Assembly (NCBI GenBank): GCA_947630495.1
Contig: CANRHS010000002.1
Location: 1-56,194, forward strand
Length of the DNA: 56,194 nucleotides
Origin: an uncultured Bacilli bacterium
GTDB taxonomy: Bacteria; Bacillota_I; Bacilli_A; RF39; UBA660
Direction: 5' to 3'
Shown: positions 1 through 56,194 of the stretch, piece after piece
How the letters are laid out: every line of letters starts with the position of its first letter
How positions within the stretch are numbered: position 1 is the stretch's first letter
The notes under the pieces: generated by a model
What the model saw: only the letters and a program-made list of their open reading frames with translations
Databases searched by the model: none
What the model was told of the DNA's origin: nothing
Translations under genes and position numbers: made by a program

Positions 1-157
1 CGGTGACATATAATATAATAGTTTTGAGACAAAATCAAATACTAACACTTAAGACATTATCATATACTAATCAAAAAGAATTACTTTAATTAGTTATTAG
101 TACTTGAATTTTATTTTTAATTATGGTAGGATAGTAAGACGAATTGGAGGAAGTAAA

Positions 158-634
158 ATGAATTTTAAAATTACAAGAAATGAATATGGTTATTATGGAA
201 TTATAGATACAGATACTAATGAAATAATTTTACCTTATTTATTTGAACATGAAGAAGATTTAACTAGTATAGTTGAGATTGAAAAGGTGAGAGATGATTA
301 TTATATATTAACGTGTCAAGCTAAATGTATAAGTGTAAATGGTTATTATGACAAAAGGACTGGAGATATTTTATTACCTGATATTAATGGCTTAAAAACA
401 GTTAAGTATTATAAAACTAGACCTACTGAAACAAATAAGAAAGAAAATAAAGTTGAAAAGTCAGATATTCCATATTGTAAAAGAAGAACTAGTTTAGGGT
501 TTGCTTTAGAATTAAAATATAAACTTAAAGAAATAATGTCTCTTGATATAAGTGATACTGCAAAGAAAGATAAAGTAATTGAATTATTAACTAGTTATGA
601 ATTAATTACTGATGATAAAATAAAGAAATTATAA
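158..634 (+). CDS. hypothetical protein (N-terminal WG-repeat-like motif)
   Basis: ORF 104-634. The internal ATG at 158 follows GGAGG (146-150). YGYYGIIDTDTNEIILPYLFE resembles WG/KWG beta-repeat motifs. No other recognisable domain. Confidence 0.5.
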   Translation: MNFKITRNEYGYYGIIDTDTNEIILPYLFEHEEDLTSIVEIEKVRDDYYILTCQAKCISVNGYYDKRTGDILLPDINGLKTVKYYKTRPTETNKKENKVEKSDIPYCKRRTSLGFALELKYKLKEIMSLDISDTAKKDKVIELLTSYELITDDKIKKL

Positions 635-655
635 AAACGAGCCTAAACTCGTTTT
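633..655. terminator. bidirectional hairpin between convergent genes
   Basis: aaaacgag-cctaaa-ctcgtttt stem-loop with flanking A/T runs, between the stop codons of two convergent ORFs. Confidence 0.5.
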
Positions 656-1535
656 ATTTATGGTAACTTTTATTATTAATTCCTGGAATTCTAGGTAAAT
701 CATTTTCAAAATATTCATATTTTAAATTTAAAAAATTACTTCTTAATTCTTCAATACTAATTTCTTTTAATTCAGAGTTATCAAATATATAATAATCTGT
801 TTCATCTTCTTCATTTTCAAAATCATAATTATTTAAAGATATAACAATAATTGGTTTTAATAATTCATTATCTCTTACTAAAGAGAATCTTATATTAGAA
901 GACTTTTCATCATAACTAAATAAATTATCTCTTAATAATAATAAATAAGATATACCATCAATTACTGCTAGGTTTCTTTCTTTTACTTTATTAATAATAA
1001 ATTTTATTTTTTCATAAATATTTAGATTATCTAGATTAACTATTTCTTTTTTTACTTTATAAAGTCTATTAAGAATTTCTCTAAATTCATCTTCTTTATT
1101 TAAAGGAGTTAATCCTTTTAAAGGATAATTAAGTTTAACATTAGTTAAGTCTCCCATTAAAATAGAAGAAACGGAATCAGCTTTAACTTTAAAACCATCT
1201 ATTTCAAAGACTAAGTTAGCATGACCTTTCGTATATTTATCTTTGGAATAATCTTGAATTCTATATCGAGCCTTAAGTAAATCTAAGAAATAAGCATAGA
1301 TATAATTAAATTCATAACAAACAATTTTATTATTTATAACATTAATCTTTTTAAGATTATTAATATCTTCATGATATTTTGCAATATTACCTTGACCATT
1401 CATAATATAGAATAAATCATCATAAGTTAATATTCTTGCAAGCATTATATAAATAAGAATAGCTTTTTCTAATTTCGTTAAATTACTAGGTAAATTATTT
1501 AATATAATACTTTCTAACTCCTTATTTAGTTCCAT
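654..1535 (-). CDS. hypothetical protein, possible transglutaminase-like Cys-His-Asp fold
   Basis: 293-aa ORF. Ordered Cys (IVCYEF), His (GHANLVFEIDG) and Asp (KADS) resemble a transglutaminase-like core. Weak, motif-level only. Confidence 0.5.
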   Translation of the reverse strand: MELNKELESIILNNLPSNLTKLEKAILIYIMLARILTYDDLFYIMNGQGNIAKYHEDINNLKKINVINNKIVCYEFNYIYAYFLDLLKARYRIQDYSKDKYTKGHANLVFEIDGFKVKADSVSSILMGDLTNVKLNYPLKGLTPLNKEDEFREILNRLYKVKKEIVNLDNLNIYEKIKFIINKVKERNLAVIDGISYLLLLRDNLFSYDEKSSNIRFSLVRDNELLKPIIVISLNNYDFENEEDETDYYIFDNSELKEISIEELRSNFLNLKYEYFENDLPRIPGINNKSYHK

Positions 1536-1578
1536 AGAACCCCCTTGAACTTGCTATATTATAATCTATTTGATGAGA

Positions 1579-2034
1579 TTAGTCAATCTTAACTTTAATC
1601 TTTGCGTTACAAAGAAAATCAATTGAAACATGAAAATTAATAGCATAATTATAAAGAACATCAATTGGAATATGGCATCTTGCTTTTTCATATTTATTAA
1701 TAACGGCTTGACTTAGATAAAGAATATTGGCAACATCTTGTTCAGTATATCCCTTTTTAATCCTTATTGCTCTTAACTTTTGACTAAGAATTTTATAATC
1801 AAAATCTTGATGGGTATAAGTATCTTTCTTTTTATCATCAGAATTATTTAGCATATAATCTAAACTACAATTATAATAATCTGCAAGAGTGCAAAGAGCA
1901 GGAATAGGGAACATATTATAGCCTAATTCCCATAAAGAATAAGTACTCCTTGAAACTTTAAGTAACTTAGCAATTTCTTCTTGAGTTTTATCTTTATCTT
2001 CTCTTAAATCTCTTATTCGCTTGATACTAAACAT
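1579..2034 (-). CDS. XRE-family transcriptional regulator with two HTH domains
   Basis: Two HTH_3-like units (TQEEIAKLLKVSRSTYSLWELG and TEQDVANILYLSQAVINKYEKA). The ATG at 2034 follows a GGTGG RBS. Paralog of the next gene. Confidence 0.8.
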   Translation of the reverse strand: MFSIKRIRDLREDKDKTQEEIAKLLKVSRSTYSLWELGYNMFPIPALCTLADYYNCSLDYMLNNSDDKKKDTYTHQDFDYKILSQKLRAIRIKKGYTEQDVANILYLSQAVINKYEKARCHIPIDVLYNYAINFHVSIDFLCNAKIKVKID

Positions 2035-2113
2035 ATTTACCACCACTTTAATTTTAAAGTCAATATTAAAATAATAGTATATATGCTATGTAAAGTTATA
2101 AAAAATGCTATTA

Positions 2114-2572
2114 TTAGTTATTTAATTTAACTTTTTCTTTTGTTTTTCCACATAAATCATTAATGGAAATCTTAAAATATTTAGCAAATTCATAAATATT
2201 AGTTATTGATATTTCAATTAACCCTTTTTCATATTTTGTAATACAAGCTTGACTTATATTAAGTAACGATGCAATATTTTCTTGAGATAATTTATTACTA
2301 AGTCTAATCTTTTTAAGATTACTTCCAACTATTTTAAAATCAATTCCTTCAATAAGTTCATAAGAACGTTTTTGATTAGAAAGTCCTAAAACATAATCAA
2401 GACTACATTTAAAATAATCTGCAAATACTGAAAGTTTACTAAGAGGAATTATATTAATACCCAATTCCCACAAGGAATAAGTACTTCTTTTAACGCCTAA
2501 AATATCCGCCATTTCACTTTGAGTTAAATCATGGTCTTCCCTTAGGTCTTTTAGTCTTTTAAAATCTAACAT
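2114..2572 (-). CDS. XRE-family transcriptional regulator with two HTH domains
   Basis: Same architecture as 1579-2034 (TQSEMADILGVKRSTYSLWELG and SQENIASLLNISQACITKYEKG). The ATG at 2572 follows a GGTGG RBS. Confidence 0.8.
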   Translation of the reverse strand: MLDFKRLKDLREDHDLTQSEMADILGVKRSTYSLWELGINIIPLSKLSVFADYFKCSLDYVLGLSNQKRSYELIEGIDFKIVGSNLKKIRLSNKLSQENIASLLNISQACITKYEKGLIEISITNIYEFAKYFKISINDLCGKTKEKVKLNN

Positions 2573-2687
2573 TATATTTACCACCAAAATAATTTTCGCA
2601 CTTCGAAAGAATTTTTCTATAATTTGCTATTTTTAGTTATTATTTTTGCTATTTTATGTTATAATAACCTATAAGTTGAGGTATGTC

Positions 2688-2966
2688 ATGGAAGCAGTAA
2701 ATAAAAAAATAGATAAATTAGTTTTAGAGTATGAAATATCAGAATCTAAAAAAGAAATTGAATTTTTAGAATTATCGTTAAAATTAGCTAAATTAGAATT
2801 ATCTATTTTAGAACTTAGTAAACCAAGTAGGTTTCAAGTTAAGAAATTAAAGTTATATCAAGAAAAACAAAAAGAAGTAGAAACAAAGATTAATAATTAT
2901 CGTGAAAGTATAAATAAGGAACTTAGTAATCTAGGTAAATATTTAGACAAAAAAACTGTTAATTAG
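2688..2966 (+). CDS. small coiled-coil hypothetical protein
   Basis: ORF divergent from the XRE pair. ATG 2688 lies after a ttgcta...tataat promoter-like sequence. Heptad-rich K/E/L sequence. Confidence 0.45.
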   Translation: MEAVNKKIDKLVLEYEISESKKEIEFLELSLKLAKLELSILELSKPSRFQVKKLKLYQEKQKEVETKINNYRESINKELSNLGKYLDKKTVN

Positions 2967-4089
2967 CTTTAACTTCATCAACAGTTTTTATAATAAAATC
3001 GTTTATTTCTTCTAATTTAGTTTCAATATCTTGTAATAATAAGTATTGATTTAAGAACCTATCTCGGTTATGTGTTGCATATTTAATCTTGAAGTAGGTA
3101 TCTCCATTTATATAATCAGTTAGGAATCGAAGTGCAAGTTCATAAGTTAAAATTTTAATCGATAATCCGAGACAATTTATTTCATCTGTTGTTAGATGAA
3201 TAGCCATTTCTTCTAAGTAACCTTTTAAATAAGATTCAGTTAAATCAAGGTTTAAGAAGATTTTGTCTTTTTCGGTTTCATCTTCAAATGAGTTACTACA
3301 AGCAGATCTTATTCCATCTCCAACATCAAATAAACTAGAGCCTGGCATAACGGTATCAAGGTCAATGATAGCAATTCCAACTCCCGTTTCTTCATCCATT
3401 AAAATATTATTTAATTTCGTATCATTATGAGTAACTCTAATAGGAATAGTTTTACCTAAAGCTTCAATTATAACAGAACATTCTTTAATTTTGGAAATTA
3501 AATTAACTATTTCACTTGGAAACTCAAAGGCTCTATTTGTAACTTTATTTTCAATACTTAAAAGTAAATCATCAAATCTTTTTTTAGTATTATGGAAATC
3601 TTTAATTGTTTCACCTAACATATTAGCAGGGAAGTCAATCAAAGTCTTTTGAAAGAAACCAAAACTTTTTCCAGCTTGATAGGCAAGTTCAACCGCATTA
3701 TCAGAATCTTTAAAACTATCATAAGAAAAACAATTTTCTATATAGTCAAATGCTCGATAGTATTCCTTTTCACCCTCAGAGTTTGTATAAGTATACAAGT
3801 TTTCATTATTTAAAGTTTTAATAATATTTAAAGTTTGATGAGTAGTATCATTACTTTTCTTTAATTTCTTTTTAATATGATTAGTAACTAATTCAATATT
3901 TTTCATAACTAAATAAGGCTCCTGAAAAACATTAGAATTTATTTTTTGTAATAAATATTTTTTTTCTGAACCATTTTGATAAGTTAAAATATAACTTTTA
4001 TTAATATTTCCTTGATTATTCTCTTCAATATTAGTTAATTCTCCTATAAACTTAAACTTACTTGCAATTGTTTTAATTTTTTCATTCAT
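2959..4089 (-). CDS. APH-fold phosphotransferase (possibly N-acetylhexosamine-1-kinase-like)
   Basis: Kinase catalytic loop HNDTKLNNILMD (HxDxxxxN) and IDLDTVMPG (DxD) in a 376-aa protein. The subfamily assignment is tentative. Confidence 0.7.
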   Translation of the reverse strand: MNEKIKTIASKFKFIGELTNIEENNQGNINKSYILTYQNGSEKKYLLQKINSNVFQEPYLVMKNIELVTNHIKKKLKKSNDTTHQTLNIIKTLNNENLYTYTNSEGEKEYYRAFDYIENCFSYDSFKDSDNAVELAYQAGKSFGFFQKTLIDFPANMLGETIKDFHNTKKRFDDLLLSIENKVTNRAFEFPSEIVNLISKIKECSVIIEALGKTIPIRVTHNDTKLNNILMDEETGVGIAIIDLDTVMPGSSLFDVGDGIRSACSNSFEDETEKDKIFLNLDLTESYLKGYLEEMAIHLTTDEINCLGLSIKILTYELALRFLTDYINGDTYFKIKYATHNRDRFLNQYLLLQDIETKLEEINDFIIKTVDEVKAN

Positions 4090-4192
4090 TTAAATCACCT
4101 ACTTAATTATAAGTAATTTTTTCGAATTTAGCAAGTTTTTTGTCAAAATTTAACAAAAGTATGTTATAATTAACTAGTACTTGCTCGTGTGG

Positions 4193-4276
4193 CGGAACTG
4201 GTAGACGCGCACGACTCAAAATCGTGTATCTTTGATGTAAGGGTTCGATTCCCTTCACGAGCACCAAATTGAAATT
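4193..4276 (+). tRNA. tRNA-Leu (anticodon CAA), CCA encoded
   Basis: Acceptor stem GCTCGTG/CACGAGC, anticodon loop CTCAAAA, long variable arm, GGTTCGATTCC T-arm, 3' ACCA. Promoter ttgtca...tataat lies just upstream. Confidence 0.93.
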
Positions 4277-4316
4277 ACTCAAGTTAAATGCTTGAGTTTT
4301 AATATATGGAGTCATT

Positions 4317-4808
4317 ATGGATGCAATAATTAGAAAAAGAGAATTAAAAGATTCAGAAGAACTTGCTCATAATATTGCAGTAGTTTGGAATACTACTTAT
4401 CATAAAATAGTAGATGAAGATTTTTTAAAAAGCTTATTTGATAATGAAAAAGATGCAAGTGAAAGATTAAAAAATAATTTAAATGAACAGCCCTTTTATT
4501 ATGTTTTAACTTTACAAGATAAAATAATTGGTTGGATTTATTTTGATTTAACTAGTAACTTAGAAGATGCTGCAGAAATTCATGCTTTATATGTTTTAAA
4601 AGAATATCAAGGAAATGGTTATGGTAAACTATTATATAATTTCGCTCTTAAAGAAATAAAGAAACATAAAATTAAAAAGTTAGTAATAGGTTGTTTAGAA
4701 GGTAATCCTGCAAATAATTTTTATCAACATCTTGGTGGAAAAAAGATTGGTAATAATTTATTTAGGGGAAAATATTTAGAAAATATATATTTATTTGATA
4801 TAAAATAA
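4317..4808 (+). CDS. GNAT family N-acetyltransferase
   Basis: Acetyl-CoA motif A YQGNGYGKLLY and typical GNAT length (163 aa). Confidence 0.85.
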   Translation: MDAIIRKRELKDSEELAHNIAVVWNTTYHKIVDEDFLKSLFDNEKDASERLKNNLNEQPFYYVLTLQDKIIGWIYFDLTSNLEDAAEIHALYVLKEYQGNGYGKLLYNFALKEIKKHKIKKLVIGCLEGNPANNFYQHLGGKKIGNNLFRGKYLENIYLFDIK

Positions 4809-4826
4809 TTTATTGCTATAGAATAG

Positions 4827-4855
4827 TTGACAACATATAAGTGATATAGTACAAT
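4827..4855 (+). promoter_or_regulatory. sigma-A type promoter
   Basis: TTGACA (4827-4832), 17-nt spacer, TACAAT (4850-4855). Confidence 0.55.
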
Positions 4856-4860
4856 TATAA

Positions 4861-4977
4861 TACAATGAATGAAAGGGTGTAAATTTTCTTCTTGCACTAA
4901 CGCTTATTTAATATAAGTCAGAGTAGATATATTCGAAAGTATACATGTAGAACCGGGAGACTACTTCATTCATTGTA
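4861..4977 (+). ncRNA. structured 5' leader / candidate riboswitch (class unassigned)
   Basis: A perfect 13-bp closing helix, tacaatgaatgaa (4861-4873) with ttcattcattgta (4965-4977), starts at the predicted TSS and encloses about 90 nt with GC-enriched patches (agggtg, gaaccgggagac). The RBS GGAGG and ATG 5004 follow. Confidence 0.35.
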
Positions 4978-5003
4978 TTTACATAATATGTGGAGGTGTT
5001 GTT

Positions 5004-5216
5004 ATGATAATGAACGAAAAAAAATTTATTGATTCAGAAAAAGAATGTGCAAGTATGCTTGGAATGTCTTTGACTGAATATCAAGAATATCGTAATAACC
5101 TAAAATTTGAACCTAGTAAAGAAATCAAAGAAATTGAAAAAGAAAATAGAACATTAGAATTATTAAATTTTTTAGGAATAGATAAAACTAAATTAAAATG
5201 TATAAATAATGATTAA
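5004..5216 (+). CDS. small hypothetical protein
   Basis: 70-aa ORF with a GGAGG RBS, downstream of the structured leader. Confidence 0.45.
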   Translation: MIMNEKKFIDSEKECASMLGMSLTEYQEYRNNLKFEPSKEIKEIEKENRTLELLNFLGIDKTKLKCINND

Positions 5217-5408
5217 TATGATTAAAATAAGTCCAAAAAGGGGTATTGCTTTTTAATATTAAAAGGTGTATAATTCTTGAATATGTAGAAAGACTTATTT
5301 TTTTTGACTTCAAGAGTTACTTTTTAAATAAAATAGAGTATATTATATATTGAATGCCTAGGAAACTTTTGAAGACTTAGGTCTTTTCTATTAGAAGGGA
5401 ATGATTTA

Positions 5409-7169
5409 ATGTTAAAATTATTTAAAAATTTAGAGAAAAAAGATTATATATTTGCTTTATTTGCATTTTTGTTAATTGCTTCTCAAGTATGGTTAGAATT
5501 AAAAATGCCGGATTATATGTCTGAGATTACTAAACTAGTTCAAACTGAGGGTAGTAAAATGGGGGATATCCTTATAAATGGAGGATATATGTTGCTATGT
5601 GCTCTTGCTTCTTTAGTATGTGCAATTATAACCGGTTATTTAATTTCAAATGTTGCAGCTAGATTTTCTAAGAATGTTCGAAAGAAACTCTTTAATAAAG
5701 TTATGGATTTATCAATGGCTGAAGTTAAAGAATTTTCAACTAGTAGTTTAATTACTAGAACAACTAATGATATAACCCAGGTTCAAATGTTTATCGCGAT
5801 GGGGTTACAGATGTTAGTTAAAGCTCCCCTTACGGCAATTTGGGCAGTTACCAAAATCTTGAATAAAAGTTGGCAATGGAGCGTTTTAACAGCCGTTGCC
5901 GTTGTTATTCTGTTATCAACCGTTGGAGCAATTATGATAATTGTTATGCCAAGATTTAAAATAGTTCAAAAATTAATTGATAGAGTTAACAATGTAACAA
6001 GAGAAAACTTAACCGGTATTCGAGTTATTAGAGCCTTTAATGCTTCCGAGTATCAAGAAAATAAATTTGAAGATGTTAATACAAAACTTACTAATACTCA
6101 AATGTTTAATCAAAAGACATTTGCTGTTATGCAACCAGTTATGTATTTAGTTATGTATTTTTTAACCTTAGCTATTTATATAATTGGAATATATTTAATT
6201 AAGAATAGTGTAATGGCTTCAAAGATTAGTATTTTTGGAGATATGGTTGTATTTTCATCTTATTCAATGCAAGTTATCATGTCATTCTTAATGCTTGCTA
6301 TGATATTCATGATTTTACCTCGGGCTAACGTTTCAGCAATTCGTATCAATGAAGTTTTAGATACTAAGATAAGTATTAAAAATGGTAAGTTAAAAAGTAC
6401 CAAAACCGGAGAAGTTGGAACCGTTGAATTTAGAAATGTTAGTTTTAAATATCCTGATGCTGAAGAATATTTATTAAAAGATATATCCTTTAAAGTTAAA
6501 AAAGGAGAAACTGTTGCCTTTATAGGTTCAACCGGAAGTGGAAAATCAACTTTAATTAATTTAATTCCAAGATTTTATGATGCAACGGATGGGGAAGTTT
6601 TAGTAGATGGTATCAATGTTAAAGATTATGATTTAGAATATCTTTATAATAAACTTGGTTATGTCTCTCAAAAGGCAGTTATGTTTAATAATACAGTTGA
6701 GGGTAATATTAAATATGGTGATAATGGTAAAGAAAAAAGTGATGAACTTGTTAAGAAAGCCTTAGAAGTAGCTCAAGCAGAAGAATTTGTATCTAAGATG
6801 GATATGAAAGAAAACTCTATGATTGCTCAAGGAGGAACTAATATTTCAGGAGGTCAAAAGCAAAGATTATCTATTGCAAGAGCAATCGCTAGAGAACCCG
6901 AAATTTATATATTCGATGATTCCTTCTCAGCCCTTGACTATAAAACCGATTCCAAATTAAGACATGAATTAAAAGAATACACGAAAGATGCTACTACTTT
7001 AATTGTTGCCCAAAGAATTGGAACTATCATGAATGCCGATAAAATAATCGTGTTAGATAAAGGAAAATGTGTTGGAGTAGGAACCCATAAAGAACTTCTT
7101 AAAAATTGTGAAGTTTATAAACAAATTGCCCTATCTCAACTATCAAAGGAGGAGTTAGAAAATGCCTAG
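5409..7169 (+). CDS. ABC exporter permease/ATPase, degenerate-site subunit of a heterodimer
   Basis: Six-TM region plus NBD. Walker A GSTGSGKST, signature ISGGQKQ, Walker B IYIFDD followed by S. The catalytic Glu is replaced by Asp, as in LmrC/TM287-type subunits. Confidence 0.92.
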   Translation: MLKLFKNLEKKDYIFALFAFLLIASQVWLELKMPDYMSEITKLVQTEGSKMGDILINGGYMLLCALASLVCAIITGYLISNVAARFSKNVRKKLFNKVMDLSMAEVKEFSTSSLITRTTNDITQVQMFIAMGLQMLVKAPLTAIWAVTKILNKSWQWSVLTAVAVVILLSTVGAIMIIVMPRFKIVQKLIDRVNNVTRENLTGIRVIRAFNASEYQENKFEDVNTKLTNTQMFNQKTFAVMQPVMYLVMYFLTLAIYIIGIYLIKNSVMASKISIFGDMVVFSSYSMQVIMSFLMLAMIFMILPRANVSAIRINEVLDTKISIKNGKLKSTKTGEVGTVEFRNVSFKYPDAEEYLLKDISFKVKKGETVAFIGSTGSGKSTLINLIPRFYDATDGEVLVDGINVKDYDLEYLYNKLGYVSQKAVMFNNTVEGNIKYGDNGKEKSDELVKKALEVAQAEEFVSKMDMKENSMIAQGGTNISGGQKQRLSIARAIAREPEIYIFDDSFSALDYKTDSKLRHELKEYTKDATTLIVAQRIGTIMNADKIIVLDKGKCVGVGTHKELLKNCEVYKQIALSQLSKEELENA

Positions 7170-9468
7170 ACCTAGAAAAATTGAAAAAGCTAAAAATTTT
7201 AAAGGTTCAATTAAAAGATTATTTAAAGAATTAAGTCCATTTAGAGTTTTAATTATCATTGGCTTAATCTTAGCAGCCTTAGGTTCTGTTCTTTCCATTA
7301 TGGCTCCATCAAGATTATCCGATTTAGTTGATAAGATATCGGAAGGATTAGTTGTTAATACTAAGAACTTAGAAACAATTACTAAAAATGTTCAAGGAAG
7401 TTTAAGTGAAGATAAATTAAAAGAAAGTATGCCTCTTATTCTAAATATTAAATTAGATGAGGCTAAAGTTTTAGAAGTTATGACAAGTAATGTGTCAAAT
7501 GAAGAAAAACAAGAATTTCAAACCTTTCTAACTTCTATTAATCCTACTAATCAAGAAGAGATGCTTACTAAATTAAAAGAATTACCCTTAAGTATTTTAA
7601 AGATAATCATGCCTGATTCTACTTATAAAGGAGTAACAATTACAACTTCTGATAAGTTAGAATTACTTAAATTAGATAAAGATAATTTAAAAAATATTAA
7701 TATTCCAGATAGCATTGCTAAAGTAATGTTTACGGAATTTAAAATAGATAAGCAAGTAATAACGGAGCTTGATCAAGCTAAATTTCTTAAAATAATTAGT
7801 ACTTTAGATAAAGATAGTGAAGCAAGCGAGTTATATTCTAAGATAGATACAATGCCAACTAGTATTAGAAAATCTGTTGAACCAGTTTTTGACATTGAAG
7901 GCATAAAAAGAATAGTTATTTTCTTAGTAGCTTTATATTTAGTATCTGCTTTATTTACTTATATTGAATCTATTTCGATGACCATTGTTGCTAATAAATT
8001 TGCAAAAAATCTTCGAAGTAGAATTTCTACCAAGATAAATAAATTACCACTTAAATATTTTGATAAAAATCAAACGGGAGATATCCTTTCAAGAGTTACT
8101 AATGATGTTGATACAATTGCTCAAAGTATGAACCAATCTTTTTCTACTTTAGTAAGTGCTATAACTTTATTTATTGGAACAATTATCATGATGTTTGTAA
8201 CGAACTTTACAATGGCAATAACGGCTATTTTAGCAAGTTTAATTGGATTTATCTTTATGTTTAAAATATTGAGTAAATCTCAAAAGTACTTTGTTTTAAG
8301 ACAAAAGTATTTAGGTGAGATTAATGCTCATATTGAAGAAATTTATTCGGGACTTAATGTTGTTAAAGCTTATAATGGTAAAAATGAAGCCAATCTTGAA
8401 TTTGATACTTTAAATGAACAAGTTTATAACGCGAACAGAAAGAGTCAATTCTTATCAGGCTTAATGCCACCGATGATGAACTTTATTGGTAATTTTGGCT
8501 ATGTTGCTGTTTGTATAGTTGGAGCCTTATTAACGATGAATGGTACTATTAAATTTGGAGTAATTGTTGCCTTCATGACTTATGTAAGATTATTTACATC
8601 CCCTTTATCTCAAATAGGACAAGCCATGACCTTCCTTCAAACAACTGCGGCTGCCAGTGAAAGAGTCTTCGAGTTTGTTGATGCCGAAGAAATGCCAAGT
8701 GAAGAAAATTTAACAAAAGTTTTAGATAAAAGTAAAGTTAAAGGTGATATCGAGTTTTCCAATGTTGAATTTACTTATGATGGAAATAAAACTCCAACGA
8801 TTAAAAACTTCAGTGCGAAAGTTAAATCTGGAGAAAAAATTGCTATTGTAGGTCCAACTGGAGCTGGTAAAACCACGATGGTTAACTTACTCATGAAATT
8901 TTATGATATTAATAAAGGAGATATAAAAATAGATGGCGTCTCAACTAAAGATTTAACCAGAGAAAATATTCATAGTTTATTTACAATGGTCCTTCAAGAT
9001 ACTTGGTTATTCGATGGAACAGTTAAAGAAAACATTATTTATAATAGGGAAGGAGTATCTTTAGAAAGAGTTAAAGAAGTCTGTGAAGTTGTAGGATTAG
9101 ACCATTTCATTAAAACTTTACCTCACGGGTATGATTCAAAAATAAGTGAAAGTGATAATGTTTCAGCCGGACAACGTCAGTTATTAACAATTGCTCGAGG
9201 AATGCTTGAAGACTCACCTTTCTTAATTCTTGATGAAGCAACTAGTAATGTTGATACCAGAACTGAAGAGTTAGTTCAAAGTGCTATGGATAAATTAACT
9301 GAAGGTAGAACCTCATTTATAATTGCCCATCGTTTATCAACAATTAAAAATGCTGATTTAATCTTAGTAATGAAAGATGGTAACATTATAGAACAAGGTA
9401 CTCATGATGAATTAATGAATAAAAAAGGCTTCTATGCTGACCTATATAATTCTCAATTTGAATTATAA
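7162..9468 (+). CDS. ABC exporter permease/ATPase, consensus-site subunit, with large TM1-TM2 insertion
   Basis: Overlaps the upstream gene by 8 nt. Walker A GPTGAGKTT, deviant signature VSAGQRQ, Walker B FLILDEATS. An extra segment of about 200 aa lies between the first two TM helices. Confidence 0.92.
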   Translation: MPRPRKIEKAKNFKGSIKRLFKELSPFRVLIIIGLILAALGSVLSIMAPSRLSDLVDKISEGLVVNTKNLETITKNVQGSLSEDKLKESMPLILNIKLDEAKVLEVMTSNVSNEEKQEFQTFLTSINPTNQEEMLTKLKELPLSILKIIMPDSTYKGVTITTSDKLELLKLDKDNLKNINIPDSIAKVMFTEFKIDKQVITELDQAKFLKIISTLDKDSEASELYSKIDTMPTSIRKSVEPVFDIEGIKRIVIFLVALYLVSALFTYIESISMTIVANKFAKNLRSRISTKINKLPLKYFDKNQTGDILSRVTNDVDTIAQSMNQSFSTLVSAITLFIGTIIMMFVTNFTMAITAILASLIGFIFMFKILSKSQKYFVLRQKYLGEINAHIEEIYSGLNVVKAYNGKNEANLEFDTLNEQVYNANRKSQFLSGLMPPMMNFIGNFGYVAVCIVGALLTMNGTIKFGVIVAFMTYVRLFTSPLSQIGQAMTFLQTTAAASERVFEFVDAEEMPSEENLTKVLDKSKVKGDIEFSNVEFTYDGNKTPTIKNFSAKVKSGEKIAIVGPTGAGKTTMVNLLMKFYDINKGDIKIDGVSTKDLTRENIHSLFTMVLQDTWLFDGTVKENIIYNREGVSLERVKEVCEVVGLDHFIKTLPHGYDSKISESDNVSAGQRQLLTIARGMLEDSPFLILDEATSNVDTRTEELVQSAMDKLTEGRTSFIIAHRLSTIKNADLILVMKDGNIIEQGTHDELMNKKGFYADLYNSQFEL

Positions 9469-9483
9469 TTTATAATAGTTAAT

Positions 9484-9522
9484 AGAAATCTATAATCAAA
9501 TATTAATATAGATTTCTTTTTG
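9484..9522 (+). terminator. intrinsic terminator after the ABC pair
   Basis: 11-bp stem agaaatctata/tatagatttct with a 12-nt loop, followed by a T-run. Confidence 0.75.
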
Positions 9523-9539
9523 TTATTGGTAAAAAGTTG

Positions 9540-9594
9540 TTGTATTTTTTAATTTTATCATATATAATAAGGTTGCAAATTATTAAATAATTTG
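9540..9594 (+). promoter_or_regulatory. promoter of the TIR operon plus 19-bp perfect palindrome
   Basis: TTGTAT (9540-9545), 17-nt spacer, TATAAT (9563-9568). CAAATTATT-A-AATAATTTG (9576-9594) lies immediately downstream, at about +1 to +20. Confidence 0.45.
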
Positions 9595-9622
9595 AATATA
9601 TTTATTGAAGAGGTAGTAGTTT

Positions 9623-11197
9623 ATGGTTTTTAAATGTAAAATGTGTGGTGGAGACATAAAACCAATTGAAAATACTAATACAGGAAAATGTTTGTATTGT
9701 AAAAGTGTGATGACTTTACCAAACTTAGATGATGAAAAGAAAGTAAATTTATATAATCGAGCTAATGAATTAAGACTTGCAAGTGAATTTGATAAAGCAT
9801 ATCAAGTATATGAAGAAATTTTAGAAATAGATAACAAAGAAGTCGAAGCTCATTGGGGACTATTACTATGTAAATATGGAATCGAATATGTAGATGACCC
9901 TAAAAGTAAGAAGAAAATACCAACCTGTCATAGAACCTTAACGGATTCAATATTAACCGAAAGAGATTATAAGTATGTAGTAAAAAATTCATATGGCGAA
10001 GCTTTAGAGTTATATCAAGAAGAAGCCAAGAAAATAAATGAAATTCAAAAAGGAATCTTAGAAATATCTAATAAGGAAGAGCCATATGATGTCTTCATTT
10101 GTTATAAGGAAACTGATGATATGGGAGAAAGAACCCATGAAAGTGTCATAGCCGAAGATATCTATGAAGCCTTAACCAAAGAAGGATATAAAGTATTCTT
10201 TTCAAGAATAACCTTAGAAGATAAATTAGGAAAAGAATATGAACCCTATATCTATTCAGCCTTAAAAACAAGTAAAGTAATGTTAGTAGTAGGAACTTCA
10301 AAAGAACGCTTTGAAGCCGTCTGGGTAAAAAATGAATGGAGTCGTTTCAAAGAATTTATGAAAAAAGATAAATCAAAAGTAATGATTCCAGTATATAGTA
10401 AGATGGATGCTTATAAATTACCTGAAGAATTTTCTAATTTACAAGCTCAGGATATGAATAAAATTGGAGCCATGCAAGATTTAATTCGAGGAATTAAAAA
10501 GATTTTAGCCAATCCCAAAGAAAATAATAATATAAATGAATATTTAGAAAAAAGATTAGAAGAAGCAAATGATGGGGTTAAAAGTCTTGGTAATGGTAGA
10601 TATGAAGTAACTGAAATTAAAGAAAAATTACCTTCATGGTATTGGGGATTTGGAATAATAGTTACAGCTATAGCATCATTCATTGCATTTGCAATTGCTA
10701 TTGATAATGGTGGTGCAAACTTTTATATAAATGGTAATATGTTTTTTAATTATAATCCAAATATATTAAAAAAAATACAAATTACACTTAGTTTTATCTT
10801 GTTATATATTATTGCAATCGGTATAATAAAAGCTACTTCTAAATTCGGCTATAAAATAAGTAATTATTGTTATGCACTATCTTTAGCGGTTTTACTTGTT
10901 TTTGCATATATAGGTTTACAATATGGTATTTTAGTTAATAATGTTCTTTTGAGTTTTATTGTTATTCCAATTATTATATTAATGATAGTAAATCCTAAAT
11001 GGTATATAGATTCAAGAAAAAAAACAATTGTTGATGAAGATGGTAAAGATAAAATAGTTAAGAAAAATGAATATATTAGAAATAACTTTGTAAGCAAAGA
11101 AAAACAACTTTTGAAAAATAGTATTATTTTAGGAATATTTATAATTGCTCTTATAGTATATTTTATCCTTGCTAAATTTTACTATAAAGTTATATAA
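9623..11197 (+). CDS. Zn-ribbon / TPR-like / TIR-domain protein with 5 predicted TM helices (paralog 1)
   Basis: CxxC-x14-CxxC (KCKMCGG...CLYCKS) and a helical hairpin, then TIR_2-type motifs YDVFICYKETDD, VFFSRITLED, VMLVVGT and AVWVKNEWSRF (candidate catalytic Glu). Hydrophobic helices run from about aa 335 to the C-terminus. Confidence 0.85.
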   Translation: MVFKCKMCGGDIKPIENTNTGKCLYCKSVMTLPNLDDEKKVNLYNRANELRLASEFDKAYQVYEEILEIDNKEVEAHWGLLLCKYGIEYVDDPKSKKKIPTCHRTLTDSILTERDYKYVVKNSYGEALELYQEEAKKINEIQKGILEISNKEEPYDVFICYKETDDMGERTHESVIAEDIYEALTKEGYKVFFSRITLEDKLGKEYEPYIYSALKTSKVMLVVGTSKERFEAVWVKNEWSRFKEFMKKDKSKVMIPVYSKMDAYKLPEEFSNLQAQDMNKIGAMQDLIRGIKKILANPKENNNINEYLEKRLEEANDGVKSLGNGRYEVTEIKEKLPSWYWGFGIIVTAIASFIAFAIAIDNGGANFYINGNMFFNYNPNILKKIQITLSFILLYIIAIGIIKATSKFGYKISNYCYALSLAVLLVFAYIGLQYGILVNNVLLSFIVIPIIILMIVNPKWYIDSRKKTIVDEDGKDKIVKKNEYIRNNFVSKEKQLLKNSIILGIFIIALIVYFILAKFYYKVI

Positions 11198-11215
11198 TAG
11201 AGATGTAGGTGTAAT

Positions 11216-12775
11216 ATGGTTTTTAAATGTAAGATGTGTGGTGGAGACATAAAACCAATTGAAAATACTAATACAGGAAAGTGTTTGTATTGTAAAAGTG
11301 TGATGACTTTACCAAACTTAGATGATGAAAAGAAAGTAAATTTATATAATCGAGCTAATGAATTAAGACTTGCAAGTGAATTTGATAAAGCATATCAAGT
11401 ATATGAAGAAATCTTAGAAATAGATAACAAAGAAGTCGAAGCTCATTGGGGACTATTATTATGTAAATATGGAATTGAATATGTAGATGACCCAAAAAGT
11501 AAAAAGAAAATACCAACCTGTCATAGAACTTTAACAGATTCGATATTCACCGAAAGAGATTATAAGTATATAGTAAAAAATTCATATGGAGAGGCTTTAG
11601 AGTTATATCAAGAAGAAGCCAAGAAAATAAATGAAATTCAAAAAGGAATCTTAGAAATATCTAATAAGGAAGAGCCATATGATGTCTTCATTTGTTATAA
11701 GGAAACTGATGATATGGGAGAAAGAACCCATGAAAGTGTCATAGCCGAAGATATCTATGAAGCCTTAACCAAAGAAGGATATAAAGTATTCTTTTCAAGA
11801 ATAACCTTAGAAGATAAATTAGGAAAAGAATATGAACCCTATATCTATTCAGCCTTAAAAACAAGCAAAGTAATGTTAGTAGTAGGAACTTCCAAGGAAC
11901 ACTTTGAAGCCGTTTGGGTAAAAAATGAGTGGAGTCGTTTCAAAGAATTTATGAAAAAAGATAAATCAAAAGTAATGATTCCAGTATATAGCAAGATGGA
12001 TGCTTATAAATTACCTGAAGAATTTTCTAATTTACAAGCCCAGGATATGAATAAAATTGGAGCCATGCAAGATTTAATTCGAGGAGTTAAAAAGATTTTA
12101 TCCAATCCTAAAGAAAGTAATAATATAGATGAATATTTAGAAAAAAGATTAGAAGAAGCAAGTGATGGTGTTAAAAGTCTTGGTAATGGTAGATATGAAG
12201 TAACAGAAATTAAGGAAAAGTTACCTGTATGGTATTGGATGTTTATAATAGCAATTACATTTATCTTGTTTATGGCATTCTTAATATTCTATTCAAATGA
12301 AGAAAGTTTTTTTCAAGATTATGAAAAAATTTATAATCCTAATATATCTAGGCTTTTATTGGCAATACTTGGCTCCTTATCAGTTTACGTTGCTGGAGTA
12401 GGAATAATTAAAGTTTCTTCTAAGGTTGGATATAAAATGAGTAATTATTGTTATTCAATAGTTTTGATAGTATTACTTGTGGAAGCATATATAGGTTTAA
12501 GTTTTAATACTTTAGTTAATTTTATGTGGTATTTTATTGTTATTCTAATTATTATGTTAATGGTAGTAAATCCTAAATGGTATATTGATTCAAGAAAAAA
12601 AACAATTGTTGATGAAGAAGATAAAGATAAAATAGTTAAGAAAAATGAATATATTAGAAATAACTTTGTAAGCAAGGAAAAACAATTTTTGAAAAATAGT
12701 ATTATTTTAGGAATATTTATAATTGCTCTTATAGTATATTTTATACTTGCTAAATTTTACTATAAAGTTATATAA
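11216..12775 (+). CDS. Zn-ribbon / TPR-like / TIR-domain protein with 5 predicted TM helices (paralog 2)
   Basis: The first ~335 aa and last ~65 aa are almost identical to paralog 1. The central TM segment is diverged. It starts 18 nt after paralog 1 behind a taggtg RBS. Confidence 0.85.
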   Translation: MVFKCKMCGGDIKPIENTNTGKCLYCKSVMTLPNLDDEKKVNLYNRANELRLASEFDKAYQVYEEILEIDNKEVEAHWGLLLCKYGIEYVDDPKSKKKIPTCHRTLTDSIFTERDYKYIVKNSYGEALELYQEEAKKINEIQKGILEISNKEEPYDVFICYKETDDMGERTHESVIAEDIYEALTKEGYKVFFSRITLEDKLGKEYEPYIYSALKTSKVMLVVGTSKEHFEAVWVKNEWSRFKEFMKKDKSKVMIPVYSKMDAYKLPEEFSNLQAQDMNKIGAMQDLIRGVKKILSNPKESNNIDEYLEKRLEEASDGVKSLGNGRYEVTEIKEKLPVWYWMFIIAITFILFMAFLIFYSNEESFFQDYEKIYNPNISRLLLAILGSLSVYVAGVGIIKVSSKVGYKMSNYCYSIVLIVLLVEAYIGLSFNTLVNFMWYFIVILIIMLMVVNPKWYIDSRKKTIVDEEDKDKIVKKNEYIRNNFVSKEKQFLKNSIILGIFIIALIVYFILAKFYYKVI

Positions 12776-12793
12776 TAGAGATGTAGGTGTAAT

Positions 12794-14917
12794 ATGATTT
12801 TTAAATGTAAGATGTGCGGTGGAGACATAGAACCAATTGAAAATACCAATACAGGAAAGTGTTTGTATTGTAAAAGTGTGATGACTTTACCAAACTTAGA
12901 TGATGAAAAGAAAGTAAATTTATATAATCGAGCAAATGAATTAAGACTTGCAAGTGAATTTGATAAAGCATATCAAGTATATGAAGAAATTTTAGAAATA
13001 GATAATAAAGAAGTTGAAGCTCATTGGGGACTATTATTATGTAAATATGGAATCGAATATGTAGATGATCCCAAAAGTAAAAAGAAAATACCAACTTGTC
13101 ATAGAACCTTAACAGATTCAATATTAACCGAAAGAGATTATAAGTATGTAGTAAAAAATTCATATGGAGAGGCTTTAGAGTTATATCAAGAAGAAGCCAA
13201 GAAAATAAATGAAATTCAAAAAGGAATCTTAGAAATATCTAATAAGGAAGAACCATATGATGTCTTTATTTGTTATAAAGAAACTGATGATATGGGAGAA
13301 AGAACTCATGAAAGTGTCATAGCTGAAGATATCTATGAAGCCTTAACAAAAGAAGGATATAAAGTATTCTTTTCAAGAATAACCTTAGAAGATAAATTAG
13401 GAAAAGAATATGAACCTTATATCTATTCAGCCTTAAAAACAAGTAAAGTAATGTTAGTGGTAGGAACTTCAAAGGAACACTTTGAAGCCGTTTGGGTAAA
13501 AAATGAATGGAGTCGTTTCAAAGAATTTATGAAAAAAGATAAATCAAAAGTAATGATTCCAGTATATAGTAAGATAGATGCTTATAAATTACCTGAAGAA
13601 TTTTCTAATTTCCAAGCCCAAAATATGGATAAAATTGGAGCTATGCAAGATTTAATTCGAGGAGTTAAAAAAATTTTAACAGCCCCTAAAACAAATAATG
13701 ATATAGATGAATATCTAGAAAAAAGATTAGAAGAAGCAAGTGATGGAGTTAAAAGTCTTGGCAATGGTAATTATGAAGTTGTTCAAGTAAAACAAAAATT
13801 ACCAGTTTGGTATTATGTATTTGTAATTTCAATGTTTTTTATTACCTCATCATTGATGCTTACTTGTGTAAGCACGACAAACTTTAATATTCTTTCTACC
13901 TTTGGATATGATTCAGTATTACCATTCTTTAAAGCAACTTTTTATATAATGTTTATAGTTGGAGGACTAGGAATAGCAGCTTTAATAGCAAAACTTACCT
14001 ATCGAAAAACTTATAAATTAGCTAAATCAATTTATTTAATTATGTTATTAATCATCTATATTTTAGCTTTAATACTTTTAAATAAATATATAATAGTTTT
14101 TATATATTGGTATTTATTAGGAATTTCTCTTCTAGTCTTATATTTTGTAAATCCTAAATGGCATCTAGATACAAGTTCTAAAGTTATTGTTGATAGAGAA
14201 GGAAGAGATGCTTTAGAAGAAAAAAATAAGTTTATTAGAGAAAATTTTAAAATAAAAACAACTTATCCAATTAAAACAAAATATATAATTATAGCTATGG
14301 CTATTTGCTTTCTAATATATGTTGGTTGCTTCTATAAAAATTTCTTAAGAAATAATTCTAATTCTTATAATGAAAGTATTTCTCAAATAAAAATAAAGAG
14401 AAATTATATAAATATGCGAAGTGAACCTAAAATTTATAGTTCTTATTATAAATTAAATTATATTGGATTTGTAAAAAAGGGTGAAGTTTATAACATAATA
14501 GATAAAGTTTATAGTGAACCTCCATCTACTTATGAATTTAATATAGATAATAATTGTAGTTATTGGTATTTAATTGAAACTAAAAATAAAATTAAAGGAT
14601 ATATATGTGGAGCAGTATCCGATAATATATTTGCTGAAGAAATAAATAAACCATTTATTTCTTCACAATCTAATGAAAGAAATGAAAACTTATCTCAACT
14701 TGAAATAGTTAATAATTTTATAAGAATAAGAGAAACTCGAAGTGCTAATAGTCAAAAATTAGGAAATGTCTATAGAGGTGAAATTTATACCATTTATGAA
14801 CAGAAAAAAATTGATAAAGTTAATTGGTATAAAATAAAAACTAATGAAGGAATAACGGGATATATATCAGGTGGAAAAGAAAATGAATATATAAAGATAT
14901 TAGAGAGGAAGGGATAA
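12794..14917 (+). CDS. Zn-ribbon / TPR-like / TIR-domain membrane protein with two C-terminal SH3b-like domains (paralog 3)
   Basis: Same N-terminal module and its own version of the 5-TM region. A C-terminal extension of about 190 aa has two SH3b-like units (INMRSEP...GEVYNII...WYLIETKNKIKGYICG and IRIRETRS...GEIYTIY...WYKIKTNEGITGYISG). Confidence 0.85.
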   Translation: MIFKCKMCGGDIEPIENTNTGKCLYCKSVMTLPNLDDEKKVNLYNRANELRLASEFDKAYQVYEEILEIDNKEVEAHWGLLLCKYGIEYVDDPKSKKKIPTCHRTLTDSILTERDYKYVVKNSYGEALELYQEEAKKINEIQKGILEISNKEEPYDVFICYKETDDMGERTHESVIAEDIYEALTKEGYKVFFSRITLEDKLGKEYEPYIYSALKTSKVMLVVGTSKEHFEAVWVKNEWSRFKEFMKKDKSKVMIPVYSKIDAYKLPEEFSNFQAQNMDKIGAMQDLIRGVKKILTAPKTNNDIDEYLEKRLEEASDGVKSLGNGNYEVVQVKQKLPVWYYVFVISMFFITSSLMLTCVSTTNFNILSTFGYDSVLPFFKATFYIMFIVGGLGIAALIAKLTYRKTYKLAKSIYLIMLLIIYILALILLNKYIIVFIYWYLLGISLLVLYFVNPKWHLDTSSKVIVDREGRDALEEKNKFIRENFKIKTTYPIKTKYIIIAMAICFLIYVGCFYKNFLRNNSNSYNESISQIKIKRNYINMRSEPKIYSSYYKLNYIGFVKKGEVYNIIDKVYSEPPSTYEFNIDNNCSYWYLIETKNKIKGYICGAVSDNIFAEEINKPFISSQSNERNENLSQLEIVNNFIRIRETRSANSQKLGNVYRGEIYTIYEQKKIDKVNWYKIKTNEGITGYISGGKENEYIKILERKG

Positions 14918-14919
14918 AA

Positions 14920-16065
14920 ATGGCTTTATATGAAGTAATTAGAAAAGAGAAGGATGATGATAATATAATTTGGAGATATCCAAAAAATAAGTTTAATACA
15001 TCATCTCAATTAATTGTTCATGAAGGACAAGAAGCAATATTTTATAGTAATGGAAAGGCTTTGGATTTATTTGGCCCAGGAAAGTACACTTTAGAGACTA
15101 ATAATATACCACTTCTAAAGAAACTAATTGGACTTCCAACTGGAATAAAAAGTGCTTTTCAATCAGAGGTTTATTTTATTGATAAATCTGAAAAAACTTC
15201 AAAATGGGGAACTAGTAGTAAGATAGAGTTTTTAGAACCAGTTTACAATTTTCCAATTGCAATTGGTGCTTGTGGTGAAATGCGATTTATTATATCTGAT
15301 TCAAGAAAATTTTTATTAAAATTAGTTGGAGTTAAAAAGAATTTTGATGAAGAAAGTATTGATGATTTTTTTCAATCCCAAATCTTATTAAAAGTTAAAA
15401 ATTATATTTCTGAGATTATAACCGAAGATAAAATATGTATTTTTGAAATTGATCGAAATTTAGAAAAGTTTAGTTTAGAATTACAAAAAAGATTAGAAAA
15501 TGATTTTGATGAATTTGGAATAAAATTAAATAAATTCTTTGTTACAAATATAGCTAAACCAGAAGATGATAAAAGATATTTAGAATTTAAAGAATTATAT
15601 TTTAAAAAATCAGTAGCTGTTGCTGAGGCGGAGTTAAAGCAAAAACTTGATTTAATTGAAGAAGATACAAAAGCCAAAAAAACAATTATAGCATCAGAAG
15701 CTGAAGCTATTAAACGAGCAAAAGAAGGATATACTTATCAAGAAGAGCAATCATTCAAGATTGGAGAGAAAGTTGCTAGCAATCAAGCAGTTGGCCAATA
15801 TACTAATGTTGGAGTAGGTCTTGGAATGATGAGTGGTATTGGTACACCTTTAAGTGGAGAAGTAAGTAAACAAGTGACAACTGCCTTTACTAAAGTTGAC
15901 AACAATATAATCTGTCAAAATTGTAAAATGCCAAATGAATCTAATACTAATTTTTGCAAGTATTGTGGCTTTAAATTAAGTAAAGATAGAAGTTGCCCTA
16001 AATGCTTAGCAAAAGTATCTGAAGATGCTAAATTTTGTTCAAAATGTGGAGAAAGGTTAGATTAA
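14920..16065 (+). CDS. SPFH (band-7, YdjI/COG4260-like) protein with C-terminal double zinc ribbon
   Basis: Collinear resemblance to B. subtilis YdjI-type SPFH proteins. C-terminal CQNC...CKYCG and CPKC...CSKCG. Starts 2 nt after the TIR-3 stop. Confidence 0.75.
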   Translation: MALYEVIRKEKDDDNIIWRYPKNKFNTSSQLIVHEGQEAIFYSNGKALDLFGPGKYTLETNNIPLLKKLIGLPTGIKSAFQSEVYFIDKSEKTSKWGTSSKIEFLEPVYNFPIAIGACGEMRFIISDSRKFLLKLVGVKKNFDEESIDDFFQSQILLKVKNYISEIITEDKICIFEIDRNLEKFSLELQKRLENDFDEFGIKLNKFFVTNIAKPEDDKRYLEFKELYFKKSVAVAEAELKQKLDLIEEDTKAKKTIIASEAEAIKRAKEGYTYQEEQSFKIGEKVASNQAVGQYTNVGVGLGMMSGIGTPLSGEVSKQVTTAFTKVDNNIICQNCKMPNESNTNFCKYCGFKLSKDRSCPKCLAKVSEDAKFCSKCGERLD

Positions 16066-16066
16066 T

Positions 16067-17290
16067 ATGAAAAATAAAAAATTATTTACGATTATTGGAA
16101 TATTTCTATTTATAATTACAATACTTATTTTATTTATTACAACTTATAAATCTAGTAATTTAGAAATAATTACGACAAAAGATTCAGTAGCTTATAAATA
16201 TGCTAAAGAAAAAAAATTAAAAGTAAAAACTATATCAGAAAGTGAATTAATAAATTATAAGAAAAACATAGAAACCTATGCTTATAATAAAAATAATTCT
16301 GGTATTGAAATTACAAGTTATAATGGTATAAGTAAAGAATTAATTATTCCAAATGAAATAGATGGTTATAAAGTATTAAGTATTCATGAAGGAGTATTTA
16401 AAGATAAAGATATAACTAAAATAACTTTACCTAAAAGTATAATAAGCATAAGTGATGAAGATTATAAAGATATAAAATTAGTTTGTTATAAAACAGAATT
16501 ATGTGATCATTTAAAAAGTTTAAAAGATTATGATGTTACAGTTTTAAATGATTCTGATAATTATAATTTTAATTTAGATAAGTTAGAATTTGAATATAAT
16601 AAAGATACTACTTATGAATTAACTAAGTATAATGGAACCTCTAAAGATATAATAGTACCTGATTATATAAATGGTTATCAAGTTGATAAGTTAACTTTTG
16701 AGGTTGATAAAAATATAAAAAGTATTTATATACCTAAAACAGTAACGCAAATTAATTTAAATATTTTAGAAAGTCCTTTTAATACTTTATTTTGGATTAT
16801 TCTAATCTTTGATGCTTTAGCTATTATAGTATTTATAGTTATTAATTCAATAGTATCTAGTAAAAACTTAACTGAAAGTTTTAATGCCTCTCCACTTAGA
16901 TTAATTTCAATTATTTATATAATTTTTGAATTAATATATTCAATTATTGCCAAATTTGGTAATTATGATATAAAAGGTTTTATTTTAGTATCAAGTATTG
17001 TTTTAATAGTTTATATTTTATTTACAATTCTATTATTAGCATCTAAAAAGAAAATTGAAGAATATGATAAAAAAATTAGTAATATAGATTTATTTATTAA
17101 AGATACTTTAAATCTAATAGAAGATATTGATGTTACTGATTATGATAAAGAATTAGTTTCAGAAATTGAAAAGATTAATGTTTTAGTAAAATATTCTGAT
17201 CCTGTATCAATTGATGAAGTTAAAGAAATTGAAAAAGAGATTACAAAATTAATTGAAAAGAGAAATAGAATAATTAAAGATAATAAGTAG
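16067..17290 (+). CDS. polytopic membrane protein with extracellular BspA-type LRR-like repeats and a cytoplasmic coiled-coil tail
   Basis: N-terminal TM. Two copies of the motif T(S/K)YNG(I/T)SK(E/D)(L/I)I(I/V)P(N/D)..(I/Y)(D/N)GY(K/Q)V, typical of LRR_5 surface proteins. Three more TM helices, then a K/E-rich tail. Starts 1 nt after the SPFH stop. Confidence 0.6.
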   Translation: MKNKKLFTIIGIFLFIITILILFITTYKSSNLEIITTKDSVAYKYAKEKKLKVKTISESELINYKKNIETYAYNKNNSGIEITSYNGISKELIIPNEIDGYKVLSIHEGVFKDKDITKITLPKSIISISDEDYKDIKLVCYKTELCDHLKSLKDYDVTVLNDSDNYNFNLDKLEFEYNKDTTYELTKYNGTSKDIIVPDYINGYQVDKLTFEVDKNIKSIYIPKTVTQINLNILESPFNTLFWIILIFDALAIIVFIVINSIVSSKNLTESFNASPLRLISIIYIIFELIYSIIAKFGNYDIKGFILVSSIVLIVYILFTILLLASKKKIEEYDKKISNIDLFIKDTLNLIEDIDVTDYDKELVSEIEKINVLVKYSDPVSIDEVKEIEKEITKLIEKRNRIIKDNK

Positions 17291-17311
17291 AAAAACTTGA
17301 CAAATAAAAAT

Positions 17312-17360
17312 AAAAATGTATAATAATGTAAAAAAAATACATTTTTATTTTTTTTATTGT
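17312..17360 (+). terminator. A/T-rich hairpin plus long T-run ending the TIR operon
   Basis: aaaaatgta (17312-17320) pairs with tacattttt (17338-17346), followed by attttttttt. An all-A/T stem, so only moderate confidence. Confidence 0.5.
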
Positions 17361-17406
17361 AAAAAAAATGAAATTATGATGTATAATAGAAATGGGAGAT
17401 GATAAA

Positions 17407-18534
17407 ATGTTAACAAGTATTATGTTAAAAGACTATACTACTTTTATAAATGAAACTATTTTTGAATTTAAAGCAACAAATTATAAAATTCTTGAAGACT
17501 CAAACGTTGGTGCCAATAGAATTTTAAAAGGTGCTTTATTTATTGGTGAAAACGCATCAGGAAAAACTCAAGTATTAAAAGCTATTGTTTTTCTTTTAAA
17601 TTTATTTTTTGATAATTCAGAACAAAATTTTAGTATTTATAAATCTTTATATACTAAAGGGAATAAATTTAGTTTAACTTATACGTTTGATGTATCAGGT
17701 AATGAAATAAAATATGAAATTACAATAGATACTAATTCTATAAGTGCTGAAAAATTATATGTAAATGGGGAATTAAAATTAGACAGATTAAATAAATCAG
17801 GCCAAACAAACTTTAAAGAAGAAAGAGATATAAAAGATATTGATGAAACTTTATCTTTAGTAAAATTGGAATATTATAACACAAGGTTTGATAATGATTC
17901 TATTTTAAATGAATGGTTTGATTTTCTAAAAAATTCTATATATTTGAATTGCTTAATTGGTATATCTGCTAGTTTTAATCCTATAAAAGCCGATGAGCAA
18001 AATATTTATAAATATTTAAGAAAGAACGATACTAAAGAATTAAATAAATTTATTAAAAATTTAGGTTATAATAGTGAAATAGTATATGATTCTGAAAAGA
18101 GTGATGTAAATGCAATTGGCTTAAAAAAAACTGGAACTGATGTAGTTATCCCTTATACATTAGAATCAAACGGCAACAAAGCATTTATAAATACAGTTTT
18201 ACCAATTATCTATGCAACTAAAAATAATTGTATGTTAATTGTTGATGAATTTAGTAGTGGTCTTCATAATGAACTTGAAGAAGCCTTAATAAAATATTTC
18301 TTTAATAATAGTAAAAATTCTCAAATATTTTTTACTTCCCATTCAACTAATTTACTTGATACTTGTATCTTAAGACCTGACCAAATATATACTTTTAAAT
18401 TTGATAATAAAAAGGGAACGATAATTAAAAGAGTTTCTAATGAGAATCCTAGAGAATCTCAAAATATAGAAAAAATGTATTTAAATGGAGTTTTTGATGG
18501 AATGCCAGAATACAATAAAGAATTTAAGGATTAA
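17407..18534 (+). CDS. ABC-type (AAA_21-like) ATPase, AriA/RloA-like
   Basis: Walker A GENASGKTQ, Walker B MLIVDEFSSGLH, H-loop-like FFTSHS. ATG 17407 follows a GGGAG RBS (the ORF track begins at 17392). Confidence 0.8.
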   Translation: MLTSIMLKDYTTFINETIFEFKATNYKILEDSNVGANRILKGALFIGENASGKTQVLKAIVFLLNLFFDNSEQNFSIYKSLYTKGNKFSLTYTFDVSGNEIKYEITIDTNSISAEKLYVNGELKLDRLNKSGQTNFKEERDIKDIDETLSLVKLEYYNTRFDNDSILNEWFDFLKNSIYLNCLIGISASFNPIKADEQNIYKYLRKNDTKELNKFIKNLGYNSEIVYDSEKSDVNAIGLKKTGTDVVIPYTLESNGNKAFINTVLPIIYATKNNCMLIVDEFSSGLHNELEEALIKYFFNNSKNSQIFFTSHSTNLLDTCILRPDQIYTFKFDNKKGTIIKRVSNENPRESQNIEKMYLNGVFDGMPEYNKEFKD

Positions 18535-19270
18535 CAAAGAAAAAGTAATTGGTCAAGTAGTAGTTGTTGTTGAAGGGGAAGAAGATGAATTTAAATTATT
18601 AAAACATATATTTACAAAGATTTTAGGATATAGTTATATTCAAATGAAACGAAATAAAGTAATGCAACATACATTTAAAAATAATCAAAATACTGTGATA
18701 GTTGCTAATACTAAAAGTTCTAGTATATCTTCTATAATGGAAGATAAAGATTATAAAGATAAATTATATAACTTATTAAAAAAAGAATATAATAAAACTT
18801 TAAAAAATACATTTATTTATATATTATGGGATAGAGATAAAGATACTAATAAAGATTCTAATTATATTAAAGCACTTGAAACTTATGCTAATTCTATGGA
18901 TAATGATTATGAAATGAATGGTTTATTGCTTATAAGTTATCCTTGTCTTGAAGCATATAATTTATCTAATTTTGATAAGAAATTATGGAAACGTGACTTT
19001 AAAACTAGTTTTGATGCTAAGAAAACTTTTCATATGTCTTTAAATTCTATAAAAGATATTAATGAAAAGACAATTTTATTAGCTGTTTATAACATGCATC
19101 ATAGTATGCTAGAGTATGGAATAAATAACTATGACCCATCTAATTTTAAAAGAATAAACAAAAGAATATTTCGACTTGAAAATGAGTATTTTAAACATAA
19201 TAAAATGTTTAATGCATTATCTCTTATTAGTATAATGTTAGTTGATTTAGGTATAATTGAAGAAATTTAA
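18485..19270 (+). CDS. RloB-like / Toprim-domain protein (AriB/OLD-nuclease-like partner)
   Basis: Overlaps the ATPase 3' end by 38-50 nt. VVVVVEGEEDEFKLL (Toprim EGxxE), ILWDRDKD and ISYPCLEAY resemble the RloB motifs (vfDrD, SnPcFElW). Confidence 0.6.
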   Translation: MEFLMECQNTIKNLRINKEKVIGQVVVVVEGEEDEFKLLKHIFTKILGYSYIQMKRNKVMQHTFKNNQNTVIVANTKSSSISSIMEDKDYKDKLYNLLKKEYNKTLKNTFIYILWDRDKDTNKDSNYIKALETYANSMDNDYEMNGLLLISYPCLEAYNLSNFDKKLWKRDFKTSFDAKKTFHMSLNSIKDINEKTILLAVYNMHHSMLEYGINNYDPSNFKRINKRIFRLENEYFKHNKMFNALSLISIMLVDLGIIEEI

Positions 19271-19287
19271 AAAGTTACAAAAAAGTG

Positions 19288-19316
19288 TTGACTCAAAGAA
19301 AATACAATGGTATAAT
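19288..19316 (+). promoter_or_regulatory. sigma-A type promoter for the RNA ligase gene
   Basis: TTGACT (19288-19293), 17-nt spacer, TG-extended TATAAT (19311-19316). Confidence 0.6.
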
Positions 19317-19343
19317 ATAGATACATAAAGAAAGGAGAATATT

Positions 19344-19973
19344 ATGGTAATTAAAAAAGAAATTTACCCTAAAACTGAAAGAGTAAAATGTGAAGGAGAT
19401 AAACTTTATGTAACTGAAAAACTAGATGGAAGTAATTTAGTATTCTTCAAAAAAGATGATATACTTTATATTGCTATGAGAAATAATATTATTCCAATTA
19501 ATGAACTTGAGGAAAATAAAGGTATTCTTTATAAAGGTTTATATGAATGGATAAATGATAATATTAATGAGTTAGATTTACATAATGGAAGTGCTATTTG
19601 TGGTGAATGGCTTGGAATGGGAAAATTAAAATATGATGTTGGTGAGTTTGATAAAAGATACTATTTATTTGCTAAAGCCAATATTGATGATGATTATAAT
19701 TTATATAATCTTATCTATGATCATGATTTATTAATTTATCCCTTTGTTAAAGGTAGTATTCCTAAATGTATAGGAATAGTTCCTGAAGTTGCAACCTTAA
19801 ATGTTTTACCAAATAAGGAACATTTAGATAGTTTATATCAAAAATATACTGCTAAAGTAAAAAGAAATGTTGAAGGGTTTGTTGTAAATTATAAAAATGT
19901 TATATCTAAGTATGTTAGAATGAAAAATGGAAAATTACAAGAACATTTTGATAATACGAATCGAGGAGCTTAA
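19344..19973 (+). CDS. ATP-dependent RNA ligase family protein (nucleotidyltransferase domain only)
   Basis: Ligase motif I EKLDGSN (Lys at about 19419-19421), motif III CGEWLG, motif IV VEGFVV, motif V SKYVRMKNGK. 209 aa. Confidence 0.75.
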   Translation: MVIKKEIYPKTERVKCEGDKLYVTEKLDGSNLVFFKKDDILYIAMRNNIIPINELEENKGILYKGLYEWINDNINELDLHNGSAICGEWLGMGKLKYDVGEFDKRYYLFAKANIDDDYNLYNLIYDHDLLIYPFVKGSIPKCIGIVPEVATLNVLPNKEHLDSLYQKYTAKVKRNVEGFVVNYKNVISKYVRMKNGKLQEHFDNTNRGA

Positions 19974-19992
19974 ACTAAGGTTTAAGTTTTTT
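19969..19992 (+). terminator. intrinsic terminator after the RNA ligase
   Basis: cttaaac-taag-gtttaag hairpin followed by tttttt. Confidence 0.65.
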
Positions 19993-20074
19993 CCATAATT
20001 TGGGAAAAAATATTTCAGATAATATTAGATTAAATAAAAAAAATATGATAGAATTAAGTAAGGAAGTGATGATT

Positions 20075-21553
20075 ATGAATTTATCAAAGTCAAAATATTG
20101 TCTAGGAGTAACTTGTAAAAAGAAATTATGGTTAGAAACTAATAAGCCAGAAGTTAAAGAAGAAGAGAATGGTCAAGTTTTATTAAATGGAACTTTAGTT
20201 GGAGAATATGCAAGGAACTTACTTGGAAAATCGGTAACGATACCTTTTAATAAAGACTTAAATGAAATGATTAATGATACTAAAAAATATTTACAAGAAG
20301 ATAATATTGTAATCTGTGAAGCATCATTTAATTATAATCATAATTTTTGTAGTGTTGATTTACTTAAAAAGGAAAAAGATAGTTATATAATATATGAAGT
20401 TAAAAGTTCAACTAGTATTCATGATATTTATTTAGATGATATAACTTATCAATATTATATATTAAAGAACTTAGGTTATAATGTTATAAAAACTTGTCTT
20501 GTTTTATTAAATCCTTTCTATGTAAGACATGGAGAAATTGATGTTAAAAAATTATTTAAAATAAAAGATGTAACCGATACTGTTTTAGAGAAAGTAAAAG
20601 AAATAGATAAAAATATTCAAGATATAAATTTATATATGGAAAATAAAGAAGAACCTAAATCAGAGTTATCTAAAAATTGTAAAGATTGTCCTTATTTTGC
20701 TTATTGTACTAAAGACTTAGATTCTAATAATGTTTTTAAAGTTAGATATATGCAAATGAGAAAAATGTTAGATTTATATAATAAAGGAGTAACTAGTTTT
20801 CCGGATTTATTAAAGGAACCTATTAATCCTAAATTTAAACAGCAAATAGAATTTACTTTGTATGATAAAGAACCTTATATTAATGAATATAAGTTAAAAG
20901 AGTTTTTGAAAACCCTTCATTATCCATTATATTTCTTGGATTTTGAAACTTATCAAGTTGCTATTCCTAACTATGATGGAGTAAAACCTTATATGCAAAT
21001 ACCTTTTCAGTATTCTTTGCATTATATAGAAAGTGAAGATGGAGAGTTGAAACATAAAGAGTTTTTAGGAGAAGTTGGAGTTGACCCAAGATATAGTCTT
21101 GCTAAGAGATTAGTTATGGATATTCCAGTTGACTCATGTGTCATGGCTTATAATATGCGATTTGAAAAGATGGTTATTCGAGAACTTGCCTCTTTATATC
21201 CTGATTTAAGTGATAAATTACTAATAATTCATGATAATATCGTTGATTTAATGGTACCATTTAAAAATAGAGAGTATTATACTAAAGAAATGGAAGGTTC
21301 CTATTCCATTAAAGCCGTGCTTCCAGCTTTATTTCCTGATGATCCAAGTCTAAATTATCATAACTTAGAAGATGTTCATAATGGAAGTGAGGCAAGTTCT
21401 AGTTTTGTTGAACTTGAAAAATTATCTCAAGAAGAACAAGATAAAATTAGAAATAGTTTACTAAAATATTGTTCTCTTGATACCTATGCTATGGTAAAAA
21501 TCTGGGAAAAACTAAAAGAAGTAACCAAAGAAAAAGTTAAAATCAGAAACTAA
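20075..21553 (+). CDS. DUF2779-type protein (Cas4-like PD-(D/E)xK nuclease N-domain with Cys cluster, plus C-terminal exonuclease-like domain)
   Basis: N-terminal SKSKYCLGVTCKKKLWL. D...YEVKSS nuclease motif. CKDCPYFAYC cluster. ATG 20075 follows an aaggaag RBS (the ORF track starts at 20000). Confidence 0.7.
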   Translation: MNLSKSKYCLGVTCKKKLWLETNKPEVKEEENGQVLLNGTLVGEYARNLLGKSVTIPFNKDLNEMINDTKKYLQEDNIVICEASFNYNHNFCSVDLLKKEKDSYIIYEVKSSTSIHDIYLDDITYQYYILKNLGYNVIKTCLVLLNPFYVRHGEIDVKKLFKIKDVTDTVLEKVKEIDKNIQDINLYMENKEEPKSELSKNCKDCPYFAYCTKDLDSNNVFKVRYMQMRKMLDLYNKGVTSFPDLLKEPINPKFKQQIEFTLYDKEPYINEYKLKEFLKTLHYPLYFLDFETYQVAIPNYDGVKPYMQIPFQYSLHYIESEDGELKHKEFLGEVGVDPRYSLAKRLVMDIPVDSCVMAYNMRFEKMVIRELASLYPDLSDKLLIIHDNIVDLMVPFKNREYYTKEMEGSYSIKAVLPALFPDDPSLNYHNLEDVHNGSEASSSFVELEKLSQEEQDKIRNSLLKYCSLDTYAMVKIWEKLKEVTKEKVKIRN

Positions 21554-22089
21554 CACTTCTGATTTTTTTGAATTTCTCTTAATTCTATAATTCCCTGACT
21601 TTGTTCTTGAATAATTTCTTTAGCAAGTACTTCTAATCGTTTATCTATCTTATAATTTAATAAATTTTTACACATCCTAATTGCTCCTTCATGATGAGGA
21701 ATCATTTCACTTATAAAATCTAAATTAATATTATTACATCTTAAACTATTTTCCATTTTGGTAATCATTGTCATTAAAATATCATGATAACATCTTAAAT
21801 AATCCATAACTTCTAAATAACTATTATTAGGAATATCTGTCGTATTATAAATTTCTTGCATTCTTTTAATTCCCTGTTCTTGAGTTTTAATTATTCCTTT
21901 TGCAATTTCTTTAAGTTTATCGTTTACATTATAATTAAGTAAATTTAAAGACATATAAATGGCTGCTTCATGATGAGGTATCATAGTTCTAATAAAATCT
22001 TTAGTTAAATTACAAGTTACTTGACTTGATTCCATTTGACTAATCATATCTTGTAAAATTATGTCAAACTCTCTTAAATAGTTTTCCAT
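21550..22089 (-). CDS. DUF305 family protein (tandem four-helix repeats)
   Basis: Two repeats of the MIPHHE(A/G)AI motif. Confidence 0.75.
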   Translation of the reverse strand: MENYLREFDIILQDMISQMESSQVTCNLTKDFIRTMIPHHEAAIYMSLNLLNYNVNDKLKEIAKGIIKTQEQGIKRMQEIYNTTDIPNNSYLEVMDYLRCYHDILMTMITKMENSLRCNNINLDFISEMIPHHEGAIRMCKNLLNYKIDKRLEVLAKEIIQEQSQGIIELREIQKNQKC

Positions 22090-22168
22090 CTAGATCACCT
22101 CTTTATAATAGTATAATCTTTTCGAAGAAAAGGGGTATCAATTCTTAAAATTTTATTGTATAATTATC

Positions 22169-22852
22169 TTGATGCTTATGAAGAAAATATTTTTATTATT
22201 GTTACTTATTTTAGTCACTGGATGTGGGGTTAAGGAAGTTGAACAATCTAAAGAAAAAGAAGAAATAAAAGAAGAAGAGAAAGAAAAGGAACCAACTTAT
22301 CAAGAAGAAAATCCTTTAAAGATAGGTCTTTATCAGAATAATGGAAATCTTTATAAAAAAGTAGATGAATTTATATCGCCTTTAGATTCTTATAAAGATA
22401 TTGGAACATTTTCAGTTATTTTATCTAATGATTCAGAAGTAACTGGAAGTAGTATTAAAGACTTATATAATAATGTTAAAAGTAGTTATGATGATTTTTC
22501 GAAATATAAAATAGGTTATAATATAAACTTTACAGTTAAAGATGGGACTACTTATAATGAAACCATTTTAAAACCTCTTGATTTATTTGATTATCCATTT
22601 TATAAATACTTATATATTTGGTTATATGATGATATTAATACAACAGGATGGCATTCCCATATTGAAGTCGATGATTATACAGATACAACAGTTATGTCAA
22701 GTATAAAGTTAATGTCAACTAGTTTAAGTAGAGAGGTTGTTGATGGGTTTAAAATTACTGTTTTTACATATGATACGATGGATGACTTTGATGAAAGTGG
22801 AAATTATCGGGGAGTAAGTAGTCATACCTTAACAATTAAATATGGAGGTTAA
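22169..22852 (+). CDS. lipoprotein
   Basis: Signal peptide with lipobox LVTGC. The start is ambiguous (TTG 22169, ATG 22172 or 22178). A tataat box lies only about 7 nt upstream. Confidence 0.7.
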   Translation: MMLMKKIFLLLLLILVTGCGVKEVEQSKEKEEIKEEEKEKEPTYQEENPLKIGLYQNNGNLYKKVDEFISPLDSYKDIGTFSVILSNDSEVTGSSIKDLYNNVKSSYDDFSKYKIGYNINFTVKDGTTYNETILKPLDLFDYPFYKYLYIWLYDDINTTGWHSHIEVDDYTDTTVMSSIKLMSTSLSREVVDGFKITVFTYDTMDDFDESGNYRGVSSHTLTIKYGG

Positions 22853-22856
22853 AAAT

Positions 22857-23660
22857 ATGAAAGAGATATCTGATCAAGTTATTAAAGGTTTAGTTAGTTT
22901 TGGAGGTAAATTATTAGTTGCTATTTTAATACTAGTAATTGGCTTTAAACTTATAAACCTTTTAATGAAGAAATTAAAGAAGGGAAGAATATTTAATAAA
23001 TTAGAGAAGAGTAGTCAAACTTTTGTTTTTAGTATTTTAAGTGTTGTTTTAAAAATCATGGTTTTAATTGTTGCTATCACCGAACTTGGAATACCTATGA
23101 CTTCAATTGTAACCTTGATTGGTTCGGCGGGACTTGCTTTAGGACTTGCCCTTCAAGGTGGTTTATCTAATATTGCTGGGGGAGTTACGATTATGCTCTT
23201 TAAACCCTTTAAAGTTGGAGATTACATTGATACCCATGCTGATGCTGGTACTGTTAAAGATATAAATATTTTTAGTACGGTTTTACAAACTTATGATAAT
23301 AAACTAGTTGTTATTCCAAATGGAACTTTAGCCAATACTATCATAGTTAATCAAACAGCATCTAAAACGAGACTTTTAGATATAACGGTTACTGTTAGTT
23401 ATAAAAATGATATTGATAAAGTAAAAGAAGTTTTAAATAGAATAATTCAAAAATCAAAATATCGATTAGATAAACATGAAACTCTAGTTGCTTTAAAAGA
23501 ACATGGAGAAAGTTCTTTAGTGTTTACTGCGAGAATGTGGGTTACCAGTGAAAACTATTGGCCTGCTAAGTATGAAATGTTGGAAGTAATCAAAAAAGAA
23601 TTTGATAAAGAAGGAATTGAAATACCATATCCTCAACTTGATGTTCATTTAGAAAAATAA
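22857..23660 (+). CDS. MscS-family mechanosensitive channel
   Basis: TM helices followed by GLALQGGLSNIAGGVTIMLFKPFKVGDYI and VIPNGTLAN. ATG 22857 follows GGAGG. Confidence 0.88.
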   Translation: MKEISDQVIKGLVSFGGKLLVAILILVIGFKLINLLMKKLKKGRIFNKLEKSSQTFVFSILSVVLKIMVLIVAITELGIPMTSIVTLIGSAGLALGLALQGGLSNIAGGVTIMLFKPFKVGDYIDTHADAGTVKDINIFSTVLQTYDNKLVVIPNGTLANTIIVNQTASKTRLLDITVTVSYKNDIDKVKEVLNRIIQKSKYRLDKHETLVALKEHGESSLVFTARMWVTSENYWPAKYEMLEVIKKEFDKEGIEIPYPQLDVHLEK

Positions 23661-23707
23661 TAGTCAAAAGTCACACCTTTCTAACTTTCGAATAAATTAG
23701 AATAGGA

Positions 23708-24664
23708 GTGATTTTTTTGGATTATAAATATTATTATAATAAATTACCAAATGGTAAAGATGATTATGGATTTAAAGGGGTTACTAAGGATGGCTATGGA
23801 CTTAAATGTACAAAGTTTAAGTTAAGATATCCTCCCCAATCTCAAGATGTGCAACCAGGTATGGAATATTTAATGAAACCAAGACCAATTTTTGATAACA
23901 AAGATTATAAAGGTTGTTGTAAATTAAATGATAAAGTTGCAATTATAACTGGAGGTGATTCAGGAATCGGAAGAGCCGTTGCCGTTTCATTTGTTAAAGA
24001 AGGATGTAAAGTTGTAATTGTTTATTTAAATGAAGATAAGGATGCAATCGAGACTAAAAATTATTTAGAGAATTTAGGTGGGGAATGTCTATTAATTCGA
24101 GGAGATTTAAAAAGACCTGAGTTTTCTAAAAAAATCGTTGAAGATACTTTAAAAACTTTTGGAAAAATTGATATTCTTGTTAATAATGCAGGTGTTCAAT
24201 ATCAACAAAAGAGCCTACTTGATATAAGTGATAAACAATTTGACTATACAATGAAAACAAATATTTATTCAATGTTTTATTTAACAAAAGCCGCTTTAAG
24301 ATATATGAAACCTGGGGCTTCGATTATCAACGTTACATCAGTTACAGCATTCTATGGTGAACCTGAATTAATCGATTATGTAACTTCAAAAGGAGCAATT
24401 GTTGGATTTACAAGAGCCTTAGCAACGAACCTTGCGGATAAAAATATCAGGGTAAACGCGGTTGCGCCAGGTTACTTCTGGACCGCCTTACAACCTGCTT
24501 GTTGGGAACCTGAAAAAATTCCAACGTTAGGCGCCGATGCACCAATGAAAAGAGCCGGTGAAGTTTATGAAATAGCCCCATTATTTGTTTATTTAGCGTC
24601 CCCAGATTCTTCTTATGTAACCGGTCAAGTTATGCACATCAATGGTGGTTTATATAAAGGATAA
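23708..24664 (+). CDS. SDR family oxidoreductase (YhdF/YghA-like)
   Basis: TGGDSGIGRA cofactor motif, NNAG, and YVTSK (YxxxK). The start could instead be TTG 23717. Confidence 0.88.
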   Translation: MIFLDYKYYYNKLPNGKDDYGFKGVTKDGYGLKCTKFKLRYPPQSQDVQPGMEYLMKPRPIFDNKDYKGCCKLNDKVAIITGGDSGIGRAVAVSFVKEGCKVVIVYLNEDKDAIETKNYLENLGGECLLIRGDLKRPEFSKKIVEDTLKTFGKIDILVNNAGVQYQQKSLLDISDKQFDYTMKTNIYSMFYLTKAALRYMKPGASIINVTSVTAFYGEPELIDYVTSKGAIVGFTRALATNLADKNIRVNAVAPGYFWTALQPACWEPEKIPTLGADAPMKRAGEVYEIAPLFVYLASPDSSYVTGQVMHINGGLYKG

Positions 24665-24685
24665 TTTAGATTATCTTTTATTTTT

Positions 24686-24714
24686 TTGTCAATTATTGAC
24701 AAAGTAATTGACAA
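24686..24714. promoter_or_regulatory. operator-like palindrome plus extra half-site
   Basis: TTGTCAAT-T-ATTGACAA (24686-24702) and a third AATTGACAA (24706-24714), upstream of the gene at 24773. Confidence 0.35.
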
Positions 24715-24772
24715 AAATACATTATTTATAATATATTATTATTAATCAGAATAAAAACGAAAGGAATTTACT

Positions 24773-25339
24773 ATGAAAGAAAAAGTTAAAGATGAAATTG
24801 ATTTTGAATATGGTGATAAAATTTATAACAAAATTTTTCAAATCGAAGAACTTACAGAATTAGAAAAAGAAAAAAATAGGCAGTTAGAAGCGATTATTAC
24901 AGATTTTTATCAAAAAGTTTGTCCTGGCTTGAAAAAAAGATATGAATTAAAAGACTTAGGTCTTGGTTATATTGAAGGATATGGTTATTGTACAATTTCT
25001 TTTCAGGAACGAGGTTTTTATGTACTTACACTTTTATATGACAATTTTCAAGAAATATATATGAAGCTTTTACTTAAAATAGCAGCTAGAATTAGTAGTG
25101 ATTATTGTTCACATAATCATGTAAAATTATTAAAAGTCTATGAAAAAAGAGCACCTTTAGTAAGTCATAACCATCTTTTGTTCTTTTATGAATTTATTTT
25201 AAAATTAATACTAAAATATTTTGATAATAATATTCCTATGGAATTTATTAAGTTCTATGAAAATATTCTTAATTATAGAGATGATTATTTTTATGAATAT
25301 AATCTTGAAGTAAAAAGATTTATAAAAAAGAAAAACTAG
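24773..25339 (+). CDS. hypothetical protein
   Basis: 188-aa ORF with an aaaggaa RBS. No recognisable motif. Confidence 0.55.
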   Translation: MKEKVKDEIDFEYGDKIYNKIFQIEELTELEKEKNRQLEAIITDFYQKVCPGLKKRYELKDLGLGYIEGYGYCTISFQERGFYVLTLLYDNFQEIYMKLLLKIAARISSDYCSHNHVKLLKVYEKRAPLVSHNHLLFFYEFILKLILKYFDNNIPMEFIKFYENILNYRDDYFYEYNLEVKRFIKKKN

Positions 25340-25361
25340 TAAAATGCTTACTAGTTTCTTT

Positions 25362-25964
25362 TTATCTGTTGTAGAATTCAACTATCAATGATTCATTTAT
25401 ATCAGCAGGTAATTCACTACGTTCTGGAAGTCTTACAAATTTAGCACTATTAGTATTCTTATCATAGTCAATGTATTCAACACGTGAAGTTACATTTTCA
25501 AGAGCTTCTTTAACACATTTTAAATCTTTAGAATTTTCTTTAAGTGCAATTGTAGAACCAACTTTTACACGGAATGATGGAATATCAACTTTTTTACCAT
25601 CAACTGTAATATGACCATGGTTAACAAGTTGTCTTGCACCACGTCTAGTATTAGCAAATCCCATACGATATACAAGATTATCTAGTCTTGATTCAAGAAG
25701 TTTTAAGAAGTTCTCACCATTGATACCTTGCATTTTAGATGACTCAACAAAAGTTTTATGGAATTGTCTTTCATTAAGTCCATACATGAACTTAACTTTT
25801 TGCTTTTCTTTTAATTGTTCACCATATTCAGACAACTTTCCTTGTCTTTTAGCACCATGCATACCAGGTTTGTAAGGTCTTCTTGCAATATCTTTTCCAT
25901 TCTCAAGAAGAGAAAATCCAACTCTACGACTTTGTTTACGACTTGGTCCTGTGTATCTTGACAT
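25362..25964 (-). CDS. rpsD: 30S ribosomal protein S4
   Basis: [15 protein letters not shown]-terminus and S4 RNA-binding domain. ATG 25964 follows GGAGGA. A TTGACT-17-TATAAT promoter (reverse complement of about 26123-26152) implies a leader of about 160 nt. Confidence 0.95.
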
Positions 25965-26293
25965 ATTTTCCTCCTTCAATATTATTCATAAACATTGATA
26001 TTTATACAACTTTTAGGGAATTCTTTTTAATACTTTCACTAGATAACCAGAGTTACTTGTAAACTTAAAGAACACATTAAAAATTAATATAAATTGGGCT
26101 ATCAATCGAATATGCAAGTATATTATATGTGAGATTAACCTAAAAGTCAACAAAAATTTGCAAAAACTGTTGGAAAATTAACTTTAATATGCTAAAATAT
26201 AAGGCATTCATGGCGAAAATAAGAAAATGTTTAAGAAAAAAACTTGTTTAAAAGACCAAAATATGATAGTATTTAGATTAGGAAGATGATAAT

Positions 26294-27160
26294 ATGATCG
26301 ATTTTACAAATTGCAAAGAAGAAATTAATACTTATAAGGGTAGTGAAAAAAAGAAAACATTAATTTATGAAAATAAAAAGTATTTAGTTAAATTTCCTGA
26401 CCCAATTAGAGCAAAGAATAAAGATATATCTTATATTAATAATGCTTATTCAGAATATATTGGAAGTCATATCTTTGAAATGATTGGATTAAAAACTCAA
26501 AAGACTCTTTTAGGTAAATATAAGTATGATAATAAAGAAAAGGTTGTTTGTGCTTGTCTTGATTTTACTGATGAGGATAACTTTCTATTGGAGTTTGAAA
26601 ACTTAGCTTTAAGTATTAATGTTGATAAGAAAATTGATACGGAATTAAGCGATATAATGGGAATATTAGAAAGTAGTTGCAATTTAATTGATTATGATAA
26701 AACTAAAGAATTCTTCTTTGATATGTTTATTGTTGATGCTTTAATTGGAAATACAGATAGATATAATAATGATTGGGGATTTTTAGTAAATAAAAAGACG
26801 AAAGAAACTAAGCTTGCTCCAATCTTTGACTGTGGTTCTTGTCTTAATCCTTTATTAGAAGATAAAGAGATTATGATGTTTAAGACAAGTGATATTAAGA
26901 ATTTAGCAATTAATAATTATTCATGTTTTAAAGAAAATGGTAAAAAAATTAATTATCTTTCATATATTAAAGAAATGCAAAATGAAGATTGTAATAAGGC
27001 TTTACTTAGATTATTTAAAAGAATTAAAATAGATGAAATTTTAGAATTTATTGATAAAATAGAGTTAAGTGATGTAAGGAAGAATTTCTATAAAACTATT
27101 TTAGAATATCGTTATAATATACTAAAAGAAGTATATGAAAAATTAGGAGGCTCACTATGA
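26294..27160 (+). CDS. HipA-like (CtkA/HipT-type) Ser/Thr kinase
   Basis: GSEKKKTLIYENKKYLVKFPD (P-loop region), catalytic-loop-like IGNTDRYNNDWGF, and APIFDCGSCL. 288 aa, so it lacks the long HipA N-subdomain. Confidence 0.65.
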   Translation: MIDFTNCKEEINTYKGSEKKKTLIYENKKYLVKFPDPIRAKNKDISYINNAYSEYIGSHIFEMIGLKTQKTLLGKYKYDNKEKVVCACLDFTDEDNFLLEFENLALSINVDKKIDTELSDIMGILESSCNLIDYDKTKEFFFDMFIVDALIGNTDRYNNDWGFLVNKKTKETKLAPIFDCGSCLNPLLEDKEIMMFKTSDIKNLAINNYSCFKENGKKINYLSYIKEMQNEDCNKALLRLFKRIKIDEILEFIDKIELSDVRKNFYKTILEYRYNILKEVYEKLGGSL

Positions 27161-28137
27161 AAAAAATATTAACAGGAGTACAACCAAGTGGAAATTTAAC
27201 TTTAGGAAATTATATAGGTGCAATTAGACAAATGGTAAAATTACAAGAAGAGTACGAATCAATTATTTTTGTTGCTGATTTACATGCAATTACGGTTCCT
27301 CAAGAGCCACACGAACTTCGAAAAAATATTAGAAGTTTAATAGCAATTTATTTAGCAGCAGGAATTGATCCAAAGAAAAACACCATCTTTATTCAATCTG
27401 AAAATATATATCACACGAATATGTCATGGTTACTAGAATGTCTTACTCCTTATGGAGAATTAGGAAGAATGACCCAGTTTAAAGATAAAAGTGCAAAACA
27501 TCAAAACTTTGGAGCAGGACTACTAACTTATCCTGTTTTAATGGCAAGTGATATTCTTTTATATGATGCTGATTATGTGCCAACAGGAATTGATCAAAAA
27601 CAACATGTTGAACTTGCAAGAAATATAGCCGAAAGAGTTAATAAAAAATATGGAGAGATCTTTAAAATACCTGAACCTTTAATACCAGAATCAGGTGCCA
27701 AAATATGTGATTTAGTAAATCCAACTAAGAAAATGAGTAAATCTGATGAAAACCCTAAGGGGGTAATTTATTTATTAGATACGGATGATACAATTAGAAA
27801 GAAAATCATGGGTGCAACAACGGACTCTGAAACTAGAATTAAATATGATTTAGAAAACAAACCAGGAATTAGTAACTTAATTAATATTTATAACTCTTTA
27901 TCTGGACTTAGTATTAAAGAAATCGAAGAAAAATATAAAGATTCCAACTATGGAACCTTTAAAAGTGATGTTGCTGATTTAGTAATAGCAACCTTAAAAC
28001 CTCTTAAAGAAAAATATCAAGAATTAATTGATAGCAAAGAAATAGATAAAATACTTGATGAAGGGGCTTTAAAAACAACGGAAATTGCTAAAAAGAAATA
28101 TCTATTATTAAAAGATAGAATGGGCTTAGGAAGATAA
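27157..28137 (+). CDS. trpS: tryptophan--tRNA ligase
   Basis: Class I motifs (GVQPSGNLTLGNYIG, KMSKS). The ATG overlaps the kinase stop (ATGA). The RBS AGGAGG lies inside the kinase gene. Confidence 0.95.
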   Translation: MKKILTGVQPSGNLTLGNYIGAIRQMVKLQEEYESIIFVADLHAITVPQEPHELRKNIRSLIAIYLAAGIDPKKNTIFIQSENIYHTNMSWLLECLTPYGELGRMTQFKDKSAKHQNFGAGLLTYPVLMASDILLYDADYVPTGIDQKQHVELARNIAERVNKKYGEIFKIPEPLIPESGAKICDLVNPTKKMSKSDENPKGVIYLLDTDDTIRKKIMGATTDSETRIKYDLENKPGISNLINIYNSLSGLSIKEIEEKYKDSNYGTFKSDVADLVIATLKPLKEKYQELIDSKEIDKILDEGALKTTEIAKKKYLLLKDRMGLGR

Positions 28138-28527
28138 TTATAAGGTAGGTTCTTCAATTTCTGAAACATCAAAGTTAACATTATTATAGTTATTAACAAT
28201 TATATAAACAATTATCGCGGATGCTATTAAAGCAAGCCAAGATGCGAGTATTTGTAAATTTGAATTTGGGTCACCATAAGAATTACTTACTTTTCTTCTT
28301 TCATAAGCATCATAGACAAAGTAAATACCTAAGATGACAACGACAATTCTATTAATTAAAGAAATATTAAGTGCGTCTTTATTAGAAAAAAGACCACTTT
28401 TATTTTCTCTTAGAAGTTTTTCATTATAGGCAATAATTACAGATACTATTAAAGTTAAAATAAACAAAATAATCCCAATTATCTGTCCATTTACAAGTTC
28501 AATTTGTTTTTCATTTTGATTACTCAT
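28138..28527 (-). CDS. small membrane protein
   Basis: Three or four hydrophobic helices. Abuts the trpS stop with zero spacer. Confidence 0.55.
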   Translation of the reverse strand: MSNQNEKQIELVNGQIIGIILFILTLIVSVIIAYNEKLLRENKSGLFSNKDALNISLINRIVVVILGIYFVYDAYERRKVSNSYGDPNSNLQILASWLALIASAIIVYIIVNNYNNVNFDVSEIEEPTL

Positions 28528-28544
28528 ACTTAATTATATAAGAA

Positions 28545-28571
28545 AAAATCTCAAATAATACTTGAGATTTT
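28545..28571 (-). terminator. hairpin after gene 28571-29479
   Basis: aaaatctcaa / ttgagatttt 10-bp stem with a T-run on the minus strand. Confidence 0.55.
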
Positions 28572-29479
28572 TAAGCTTCTTTTTCTTCTGGTTTCTTATT
28601 TTTTAAAACTGTATAAACTATTAAGGTTACTATCATTAATAAAGTGATTGTTCCTGATAGTATAAAACTAAAGTTGATAGGTTTATTAATTAAAACATTC
28701 ATGAATGGAATTTCCTTGACTTCTTCTACTAGAATATCACCAACAAACTTCAAGCCAAACGTTGTAAGTAAAGCGAATATTCCTGCAACTAAAACGGTAA
28801 TAGCAACAGTCTTAATCCATTTAGCTTTCTTAAACTTAAGTCCTAGTATTCCTAAAACAGATACTAGCATAGCAACTACAAGATAAATTATTAAATTATT
28901 TCCTAAGATAAATCTTATAAGTTCTAAACCTTCTTTTATTTCTTTAGCATCACTATCTTTGTCAAGAGTATCTTCAATTATACTAGTATCAGGAAGTAAA
29001 TCTTGATAATTATTAACTTGTTCTTCAACGGCTCCTAGAATCTTTGATTTCTCATCATCCTTAAACTTATAGAAACCACTTTCATCAATATCATCAAGAA
29101 CCGAACCTACTAAAGTACTAATATCATTAGTAGAAACAATTTTTTGATTTTCACCAGTTACAACATAATCAACTAAGTTACCAGCAATACCTCCAACCAA
29201 TCCTTTAACTTCTTTAGAATCAATTATTTTAACAACAACATCTTCATCTATTCCAAAATCTCTGGCTTGCTCGTAAAGAGGTTCAAACATTTCGTTTATA
29301 GCACTTTCTATCTCAGGACTCTCTTTAATCATTTTTGCAATATCTAAATTAGTAATCGTATTTTTTATTGTGTCTTTACTTAAAGTACTCTTAATTGGAA
29401 TTAAAATCAATAGTCCTAATGTTGAAAGAAAAAGAACAATTGTTAAAATAAAAACTCCTAAACCTTTTAAAAACTTCAT
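28571..29479 (-). CDS. membrane protein (N- and C-terminal TM helices, acidic middle domain)
   Basis: 302-aa ORF with hydrophobic termini. Confidence 0.6.
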   Translation of the reverse strand: MKFLKGLGVFILTIVLFLSTLGLLILIPIKSTLSKDTIKNTITNLDIAKMIKESPEIESAINEMFEPLYEQARDFGIDEDVVVKIIDSKEVKGLVGGIAGNLVDYVVTGENQKIVSTNDISTLVGSVLDDIDESGFYKFKDDEKSKILGAVEEQVNNYQDLLPDTSIIEDTLDKDSDAKEIKEGLELIRFILGNNLIIYLVVAMLVSVLGILGLKFKKAKWIKTVAITVLVAGIFALLTTFGLKFVGDILVEEVKEIPFMNVLINKPINFSFILSGTITLLMIVTLIVYTVLKNKKPEEKEA

Positions 29480-29662
29480 TTTCTCAACTCCTCGTATACA
29501 TATTATATCATGGTTTCGAAAAATGTCAAATTTTAGAAGCTAAGATTATATATATAATAGGTTAGGAGAGTTATAATATTAATAAAAGTTAATTTTTTCT
29601 AAAAAATGGCATATTATATATAGTTAATAGTGAAAAATTTTACAAAAAAATGCAAAAAAAGG

Positions 29663-29691
29663 TTGACAATAAAGTTCAACTATTGTATAGT
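29663..29691 (+). promoter_or_regulatory. str operon promoter
   Basis: TTGACA (29663-29668), 17-nt spacer, TG-extended TATAGT (29686-29691). The leader has a tgacaca/tgtgtca hairpin just before the RBS. Confidence 0.65.
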
Positions 29692-29783
29692 ATTCATGTT
29701 CGTGAAATTGGGCTTATTTTAATTGGGCTTTAATTTTAGATAGGAAAATGACACACCGGGGTATGTGTCAGAAAGGAGAAGAA

Positions 29784-30200
29784 ATGCCTACTATAAATCA
29801 GTTAGTTAGAAAAGGACGTAAGAAGAAGGTTAGAAAACCAAAGGCACCAGTGTTATTAGTTGGAGTAAATACTATTCAAAAGAAACAAACCAAAATTAAT
29901 GCTCCTCAAAAACGTGGTGTATGTGTACGTGTTGGAACTATGACTCCAAAGAAACCCAACTCAGCACTTCGTAAGTTTGCAAGGGTTAGACTTTCAAATG
30001 GAATGGAAGTTACTTGTTATATTCCTGGAGAAGGACATAATTTACAAGAGCATAGTGTTGTTCTAATTCGTGGTGGTCGTGTACCAGATTTAATCGGTGT
30101 GCGTTATCATATTATAAGAGGAACATTAGATACTGCTGGAGTTAAGGATAGAAAACAAGGTCGTAGTAAATACGGAGCAAAACGCGAAAAGAAAAAATAA
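29784..30200 (+). CDS. rpsL: 30S ribosomal protein S12
   Basis: [12 protein letters not shown]..., [13 protein letters not shown] 29784 follows AAAGGAG (the ORF track begins upstream at 29748). Confidence 0.96.
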
Positions 30201-30227
30201 TAATTAATAAGTTAAACGCTTATATGA

Positions 30228-30710
<483 letters not shown>

Positions 30711-30727
30711 AAAGGAAGAAATAGTTT

Positions 30728-32797
30728 ATGGCTCGTGAAACATCATTATTGATGACAAGAAACTTTGGAATTATGGCACATATCGATGCAGGTAAAACTA
30801 CTTGTACTGAACGTGTATTATTCCATACAAAGAAAATCCATAAAATTGGTGAAACTCACGATGGTGAATCCCAAATGGACTGGATGGAGCAAGAACAAGA
30901 AAGAGGTATTACTATTACAAGTGCAGCAACAACTGCTTATTGGAAAAAATATCGTCTTAATATAATTGATACTCCAGGACACGTAGATTTCACTGTTGAA
31001 GTTAGTCGTAGTTTAAGGGTTTTAGATGGGGCTGTTGCCTTACTAGATGCTCAAGCAGGAGTTGAACCTCAAACTGAAACTGTTTGGAGACAAGCAACTG
31101 AGTTTATGGTTCCAAGACTAATATTTGCTAATAAAATGGATAAGATGGGGGCAGATTTTAATTATAGTTTAAAATCAATTGATCAAAGATTAGGGGTAAA
31201 TGCTAAACCTATTGAATGGCCAATTGGTTCCGAATCAGAATTCAGAGGTGTAATTGATCTTGTTACAATGAAAGCCTATGAATATGATGGAAAGCAAGAA
31301 GAAGAAGCTAAAGAAATCGAAATTCCTGCTGACTTAGTTGATATTGCTAATGAAAAGCGAGAAGAGTTGATTGAAGCAGTTGCTGAATTTGATGATGATA
31401 TGATGATGACTTACCTTGATGGTGGAGAAATCACCGTTGAAATGATTAAAAAAGCAATTCGTAAAGGAACTCTTGAAGTTAAATTCTTCCCAGTATTATG
31501 TGGAACCGCTTTAGGAAATATGGGAATTAAATTATTACTTGATGCTGTTATTGATTACTTACCATCTCCACTTGATATACCTTCTATTAAAGGTGTAGAT
31601 TTAAATGGAAATGAAGCAGTTAGACACCCAAGTGATGATGAACCATTTAGTGCTTTAGCCTTCAAAGTTATGACAGACCCATTTGTTGGAAGATTAACTT
31701 TCTTTAGAGTTTACTCAGGACACTTAGCAAGTGGTTCATATGTTTTAAACTCAACTAAGGATAGCAAAGAAAGAATTGGACGTATTCTTCAAATGCATGC
31801 TAACCATAGAACTGAAATATCTGATGTTTATACAGGTGATATTGCAGCTGCTGTTGGATTAAAGAATACAACAACTGGTGATACCTTATGTGATGAAAAG
31901 AAACCAGTAATTCTAGAACAAATGGAATTCCCTGAACCAGTTATAGAACTTGCTGTTGAACCAAAATCAAAGGCAGACCAAGAAAAAATGGGAATTGCTT
32001 TACAAAAACTTGCTGAAGAAGATCCAACATTCAAAGTTCATACAAACCAAGAAACAGGTCAAACTGTTATTGCTGGTATGGGTGAATTACACTTAGACGT
32101 GTTAGTTGATAGAATGAAGAGAGAATTCTCAGTTGAGGCTAATATTGGTAAGCCACAAGTTGCTTATCGTGAAACAATTAAACAATCTGGTGAATGTGAA
32201 GGTAAATACATTAAACAATCAGGTGGTCGTGGACAATATGGACATGTTTGGATTCGTTTTGAACCAAATCCAGACAAAGGTTATGAGTTCGTTGATGAGA
32301 TTGTTGGAGGTGTTGTACCAAGAGAATACATTCCAGTTGTTGATAAAGGTTTACAAGAAGCACTTCAATCAGGAGTTCTTGCAGGATATCCGATGATTGA
32401 TGTGAAAGCAACTCTATTTGATGGTTCTTACCATGAAGTTGACTCTAACGAAATGGCTTTCAAAATTGCTGCTAGCTTTGCTTTAAAAGAAGCTAAGAAT
32501 AAATGTAAACCAGTTCTTCTAGAACCTATTATGAAAGTTGATGTTACAGTACCAGATGAATATTTTGGAAATGTAATGGGAGACCTTACTAGTAGAAGAG
32601 GAAGACCACTTGGCCAAGAAAATGTTGGTAATGCAATTAAACTAAGTGCAATGGTACCACTTTCTGAAATGTTTGGATATGCAACAAGTCTAAGATCAAA
32701 CACTCAAGGTCGTGGAAACTTCGTTATGCAATTTGACCATTATGAAGAAGTACCAACTAACATTGCTGCTGAGATAATTAAAAAAAGTGGAAACTAA
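30728..32797 (+). CDS. fusA: elongation factor G
   Basis: G domain [21 protein letters not shown]. 689 aa. Confidence 0.97.
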
Positions 32798-32931
32798 TTA
32801 AAACCACGTAAAAAAATAGTAAAATTTATAAAAAATTTGCAATATATTAAAAAAAATATTAAAAAAGTGTTGTATTTTATTTAAAACTTAGGTAAAATAT
32901 AATAGTATTATGAAAGAGGAGGAAATTTAAT

Positions 32932-34116
32932 ATGGCAAAAGAAAAATTTAACCGTAGTAAACCACATGTTAATGTTGGAACAATTGGACACGTTGACCAT
33001 GGTAAAACTACATTAACTGCTGCTATTACTAAAGTTTTAGCAGAAGAATTTGGTGGAGAAGCTGTTGATTATGCTAATATCGACAAGGCTCCAGAAGAAA
33101 GAGCAAGAGGAATTACAATCAATACTGCACACGTTGAGTATGAAACTGCAAAACGTCACTATGCTCACGTAGACTGTCCAGGACATGCTGATTATGTTAA
33201 AAACATGATTACAGGTGCTGCTCAAATGGATGGTGCAATCTTAGTTATTGCTGCAACTGATGGACCAATGGCTCAAACTCGTGAACATATCTTACTTGCA
33301 CGTCAAGTTGGTGTACCAAAAATGGTAGTATTCATGAACAAGTGTGATATGGTTGACGATGAAGAATTACTAGAATTAGTAGAAATGGAAATTCGTGATT
33401 TATTAAATGAATACGAATTTGATGGAGACAATACTCCAATCATCCGTGGTTCTGCATTAAAGGCTCTTGAAGGAGATCCTAAGTATGTTGAATCAATTAA
33501 AGAATTAATGAACGCTGTTGATGAATGGATCCCAACTCCAGAACGTGATACAGACAAACCATTCTTAATGAGTATTGAAGATGTATTCACAATCACTGGA
33601 CGTGGAACTGTTGTTACAGGACGTGTTGAAAGAGGTCGTCTAAACTTAAATGACGAAGTTGAAATCGTTGGTATCAAACCTACTCAAAAGACTGTTGTTA
33701 CAGGAATTGAGATGTTTAGAAAACAATTAGACTATGCTGAAGCAGGAGACAATGCCGGAGTATTACTTCGTGGTATTGCAAGAGAAGCAGTTGAACGTGG
33801 ACAAGTTTTAGCTAAACCAGGTTCAGTTACACCTCATACTAAGTTTGAAGCAGAAGTTTATGTTCTTACTAAAGAAGAAGGAGGACGTCATACTGCATTC
33901 TTTGCAAACTATCGTCCACAATTCTATTTCCGTACAACTGATGTAACTGGTGTTATTGAGTTACCTCAAGGTACAGAAATGGTTATGCCAGGTGATAATG
34001 TAACTATTACAGTTGAATTAATTCACCCAATCGCTCTTGAACAAGGTACTAAATTCTCTATCCGTGAAGGTGGAAGAACTGTTGGTGCTGGTTCAGTAAG
34101 TAAGATTGATAAATAG
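32932..34116 (+). CDS. tuf: elongation factor Tu
   Basis: [21 protein letters not shown]. 394 aa. Confidence 0.97.
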
Positions 34117-34125
34117 TTTGAAATT

Positions 34126-34153
34126 AAGTCAAGTTTAATCTTGGCTTTTTCTT
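34126..34153 (+). terminator. intrinsic terminator after tuf
   Basis: aagtcaag-tttaat-cttggctt hairpin (one G-U pair) plus a T-run. Confidence 0.6.
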
Positions 34154-34236
34154 TACGTCAAGTTTGAATAAATTATCTATAAAAACTTGCAAAATAAAGA
34201 AAAAGATGTTAAAGTTTAATTAAGGAAGGTGAAATA

Positions 34237-34521
34237 ATGAATAATTTTAATTTAGCAGAAGAGATGGTAATTGCTAATATGATTAATGGATTAAATAGTC
34301 CTATAATAAGAGGAGAATTAAGCGATAATCAAGTAGTGGAAATTAGACGGACAATATGTAAACACATTTATGAAAGTAATCTCAAGATGAAATCTCCTAT
34401 TAGTAACAATATAGCGGCCACTCCAACTACTGAAGATAGAAGAAAACTAACTCCAGCAGATGAGGCAGCAGCAAGACTTTGGGGCGAAGAACCAGATAAT
34501 TCATATACGCCACATTTATAA
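34237..34521 (+). CDS. small hypothetical protein
   Basis: 94-aa ORF with an aaggaaggtg RBS. Confidence 0.5.
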   Translation: MNNFNLAEEMVIANMINGLNSPIIRGELSDNQVVEIRRTICKHIYESNLKMKSPISNNIAATPTTEDRRKLTPADEAAARLWGEEPDNSYTPHL

Positions 34522-34541
34522 CGTGTAAATGATGTGTAAAT

Positions 34542-34567
34542 AGACACTATTTAACTAGTGTCTTTTA
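34542..34567 (+). terminator. intrinsic terminator
   Basis: agacacta-tttaac-tagtgtct 8-bp stem plus tttt. Confidence 0.6.
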
Positions 34568-34741
34568 AATTTCAGAAATTTCGGATGAAAAAAATTTTTT
34601 CAATTTTTACTTGATACAAAAATTTAATTTTGTGACAGAGATATATCTTTTTTAGAGTAAATTTCTCATTTTGTTCCCTAATAGCAGAGCAATTTTTCAA
34701 TTTTCCCCCATAGTAACACCCAATTTGTTGATTTACTAAAG

Positions 34742-34792
34742 TTGACATATTTTGGAATGCGTGTTATAGTGGTAATCGTTAACCGGTTAACG
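34742..34792 (+). promoter_or_regulatory. promoter with a 16-bp perfect palindrome at the transcript start
   Basis: TTGACA (34742-34747), 17-nt spacer, TG-extended TATAGT (34765-34770), then CGTTAACCGGTTAACG (34777-34792). Confidence 0.55.
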
Positions 34793-34816
34793 CCAAATTT
34801 TAGAGAAAGGAGAATT

Positions 34817-35692
34817 ATGTTAGATAAAGATTTTATTGTGCCAATTATAACAAGACGCAACTTTAGCCGAGTTATATGTAACAAGGATAATTTAGAACTT
34901 ATGATGCTTATAGTTTCTAAATTTACTAGTTTAGATTATGATAAGGTTAAAGAAATGCTTGAATATTATAAGCATGAAAAAGGATATCTTGATATCAAAG
35001 ATTATATTGATGATAAAATAACTATTATTACTTATGATAGTAATCGTTTAAAAATTCAATTTTATCCATGGTTATTTACATCTCTTAAATATATTTTAAA
35101 AGAGCAGCTAAATGTTTATAGTGATTATTACTTTAGAAATGTAGACATTAATGCTAGTATAAATTTAAATTTTGATCCTTTTTATGTCAATGACAAAAGA
35201 AAGAAAGCAATTGATGCAGTAGGAATTAGTATGGAAATAGAAGATTATAAATTAGAGAATGTTGCTCCTTATAATATATTTATAAATTTCATTGAGTGCT
35301 ATAGGCTATGGATTACTAAAGAATATTTAAGTAATAAATATAATTGGCGTGAAAAAGAATTAATAATTTTAATTGCAATGCTAACAACAAATAGTTTTAA
35401 AGAATTTAAAGAATGTTTAAATGATATTTACTTAGATTCTTCAATAAAAGAAAAAATAATAAACTATATTGTTGAAATTAATAAAGATAAGGATAATCTA
35501 GAAAAATATTCTAAAGAATGTAAAGAAGATTTAGATTATGAACATCTTATTAATTTATGTCGAGATAATCAAGAAGAAGAATTAGATAGAATTACTCATG
35601 AAGAGAGAACTAAACGAATGCCTTCTGAAGTTCCAAATGGGACAGATTATTATACAGGGAATTTTAAATTAGTAGAGAGAGAAGAAAAATAA
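34817..35692 (+). CDS. hypothetical protein
   Basis: ATG 34817 follows AAAGGAG. The ORF-track start at 34742 lies inside the promoter. Confidence 0.55.
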   Translation: MLDKDFIVPIITRRNFSRVICNKDNLELMMLIVSKFTSLDYDKVKEMLEYYKHEKGYLDIKDYIDDKITIITYDSNRLKIQFYPWLFTSLKYILKEQLNVYSDYYFRNVDINASINLNFDPFYVNDKRKKAIDAVGISMEIEDYKLENVAPYNIFINFIECYRLWITKEYLSNKYNWREKELIILIAMLTTNSFKEFKECLNDIYLDSSIKEKIINYIVEINKDKDNLEKYSKECKEDLDYEHLINLCRDNQEEELDRITHEERTKRMPSEVPNGTDYYTGNFKLVEREEK

Positions 35693-35781
35693 AAAGTGGC
35701 TTAAATGCTATAAATTAGATCTCTTGCATATTCAAAAAATATGTGCTATAATTTTTGTATAAAGTAAGAAGGTTTGATGAT

Positions 35782-36981
35782 ATGAAAATAAAAAATTTAA
35801 TTTTAATTAGTTTAATCTTATTTCTTGTTGTTCCCTTTAATGCTAATGCAAGAACACTTAGAGACTTTAGAAATGAACTTGCATCTTTAGAAAAGAAAAA
35901 AGCCGATCAAGATGCTGGCAAGGCTTTAAAACAACAAGAAATAAATGATGTAAATCATAAGATTGAAGAAACTACAAATACTATCAAAGAACATGAGGCA
36001 ACAATTGCTAATTTAACCAAAGAAATAGAAATTCTAAATGACCAAGCTAAAGAAAGAGAACTTGAAATTAAAGAAGTTTTACATTTCTTACAAATAGCCG
36101 ATGGAGAAAATGCTTATTTAGAGTATATCTTTGGTGCTAAAGATATAACTGATTTTATTTATCGTAGTGCAGTTAGTGGTCAATTAGTATCTTATAACGA
36201 CAAACTAATTGATGAATACAATGCAACTATCAAGAAAAACGAACAAAAACAAAAAGATTTAAAAGCTGAGATGGTTAGTCTTGATAAAAAACAACAAGAA
36301 CTTGAAGTAAGTTTAACCTCACTTGGAAAAGAATTAAATTCGATGTTAGATGTTTCAATGACTATTGATGAAGAGATAGCAGCAGCTAAAAAGAATATTA
36401 AAATGTATGAAGATTTAGGCTGTAAAGATGATGAAGATATAAATACTTGTACAAGTAAAGTCCCATACTCTGGAAACTTTGTAAGACCTCTTACGAGTGG
36501 AAGAATTACAAGTGTCTATGGTTGGCGTTGTTATACCAGAAATAATGGCCAATATTACTGTGGATATCATAATGGCATAGATCTTGCAGGAGGAAACACC
36601 AATGTTTATGCTGCAGCTCCTGGTACTGTTGGGGCTATCCATTGGCAACAAAGTTGCGGTGGTAATATGATTTTCATCCATCACAATGTAGGAGGAAATT
36701 ACTATACAACAGCCTATTTCCATACTAAAAATATTCGAGTTAAAGTAGGAGACTATGTTGATCAAAATACCATAATAGCAACGATGGGTGGAGATTCCTC
36801 TACTTGGTGGTATGATAAATGTACAACTGGCCAACACTTACACTTCGCGGTTGCAAGAGGTTTATATATGAAAGATTATACAAGTTTCTCAACCTATGAG
36901 TCCCGAAACATCAATCCAACCTCAGTTGTAAATTTCCCTTCCCCTGGTGTATGGTTTGCTAATCGAGTTCAAAGATATTAA
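35782..36981 (+). CDS. M23 family peptidase with N-terminal coiled coil (EnvC-like)
   Basis: Signal/TM segment, long coiled coil, then YHNGIDLA (HxxxD) and GQHLHFAV (HxH). Confidence 0.88.
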   Translation: MKIKNLILISLILFLVVPFNANARTLRDFRNELASLEKKKADQDAGKALKQQEINDVNHKIEETTNTIKEHEATIANLTKEIEILNDQAKERELEIKEVLHFLQIADGENAYLEYIFGAKDITDFIYRSAVSGQLVSYNDKLIDEYNATIKKNEQKQKDLKAEMVSLDKKQQELEVSLTSLGKELNSMLDVSMTIDEEIAAAKKNIKMYEDLGCKDDEDINTCTSKVPYSGNFVRPLTSGRITSVYGWRCYTRNNGQYYCGYHNGIDLAGGNTNVYAAAPGTVGAIHWQQSCGGNMIFIHHNVGGNYYTTAYFHTKNIRVKVGDYVDQNTIIATMGGDSSTWWYDKCTTGQHLHFAVARGLYMKDYTSFSTYESRNINPTSVVNFPSPGVWFANRVQRY

Positions 36982-36985
36982 AATA

Positions 36986-37013
36986 AAAAGTGTCGTTTTT
37001 TCGACATTTTTTT
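36986..37013 (+). terminator. intrinsic terminator
   Basis: aaaagtgtcg-tttttt-cgacatttt hairpin plus a T-run. Confidence 0.6.
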
Positions 37014-37048
37014 ACAAACAAAGTATATATAATTTATTCGTGATTAAT

Positions 37049-37219
37049 ATGAAAGTTAAAATATTTGATGAAGAACATGAAAGTGATTTAGAAAAAAGTA
37101 TCAATGACTTTTTAGCTAAAGAAGAGGTTGATGTAATTGATATTAAATTGCAAACAGCAATTGCTGTATCCGGAGAAGAACAAATTTATTGCTTTACAGC
37201 TATGATTATTTATACTTAA
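37049..37219 (+). CDS. Cse60-like small protein
   Basis: MKVKIFDEEHE...VIDIKLQ...EEQIYCFTAMIIY matches my recollection of the Cse60/YteV family pattern. Confidence 0.55.
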   Translation: MKVKIFDEEHESDLEKSINDFLAKEEVDVIDIKLQTAIAVSGEEQIYCFTAMIIYT

Positions 37220-37455
37220 AGCATGTACATATTGTCATTATCATCATTCATAGAATTACTTTTTAAAAAAGTTGGATTACCTCCTTCTAAGCGGTTTACT
37301 TTATTTTCTAACATCCTAACTTGTCTTTCTAATCTATTAAGACGATTGTTAAGTCTTTCAAACATTATTTCATTATAATTATTACCACCATATCCAAAGT
37401 TTTGATTTCCGTTATTAGGTGTAAAATCTCCATAATATGGCATTTGATTATTCAT
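37216..37455 (-). CDS. small N/G-rich coiled-coil hypothetical protein
   Basis: 79-aa ORF with an RBS-like aggtga. Convergent with the Cse60-like gene, with a 4-nt overlap. Confidence 0.45.
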   Translation of the reverse strand: MNNQMPYYGDFTPNNGNQNFGYGGNNYNEIMFERLNNRLNRLERQVRMLENKVNRLEGGNPTFLKSNSMNDDNDNMYML

Positions 37456-37534
37456 AAAAATTCACCTCTAAATTATTATATGTACTTTTTTAAATTTTGT
37501 TTTTAATGTATAATAGAAATGTAGGTGAATTAAT

Positions 37535-38170
37535 GTGAGACAAAGAAATGTTAAAAATAAAAAAGAAATAATTGAAAACTCCAAATACTTTATAGATAAT
37601 CCTAATGATTATAAAGGAGTTTGGAAATATTTATTTCAAAATGATAATCCTATTCATATAGAAATTGGAATGGGGAAAGGGCAATTTATAATTGAAAATG
37701 CCCTTAAATATAAAGATATTAATTTTATAGGAATAGAAAAGTTTGATAGTATTTTAGCACTTGCTTTAAAAAAAGTTCCTGATAATTTAGAAAATTTAAA
37801 GATGATTAGACTAGATGCTATTAATATTGAAGATGTATTTGAAAAAGAAATTACAACAATTTATTTAAACTTCTCTGATCCTTGGCCTAAGGCTAGACAT
37901 GAAAAAAGAAGATTAACAAGTCCTAATTTCTTAGAAAAGTATGAAAAAATCTTTGCATGTAATAACCATATCATTATGAAAACAGATAATAAAGACTTAT
38001 TTGCTTATAGTATTAAGTCTTTAAATAACTATGGTTACATGATTCAAGATATAACTTTTGACCTTGAAGCAAGGGGAGACTCTGATAATATCAAGAGTGA
38101 ATATGAAGAGAAATTTACAAAACTTAACAATCCTATTTATAAAATTGAGGTAAATAAGCAGAAAAATTAA
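37535..38170 (+). CDS. trmB: tRNA (guanine46-N7)-methyltransferase
   Basis: EIGMGKGQF SAM motif and FSDPWPKARHEKRRL. GTG start after taggtga. Confidence 0.92.
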   Translation: MRQRNVKNKKEIIENSKYFIDNPNDYKGVWKYLFQNDNPIHIEIGMGKGQFIIENALKYKDINFIGIEKFDSILALALKKVPDNLENLKMIRLDAINIEDVFEKEITTIYLNFSDPWPKARHEKRRLTSPNFLEKYEKIFACNNHIIMKTDNKDLFAYSIKSLNNYGYMIQDITFDLEARGDSDNIKSEYEEKFTKLNNPIYKIEVNKQKN

Positions 38171-38227
38171 AAAAGGGGTATATATTTATTAAAAAATTTG
38201 GTATAATGAAAAAAGAGTAGGTGGAAT

Positions 38228-38905
38228 ATGAAAAAATTTATATGTCTCACTCTAATAGTTTTACTTCTTGGAGGTTGTAGTATTGAAAGAGTAGAAGTAA
38301 ATAGTTTTGAAAGTATTATCAATACTATTTTATATAAAGATACTAAGTTAGCAAATGCCTCATTTGATGGTTATAAATTTTATTTACCTAGAGGAACTAC
38401 AGTAACTGAGAAAAAACAAACTAATCTTGAGATTAAAGATGCAAAAAATTATTATTATTTATATGTAGATGCAATTTCTTATTATTATAAAACAAAAGGA
38501 AGCCATAAAGTTGATAACAATATCTTTTATTCTAAAGATTTAAGTAATGGTTCGAATTTTGGTTATATAGATATTTCTAAAGTAAATGATAAATATTTTA
38601 TTGAAGTAATGTATAACTATGCGAAAATTGAGGCTTATGTAACGGAGGATACTTTGTATGATGCTTTCTTGAATGTTTGTTATATTTTATCAACGATTGA
38701 TTTTAATGAAAGTGTTATTAATTATCGATTAAGTAATAAAGAACTTGAGACAACAACTGAGGAATTTAATATATTTAAGTCAAAGAAAGATGATGATAAC
38801 TTCTTACAATATATTGAGGAATTTGATAAATATAATAGTGATACAGAAGATGTTAATACGGGACAAGATCAGGATAGTTTAGAAACTGATAAAACAAATG
38901 AATAA
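38228..38905 (+). CDS. lipoprotein
   Basis: Lipobox LLGGC. Confidence 0.7.
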   Translation: MKKFICLTLIVLLLGGCSIERVEVNSFESIINTILYKDTKLANASFDGYKFYLPRGTTVTEKKQTNLEIKDAKNYYYLYVDAISYYYKTKGSHKVDNNIFYSKDLSNGSNFGYIDISKVNDKYFIEVMYNYAKIEAYVTEDTLYDAFLNVCYILSTIDFNESVINYRLSNKELETTTEEFNIFKSKKDDDNFLQYIEEFDKYNSDTEDVNTGQDQDSLETDKTNE

Positions 38906-38919
38906 GGAAGGTGATTAAA

Positions 38920-39891
38920 ATGGGATTTGTAGATAAATTAAAAAATATTTTCTTTGAAGAAGAAGAGGAAGAAGAAGAGATTGAAGACACAAGACCTTTA
39001 AAGAAGATGCGTGAAAAAGAGAAAGTGAAATCTAAAGATATAGATAAAGCCTTTGACGAAGAGATTGAGACGCCTAAGGAAATAATTGCTAAGAAAGTTG
39101 AACTTCCTAAAAGGAGAAGAGAAGTAGTCGAAGAAGAACCTAACAACAAAATTTCAGAGATTAACTTTGAAATTCCTTCAAGACAAACTAAAGAATCTCC
39201 TAAAGAGTATGTAGAGATACCAAGAGAAACTCCAAAGGAGTCTCCTAAAGAGCAATCTAAAATTAATAGCATGATCTTTGATGATGAGGATTTTCTATTA
39301 AGTGATATAAAGCCTAAGGAAGAGTCGAAGCCTGAAAAGAATTATCGGGTAAATAAGACTTATCCTGAAAAGGAAGTTAGAGAAAGGGAAACGCCAACTT
39401 ATGAATATAAACGTCAAGAAGAGAAGCCTAAAGGATTTACTCCATCTCCAATTATTTCTCCAATTTATGGAATTTTAGATAAGAACTATAAAAAAGAGGA
39501 AGTTAAGGAAAATAAAGAAATTAGAATTACAAGTAGGGTAAGCAAAGTTGATTTAGATTCAGTTCGAAATAAAGCCTTTGGAGATTTAGAAAATGACTTA
39601 TTTCCGGGAAGTTTGGATGATGACGATGTAAGGCCAGAGATACCAAGTCAAGATATTAAAAAAATCAAAGAAGATATGGAAGATGATGGTAAGCCGGTTG
39701 TTGATAAAGTGACTTTAGGTGAGGCTGATGAATACTACAGTGATTTAGGACTTGCTTATAACACAGACTATAAAGATATTTCGAAAGAAATAAATGATGG
39801 TAAAGTAAAGACTAGAAGAAAAGATGAAGGGGAGAAACTAGAAGATAATTTATTTGACTTAATCGAAGATAGATATGATAAGGAGGATTAA
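38920..39891 (+). CDS. highly charged low-complexity protein with an N-terminal amphipathic helix
   Basis: MGFVDKLKNIFFEEEEEEEE, then K/E/P-rich repeats (ETPKE, ESPKE). Confidence 0.6.
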   Translation: MGFVDKLKNIFFEEEEEEEEIEDTRPLKKMREKEKVKSKDIDKAFDEEIETPKEIIAKKVELPKRRREVVEEEPNNKISEINFEIPSRQTKESPKEYVEIPRETPKESPKEQSKINSMIFDDEDFLLSDIKPKEESKPEKNYRVNKTYPEKEVRERETPTYEYKRQEEKPKGFTPSPIISPIYGILDKNYKKEEVKENKEIRITSRVSKVDLDSVRNKAFGDLENDLFPGSLDDDDVRPEIPSQDIKKIKEDMEDDGKPVVDKVTLGEADEYYSDLGLAYNTDYKDISKEINDGKVKTRRKDEGEKLEDNLFDLIEDRYDKED

Positions 39892-39894
39892 TAA

Positions 39895-40176
39895 ATGGAA
39901 TTTTTATTACTTTTACTAGCGGTTTTTGGAATAATTTTGCTAATTACTTTAATAATATTATGTGTAAGGTTAAACTTTACACTTTCAAGAGTTAATTTAT
40001 TACTCGATGATGTAAATGAAAAAATGGAAGTTGTTGACCAAGTATTCGCGGTTATTTCTAAAGTTACAAATTCAATAAACTCTATGAATGACAGAATAGT
40101 TGGGATGATAACTTCGGTAGTTACTAGTCTAGTTACAAAATTTAAAAGAAAGAAAGAAGAAGAGGAGGAATTTTAA
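39895..40176 (+). CDS. DUF948-like membrane protein
   Basis: Single N-terminal TM followed by a helical region. Confidence 0.6.
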   Translation: MEFLLLLLAVFGIILLITLIILCVRLNFTLSRVNLLLDDVNEKMEVVDQVFAVISKVTNSINSMNDRIVGMITSVVTSLVTKFKRKKEEEEEF

Positions 40177-40611
40177 ATGGGAAAGAAAAGTTTTGGTAAT
40201 TTAGCATTAGGAGTTGCAATTGGAGCAAGTTTGGGAATCTTATTTGCACCTAAAAAAGGAAGTGAAACAAGGAGGGCTTTAAAGGATAAGATGTTAGATT
40301 TAACATCAAAGGCTAAAGAATTAAGTATTTCTGATGTTTCTGATATGGTTCAAGATAAGATTACGGAAATCAGACACGATTTAAATGACTTAGATAAGGA
40401 GAAAGTTCTAAAGGTTGCAAGAGAAAAGTCTGATGCAATTAAGAAAAAATGTGAAGATTTAGTTAAACTTGCAATTGATAAAGGAACTCCAGTTCTAAAA
40501 GATGCAGCTGAAGAAGTTCGGGATAAGACAATTGAAGTCATGAAAGATATGATTGCAAAACTTGAAAACGCCGGTCCTGGACCAAAGCCTGAACCTAAAA
40601 AAGCAAAATAG
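40177..40611 (+). CDS. YtxH domain protein
   Basis: GVAIGASLGILFAPKKGSETRRAL signature. Confidence 0.8.
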   Translation: MGKKSFGNLALGVAIGASLGILFAPKKGSETRRALKDKMLDLTSKAKELSISDVSDMVQDKITEIRHDLNDLDKEKVLKVAREKSDAIKKKCEDLVKLAIDKGTPVLKDAAEEVRDKTIEVMKDMIAKLENAGPGPKPEPKKAK

Positions 40612-40718
40612 TTGGCTATATGCCAATTTTTTTCTTTACACAAAAATGTCTAGTCTCTTCCAATTTCTTAAAACTTGGTATATAATTGAATTATAGTAAA
40701 GTAGAGGGTAAGGATAAT

Positions 40719-41330
40719 ATGGATGAGGAGAATAGTTTAATTACTTTAATGAGTGAAATATTTGATATCATTAAAACAGATTATTTAAAATATTTATCTA
40801 AAGAAAAAAGAGACTTTTTAGAAAGTCTTAACTATAAAGACCTTTTTACAATTAAAAATGACATTATCTATTATAAAAAAGATGGTTTATCTTATCCCTT
40901 AAAAAAAGAAGATTTAACAATTGAAGTCTTAATATTTATGTGTCTTTCCGTTTTATGTGGAAATCTTACCCCTTTTAAAATATGCTTAATTGCATCTGAA
41001 ATAAAGACCTTAATTGAAAAAAATAACTTAGAAGGAAATAGAAACTTAGACTTTAAATTAATTGAAGTAGTAAAAGAAAAAATTTTAAATGATTTACCTT
41101 ATAATATAATCTTTTTAGATACTGATATTGATATATTTAATTATTTAGCAACTGAAAAAGGAATTAGAACAGCCAAGATTTATTATTTATTAAAACATGA
41201 TTTTAATATTCATTTTCTAAAAGATGACTTTAATCCCTTAGAATATTTCTTAAACTATCAAGATTTAGAATATGAATCAAGTTATGATATAGTCTATAAC
41301 TTTATTGAAAATTTGGTAATTTATAAATAA
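40719..41330 (+). CDS. hypothetical protein
   Basis: ORF with ATG 40719 after gagggtaagga. Confidence 0.5.
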   Translation: MDEENSLITLMSEIFDIIKTDYLKYLSKEKRDFLESLNYKDLFTIKNDIIYYKKDGLSYPLKKEDLTIEVLIFMCLSVLCGNLTPFKICLIASEIKTLIEKNNLEGNRNLDFKLIEVVKEKILNDLPYNIIFLDTDIDIFNYLATEKGIRTAKIYYLLKHDFNIHFLKDDFNPLEYFLNYQDLEYESSYDIVYNFIENLVIYK

Positions 41331-41356
41331 AATAAAACTTAAACTCATAGTATTAA

Positions 41357-41845
41357 TTGGTGATACTATTGAAAATAAATGAAAATACAAAAAAGTTGAT
41401 AATTGCTTTAATTATTCCTTTAGGAGTTGGGTTCTTATCATTCTTATTGACAAGGAATGGAATAGCAAATTACTCTGAAAATCTAATTAAGCCATCATTT
41501 GCTCCACCTAGTTTTCTTTTTGGAATCGTTTGGACAATTCTTTATGTCTTAATGGGAATATCAAGTTACATAATAAGTCAAGATATGTCAAGTCATAGAG
41601 ACACTTGCTTATTAATCTATGGACTTAATTTAGTTTTAAACTTCTTATGGCCAATTATCTTCTTTAACTTTGAAGCGAGACTCTTTGCTTTTATCTTTAT
41701 TATCTTTTTAGATTTAGTTGTAATTTACATGATAATATGTTTTCATGGAATATCGAAAAAAGCAGCATACTTACAAATACCATATCTTATATGGCTAATA
41801 TTTGCAACGATTTTAAACTTTAGTGTTTATTTTTTAAATCGATAA
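41357..41845 (+). CDS. TspO/MBR family tryptophan-rich sensory protein
   Basis: Five TM helices. PPSFLFGIVWTILYVLMG and WPIIFF motifs. The start codon is uncertain (TTG or GTG). Confidence 0.85.
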   Translation: MVILLKINENTKKLIIALIIPLGVGFLSFLLTRNGIANYSENLIKPSFAPPSFLFGIVWTILYVLMGISSYIISQDMSSHRDTCLLIYGLNLVLNFLWPIIFFNFEARLFAFIFIIFLDLVVIYMIICFHGISKKAAYLQIPYLIWLIFATILNFSVYFLNR

Positions 41846-41872
41846 TTGTATAATATTAGGTAGGTGGGGCCT

Positions 41873-43063
41873 ATGAATATAATTTTTCATATTGATGTTA
41901 ATAACGCATTCCTCTCTTGGAGTGCTGTTTATCTTTTAAAAAATGGATACGTTGAGGATATCAGGAATATTCCAAGTGTAATAGCAGGAGACGAAACTAA
42001 GAGACATGGAATTGTTTTAGCTAAAAGTGAAGTTGCTAAAAAGTATGGAATTAAAACCGCGGAGACTTTACATAATGCCAGGACTAAATGCAAAGACTTA
42101 CAAATATTTCCACCTAATTTTAAATTTTATAAAGAAATGTCTGATAAATTATATAATTACTATTTAACTTTTACTCCTGATGTTGAAAGATTTTCAATCG
42201 ATGAATGTTTTCTTGATTTATCAAATACTACTCTTTTATATGATGATGTCTTAGAACTTGCTTATAAAATGAAAAATGAAATAAAAGAAAACTTTGGTTT
42301 TACTGTTAATATTGGAATTGGTAATAATAAACTATGTGCTAAGATGGCTGGGGATTTTTCCAAACCTGATAAAGTTCATACTTTATTTTCTAATGAAATT
42401 AAGACCAAACTTTGGCCTTTGCCAATTGAAGACTTGTTATTTATTGGTAAAAGTAGCAGTCAAGAATTAAGAAAGTTAAATATAGAAACAATTGGAGATC
42501 TTGCTAAGGCTAATCCTGATTTACTTTATAAGCACTTTAAAAATCGTAGTACTTTTATGATTGAATATGCTAGTGGAATAGATGATTCTAAAGTAATTAG
42601 TAAAAATGGTAAGAATAAATGTATTAGTTTTTCCGAAACTTTAGAGTTTGATACGAAAGATAAAGAATTCTTGAAACAAAAACTCATGGTTATGTGTGAA
42701 AAAATTGGACTTAAATTAAGACGTGATAAACTTTATGCCAGAACCATTGCTATAACCATAAAAACTAATTATTTTAAAGATTATTCGCATCAAAAAAAGT
42801 TGGTAAATGAAACAAATAATACGATGGAACTATATAAAAATGTTCTTGATATCTTAGATATAACCTTATCTGATAACTTAATTAGAAATATAGGAGTGAG
42901 AGTTTCAGATTTAGTTAAGACTAAGAATAGTCAAATCTCTTTATTTGATAAAATCTCTTCTCAAGAAGATGATAAAATTCAAGAAGTATTAGATGATATT
43001 AATGTAAAATACAATGATTTAAAGATAATGCCTGCTGTATTTTATCAAAAAGATAAAAAATAG
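41873..43063 (+). CDS. dinB: DNA polymerase IV (Y-family)
   Basis: FHIDVNNAFLS, SIDECFLDL, and little-finger region. Confidence 0.92.
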   Translation: MNIIFHIDVNNAFLSWSAVYLLKNGYVEDIRNIPSVIAGDETKRHGIVLAKSEVAKKYGIKTAETLHNARTKCKDLQIFPPNFKFYKEMSDKLYNYYLTFTPDVERFSIDECFLDLSNTTLLYDDVLELAYKMKNEIKENFGFTVNIGIGNNKLCAKMAGDFSKPDKVHTLFSNEIKTKLWPLPIEDLLFIGKSSSQELRKLNIETIGDLAKANPDLLYKHFKNRSTFMIEYASGIDDSKVISKNGKNKCISFSETLEFDTKDKEFLKQKLMVMCEKIGLKLRRDKLYARTIAITIKTNYFKDYSHQKKLVNETNNTMELYKNVLDILDITLSDNLIRNIGVRVSDLVKTKNSQISLFDKISSQEDDKIQEVLDDINVKYNDLKIMPAVFYQKDKK

Positions 43064-43100
43064 ATTTGATTTTTAGTATCAAATTAGAATTATTTTGATA

Positions 43101-43127
43101 AAAGGTGAAGAAACTTCACCTTTTTAT
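43101..43127 (+). terminator. intrinsic terminator after dinB
   Basis: aaaggtgaag-aaa-cttcaccttt 10-bp stem plus a T-run. Confidence 0.8.
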
Positions 43128-43298
43128 ATGCCTTAAACCCTTGTAAAATAAGGAAAGTAAAAAGTTCATAAAAACGCGTCAAATTGAAAAATTTCCGTAT
43201 ATATTATATATGAAGGGGATAAATAGATATTTTATATTATTTAGACCCTTAAATGAATAAAGGATTTTTAAAAAAAATATACAAGGAGGTAAAAAATT

Positions 43299-44347
43299 AT
43301 GGTAGAATTAAAAGAAAAAACTACTAAAAAGAAATTTAATAAATTTCCGCTTATGAAAGATACTAGCTTTAAGGCATTATTTGCAAATGAGAAAGAATTA
43401 GTACCTTTAACATTATTTCTATCAATTATTTTGGATATTGACTATGATAAACTTTTAGGTAATATTGAACTTGATAAAACTAAATATTCTAAAAGTGAAC
43501 CAGACAAAAAAGCGGATGAAAGAGATGTTGTTGTAATAGTTAACTATCCTAAACCATTTAAAGTAATGATTGAAATTAATTTTTTAACCCTTGGTTTAAT
43601 AAGAAAAAACATTATTTACATAAAGATATAACAATGACCATTAAAATTACTAGAGATATCTTTTATAAAGATGGAACAAATTATTATGGCTTAAATAAGG
43701 GCGAAGATTATAATGATTTATTACCTATAATACTAATAGAATTATCACCATTTTTCATTAATCCTAATGAAGATAGGATTGTTGAAGAATTTGACCTTCG
43801 CGACAGATATGGCTTTAAATTATTTGGTAATATTAAAGATACCAATGTTAATAAAAATTTTAGTTTAAGAAACATTAATGTTGCATGGGTATCTAATATG
43901 TGGTATAATGGTAATATAAATGAAGAAGAGTTATCGGATTATGAAAAGAAAATAATGCCAATGATAGCATTACTTACTGCATCTAATATGAAAGATGTTG
44001 ATAAATGTCTAAAACATATTAACACTTCTTCAAAAATTAAAAAAATTATAAGAAAGGGAATTAAAAATATGGATGAGAATAATTATAAGTTTGGAATACC
44101 TTATGATCCAGTTGAAGATTGGAGAAAAATTTTTCGAGGAGCTTTGAAGATTCGCCAAGAGGAATTAAGAGAGGAATTCGAAGAGAAATTAGAAGAGAAA
44201 TTAGAAGATTCTAAACAAGAAAAGTTAGATATGATTGATAGTTTGTACAATCAAGGAATTTCATTAAATGTAATTGCTAAAGCTAGTAATCTAAGTGTTG
44301 CAGAAGTAGAAAAGATTGTTAATCAATCTAAATCTAAAAAACATTAA
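43299..44347 (+). pseudogene. Rpn/YhgA-like PD-(D/E)xK recombination-promoting nuclease, split by a frameshift
   Basis: The N-fragment (MKDTSFKALFANEKE...DERDVVVIV...MIEIN) stops at 43631. The C-fragment (RDIFYKDG...GEDYNDLLPIILIEL...) resumes at 43634 in another frame. Confidence 0.55.
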
Positions 44348-44374
44348 ATAAGATAATTTCAAATATTAGAAAGT

Positions 44375-44407
44375 AAGAACGTTAAATAAAATGTTCTTCT
44401 TTTTTTG
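44375..44407 (+). terminator. intrinsic terminator
   Basis: aagaac...gttctt hairpin followed by cttttttt. Confidence 0.5.
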
Positions 44408-44476
44408 TAAATATATGTCAATTATATTTATTTTTAATCTATTTTAAGATATTATATGAATATGGAGGTTCGGGTT

Positions 44477-46906
44477 ATGTATGCATTAATATTAAGAAGA
44501 TTAAAATTAAATAATGAAAATTATTATCAAATGATTGATAAAGTTGAGGCTGAGGAAATAAGTAAACAAGTTATAAGAGTTACTAAGGGTTATCATAATT
44601 TTGAAGGGCAAGATATTGTATCTATTGATGATTCCGAAAGAGAAGTAGTTTACGCAGAAATAGATGATACATTTAATCAAATAATTGATGGGGAAGGAAC
44701 AGCTTTTTTTAAGCATGATTCAGATGGTGAGGTTATTCCAATTGAAGATATTGTTGAAAGAAATAATATTATTCTTGCTTTTTATAATAAGTATAAAGAT
44801 TTTCACTTAATACCAGATTATGATTTAGATGAAGAAATAACCAAATTAGAAGCCAATATGAAGAAAAGTGTCTTAGGTCAAGATGAAGTTATAAAAAAGA
44901 TGATTTCAAAGATTTATAACAATCAAATGTATTTTAAGTCAGACTTAGATTACAATATTGTATGTCGGAATAAAAGTAACATTTTAGTAGTTGGAACAAT
45001 TGGTTCAGGAAAAACAACAATTAAGGATGCAATGCTAGAAACTGATATGGCCTTACCAATTGTTGAAGTAGAGTTATCAGAAAACTATTTAGAAGTTGCT
45101 GGTACAATCGTTAATGCTTTAATAAGTGCTGCCAATGGTAATATGTATTTAGCTCAAAGAGGAATTGTTATCTTTGATGGAATAAATTATGGAACTTCAA
45201 AATTCTCAAAAGATGAAGATGGGGAATTAGAAGATAACTTAACTTTAAAAGCCCTTGAAAAAATAGTAAAATCTAAAAAAATTTATTTTCCAACTAAAGA
45301 TGGTGATAGTGTCTTTGCTTTTGACTTTTCTTTAATAACCTTTGTTGCTATGGTTGATACTTATTATGAAGAAACCGGAGAAGTAGAAGAACCTTATTAT
45401 GAAAAAATGCCAATTGAAGCCTATAATGATTTAGGTTTAACAGATACTCTTTTAATTGAAGGCTTTTCAAATGAAATAATCTATATGAATGAGATGACTA
45501 AAGAACTAGCTTTAAAAATTTTAAATGATAAAAATCTATCTCCATTATATCAATACAAAAAGTTAATGGAGGAAAATGGTAAAGTAGTTAAAGTTAGTAA
45601 AAATTTTGTTGATAAATTAATAGAATATGGACTTAACACTGATGAAGGCTTTGAAGGAATTAAAAGATTTTTTAGATATGCTGTTGAATGTAAAGATAGA
45701 AGTTCAAACCCAATTATTTTTAAAGTAAGTGATCTTAGTAACCTAAGGATTGGTTCTGCAGGCTTTGGAGAATATAGTGAGACGGCTGGTATTTTTCCTT
45801 TGAATGATACTCAAACTAAAAAAACTCTTAAAGATGATATATTAGATGTTAATGTTAAAAAGCGAACCATAAATGGGCTTCATGTTAGAGATGTTGTAAA
45901 AATAATTACCAAAGAATACAAAGGACAAGATGAACACGCATTTAGAATTGTAAATGCTTTCTATAATCATGTATTAAATCGTTATAAAGGCTTCAGTGAA
46001 GATGAATATAAGAAATTAAAACAAAATGTTTTCTTGATTGCTTCAACTGGTGTAGGTAAAACGGGAATATTTGAGTCCTTAGCTAAAATCTTTAACTTAC
46101 CATATAAAAGAGATTCGATAAATTCTTATACTGCCAGCGGTTATGTTGGAAGAAGTGTCGATGATTTAATAACTGGTTTAATTGCATCGGCTCATGATGA
46201 TGTGAGTAAAGCTCAATTTGGTATTTTATGCTTAGATGAATTTGATAAATTAGCAAGAGATAATGAAGAAAGAGGAGCAGGCTTTGGTAAAAAAGTTCAA
46301 GAAGAATTGCTAACTCTAATTGAAGGTGATGAACGAGATATTCAAGAAGATATATATGGTAATACCTTTAAATTTAATACAGAATATCTATTCATTGTCT
46401 TAACTGGTGCTTGTCAGGATATAGATAAAATTATTAAAGATAGAATAAAATCATCAAGAAGTCTAGGATTTTCAAGTGAAACAGAAACTAAAATCTCAAG
46501 AGAAGTAACAAGTGAAGACTTATTAAAATATGGCTTTGAACAACAATTACTAGCAAGAGTACCAAATATTATAAGACTAAATGATTTATCTAAAGATGTC
46601 TTATTAGAAATAATTAAAAGTGAAATGGGATATATCAGTTTAATAAGAAAATCTTATCAAATGTCCGGAGTTAGAATTAATTTAACTGAAAACTTCATGA
46701 ACAACTTAGCAATAGCGTCTTTCAATGCTAAGATAGGGGCTCGTGGAATTAGACAAATATTCGAGGATAGAATTATTCCTCATATAGATGAAAGAGTAGT
46801 CGATGGTAATATTTTAGAAATTACTATAGGTGACAATGCCTTATTAGACCCAAATGATATAACTTATATTGAAAGAAGAGTTAAAAAGAAAGTAAAACGT
46901 CGTTAA
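44477..46906 (+). CDS. two-module AAA+ protein; C-terminal module ClpX-like, N-terminal module degenerate
   Basis: Module 2 has ASTGVGKTG (Walker A), SGYVGRS (pore-1 GYVG), LCLDEFDKLAR (Walker B), SLGFSS (IGF-loop-like) and GARGIR (sensor 2). Module 1 has GTIGSGKTT but VIFDGIN, which lacks the acidic pair. ATG 44477 follows GGAGG. Confidence 0.75.
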   Translation: MYALILRRLKLNNENYYQMIDKVEAEEISKQVIRVTKGYHNFEGQDIVSIDDSEREVVYAEIDDTFNQIIDGEGTAFFKHDSDGEVIPIEDIVERNNIILAFYNKYKDFHLIPDYDLDEEITKLEANMKKSVLGQDEVIKKMISKIYNNQMYFKSDLDYNIVCRNKSNILVVGTIGSGKTTIKDAMLETDMALPIVEVELSENYLEVAGTIVNALISAANGNMYLAQRGIVIFDGINYGTSKFSKDEDGELEDNLTLKALEKIVKSKKIYFPTKDGDSVFAFDFSLITFVAMVDTYYEETGEVEEPYYEKMPIEAYNDLGLTDTLLIEGFSNEIIYMNEMTKELALKILNDKNLSPLYQYKKLMEENGKVVKVSKNFVDKLIEYGLNTDEGFEGIKRFFRYAVECKDRSSNPIIFKVSDLSNLRIGSAGFGEYSETAGIFPLNDTQTKKTLKDDILDVNVKKRTINGLHVRDVVKIITKEYKGQDEHAFRIVNAFYNHVLNRYKGFSEDEYKKLKQNVFLIASTGVGKTGIFESLAKIFNLPYKRDSINSYTASGYVGRSVDDLITGLIASAHDDVSKAQFGILCLDEFDKLARDNEERGAGFGKKVQEELLTLIEGDERDIQEDIYGNTFKFNTEYLFIVLTGACQDIDKIIKDRIKSSRSLGFSSETETKISREVTSEDLLKYGFEQQLLARVPNIIRLNDLSKDVLLEIIKSEMGYISLIRKSYQMSGVRINLTENFMNNLAIASFNAKIGARGIRQIFEDRIIPHIDERVVDGNILEITIGDNALLDPNDITYIERRVKKKVKRR

Positions 46907-46988
46907 AAAAATAAAAAATAGGTTAGAAAATCTATTTTTTTTTGCAAAAGTATGATAAAATAAATTTGTTAGAATAAAGGGTGATATA

Positions 46989-48425
46989 ATGAATAAAAAA
47001 ACTGTATTATTTTTAATAAACGGATTTGGAGTTGAAAAGAAAGAATCTTACTCTATATATGATGCTAGTATTATGCCTACATTTGATGAATTAACGAAGA
47101 GTCATATGTTTTCGACAATTGATTCTCATGTAAGTAATTATTTTGATGCTTATCGAAATATTAGTCTTGATGTAAATGAATTATATAATTATTCTATTAT
47201 TGATAAAGATGTAATTAATAAAACTTTACCTAATAATCAAGTTTTACAAAAAGTAAAGACCGATTTAGATGCGAGAAAAAGTACTCTTCATATGTTCTGT
47301 TTAGTTGATACAAGTATGAAAATAGTTGAACATTTAAAAGAAACTTTAAAATATTTAAATTTTAATCAAGATAAAAAAATATTTTTACATTGTGTAATTT
47401 CCAGTCCTAATATTGAAGATTATAAAGGTTTAGCAGAAGTACTTAGTAAGATTAACATTGAGCTTGCTAACTATGCAACAATAGGCTTTGTCATGGGATT
47501 AGCAGCTATTGATAATACGGCAAAGGCAGTTGATTTAAATTTCTTCTTTAAGATGTTTATCTCGAAAGTAGGAGAGAAATGGCAATCATTTACGCAAAAG
47601 TTTGATGTTTTATATGCTACTCGTGCTCTTCCTAGAAATACAAAACCATTTATTGTTAATTCAAACTTTGACTTAGGAAAAGATGATATGTTCTTCTTCT
47701 TTAACTATGATAATATTAATTTAACTAATTTTATTGATTCCTTATCAGGAATTGCTTTTGGAACAGAAGTTAATAACTTTGCCTATTATTCTTTATTCTC
47801 TGTAACTAGTAACAAAGAAATACCATATATGTATAATCTAGAATCATCAAAATATTCTCTTGTATCTAATCTTGAAAGTATTGGAGCAACGGGAATCGTT
47901 TTGTGCCATAGTGACCAAATATCAATTATTAACTATTTTGCCAATGGTCTTAAAAATGAGGCTACTGAAACCTTAAAATTTGTTGATTTAGCCCCTTATG
48001 AGAATGATCCAAATAGTATTGTTTCAATTATTAATCAATTTAATAATGATTTAATTATAATAAATTATGATATAGATAACGTTGCAACAGTAGAAGAATT
48101 AAAAGCCAAATTAACGATGGTTGATAATGTCTTAAAAGCCGTTTATGATAATATAAATGGAAGTAAGTACACTTTAATAATTTCATCTTTATATGGAATG
48201 AATAAAGTTTTAAAGACAGAGAGAGGAACTAATGTTAATGTAATCTTCGCAGGACGAGTCCCATTTATCTATATAGATGATTTTATAACCGGTAAAAACT
48301 ATTTAATTGAACCTGGTACTATCAATGACATACCTAAGTCAGTTTATAAAAATATAAAAAGAGATAGTAACTTTGATTCAATTGTTGAAAAGAAAAATGG
48401 TTTATATAAACTATTCTTTAAGTAG
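46989..48425 (+). CDS. cofactor-independent phosphoglycerate mutase (iPGM)-like protein with catalytic motifs replaced
   Basis: Collinear with GpmI by eye (LFLINGFGV vs ILDGFG, LHMFCLVDTS vs LHLFGLLSDGGVHSH, IFLHCVISSPN vs YIHGFLDGRD, IINYDIDNVAT vs LNFANPDMVGH, IISSLYG vs ITADHGN). Confidence 0.55.
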   Translation: MNKKTVLFLINGFGVEKKESYSIYDASIMPTFDELTKSHMFSTIDSHVSNYFDAYRNISLDVNELYNYSIIDKDVINKTLPNNQVLQKVKTDLDARKSTLHMFCLVDTSMKIVEHLKETLKYLNFNQDKKIFLHCVISSPNIEDYKGLAEVLSKINIELANYATIGFVMGLAAIDNTAKAVDLNFFFKMFISKVGEKWQSFTQKFDVLYATRALPRNTKPFIVNSNFDLGKDDMFFFFNYDNINLTNFIDSLSGIAFGTEVNNFAYYSLFSVTSNKEIPYMYNLESSKYSLVSNLESIGATGIVLCHSDQISIINYFANGLKNEATETLKFVDLAPYENDPNSIVSIINQFNNDLIIINYDIDNVATVEELKAKLTMVDNVLKAVYDNINGSKYTLIISSLYGMNKVLKTERGTNVNVIFAGRVPFIYIDDFITGKNYLIEPGTINDIPKSVYKNIKRDSNFDSIVEKKNGLYKLFFK

Positions 48426-48431
48426 GTAGAT

Positions 48432-49901
48432 ATGTACAGTAGTATTCTTGAAAACTTAAAAAAAGTATTATCAGGAATTACTCCTATTATAATACTTGTT
48501 CTTATATTAAGCTTCTTTTTCAAAATAGATGCTAGTACGGTTATTAGATTTTTATCTAGTAGTCTTCTTGTTATTATTGGTTTAACTTTATTTACAACCG
48601 GTGCTGATATTTCTTTAAATACAATTGGAGAGAAAATAAGTAAAAGTTTAATCAAAAAGAAGAATTTAACTTTAATTTTAATTGCCTGTTTATTTTTAGG
48701 AACATTCATTACAATGTTAGAACCTGAGTTTTTAACAGTAAGTGATGAAGCCAATGGGATTCCTCTTCCGGTTTTACTATTTTCGGTTTCTTTAGGAATT
48801 GGAATATGTTTGATGTTTGCAATTTATCGAATGTTTAAGAAAATTGAATTTCGAGTTATTCTAATAATAGGTTATTTAATAGTATTTGTAACTTTAATGT
48901 TAGTTAATATGGATATTATTCCCTTTGCTTTTGACATGTCATCAGTTACAACTGGAGCCATCTCGGCACCTTTCATCTTAGCTCTTGGAGTAGGATTTTC
49001 ATCAAGAATTAAAAAAAGAAAATCTGATGATAGTTCTGAGTTCGGAATTCTTTCGATTTGCTCGATTGGACCTATTTTAATGATTTTAATCTTAGGACTT
49101 TTATTTCATCCTAATATTGTTTATGACTCTGATCCTATTTTAAAAAAGTTAGATTTCTTAGAAACTTTATGGATGAATTTTTATCAAGTCTTCTTTTCCA
49201 TGTCACCTTTAGTTATTATGTACTTTCTATTTAATCACTTTAAATCAAAAAAGAAAGATAGAGAACTTCGGGGAATAATAACGGGACTCTTGATGGTACT
49301 TTTTGGAATTACCTTATTCTTAACGGGAGGTGACGTTGGTTTCTTTAAAATAGGATTTATGTTAGGAAGTCACTTAGGTAATATTAATCATCTTCTAATC
49401 CTAGCAATTGGAGGAATATTCGGGTACTTTATTTCGAAGATTGAACCATCTTTAAAAGTTTTAATTAATTATGTAAATGAAGTAACAAATGGTTCTATTA
49501 AAGATAGATTCCTAGAAATTTGTTTATGTCTTGGAGTTTCGGTTTCTGTTATCATGTCTTTATTTAGAGTCTTAAATGGTTACTCTGTAATGGCTTTTCT
49601 AATTCCAACTTATTTTATTGCCGTCCTTTTAGCGTTCTTTACACCAAATAATTTTTTGGCTATCGCCTTTGACTCCGCGGGAGTTGTTGCTGGGAATATG
49701 ACATCAAGTTTCTTACTTCCCATGCTAGTTGGAGTTGCCTCAACCGTTGGTCCAAATTACTTAAAAGAAGCCTTTGGAGTTTTATCTTTAGTTAGTATTA
49801 TCCCGGTTATCATTATTGAAATAGTCGGCCTTATTTATAGTCAAGAAGAAAAGAAAATTGGTAATCTCAATTTAGATGATACCATTATAGAATATAGGTG
49901 A
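48432..49901 (+). CDS. DUF1538 family membrane protein
   Basis: Polytopic two-repeat membrane protein. Typical pairing with downstream P-II-like genes. Confidence 0.7.
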   Translation: MYSSILENLKKVLSGITPIIILVLILSFFFKIDASTVIRFLSSSLLVIIGLTLFTTGADISLNTIGEKISKSLIKKKNLTLILIACLFLGTFITMLEPEFLTVSDEANGIPLPVLLFSVSLGIGICLMFAIYRMFKKIEFRVILIIGYLIVFVTLMLVNMDIIPFAFDMSSVTTGAISAPFILALGVGFSSRIKKRKSDDSSEFGILSICSIGPILMILILGLLFHPNIVYDSDPILKKLDFLETLWMNFYQVFFSMSPLVIMYFLFNHFKSKKKDRELRGIITGLLMVLFGITLFLTGGDVGFFKIGFMLGSHLGNINHLLILAIGGIFGYFISKIEPSLKVLINYVNEVTNGSIKDRFLEICLCLGVSVSVIMSLFRVLNGYSVMAFLIPTYFIAVLLAFFTPNNFLAIAFDSAGVVAGNMTSSFLLPMLVGVASTVGPNYLKEAFGVLSLVSIIPVIIIEIVGLIYSQEEKKIGNLNLDDTIIEYR

Positions 49902-49905
49902 TTAA

Positions 49906-50547
49906 ATGATAAAATTATTAGTAATTATATTTAATGATGAAAAAAAATTAAAAACTTTATTTAGGAAACACAGATTAACCTATAATGCCATGACTTATGG
50001 ACGAGGCACTGCTTCTTTAAGTTTGCTTCGTTATCTAGGACTTGATGAAGTTCGAAAAAGTATATATTTCTCTTTAATTCCCAGTAATCTTGAAGAAGTA
50101 ATCTTTAAAGAATTAGGTACCAAATTAAAAATAAAAGAGGTAGGTAAAGGAATAGCCTTTTCAATATCTTTAAATAGTTCTAGTAAATTTATAAATGATA
50201 ATATGAAAGTAAGTGATGAAAAAATGGAAGATAATAAAATGAATTATGAATTAGTTATAACAATTGTAAAAGAAGGTTACAGTGACCAAGTTATGCAAGC
50301 CGCGAAAAAAGCTGGAGCAACGGGAGGAACTCTTATATCCGGAAGAAGTCTTGGAAGTAGTAGGTCAATTTTCATGGATATCACGATTGAACCCGAAAAA
50401 GATATTGTTTTAAATATTGTCTCAAGAGATATTGCCAAAGAAGTAATGCAAACAATTACCAAAGAAGCGGGGATAAAAACTGATGCAAGAGGACTTTTAA
50501 TTTCTTTACCTATTGATAATGTCTTAGGCCTTCAAGATGTCAAATAA
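49906..50547 (+). CDS. fused tandem P-II-like protein
   Basis: The second half (ELVITIVKEGYSDQVMQAAKKAGATGGTLISGRS) is P-II-like. The first half is a weaker copy. Confidence 0.65.
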   Translation: MIKLLVIIFNDEKKLKTLFRKHRLTYNAMTYGRGTASLSLLRYLGLDEVRKSIYFSLIPSNLEEVIFKELGTKLKIKEVGKGIAFSISLNSSSKFINDNMKVSDEKMEDNKMNYELVITIVKEGYSDQVMQAAKKAGATGGTLISGRSLGSSRSIFMDITIEPEKDIVLNIVSRDIAKEVMQTITKEAGIKTDARGLLISLPIDNVLGLQDVK

Positions 50548-50581
50548 AAGTGTAAAGTAGAAAAAAATTTTTTTAAATCAA

Positions 50582-50834
50582 TTGCCAAAAGATTTAGAAT
50601 ATACTATAATATACTTGAGTCCATTGATAAGAAAATTAATTCAATTGTATTAACTCACCTATATATTATATAGGATACAAGAGAATAATTGGAGGTGATT
50701 AACTTATTGTTATGAAGTTAATTAAGGAGTAATGGATTAATATTACTAATATTAACTCTAATTATTAGGAAACTAGTAATTAATTCATAACATAAGATAA
50801 TAAGGTGGCACATAGAAATATGTGTCTTTTCTTA
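50582..50834 (+). ncRNA. stand-alone small transcription unit (candidate sRNA of about 215 nt)
   Basis: TTGCCA-17-TATAAT (50582-50610). Internal helices ttatgaagttaatta/taattaattcataa and cctatat/atatagg. Terminator ggcacata-gaaa-tatgtgtc plus a T-run (50807-50834). No ORF longer than 6 codons. Confidence 0.45.
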
Positions 50835-50842
50835 TAAAGGAC

Positions 50843-50871
50843 TTGAATTATTTCTAATATTTTTGTATAAT
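50843..50871 (+). promoter_or_regulatory. promoter for gene 50902
   Basis: TTGAAT, 17-nt spacer, TG-extended TATAAT. Confidence 0.6.
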
Positions 50872-50901
50872 CTATTATGGTTAAATAATTAAGGAGTAGT
50901 T

Positions 50902-52164
50902 ATGAGTAAAAAAAGAAGAAAAAGAAGAAAAATGATAATAAAACCTAAAATTCAAACAGGTTTTTGCATATTAAGTGCCATCTTTATTTTAGGATGCTGT
51001 ATTTATTATGGAAATAGATTAATTAAATATTATAAAATATATAATCCAAAGTCTGAAAGTGGAGAAAAACTAATGACTTTAGCATCAACCATCAGTTCTA
51101 ATAGCAATATAGTATATGAAGGAAGTGGATTATATCTTGAAAATGGCAACTATATCTATAAGGGTGAAAAAGTTGATAACTATGTTTTAGTTAATAATAT
51201 GTTATTTAGAATAATTAAAATTAATTCTGATAAAACGATAGATATTGTTTTAGATGACTTTATAAATAAAATAGAATGGGATAAGGAATATAAGGATTAT
51301 AGTAAATCCGAAATAAATAAATATTTAAATGATAAATTCTTAAATATCTTAGATAAAAACATATTAGAAAAAACAACAGTATGTAATCCGAAAGTTGATA
51401 AGTTAACAAATGTTGAATGTGGAGAATATACAAGTGATGACTATGTTAGATTATTAGGAATAACCGATATCTTAACAAGTAAAGTTGATAATAAAAGTTA
51501 TTTAGTTAAAGATTCTGAGTATCTATGGCTTTATAATCAAACGGATTCTAAGGTATGGCATACAAGTGGCAATAGTTTAGCAAGTGATGATGCTACAAGC
51601 AGATATGGTATCAAACCAGTTATTACTTTAAAAAATAATGTTATCTTAATAAATGGGGATGGAACTGAAAATAATCCTTACCGAATTAGTCAAGAAGGAG
51701 AAGAAGTAAGTGTTGGTACTTATTTAGATATCAATGATGATATTTATATTGTCTATGAAGTAGGAGAAGATTATTATAAAGTTCAAAGTGATAAAGTCTT
51801 ATATACAACAAGAATCTTTGATGAAAGTTCTAATGACTATAGTAAATCAAGTTTAAAATATTATTTAGAAGGTGAGTATTTAAAAGGAATAAGTTATCAA
51901 GATATGTTAAAGGAAGTAGACTTTAATGGAGTTCAATCTAAGGTTGGTATTTTAAGTAATGAAGACTTTAAGTTTAATAATGATTTAAAAAATTATTTTC
52001 TAAGTGATAAACTAGATAATAATATCTATCTTTACAATGGAAGTTTAACATCTTCAAGAGTTAATGTTAAAAGAAATGTTCGTCCATGTCTTGGAATTAG
52101 TAAAGATTTAAATATAATAAGTGGTAATGGTTCTAGTATGGCACCATTTATAGTGGAGGTTTAA
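50902..52164 (+). CDS. membrane-anchored extracellular protein (two DUF6273-like modules, tentative)
   Basis: Basic N-terminus plus TM. Repeated pattern ending in RYGIKPVITLK and NVRPCLGIS, resembling the gVRPal motif. Confidence 0.55.
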   Translation: MSKKRRKRRKMIIKPKIQTGFCILSAIFILGCCIYYGNRLIKYYKIYNPKSESGEKLMTLASTISSNSNIVYEGSGLYLENGNYIYKGEKVDNYVLVNNMLFRIIKINSDKTIDIVLDDFINKIEWDKEYKDYSKSEINKYLNDKFLNILDKNILEKTTVCNPKVDKLTNVECGEYTSDDYVRLLGITDILTSKVDNKSYLVKDSEYLWLYNQTDSKVWHTSGNSLASDDATSRYGIKPVITLKNNVILINGDGTENNPYRISQEGEEVSVGTYLDINDDIYIVYEVGEDYYKVQSDKVLYTTRIFDESSNDYSKSSLKYYLEGEYLKGISYQDMLKEVDFNGVQSKVGILSNEDFKFNNDLKNYFLSDKLDNNIYLYNGSLTSSRVNVKRNVRPCLGISKDLNIISGNGSSMAPFIVEV

Positions 52165-52165
52165 A

Positions 52166-53170
52166 ATGCGTAAGTCAACAATATTCTTTTTAGTCATAGA
52201 TGTTTTAGCCATTTTCTGTTTTGTCCTTTTTTATGGACCATTTGATAGTTTTAGAAATACTTTAGTTAATACAGCCATGGTTACAAAATCTCATCAATAT
52301 ATAGCCTATACTTTCTTTAGTGAAAAAACAGTTCAACATATTCTAGATTTAAATAAATTTATCCCAGTTACGGATGATGTTGATTTAGATGATATTGTCA
52401 TTGATACATCTGAAAAAGATACTTATGATAATGAATATGATGAAGCAATTCTAAAAAGAGATAAAGGTAATAATGATTATAAATATTTACAAATAAAAGT
52501 AGGAAAACATAAAGCCCATTTAGTAGCAATATATGATCCTTCAAAAGTAACTTTAATTAGTAGTAAAGCCTTTAATACAGGTTCAGGCCAAGAAACAGTT
52601 TTAAAGATGTGTGAGAGAGTTGGAGGACTTGTTTGTATAAATGGAGGAGGTTTTGCAGACCCAGATGGCTGGGGAAGTGATACTCCACTTGGATATGTTA
52701 TTAAGGATGGAGAAGTTATTTGGTCTCCAGTTACTTCCAAAGAAAATATAATTGGTTTAACCGATGATAATAAGTTGTTATTAACAAAAGCAACCGGAAA
52801 AGAAGCGGTTGAAATGGGAATGCGAGATGGACTTCAATTTGGACCTTTCTTAATTGTAAATGGGGAAACTATAAAATATGAAAGTGCCGCCGGAGGTTAT
52901 GATAGAGCAGCCCGTGTTGCCATTGCTCAAAGAAAAGATGGTGTAATTTTATTCTTAGTAACTGAGGGAACTCATGGAACTGGACCTACTTTAAAAGAGG
53001 TAGTTGATACTTTAGTTCTATATGGTGCTTATAATGCAGCTAACCTTGATGGAGGAACTTCTTCCCAAATGGTAGTAGATGGAAAACTTGTTAATAACCC
53101 CAAAAACGTCTTTGGTCAATCAGTTGCCGGAGGTCGTAGAGTTGTAACGGGATTTGGTTTAATAAAATAA
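52166..53170 (+). CDS. phosphodiester glycosidase (NAGPA/DUF2233) family protein
   Basis: N-terminal TM. CINGGGF, GPFLIVNG, RVAIAQRKDG, AANLDGGTSS. Confidence 0.8.
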   Translation: MRKSTIFFLVIDVLAIFCFVLFYGPFDSFRNTLVNTAMVTKSHQYIAYTFFSEKTVQHILDLNKFIPVTDDVDLDDIVIDTSEKDTYDNEYDEAILKRDKGNNDYKYLQIKVGKHKAHLVAIYDPSKVTLISSKAFNTGSGQETVLKMCERVGGLVCINGGGFADPDGWGSDTPLGYVIKDGEVIWSPVTSKENIIGLTDDNKLLLTKATGKEAVEMGMRDGLQFGPFLIVNGETIKYESAAGGYDRAARVAIAQRKDGVILFLVTEGTHGTGPTLKEVVDTLVLYGAYNAANLDGGTSSQMVVDGKLVNNPKNVFGQSVAGGRRVVTGFGLIK

Positions 53171-53217
53171 AAAATGTCAATTAATCTGTCAAATTAAATA
53201 AAATTGCAAAATATAAC

Positions 53218-53455
53218 TTGATTATTTTCCAAAATATGGTATTATGTATTTATAAAAGTAGAAAGGATGTGAACTTCTCATGATAAATAATAAAAATATA
53301 GCAAATGTATCAAATAACAAAGTTTTCAATCAGTTTACCATGGGGGGGGTCTATCAACTTTAATACAAATTAAAAATGCATTAGTCGACAAATTTAGACA
53401 TAGAGAAGTAGTATATTTATACTATAGTTTTCTATGTCTTTTTCTAATTTCTCTC
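53218..53455 (+). other. stand-alone small transcription unit with a 27-codon ORF and a G8 tract
   Basis: TTGATT-16-TATTAT promoter. ORF 53280-53363 behind AAAGGA. G8 at 53342-53349. Long hairpin agacataga...tctatgtct (53406-53449) plus a T-run. Confidence 0.5.
53280..53363 (+). CDS. candidate 27-aa peptide MINNKNIANVSNNKVFNQFTMGGVYQL
   Basis: ATG 10 nt after AGGA. The G8 run encodes Gly-Gly. Confidence 0.3.
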   Translation: MINNKNIANVSNNKVFNQFTMGGVYQL

Positions 53456-53463
53456 AAAATGAC

Positions 53464-53492
53464 TTGAAAAGTCCAAGTATTTATCTTATAAT
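53464..53492 (+). promoter_or_regulatory. promoter for gene 53545
   Basis: TTGAAA, 17-nt spacer, TATAAT. Confidence 0.6.
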
Positions 53493-53544
53493 ATTATTAG
53501 AATAGTGAGACATAGTTTCAAATGAAAGGAGTAGTGAAATTAAT

Positions 53545-55332
53545 ATGTATTTAGAGAAGAAGAAAGGAAATAAAAAGATTATAATATCTAGTATTATAGT
53601 ATTAATAGTTTTAATAGGAATAGTAGGAGTAACATTTGCTATATGGAGTTATTCTAAAGTTGGTTCTAATCAAGAACTAATATCGGGTAACATTTATATG
53701 AAGTATACAGAAACTAATCAAATAAATGCCCAAGGTATGATGCCTCTTGATATTAGTAAGTATTATAGTGAAGGTTATATTGTTAATCCTAATATGACTG
53801 AGAAAGAACTATCAATTTGTGAGAGTTTCTTTGAAGAGAACTTTAGTCAAATGTTTCAAAATGAAGAGACAACAAGAGCCTTTTGTGAGGGAACGGGAAC
53901 TGCTTCTGGCTTGACTTTCCAAGGAGTCTTAGATGGAGGATATTTAAATGGCAATTTAGAAGAATTAGTTTATAAAAGTATAGTTTTGCATGAATTTAAA
54001 ACAATGTATGACCTTTATAAAGTGAATCCAAGCATGACATCAGAACAACTATCAATTTGTGAGAGTTTCTTTGAAGAGAACTTTAGTCAAATGTTTCAAA
54101 ATGAAGAGACAACAAGAGCCTTTTGTGAGGGAACGGGAACTGCTTCTGGCTTGACTTTCCAAGGAGTCTTAGATGGAGGATATTTAAATGGCAATTTAGG
54201 AGAATTTGTTTCCAAAAATATAATACAAAAAGAAACAATAGAATTACCAAAGGTACCATACTTTGAATTTAATATAGAAGGAACAAATGATTATACAAAA
54301 GATATATGGTATGAAATAGTGTTAAGTCATGGAGAAGAACCAGAAGATAGAGATACAAGAATAAAAGATAGTTTATTGAGGTTTAGATTAGTAGAAGTAA
54401 TAGAAGGACAAGAAAAAGAAATATTTACAAATAGAAATTATGAAGATTTAAGTAAAGAAAAAATCTGGGTAGATACAGTAAGTGCTCAAACAGAAGAAGT
54501 AAAAAGAGTATATAGATTATATATGTGGATAGGAAATGAAACAACAATAGGAAATACAGATGGTGCGGATTATGATAATGAAACATGGAAGAGAGTTTTT
54601 GCAAGTATAAAAGTAAATGTTAATGGAGACTTTATTCCTAAGAAAATATTATATATTCCATATGTAAAAGACCCTGAAACTGTACCTCCTCAAAATGCTA
54701 GTTGTTTTATGACAGAAGAATTTGAACATAATGGAGATACAGAGATAATGATAACAGATTATGATACATCATGTGGAACCAAAGTAAATATACCAGAAGA
54801 AATAAATGGACATAAAGTAACAGTTATAGGGAGTTCCAATAAAAATTATAATGAGTATTATATTCAACCGATGGCATTTTCAGAAGATGAATGGTCAATG
54901 TCATTTAGTTATAAAGGCTTAACAAGTGTAGTAATACCAAATACTGTAAGGATAATAGGGGAAAGTGCTTTTCAATATAATAACTTAATCAAAGTCAAAA
55001 TACCAGATAGTGTGGAATTGATAGGTATATCTGCTTTCAAAAGCAATCGCTTGGAAGATGTCACAATAGGAAGTGGAATTAAGTATATAGGAGAAGAGGC
55101 TTTTAATATTAATGGTGTAGATTTTGAAAATCAATATGGAACATTTAAAACATTAAAAGTAAAGAAGAGTTGTAATGAAATAAAGAATATACCAATATCT
55201 TTTGAATATCAAGAGACAGCCTATCCTTGGACAGATGTAACTCATAAAAATGGTTTAACAATATATGGTTATGAAAATAATGGATGGCAGATATGTGATA
55301 AGCAATTTATACGTTATGTACTAAATCAATAA
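53545..55332 (+). CDS. membrane-anchored surface protein with an internal 80-aa duplication and C-terminal BspA-type LRR (LRR_5) repeats
   Basis: N-terminal TM. Duplicated LSICESFFEENFSQ... unit. C-terminal IPNTVRIIGESAF, IPDSVELIGISAF, IGSGIKYIGEEAF. Confidence 0.75.
   Translation: MYLEKKKGNKKIIISSIIVLIVLIGIVGVTFAIWSYSKVGSNQELISGNIYMKYTETNQINAQGMMPLDISKYYSEGYIVNPNMTEKELSICESFFEENFSQMFQNEETTRAFCEGTGTASGLTFQGVLDGGYLNGNLEELVYKSIVLHEFKTMYDLYKVNPSMTSEQLSICESFFEENFSQMFQNEETTRAFCEGTGTASGLTFQGVLDGGYLNGNLGEFVSKNIIQKETIELPKVPYFEFNIEGTNDYTKDIWYEIVLSHGEEPEDRDTRIKDSLLRFRLVEVIEGQEKEIFTNRNYEDLSKEKIWVDTVSAQTEEVKRVYRLYMWIGNETTIGNTDGADYDNETWKRVFASIKVNVNGDFIPKKILYIPYVKDPETVPPQNASCFMTEEFEHNGDTEIMITDYDTSCGTKVNIPEEINGHKVTVIGSSNKNYNEYYIQPMAFSEDEWSMSFSYKGLTSVVIPNTVRIIGESAFQYNNLIKVKIPDSVELIGISAFKSNRLEDVTIGSGIKYIGEEAFNINGVDFENQYGTFKTLKVKKSCNEIKNIPISFEYQETAYPWTDVTHKNGLTIYGYENNGWQICDKQFIRYVLNQ
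53807..54199 (+). repeat. tandem 240-nt duplication with a 153-nt perfectly identical core
   Basis: 53807-53959 is identical to 54047-54199. The flanks of each unit are diverged. Confidence 0.9.
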
Positions 55333-55434
55333 ATTAGAAATACAAGAATAACAATCTTGAATTTCTTTTTTCTTGACTTATCAATAAATATGTGATATAA
55401 TCTATGCAATATCAAAAAAGGGGGATAAATTGAT

Positions 55435-56194
55435 ATGAAAGATAATTTAATACATGAACTTATGGGTAGAATATACGAAACAAGATTTAGTAAAGAATAC
55501 AAAGAAGAATTAATGAAAGGTTCTTACTTTAAAAAAATGGATGAAGGGTTATTAGAAGAAATAGTTAATTTAGATGACTATGATTTTAATTATTACTTAA
55601 GTTTTTTATATAAGATATATTTAAAAAATAATAATATTAATTATTATCAAGATAAATTAATTAAGATAACTAAACTTTTAATACCTGAATTAGGAAGTAT
55701 AAATGCTAATAATTTAGTAGATATACTTGCTAATACTAATTTAATTGATAATATAAATATTGTTAAATTTACAAGTATCTTTTTAAATATTAAAGAAACA
55801 GATAAACTTGATAAGATAGTTGATATTATTTATAATCAAGATATAAAAGATAGATGTTTTAATTTAATTTTTAATGCTATTATTAATAGTAAGAATGATC
55901 TTGAAATGGATTTTATTATTAATCTTATTAATAATAAAAGAATAGTAAATAATGAAGTAGAATTAAAGATATCTCTTGAATTTCTTAAACAAACTAAATT
56001 TAGAGATAAATTAGTTGCTTTTTATAAAATATTTATAATAGGTGATTTAAAAGATATTACTTTAACTTCAGTATATGGTATGACAATTAAAGAATCTATT
56101 TTAAAAACTACTAATAATTATCAATTAAAAACTCTTATTAAATTAAGTTCTGTTTTAAAACAATCAAGATTTAGAGATAGTATTATTAAGAAAA
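55435..56194 (+). CDS. hypothetical protein, 5' partial (runs off the window)
   Basis: Not in the ORF track because there is no stop. The ATG at 55435 follows aaaggggg and a TTGACT-16-TATAAT promoter (55373-55400). I translated it by hand and it is open to 56194. Confidence 0.6.
   Translation, partial: MKDNLIHELMGRIYETRFSKEYKEELMKGSYFKKMDEGLLEEIVNLDDYDFNYYLSFLYKIYLKNNNINYYQDKLIKITKLLIPELGSINANNLVDILANTNLIDNINIVKFTSIFLNIKETDKLDKIVDIIYNQDIKDRCFNLIFNAIINSKNDLEMDFIINLINNKRIVNNEVELKISLEFLKQTKFRDKLVAFYKIFIIGDLKDITLTSVYGMTIKESILKTTNNYQLKTLIKLSSVLKQSRFRDSIIKK

Follow-up and report, generated by a model that had tools for sequence, protein, structure and literature searches.

We analyzed a stretch of 56,194 nucleotides (the window) from an uncultured Bacilli bacterium and followed up a plus-strand gene at positions 12794..14917, which begins with ATG and encodes a TIR protein of 707 amino acids. 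It is the third of three TIR paralogs in one tight cluster, which further holds a gene for an SPFH protein with a double zinc ribbon and a gene for a protein with four transmembrane helices (4TM); all five genes lie on the plus strand. Paralog 1 (9623..11197, 524 aa, TIR_2 E 1.3e-11) joins a zinc ribbon (ZnR), a TPR-like unit and a TIR domain, together the head, to five transmembrane (TM) helices, and Pfam and a TM scan gave the same build for paralog 2 (11216..12775, 519 aa). At the DNA level, copy 2 is 96.8% identical to copy 1 in the head and 78% in the TM region. Both stop 5 aa past TM5, i.e., they lack an ectodomain, as the sequence-only reading of this DNA had stated. The SPFH gene (14920..16065) starts 2 nt past paralog 3 and is followed by the 4TM gene (16067..17290, 407 aa), here called G3. 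Intergenic gaps inside the cluster measure 18, 18, 2 and 1 nt, compared with 154 nt upstream of it (9469..9622, plus strand). As this is the only sizeable gap before the five genes, it is the likely promoter region; promoter matches in it are at consensus level only, and an Rfam search found no riboswitch or other Rfam element upstream of the cluster. Past the cluster lies a perfect sigma-70 consensus, before an AbiL-like gene pair that PADLOC found adjoining it and that was not conserved with the cluster in 78 related loci.

The product of 12794..14917 has five parts, from the N to the C terminus a zinc ribbon, a TPR-like helical unit, a TIR domain, five TM helices and two SH3b domains; an N-terminal signal peptide was not found in it. 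In the zinc ribbon (aa 1–33, 12794..12892), C5, C8, C23 and C26 were invariant in four alignments, and a structure model of the head has β-strands at aa 11–31. The helical unit (aa 38–151, 12905..13246) comprises a single TPR-like repeat, a long helix and the hairpin YGIEYVDDP...PTCHR, which is conserved. It was assigned from a weak Pfam TPR_1 match (aa 43–70), from profile matches to consensus TPR proteins and from the secondary structure of the model.

The TIR domain (aa 155–296, 13256..13681) was found with Pfam, AlphaFold2 and Foldseek. The Pfam match to TIR_2 (PF13676) covered aa 157–278 at 42.3 bits (cut-off 28, E 1.2e-10); copies 1 and 2 scored 45.4 and 46.5 bits. The AlphaFold2 model of the head (pLDDT 85.5) showed the flavodoxin-like α/β fold of TIR domains, and among its best Foldseek matches was the AbTir TIR domain (7uxu, TM-score 0.77 on the target, rmsd 3.1 Å). 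Further matches were C. elegans TIR-1, RPP1, Roq1, RPS4 and SPARTA as well as the scaffolding TIRs MAL, MyD88 and TRIF. The candidate catalytic residue is E238 (codon 13505..13507) in the motif WVKNEW, which was invariant in four alignments and stood opposite the glutamate of WCLMEL in the flax L TIR in a weak alignment. In the model it lies in a helix (233–248) after strand 219–224 (βC), i.e., in the αC-equivalent helix. Because this glutamate is kept, the TIR domain of paralog 3 is probably an enzyme and not an adaptor-recruiting scaffold.

A Kyte-Doolittle scan with a crude script placed the TM helices at aa 342–360, 381–399, 412–430, 433–451 and 495–513. The resulting TM region (aa 342–513, 13817..14332) contains the conserved, basic and predicted cytoplasmic loop 4 (NPKW...), and P454, W456, N478 and K488 were conserved in the alignment. 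Loops 1 to 4 of paralog 3 carry 1, 5, 1 and 10 lysines and arginines, which argues for an N-in/C-out orientation. Five TM helices were also counted in 104 of 120 homologues. Loops 2 and 4 of these were always richer in K+R than loops 1 and 3 (104/104), with means of 4.5 + 11.4 and 1.4 + 0.9, respectively, and this charge bias predicts that the TIR domain is inside and the SH3b part outside in all of them. This topology is a prediction from hydropathy and charge bias; the four-cysteine zinc ribbon at the N terminus is a further argument for a cytoplasmic head. Paired cysteines as a sign of an extracytoplasmic tail were not decisive, with 0, 1, 2 and 3 cysteines in 60, 7, 21 and 14 tails, respectively.

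The tail begins at aa 514 (nt 14333), in agreement with the C-terminal extension that the earlier reading had placed at 14340–14914. It consists of two SH3b repeats, both predicted to be extracytoplasmic and both seen with Pfam, in the model and with Foldseek: repeat 1 at aa ~528–618 (14375..14647) and repeat 2 at aa ~633–704 (14690..14905; best Pfam stretch aa 644–693). Pfam matched SH3_3 (PF08239) in two stretches at 48.1 bits (cut-off 27, E 1.3e-12). The AlphaFold2 model of aa 519–707 (mean pLDDT 87.5) was all-β, with two sets of seven strands. Its best Foldseek match was the Psm endolysin (4krt, E 2.5e-7), and other best matches were YrvJ, BT_1314, NlpC and the SH3b domains of lysostaphin and ALE-1, tandem or single modules; the best matches in BFVD were phage endolysins. 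A tandem SH3b assignment was hence obtained by the AlphaFold2 and Foldseek search that had been proposed as a check on the SH3b-like repeats. From its fold and predicted outside location, the pair would bind peptidoglycan or a wall polymer. Computation confirmed for the product of 12794..14917 the topology anticipated from the letters alone, i.e., a cytoplasmic TIR head, five membrane crossings and an endolysin-type SH3b pair outside.

The neighbors of paralog 3 recur with it. The SPFH protein is cytosolic (Band_7_1, Pfam E 1.4e-41) and ends in a double zinc ribbon, which Pfam matched to DZR/Zn_Ribbon_1; BLASTP aligned it with YdjI/SamI of B. subtilis (27% identity, E 3e-21), with the zinc ribbons of both proteins corresponding. 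G3, an open reading frame with homologues in related loci, carries an LRR-like insert that separates TM1 from TM2, and its cytosolic tail contains the family motif KYSDPVS. It belongs to no Pfam, NCBIfam or PADLOC family, and a family name could not be assigned, as a word search gave just 11 homologues and Pfam had no match even at E ≤ 1. Neighbor clustering of 78 related loci found the TIR head in 78, SPFH in 56 and the 4TM protein in 53, and no further family in more than 8. Overall, SPFH genes were linked to TIR heads in 56–67 related loci and G3 homologues in 40–53. The computation shows that TIR head, SPFH and 4TM protein are co-inherited as a three-component module; paralog 3 is not autonomous but part of this conserved module.

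The head (300 aa) is 55–62% identical across Bacilli and Clostridia, and its superfamily counts 3,891 cluster representatives at E ≤ 1e-30. Compared with orthologues, identity is 72–79% in the head and 31–38% in the TM region. The TIR-TM-SH3b arrangement is not rare, since TIR_2 and SH3_3 occurred together at full length in more than 100 clusters at 90% identity. Nearly every five-TM paralog in relatives holds 1–4 SH3b repeats, so the copies without ectodomain, i.e., 1 and 2, are a local oddity; their proposed role as co-receptors is speculation. Other relatives with the same head have one TM helix, followed by BspA-type LRR (LRR_5), DUF6273, RCC1 or SH3b domains, and the variable tails also include TPR and Ank. 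DUF6273 is a C-type-lectin-like ligand-binding fold (PMC10743442). We scanned seven loci for repeats that would point to diversity-generating retroelements acting on DUF6273 tails and found no TR/VR pair; the sole candidate (L049, 8245–8386 / 9406–9547) showed substitutions of all kinds and was a duplicated coding segment of a C-terminal coiled coil. About one third of the superfamily representatives had no TM helix in a crude scan.

The distribution is patchy, with carriers numbering at least 570 among 185,579 species genomes; cultured ones are Lacrimispora, [Clostridium] aerotolerans DSM 5434, Pseudoflavonifractor capillosus and Eubacterium sp. MSJ-21. The system is retained in a reduced genome of 1.5 Mb (locus L020). 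Its neighbors are often housekeeping genes and include hrcA-grpE-dnaK and polysaccharide deacetylases. A mobile or plasmid origin was rejected, as megablast of 9000–20000 gave no match in plasmids or phages; tblastn of the head found none in phage or plasmid collections, and the head was present in just 2 of 2.9 million IMG/VR contigs. The system is chromosomal. The sequence-only reading had called paralog 3 an immunity protein, which we regard as an assumption, given its absence from phages, plasmids and PADLOC and its often housekeeping neighbors; with these contexts, envelope homeostasis fits as well as immunity.

As a tentative model, which we put forward at somewhat less than even confidence, paralog 3 would be a wall-tethered, SPFH-organized TIR NADase that answers to cues from the envelope or from outside the cell, and a subunit of a membrane system with three components encoded on the chromosome. 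At least one ZnR-TIR-TM(-SH3b) protein would belong to this system, together with the cytosolic SPFH/zinc-ribbon scaffold and the 4TM protein. The SH3b pair would hold on to peptidoglycan or a wall polymer and thereby tether paralog 3, and the TM partners would bring the SPFH oligomer to the membrane, as YdjG/H do with YdjI/SamI in B. subtilis. This oligomer may corral the TIR heads and hold them apart until a disturbed wall-membrane relationship or an external ligand lets them cluster; phage adsorption or ejection, lysins and wall-active agents are possible triggers. TIR NADases such as SARM1, AbTir, plant TIRs and SPARTA need oligomerization for activity. Clustered TIRs could then form a composite active site and cleave NAD+, leading to NAD+ depletion with growth arrest or to an ADPR-derived signal. 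As no separate effector of the ThsA kind is present, the effect would come from NAD+ depletion as such or would pass through the 4TM protein. The LRR, lectin-like DUF6273, RCC1, TPR and Ank tails of relatives may serve as different sensors for one shared output head. We count in favor of this model the architecture and predicted topology, the invariant E238, the tight packing of the five genes, the three recurrent gene families, the YdjI homology of the SPFH partner, the conserved head as compared with the variable TM region and tail, and the domains that follow the TM helix in relatives; the missing ectodomain of copies 1 and 2 counts against it. Moreover, since about a third of the representatives have no TM helix, an extracellular cue cannot be the general trigger.

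Somewhat unlikely, yet the strongest of the rival explanations, is that the module serves envelope stress or homeostasis in the way of SamGHI/YdjGHI and is not an immune system. TM proteins and SPFH scaffold would here watch membrane and wall integrity, and the TIR head, as the signaling output, would bring about dormancy or repair by releasing an NAD-derived messenger or by acting as a metabolic brake. This agrees with an SPFH partner that is homologous to YdjI/SamI down to its zinc-ribbon tail and with the stress role of SamGHI, as well as with the strictly chromosomal location, the chaperone and deacetylase neighbors, retention in the reduced genome and a head conservation that is unusually high across classes. 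However, PspA was found neither in the window nor in 87 loci, and the TIR and G3 proteins are not homologous to YdjG or YdjH beyond a zinc ribbon. Tandem paralogs with fast-evolving, swappable LRR, lectin-like or RCC1 tails resemble a recognition repertoire, not a single stress sensor, and the patchy distribution also speaks against homeostasis.

In a further reading, which we consider unlikely, Firmicutes would have a large family of true pattern-recognition receptors on the cell surface, in which variable ectodomains (SH3b, BspA-type LRR, C-type-lectin-like DUF6273 or RCC1) are linked across the membrane to a conserved, SPFH-organized ZnR-TIR NADase head for outside-in immune signaling. Such receptors would act at the envelope and recognize phage, lysins or competitors ahead of any entry of nucleic acid, as a bacterial and probably convergent counterpart of Toll-like receptor (TLR) logic.

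We likewise hold it to be quite unlikely that the protein is an abortive-infection TIR NADase triggered inside the cell, with the ZnR/TPR head sensing a cytoplasmic cue and TM helices and SH3b repeats merely localizing it at the wall, the septum or phage entry sites. The head is indeed the conserved part with an invariant ZnR/TPR unit, a TM helix is missing from many relatives and the ectodomain from copies 1 and 2, and SH3b domains in lysins usually are targeting modules. But mere anchoring would hardly account for variable domains of the ligand-binding type past the TM helix, and almost all five-TM paralogs retain SH3b repeats. The adjoining AbiL-like pair, which could suggest abortive infection, has its own promoter consensus and does not travel with the module.

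It is improbable that the TIR is a non-enzymatic, TLR/MyD88-like assembly domain that nucleates an SPFH membrane complex and performs no NAD+ chemistry. SPFH proteins are assembly platforms, and the matches to MAL, MyD88 and TRIF would agree with this function. The glutamate at the catalytic position is, however, invariant in every alignment, and scaffolding TIRs are not known to conserve it; nor does the module contain a gene for a partner TIR adaptor. Most improbable is an effector aimed at a host or at other bacteria, in the manner of TcpB/BtpA or TirS. TIR proteins are known among bacterial virulence factors and the organism is from the gut, but signal peptide and secretion-system gene are missing, the TIR precedes the five TM helices and has the cytoplasm as its predicted location, and the module is conserved with its SPFH and 4TM partners.

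In known bacterial TIR systems infection is sensed inside the cell. The gene at 12794..14917 is a way into a widespread, unnamed family in which a highly conserved TIR head carries swappable, predicted extracellular binding domains and has an SPFH scaffold and a 4TM protein as constant partners; cultured carriers make it accessible to tests. If signaling does run from outside to inside, the existence of bacterial surface immune receptors becomes directly testable, and SPFH/flotillin-type scaffolds gain a concrete signaling client. If the system is an envelope-stress device, it would be the first link of TIR NAD+ chemistry to wall and membrane homeostasis.

As in animal Toll-like and IL-1 receptors, a single polypeptide would reach from a binding domain outside the cell through the membrane to a TIR in the cytoplasm. 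Shared as well are paralog repertoires with differing ectodomains on a conserved TIR, and relatives here even have LRR ectodomains. In contrast to Toll-like receptors, the orientation is inverted, with the TIR N-terminal and the C terminus outside; there are five TM helices and not one, an SH3b ectodomain and not LRR or Ig, a candidate catalytic glutamate in the TIR, and SPFH and 4TM partners. An LRR ectodomain, a single type-I TM helix and a C-terminal TIR, which define Toll-like receptors, were not found in it, and the TIR is N-terminal also in relatives with LRR_5 after one TM helix. The likeness is hence an analogy, not membership, which the single-TM relatives with LRR, DUF6273, RCC1 or SH3b domains strengthened, and nothing beyond the TIR fold points to common descent. 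The claim that this arrangement is undescribed in bacteria held: our literature search found no description of bacterial TIR+SPFH operons or TIR-TM-SH3b/LRR proteins, and in a 2024 survey of bacterial TIRs membrane and LRR features of the TLR type seem absent (PMC11350192).

Thoeris ThsB, AbTir, SPARTA TIR-APAZ and TIR-STING share the TIR fold and the glutamate at the catalytic position, and activation driven by oligomerization is likely. They are soluble with sensors inside the cell, whereas the head described here is membrane-bound and has its own ZnR-TPR-hairpin unit. We rejected Thoeris, as there was no PADLOC Thoeris match, no recurrent fourth gene and no ThsA-type effector, which Thoeris requires; NCBIfam ThcB4 scored 24.9 bits against a cut-off of 220. 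A known PADLOC defense system was rejected too, since the only match was a weak one to PDC-S66 (30.6 bits) that covered profile positions 119–246 of 282, i.e., the TIR part.

PspA-YdjGHI (SamGHI) is a sensor of membrane and alkaline stress with an effect on wall synthesis, and YdjI is a soluble protein that two membrane proteins recruit to the membrane (PMC8581546; bioRxiv 10.64898/2026.02.06.704340). Both systems encode a Band_7_1 SPFH protein with C-terminal zinc ribbons beside two membrane proteins, one of which has a cytoplasmic zinc ribbon at its start. Homology does not extend to the membrane partners, however: YdjG is a ZnR-NTF2-like-TM protein, YdjH has a TPM domain, and neither showed significant similarity to the TIR and G3 proteins beyond a zinc ribbon. 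Bacillus SamGHI has no TIR. With PspA absent as well, we rejected a full SamGHI/Psp equivalent.

The wall-anchored membrane defense sensors Zorya ZorAB and Kiwa share the idea of a peptidoglycan-tied membrane complex that reports phage disturbance of the envelope; their outputs are nucleases or DNA-binding effectors, not TIRs, and kinship in sequence or fold is not expected. Psm from C. perfringens phage phiSM101, lysostaphin and ALE-1 have the tandem SH3_3 fold in common with the tail. In these enzymes the SH3b domains sit on a peptidoglycan hydrolase, whereas here they sit on a membrane-embedded TIR protein.

Three TIR paralogs lie in tandem on the forward strand, i.e., copy 1 (9623-11197), copy 2 (11216-12775) and copy 3 (12794-14917), each with a Pfam TIR_2 match at residues ~157-280. 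Among them, only copy 3 carries in addition two SH3_3 stretches. ORF calling and Pfam reproduced the coordinates and domain calls of the sequence-only reading, which had described copy 3 as a cytoplasmic TIR domain linked via five transmembrane (TM) helices to an extracellular SH3b pair, in the manner of Toll-like receptors. We modeled the tail (residues 519-707) with AlphaFold2 from 21 homologous tails and obtained two seven-stranded β-units (mean pLDDT 87.5). With Foldseek, the top PDB matches included 4krt (E 2.5e-7), in which the endolysin Psm of a Clostridium perfringens phage binds the wall through tandem SH3_3 domains, as well as YrvJ, SH3b-bearing NlpC/P60 enzymes and the SH3b domains of lysostaphin and ALE-1. 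Matches in BFVD were phage endolysins. As all these are SH3b modules or endolysins, the proposed SH3b nature of the repeats held up in the structure search.

A Kyte-Doolittle hydropathy scan, a crude predictor, found five TM helices in each of the three paralogs, in copy 3 at residues 342-360, 381-399, 412-430, 433-451 and 495-513. Loops 2 and 4 of copy 3 are basic, with 5 and 10 Lys and Arg residues, compared with one each in loops 1 and 3. Moreover, its 340-residue N-terminal part contains no signal peptide and opens with a four-cysteine zinc ribbon; we hence place the TIR domain inside and the C-terminus outside. Five helices were found in 104 of 120 homologues, and all 104 showed a charge bias in the same direction, so that the loop charges agree with the claimed topology and the TIR-in/C-out pattern appears to be a family property. 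In nearly every five-TM paralog of the relatives, TM5 is followed by one to four SH3b repeats, which makes copies 1 and 2, lacking the ectodomain, unusual.

The N-terminal heads of the three paralogs are 94-97% identical in DNA sequence, compared with 56-78% for their TM regions, and protein identity to the nearest orthologues is 72-79% for the head but merely 31-38% for the TM region. The 18-nt spacers between copies 1 and 2 and between copies 2 and 3 are identical (TAGAGATGTAGGTGTAAT), and the final ~150 nt of copies 1 and 2 are 95% identical. The paralogs are mosaics, which points to gene conversion or unequal crossing-over; for the contrast between heads and TM regions within the genome, the best explanation may be that the heads underwent gene conversion or that tails were exchanged.

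The head (residues 1-335), modeled from 50 sequences with a pLDDT of 85.5, begins with the zinc ribbon, followed by a helical unit that includes one TPR-like repeat, then by the conserved β-hairpin YGIEYVDDP...PTCHR, a long helix and finally the TIR fold. Structural neighbours were C. elegans TIR-1, the AbTir TIR domain (TM-score 0.77 on the target, rmsd 3.1 Å), plant TIRs, SPARTA, MAL and MyD88. Glu238 in the WVKNEW motif (codon 13505-13507) was invariant across four alignments, paired in a weak alignment with the WCLMEL glutamate of a flax TIR, and sits in the model on the helix after strand βC, which is where TIR NADases carry their catalytic glutamate. Given this position, the TIR domain of copy 3 is probably an enzyme.

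Downstream of the three TIR genes lie a gene for a soluble SPFH (Band_7_1) protein that bears a double zinc ribbon (14920-16065) and one for a 4TM protein (16067-17290), for which no family match was obtained. Spacing in this five-gene cluster (9623-17290) is 18, 18, 2 and 1 nt. The SPFH and 4TM genes lay downstream of the TIR gene in all nine loci with full-length homologues, where the wider neighbourhoods differ. For a neighbour census, ORFs were called and clustered in 78 loci from species-representative genomes. All 78 had the TIR head (119 genes, as singles or in tandem arrays of up to four), 56 the SPFH family and 53 the 4TM family; no fourth family recurred, everything else being present in at most eight of the 78 loci. 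Copy 3 thus belongs to a three-component module of TIR head, SPFH and 4TM protein. The 4TM family, which is unannotated and includes the window protein at 16067-17290 and homologues from L037-L087 (L-numbers denote DNA stretches encoding relatives in other genomes), bears in its cytosolic tail the motif KYSDPVS, in fuller form (K/R)Y(S/A)DPVS...RN..C. Its Bacilli members have a ~110-220-residue extracellular insert between TM1 and TM2 that includes BspA-LRR-like segments, e.g., ITSYNGISKELIIPNEIDGYKV.

With copy 2 as query against 1.84 billion cluster representatives, 3,891 proteins matched at E<=1e-30. Among the best 150 of these, nearly all were 50-64% identical over the first ~300 residues; total length varied from 404 to 3,073 residues. 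In a hydropathy scan of 148 of them, 62 had one TM helix with a tail behind it, usually of 200-2,400 residues, 31 had two to six helices and 55 had none. All 60 relatives run through Pfam had TIR_2 and about half had TPR families; other domains were DUF6273 (15), LRR_5 (6), LRR_8 (3), Ank (2), RCC1 (2), MORN (1) and SH3_3 (1). DUF6273 is described as a C-type-lectin-like fold that phage receptor-binding proteins use (PMC10743442). Where positions were checked, LRR_5, DUF6273, RCC1 and SH3_3 followed the TM helix and were predicted outside. A TIR protein that crosses the membrane and carries a binding domain on the outer side is thus a general design within the family, and some members are literally TIR-TM-LRR proteins. 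Carriers, among them cultured strains, occur across Bacilli and Clostridia, and at least 570 stretches encode relatives. The interpretation centred on copy 3 was supported in part, yet too narrow, as it took one gene for what is a three-gene module within a large superfamily. Clostridial members often end in DUF6273 (L058, L049, L071, L073, L074, L078, L079, L083, L086); L058, a Christensenellales MAG, has three tandem TIR genes (924, 989 and 2,318 residues) with DUF6273-like ends throughout. The lectin-like DUF6273 fold is a target of diversity-generating retroelements in phages; no TR/VR repeat was present in seven loci scanned.

The window is chromosomal DNA of ~26% G+C, with EF-G- and EF-Tu-sized ORFs, judged on size alone, near 30.7-34.1 kb. 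It is most closely related to MAGs of uncultured Bacilli from the gut, and its best-matching segment shares 95% identity with a rabbit-gut bin (L023). An ABC exporter pair (586 and 768 residues; 5409-9468) directly precedes the TIR operon. A related 1.5-Mb Bacilli genome has its counterpart, a MarR-586-771-residue set (L005-L007, 13014-17525), downstream of the TIR module, so that synteny is local and rearranged; in that genome, the module is flanked by genes for polysaccharide deacetylases. Further upstream in the window are two neighbouring genes with two XRE-type HTH domains each (154 and 156 residues; 1579-2587, reverse strand) and a tRNA (4183-4263, forward strand). On the 3′ side, a perfect σ70 consensus, TTGACA-16-TATAAT (17297-17324), precedes an AbiLi-like AAA_21 ATPase gene (17392-18534; PADLOC AbiLi, E 4.8e-48), which is overlapped by a 261-residue gene without family (18485-19270). 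The two are probably an AbiL-type defence pair, which at other loci is not kept alongside the TIR module. An RNA-ligase-family gene (PF09414, 19344-19973) and a Cas4-like/DUF2779 (UU173 family) nuclease-type gene (20000-21553) follow, suggesting together with the pair a small defence-type islet.

We tentatively rank first that the module is a wall-tethered, SPFH-organised TIR NADase that would answer envelope or external cues. Paralog arrays, a constant enzymatic head with fast-evolving, swappable, ligand-binding tails, a patchy species distribution and the adjoining AbiL-like pair in the window favour a role in recognition or conflict. A purely homeostatic module is somewhat less probable; for it speak the strictly chromosomal location, absence among PADLOC systems, frequently flanking housekeeping genes, the very conserved head and the action of a Bacillus relative of the SPFH partner in membrane-stress signalling. 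None of the 50,697 phage or 72,556 plasmid records contained the TIR head, which was also nearly absent from IMG/VR; there, only contigs L090 and L091, which may be prophages or stretches of host flank, encode the zinc-ribbon-TIR head (55-57% identity). Third, and less probable again, comes an abortive-infection enzyme with an internal trigger and a passive anchor.

In known terms, these are bacterial TIR proteins, and the observation on copy 3 is confirmed. A full-text literature search of incomplete coverage turned up no account of either a TIR-SPFH operon or TIR-TM-SH3b/LRR proteins in bacteria, and we provisionally regard the family as undescribed. Neither SPFH nor zinc ribbons nor SH3 come up in a 2025 preprint that catalogues systems of TIR signalling, TIR-TM-SH3b/LRR-type architectures are missing from a TIR classification paper, and NCBI labels the homologues just 'TIR domain-containing protein'. 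A 2024 survey on TIR systems in E. coli remarks that bacterial TIR systems seem to lack TLR-type membrane and LRR features (PMC11350192).

For comparison, we located the B. subtilis-type pspA-ydjGHI locus via a primer sequence from PMC8581546 (domain descriptions in PMC11237479). There, two membrane proteins bring the cytosolic YdjI to the membrane, where it organises PspA (PMC8581546; bioRxiv 10.64898/2026.02.06.704340). PspA was absent from the window and from 87 of 87 loci. In Clostridia, the zinc ribbon at the end of the SPFH partner is repeated two to three times in tandem (WDCxCGxK..GNFCxNCG), visible as 60-80-nt direct repeats (L049 4018-4256, L074 4338-4579, L078 5084-5312, L079 10506-10765, L083 5108-5275); the window version has two ribbons. 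The SPFH protein of the window is homologous to YdjI/SamI (27% identity, E 3e-21) and has the same C-terminal zinc ribbons. The parallel between both systems is partial, i.e., YdjH and the window 4TM protein have nothing in common and YdjG shares only the zinc ribbon with the TIR proteins.
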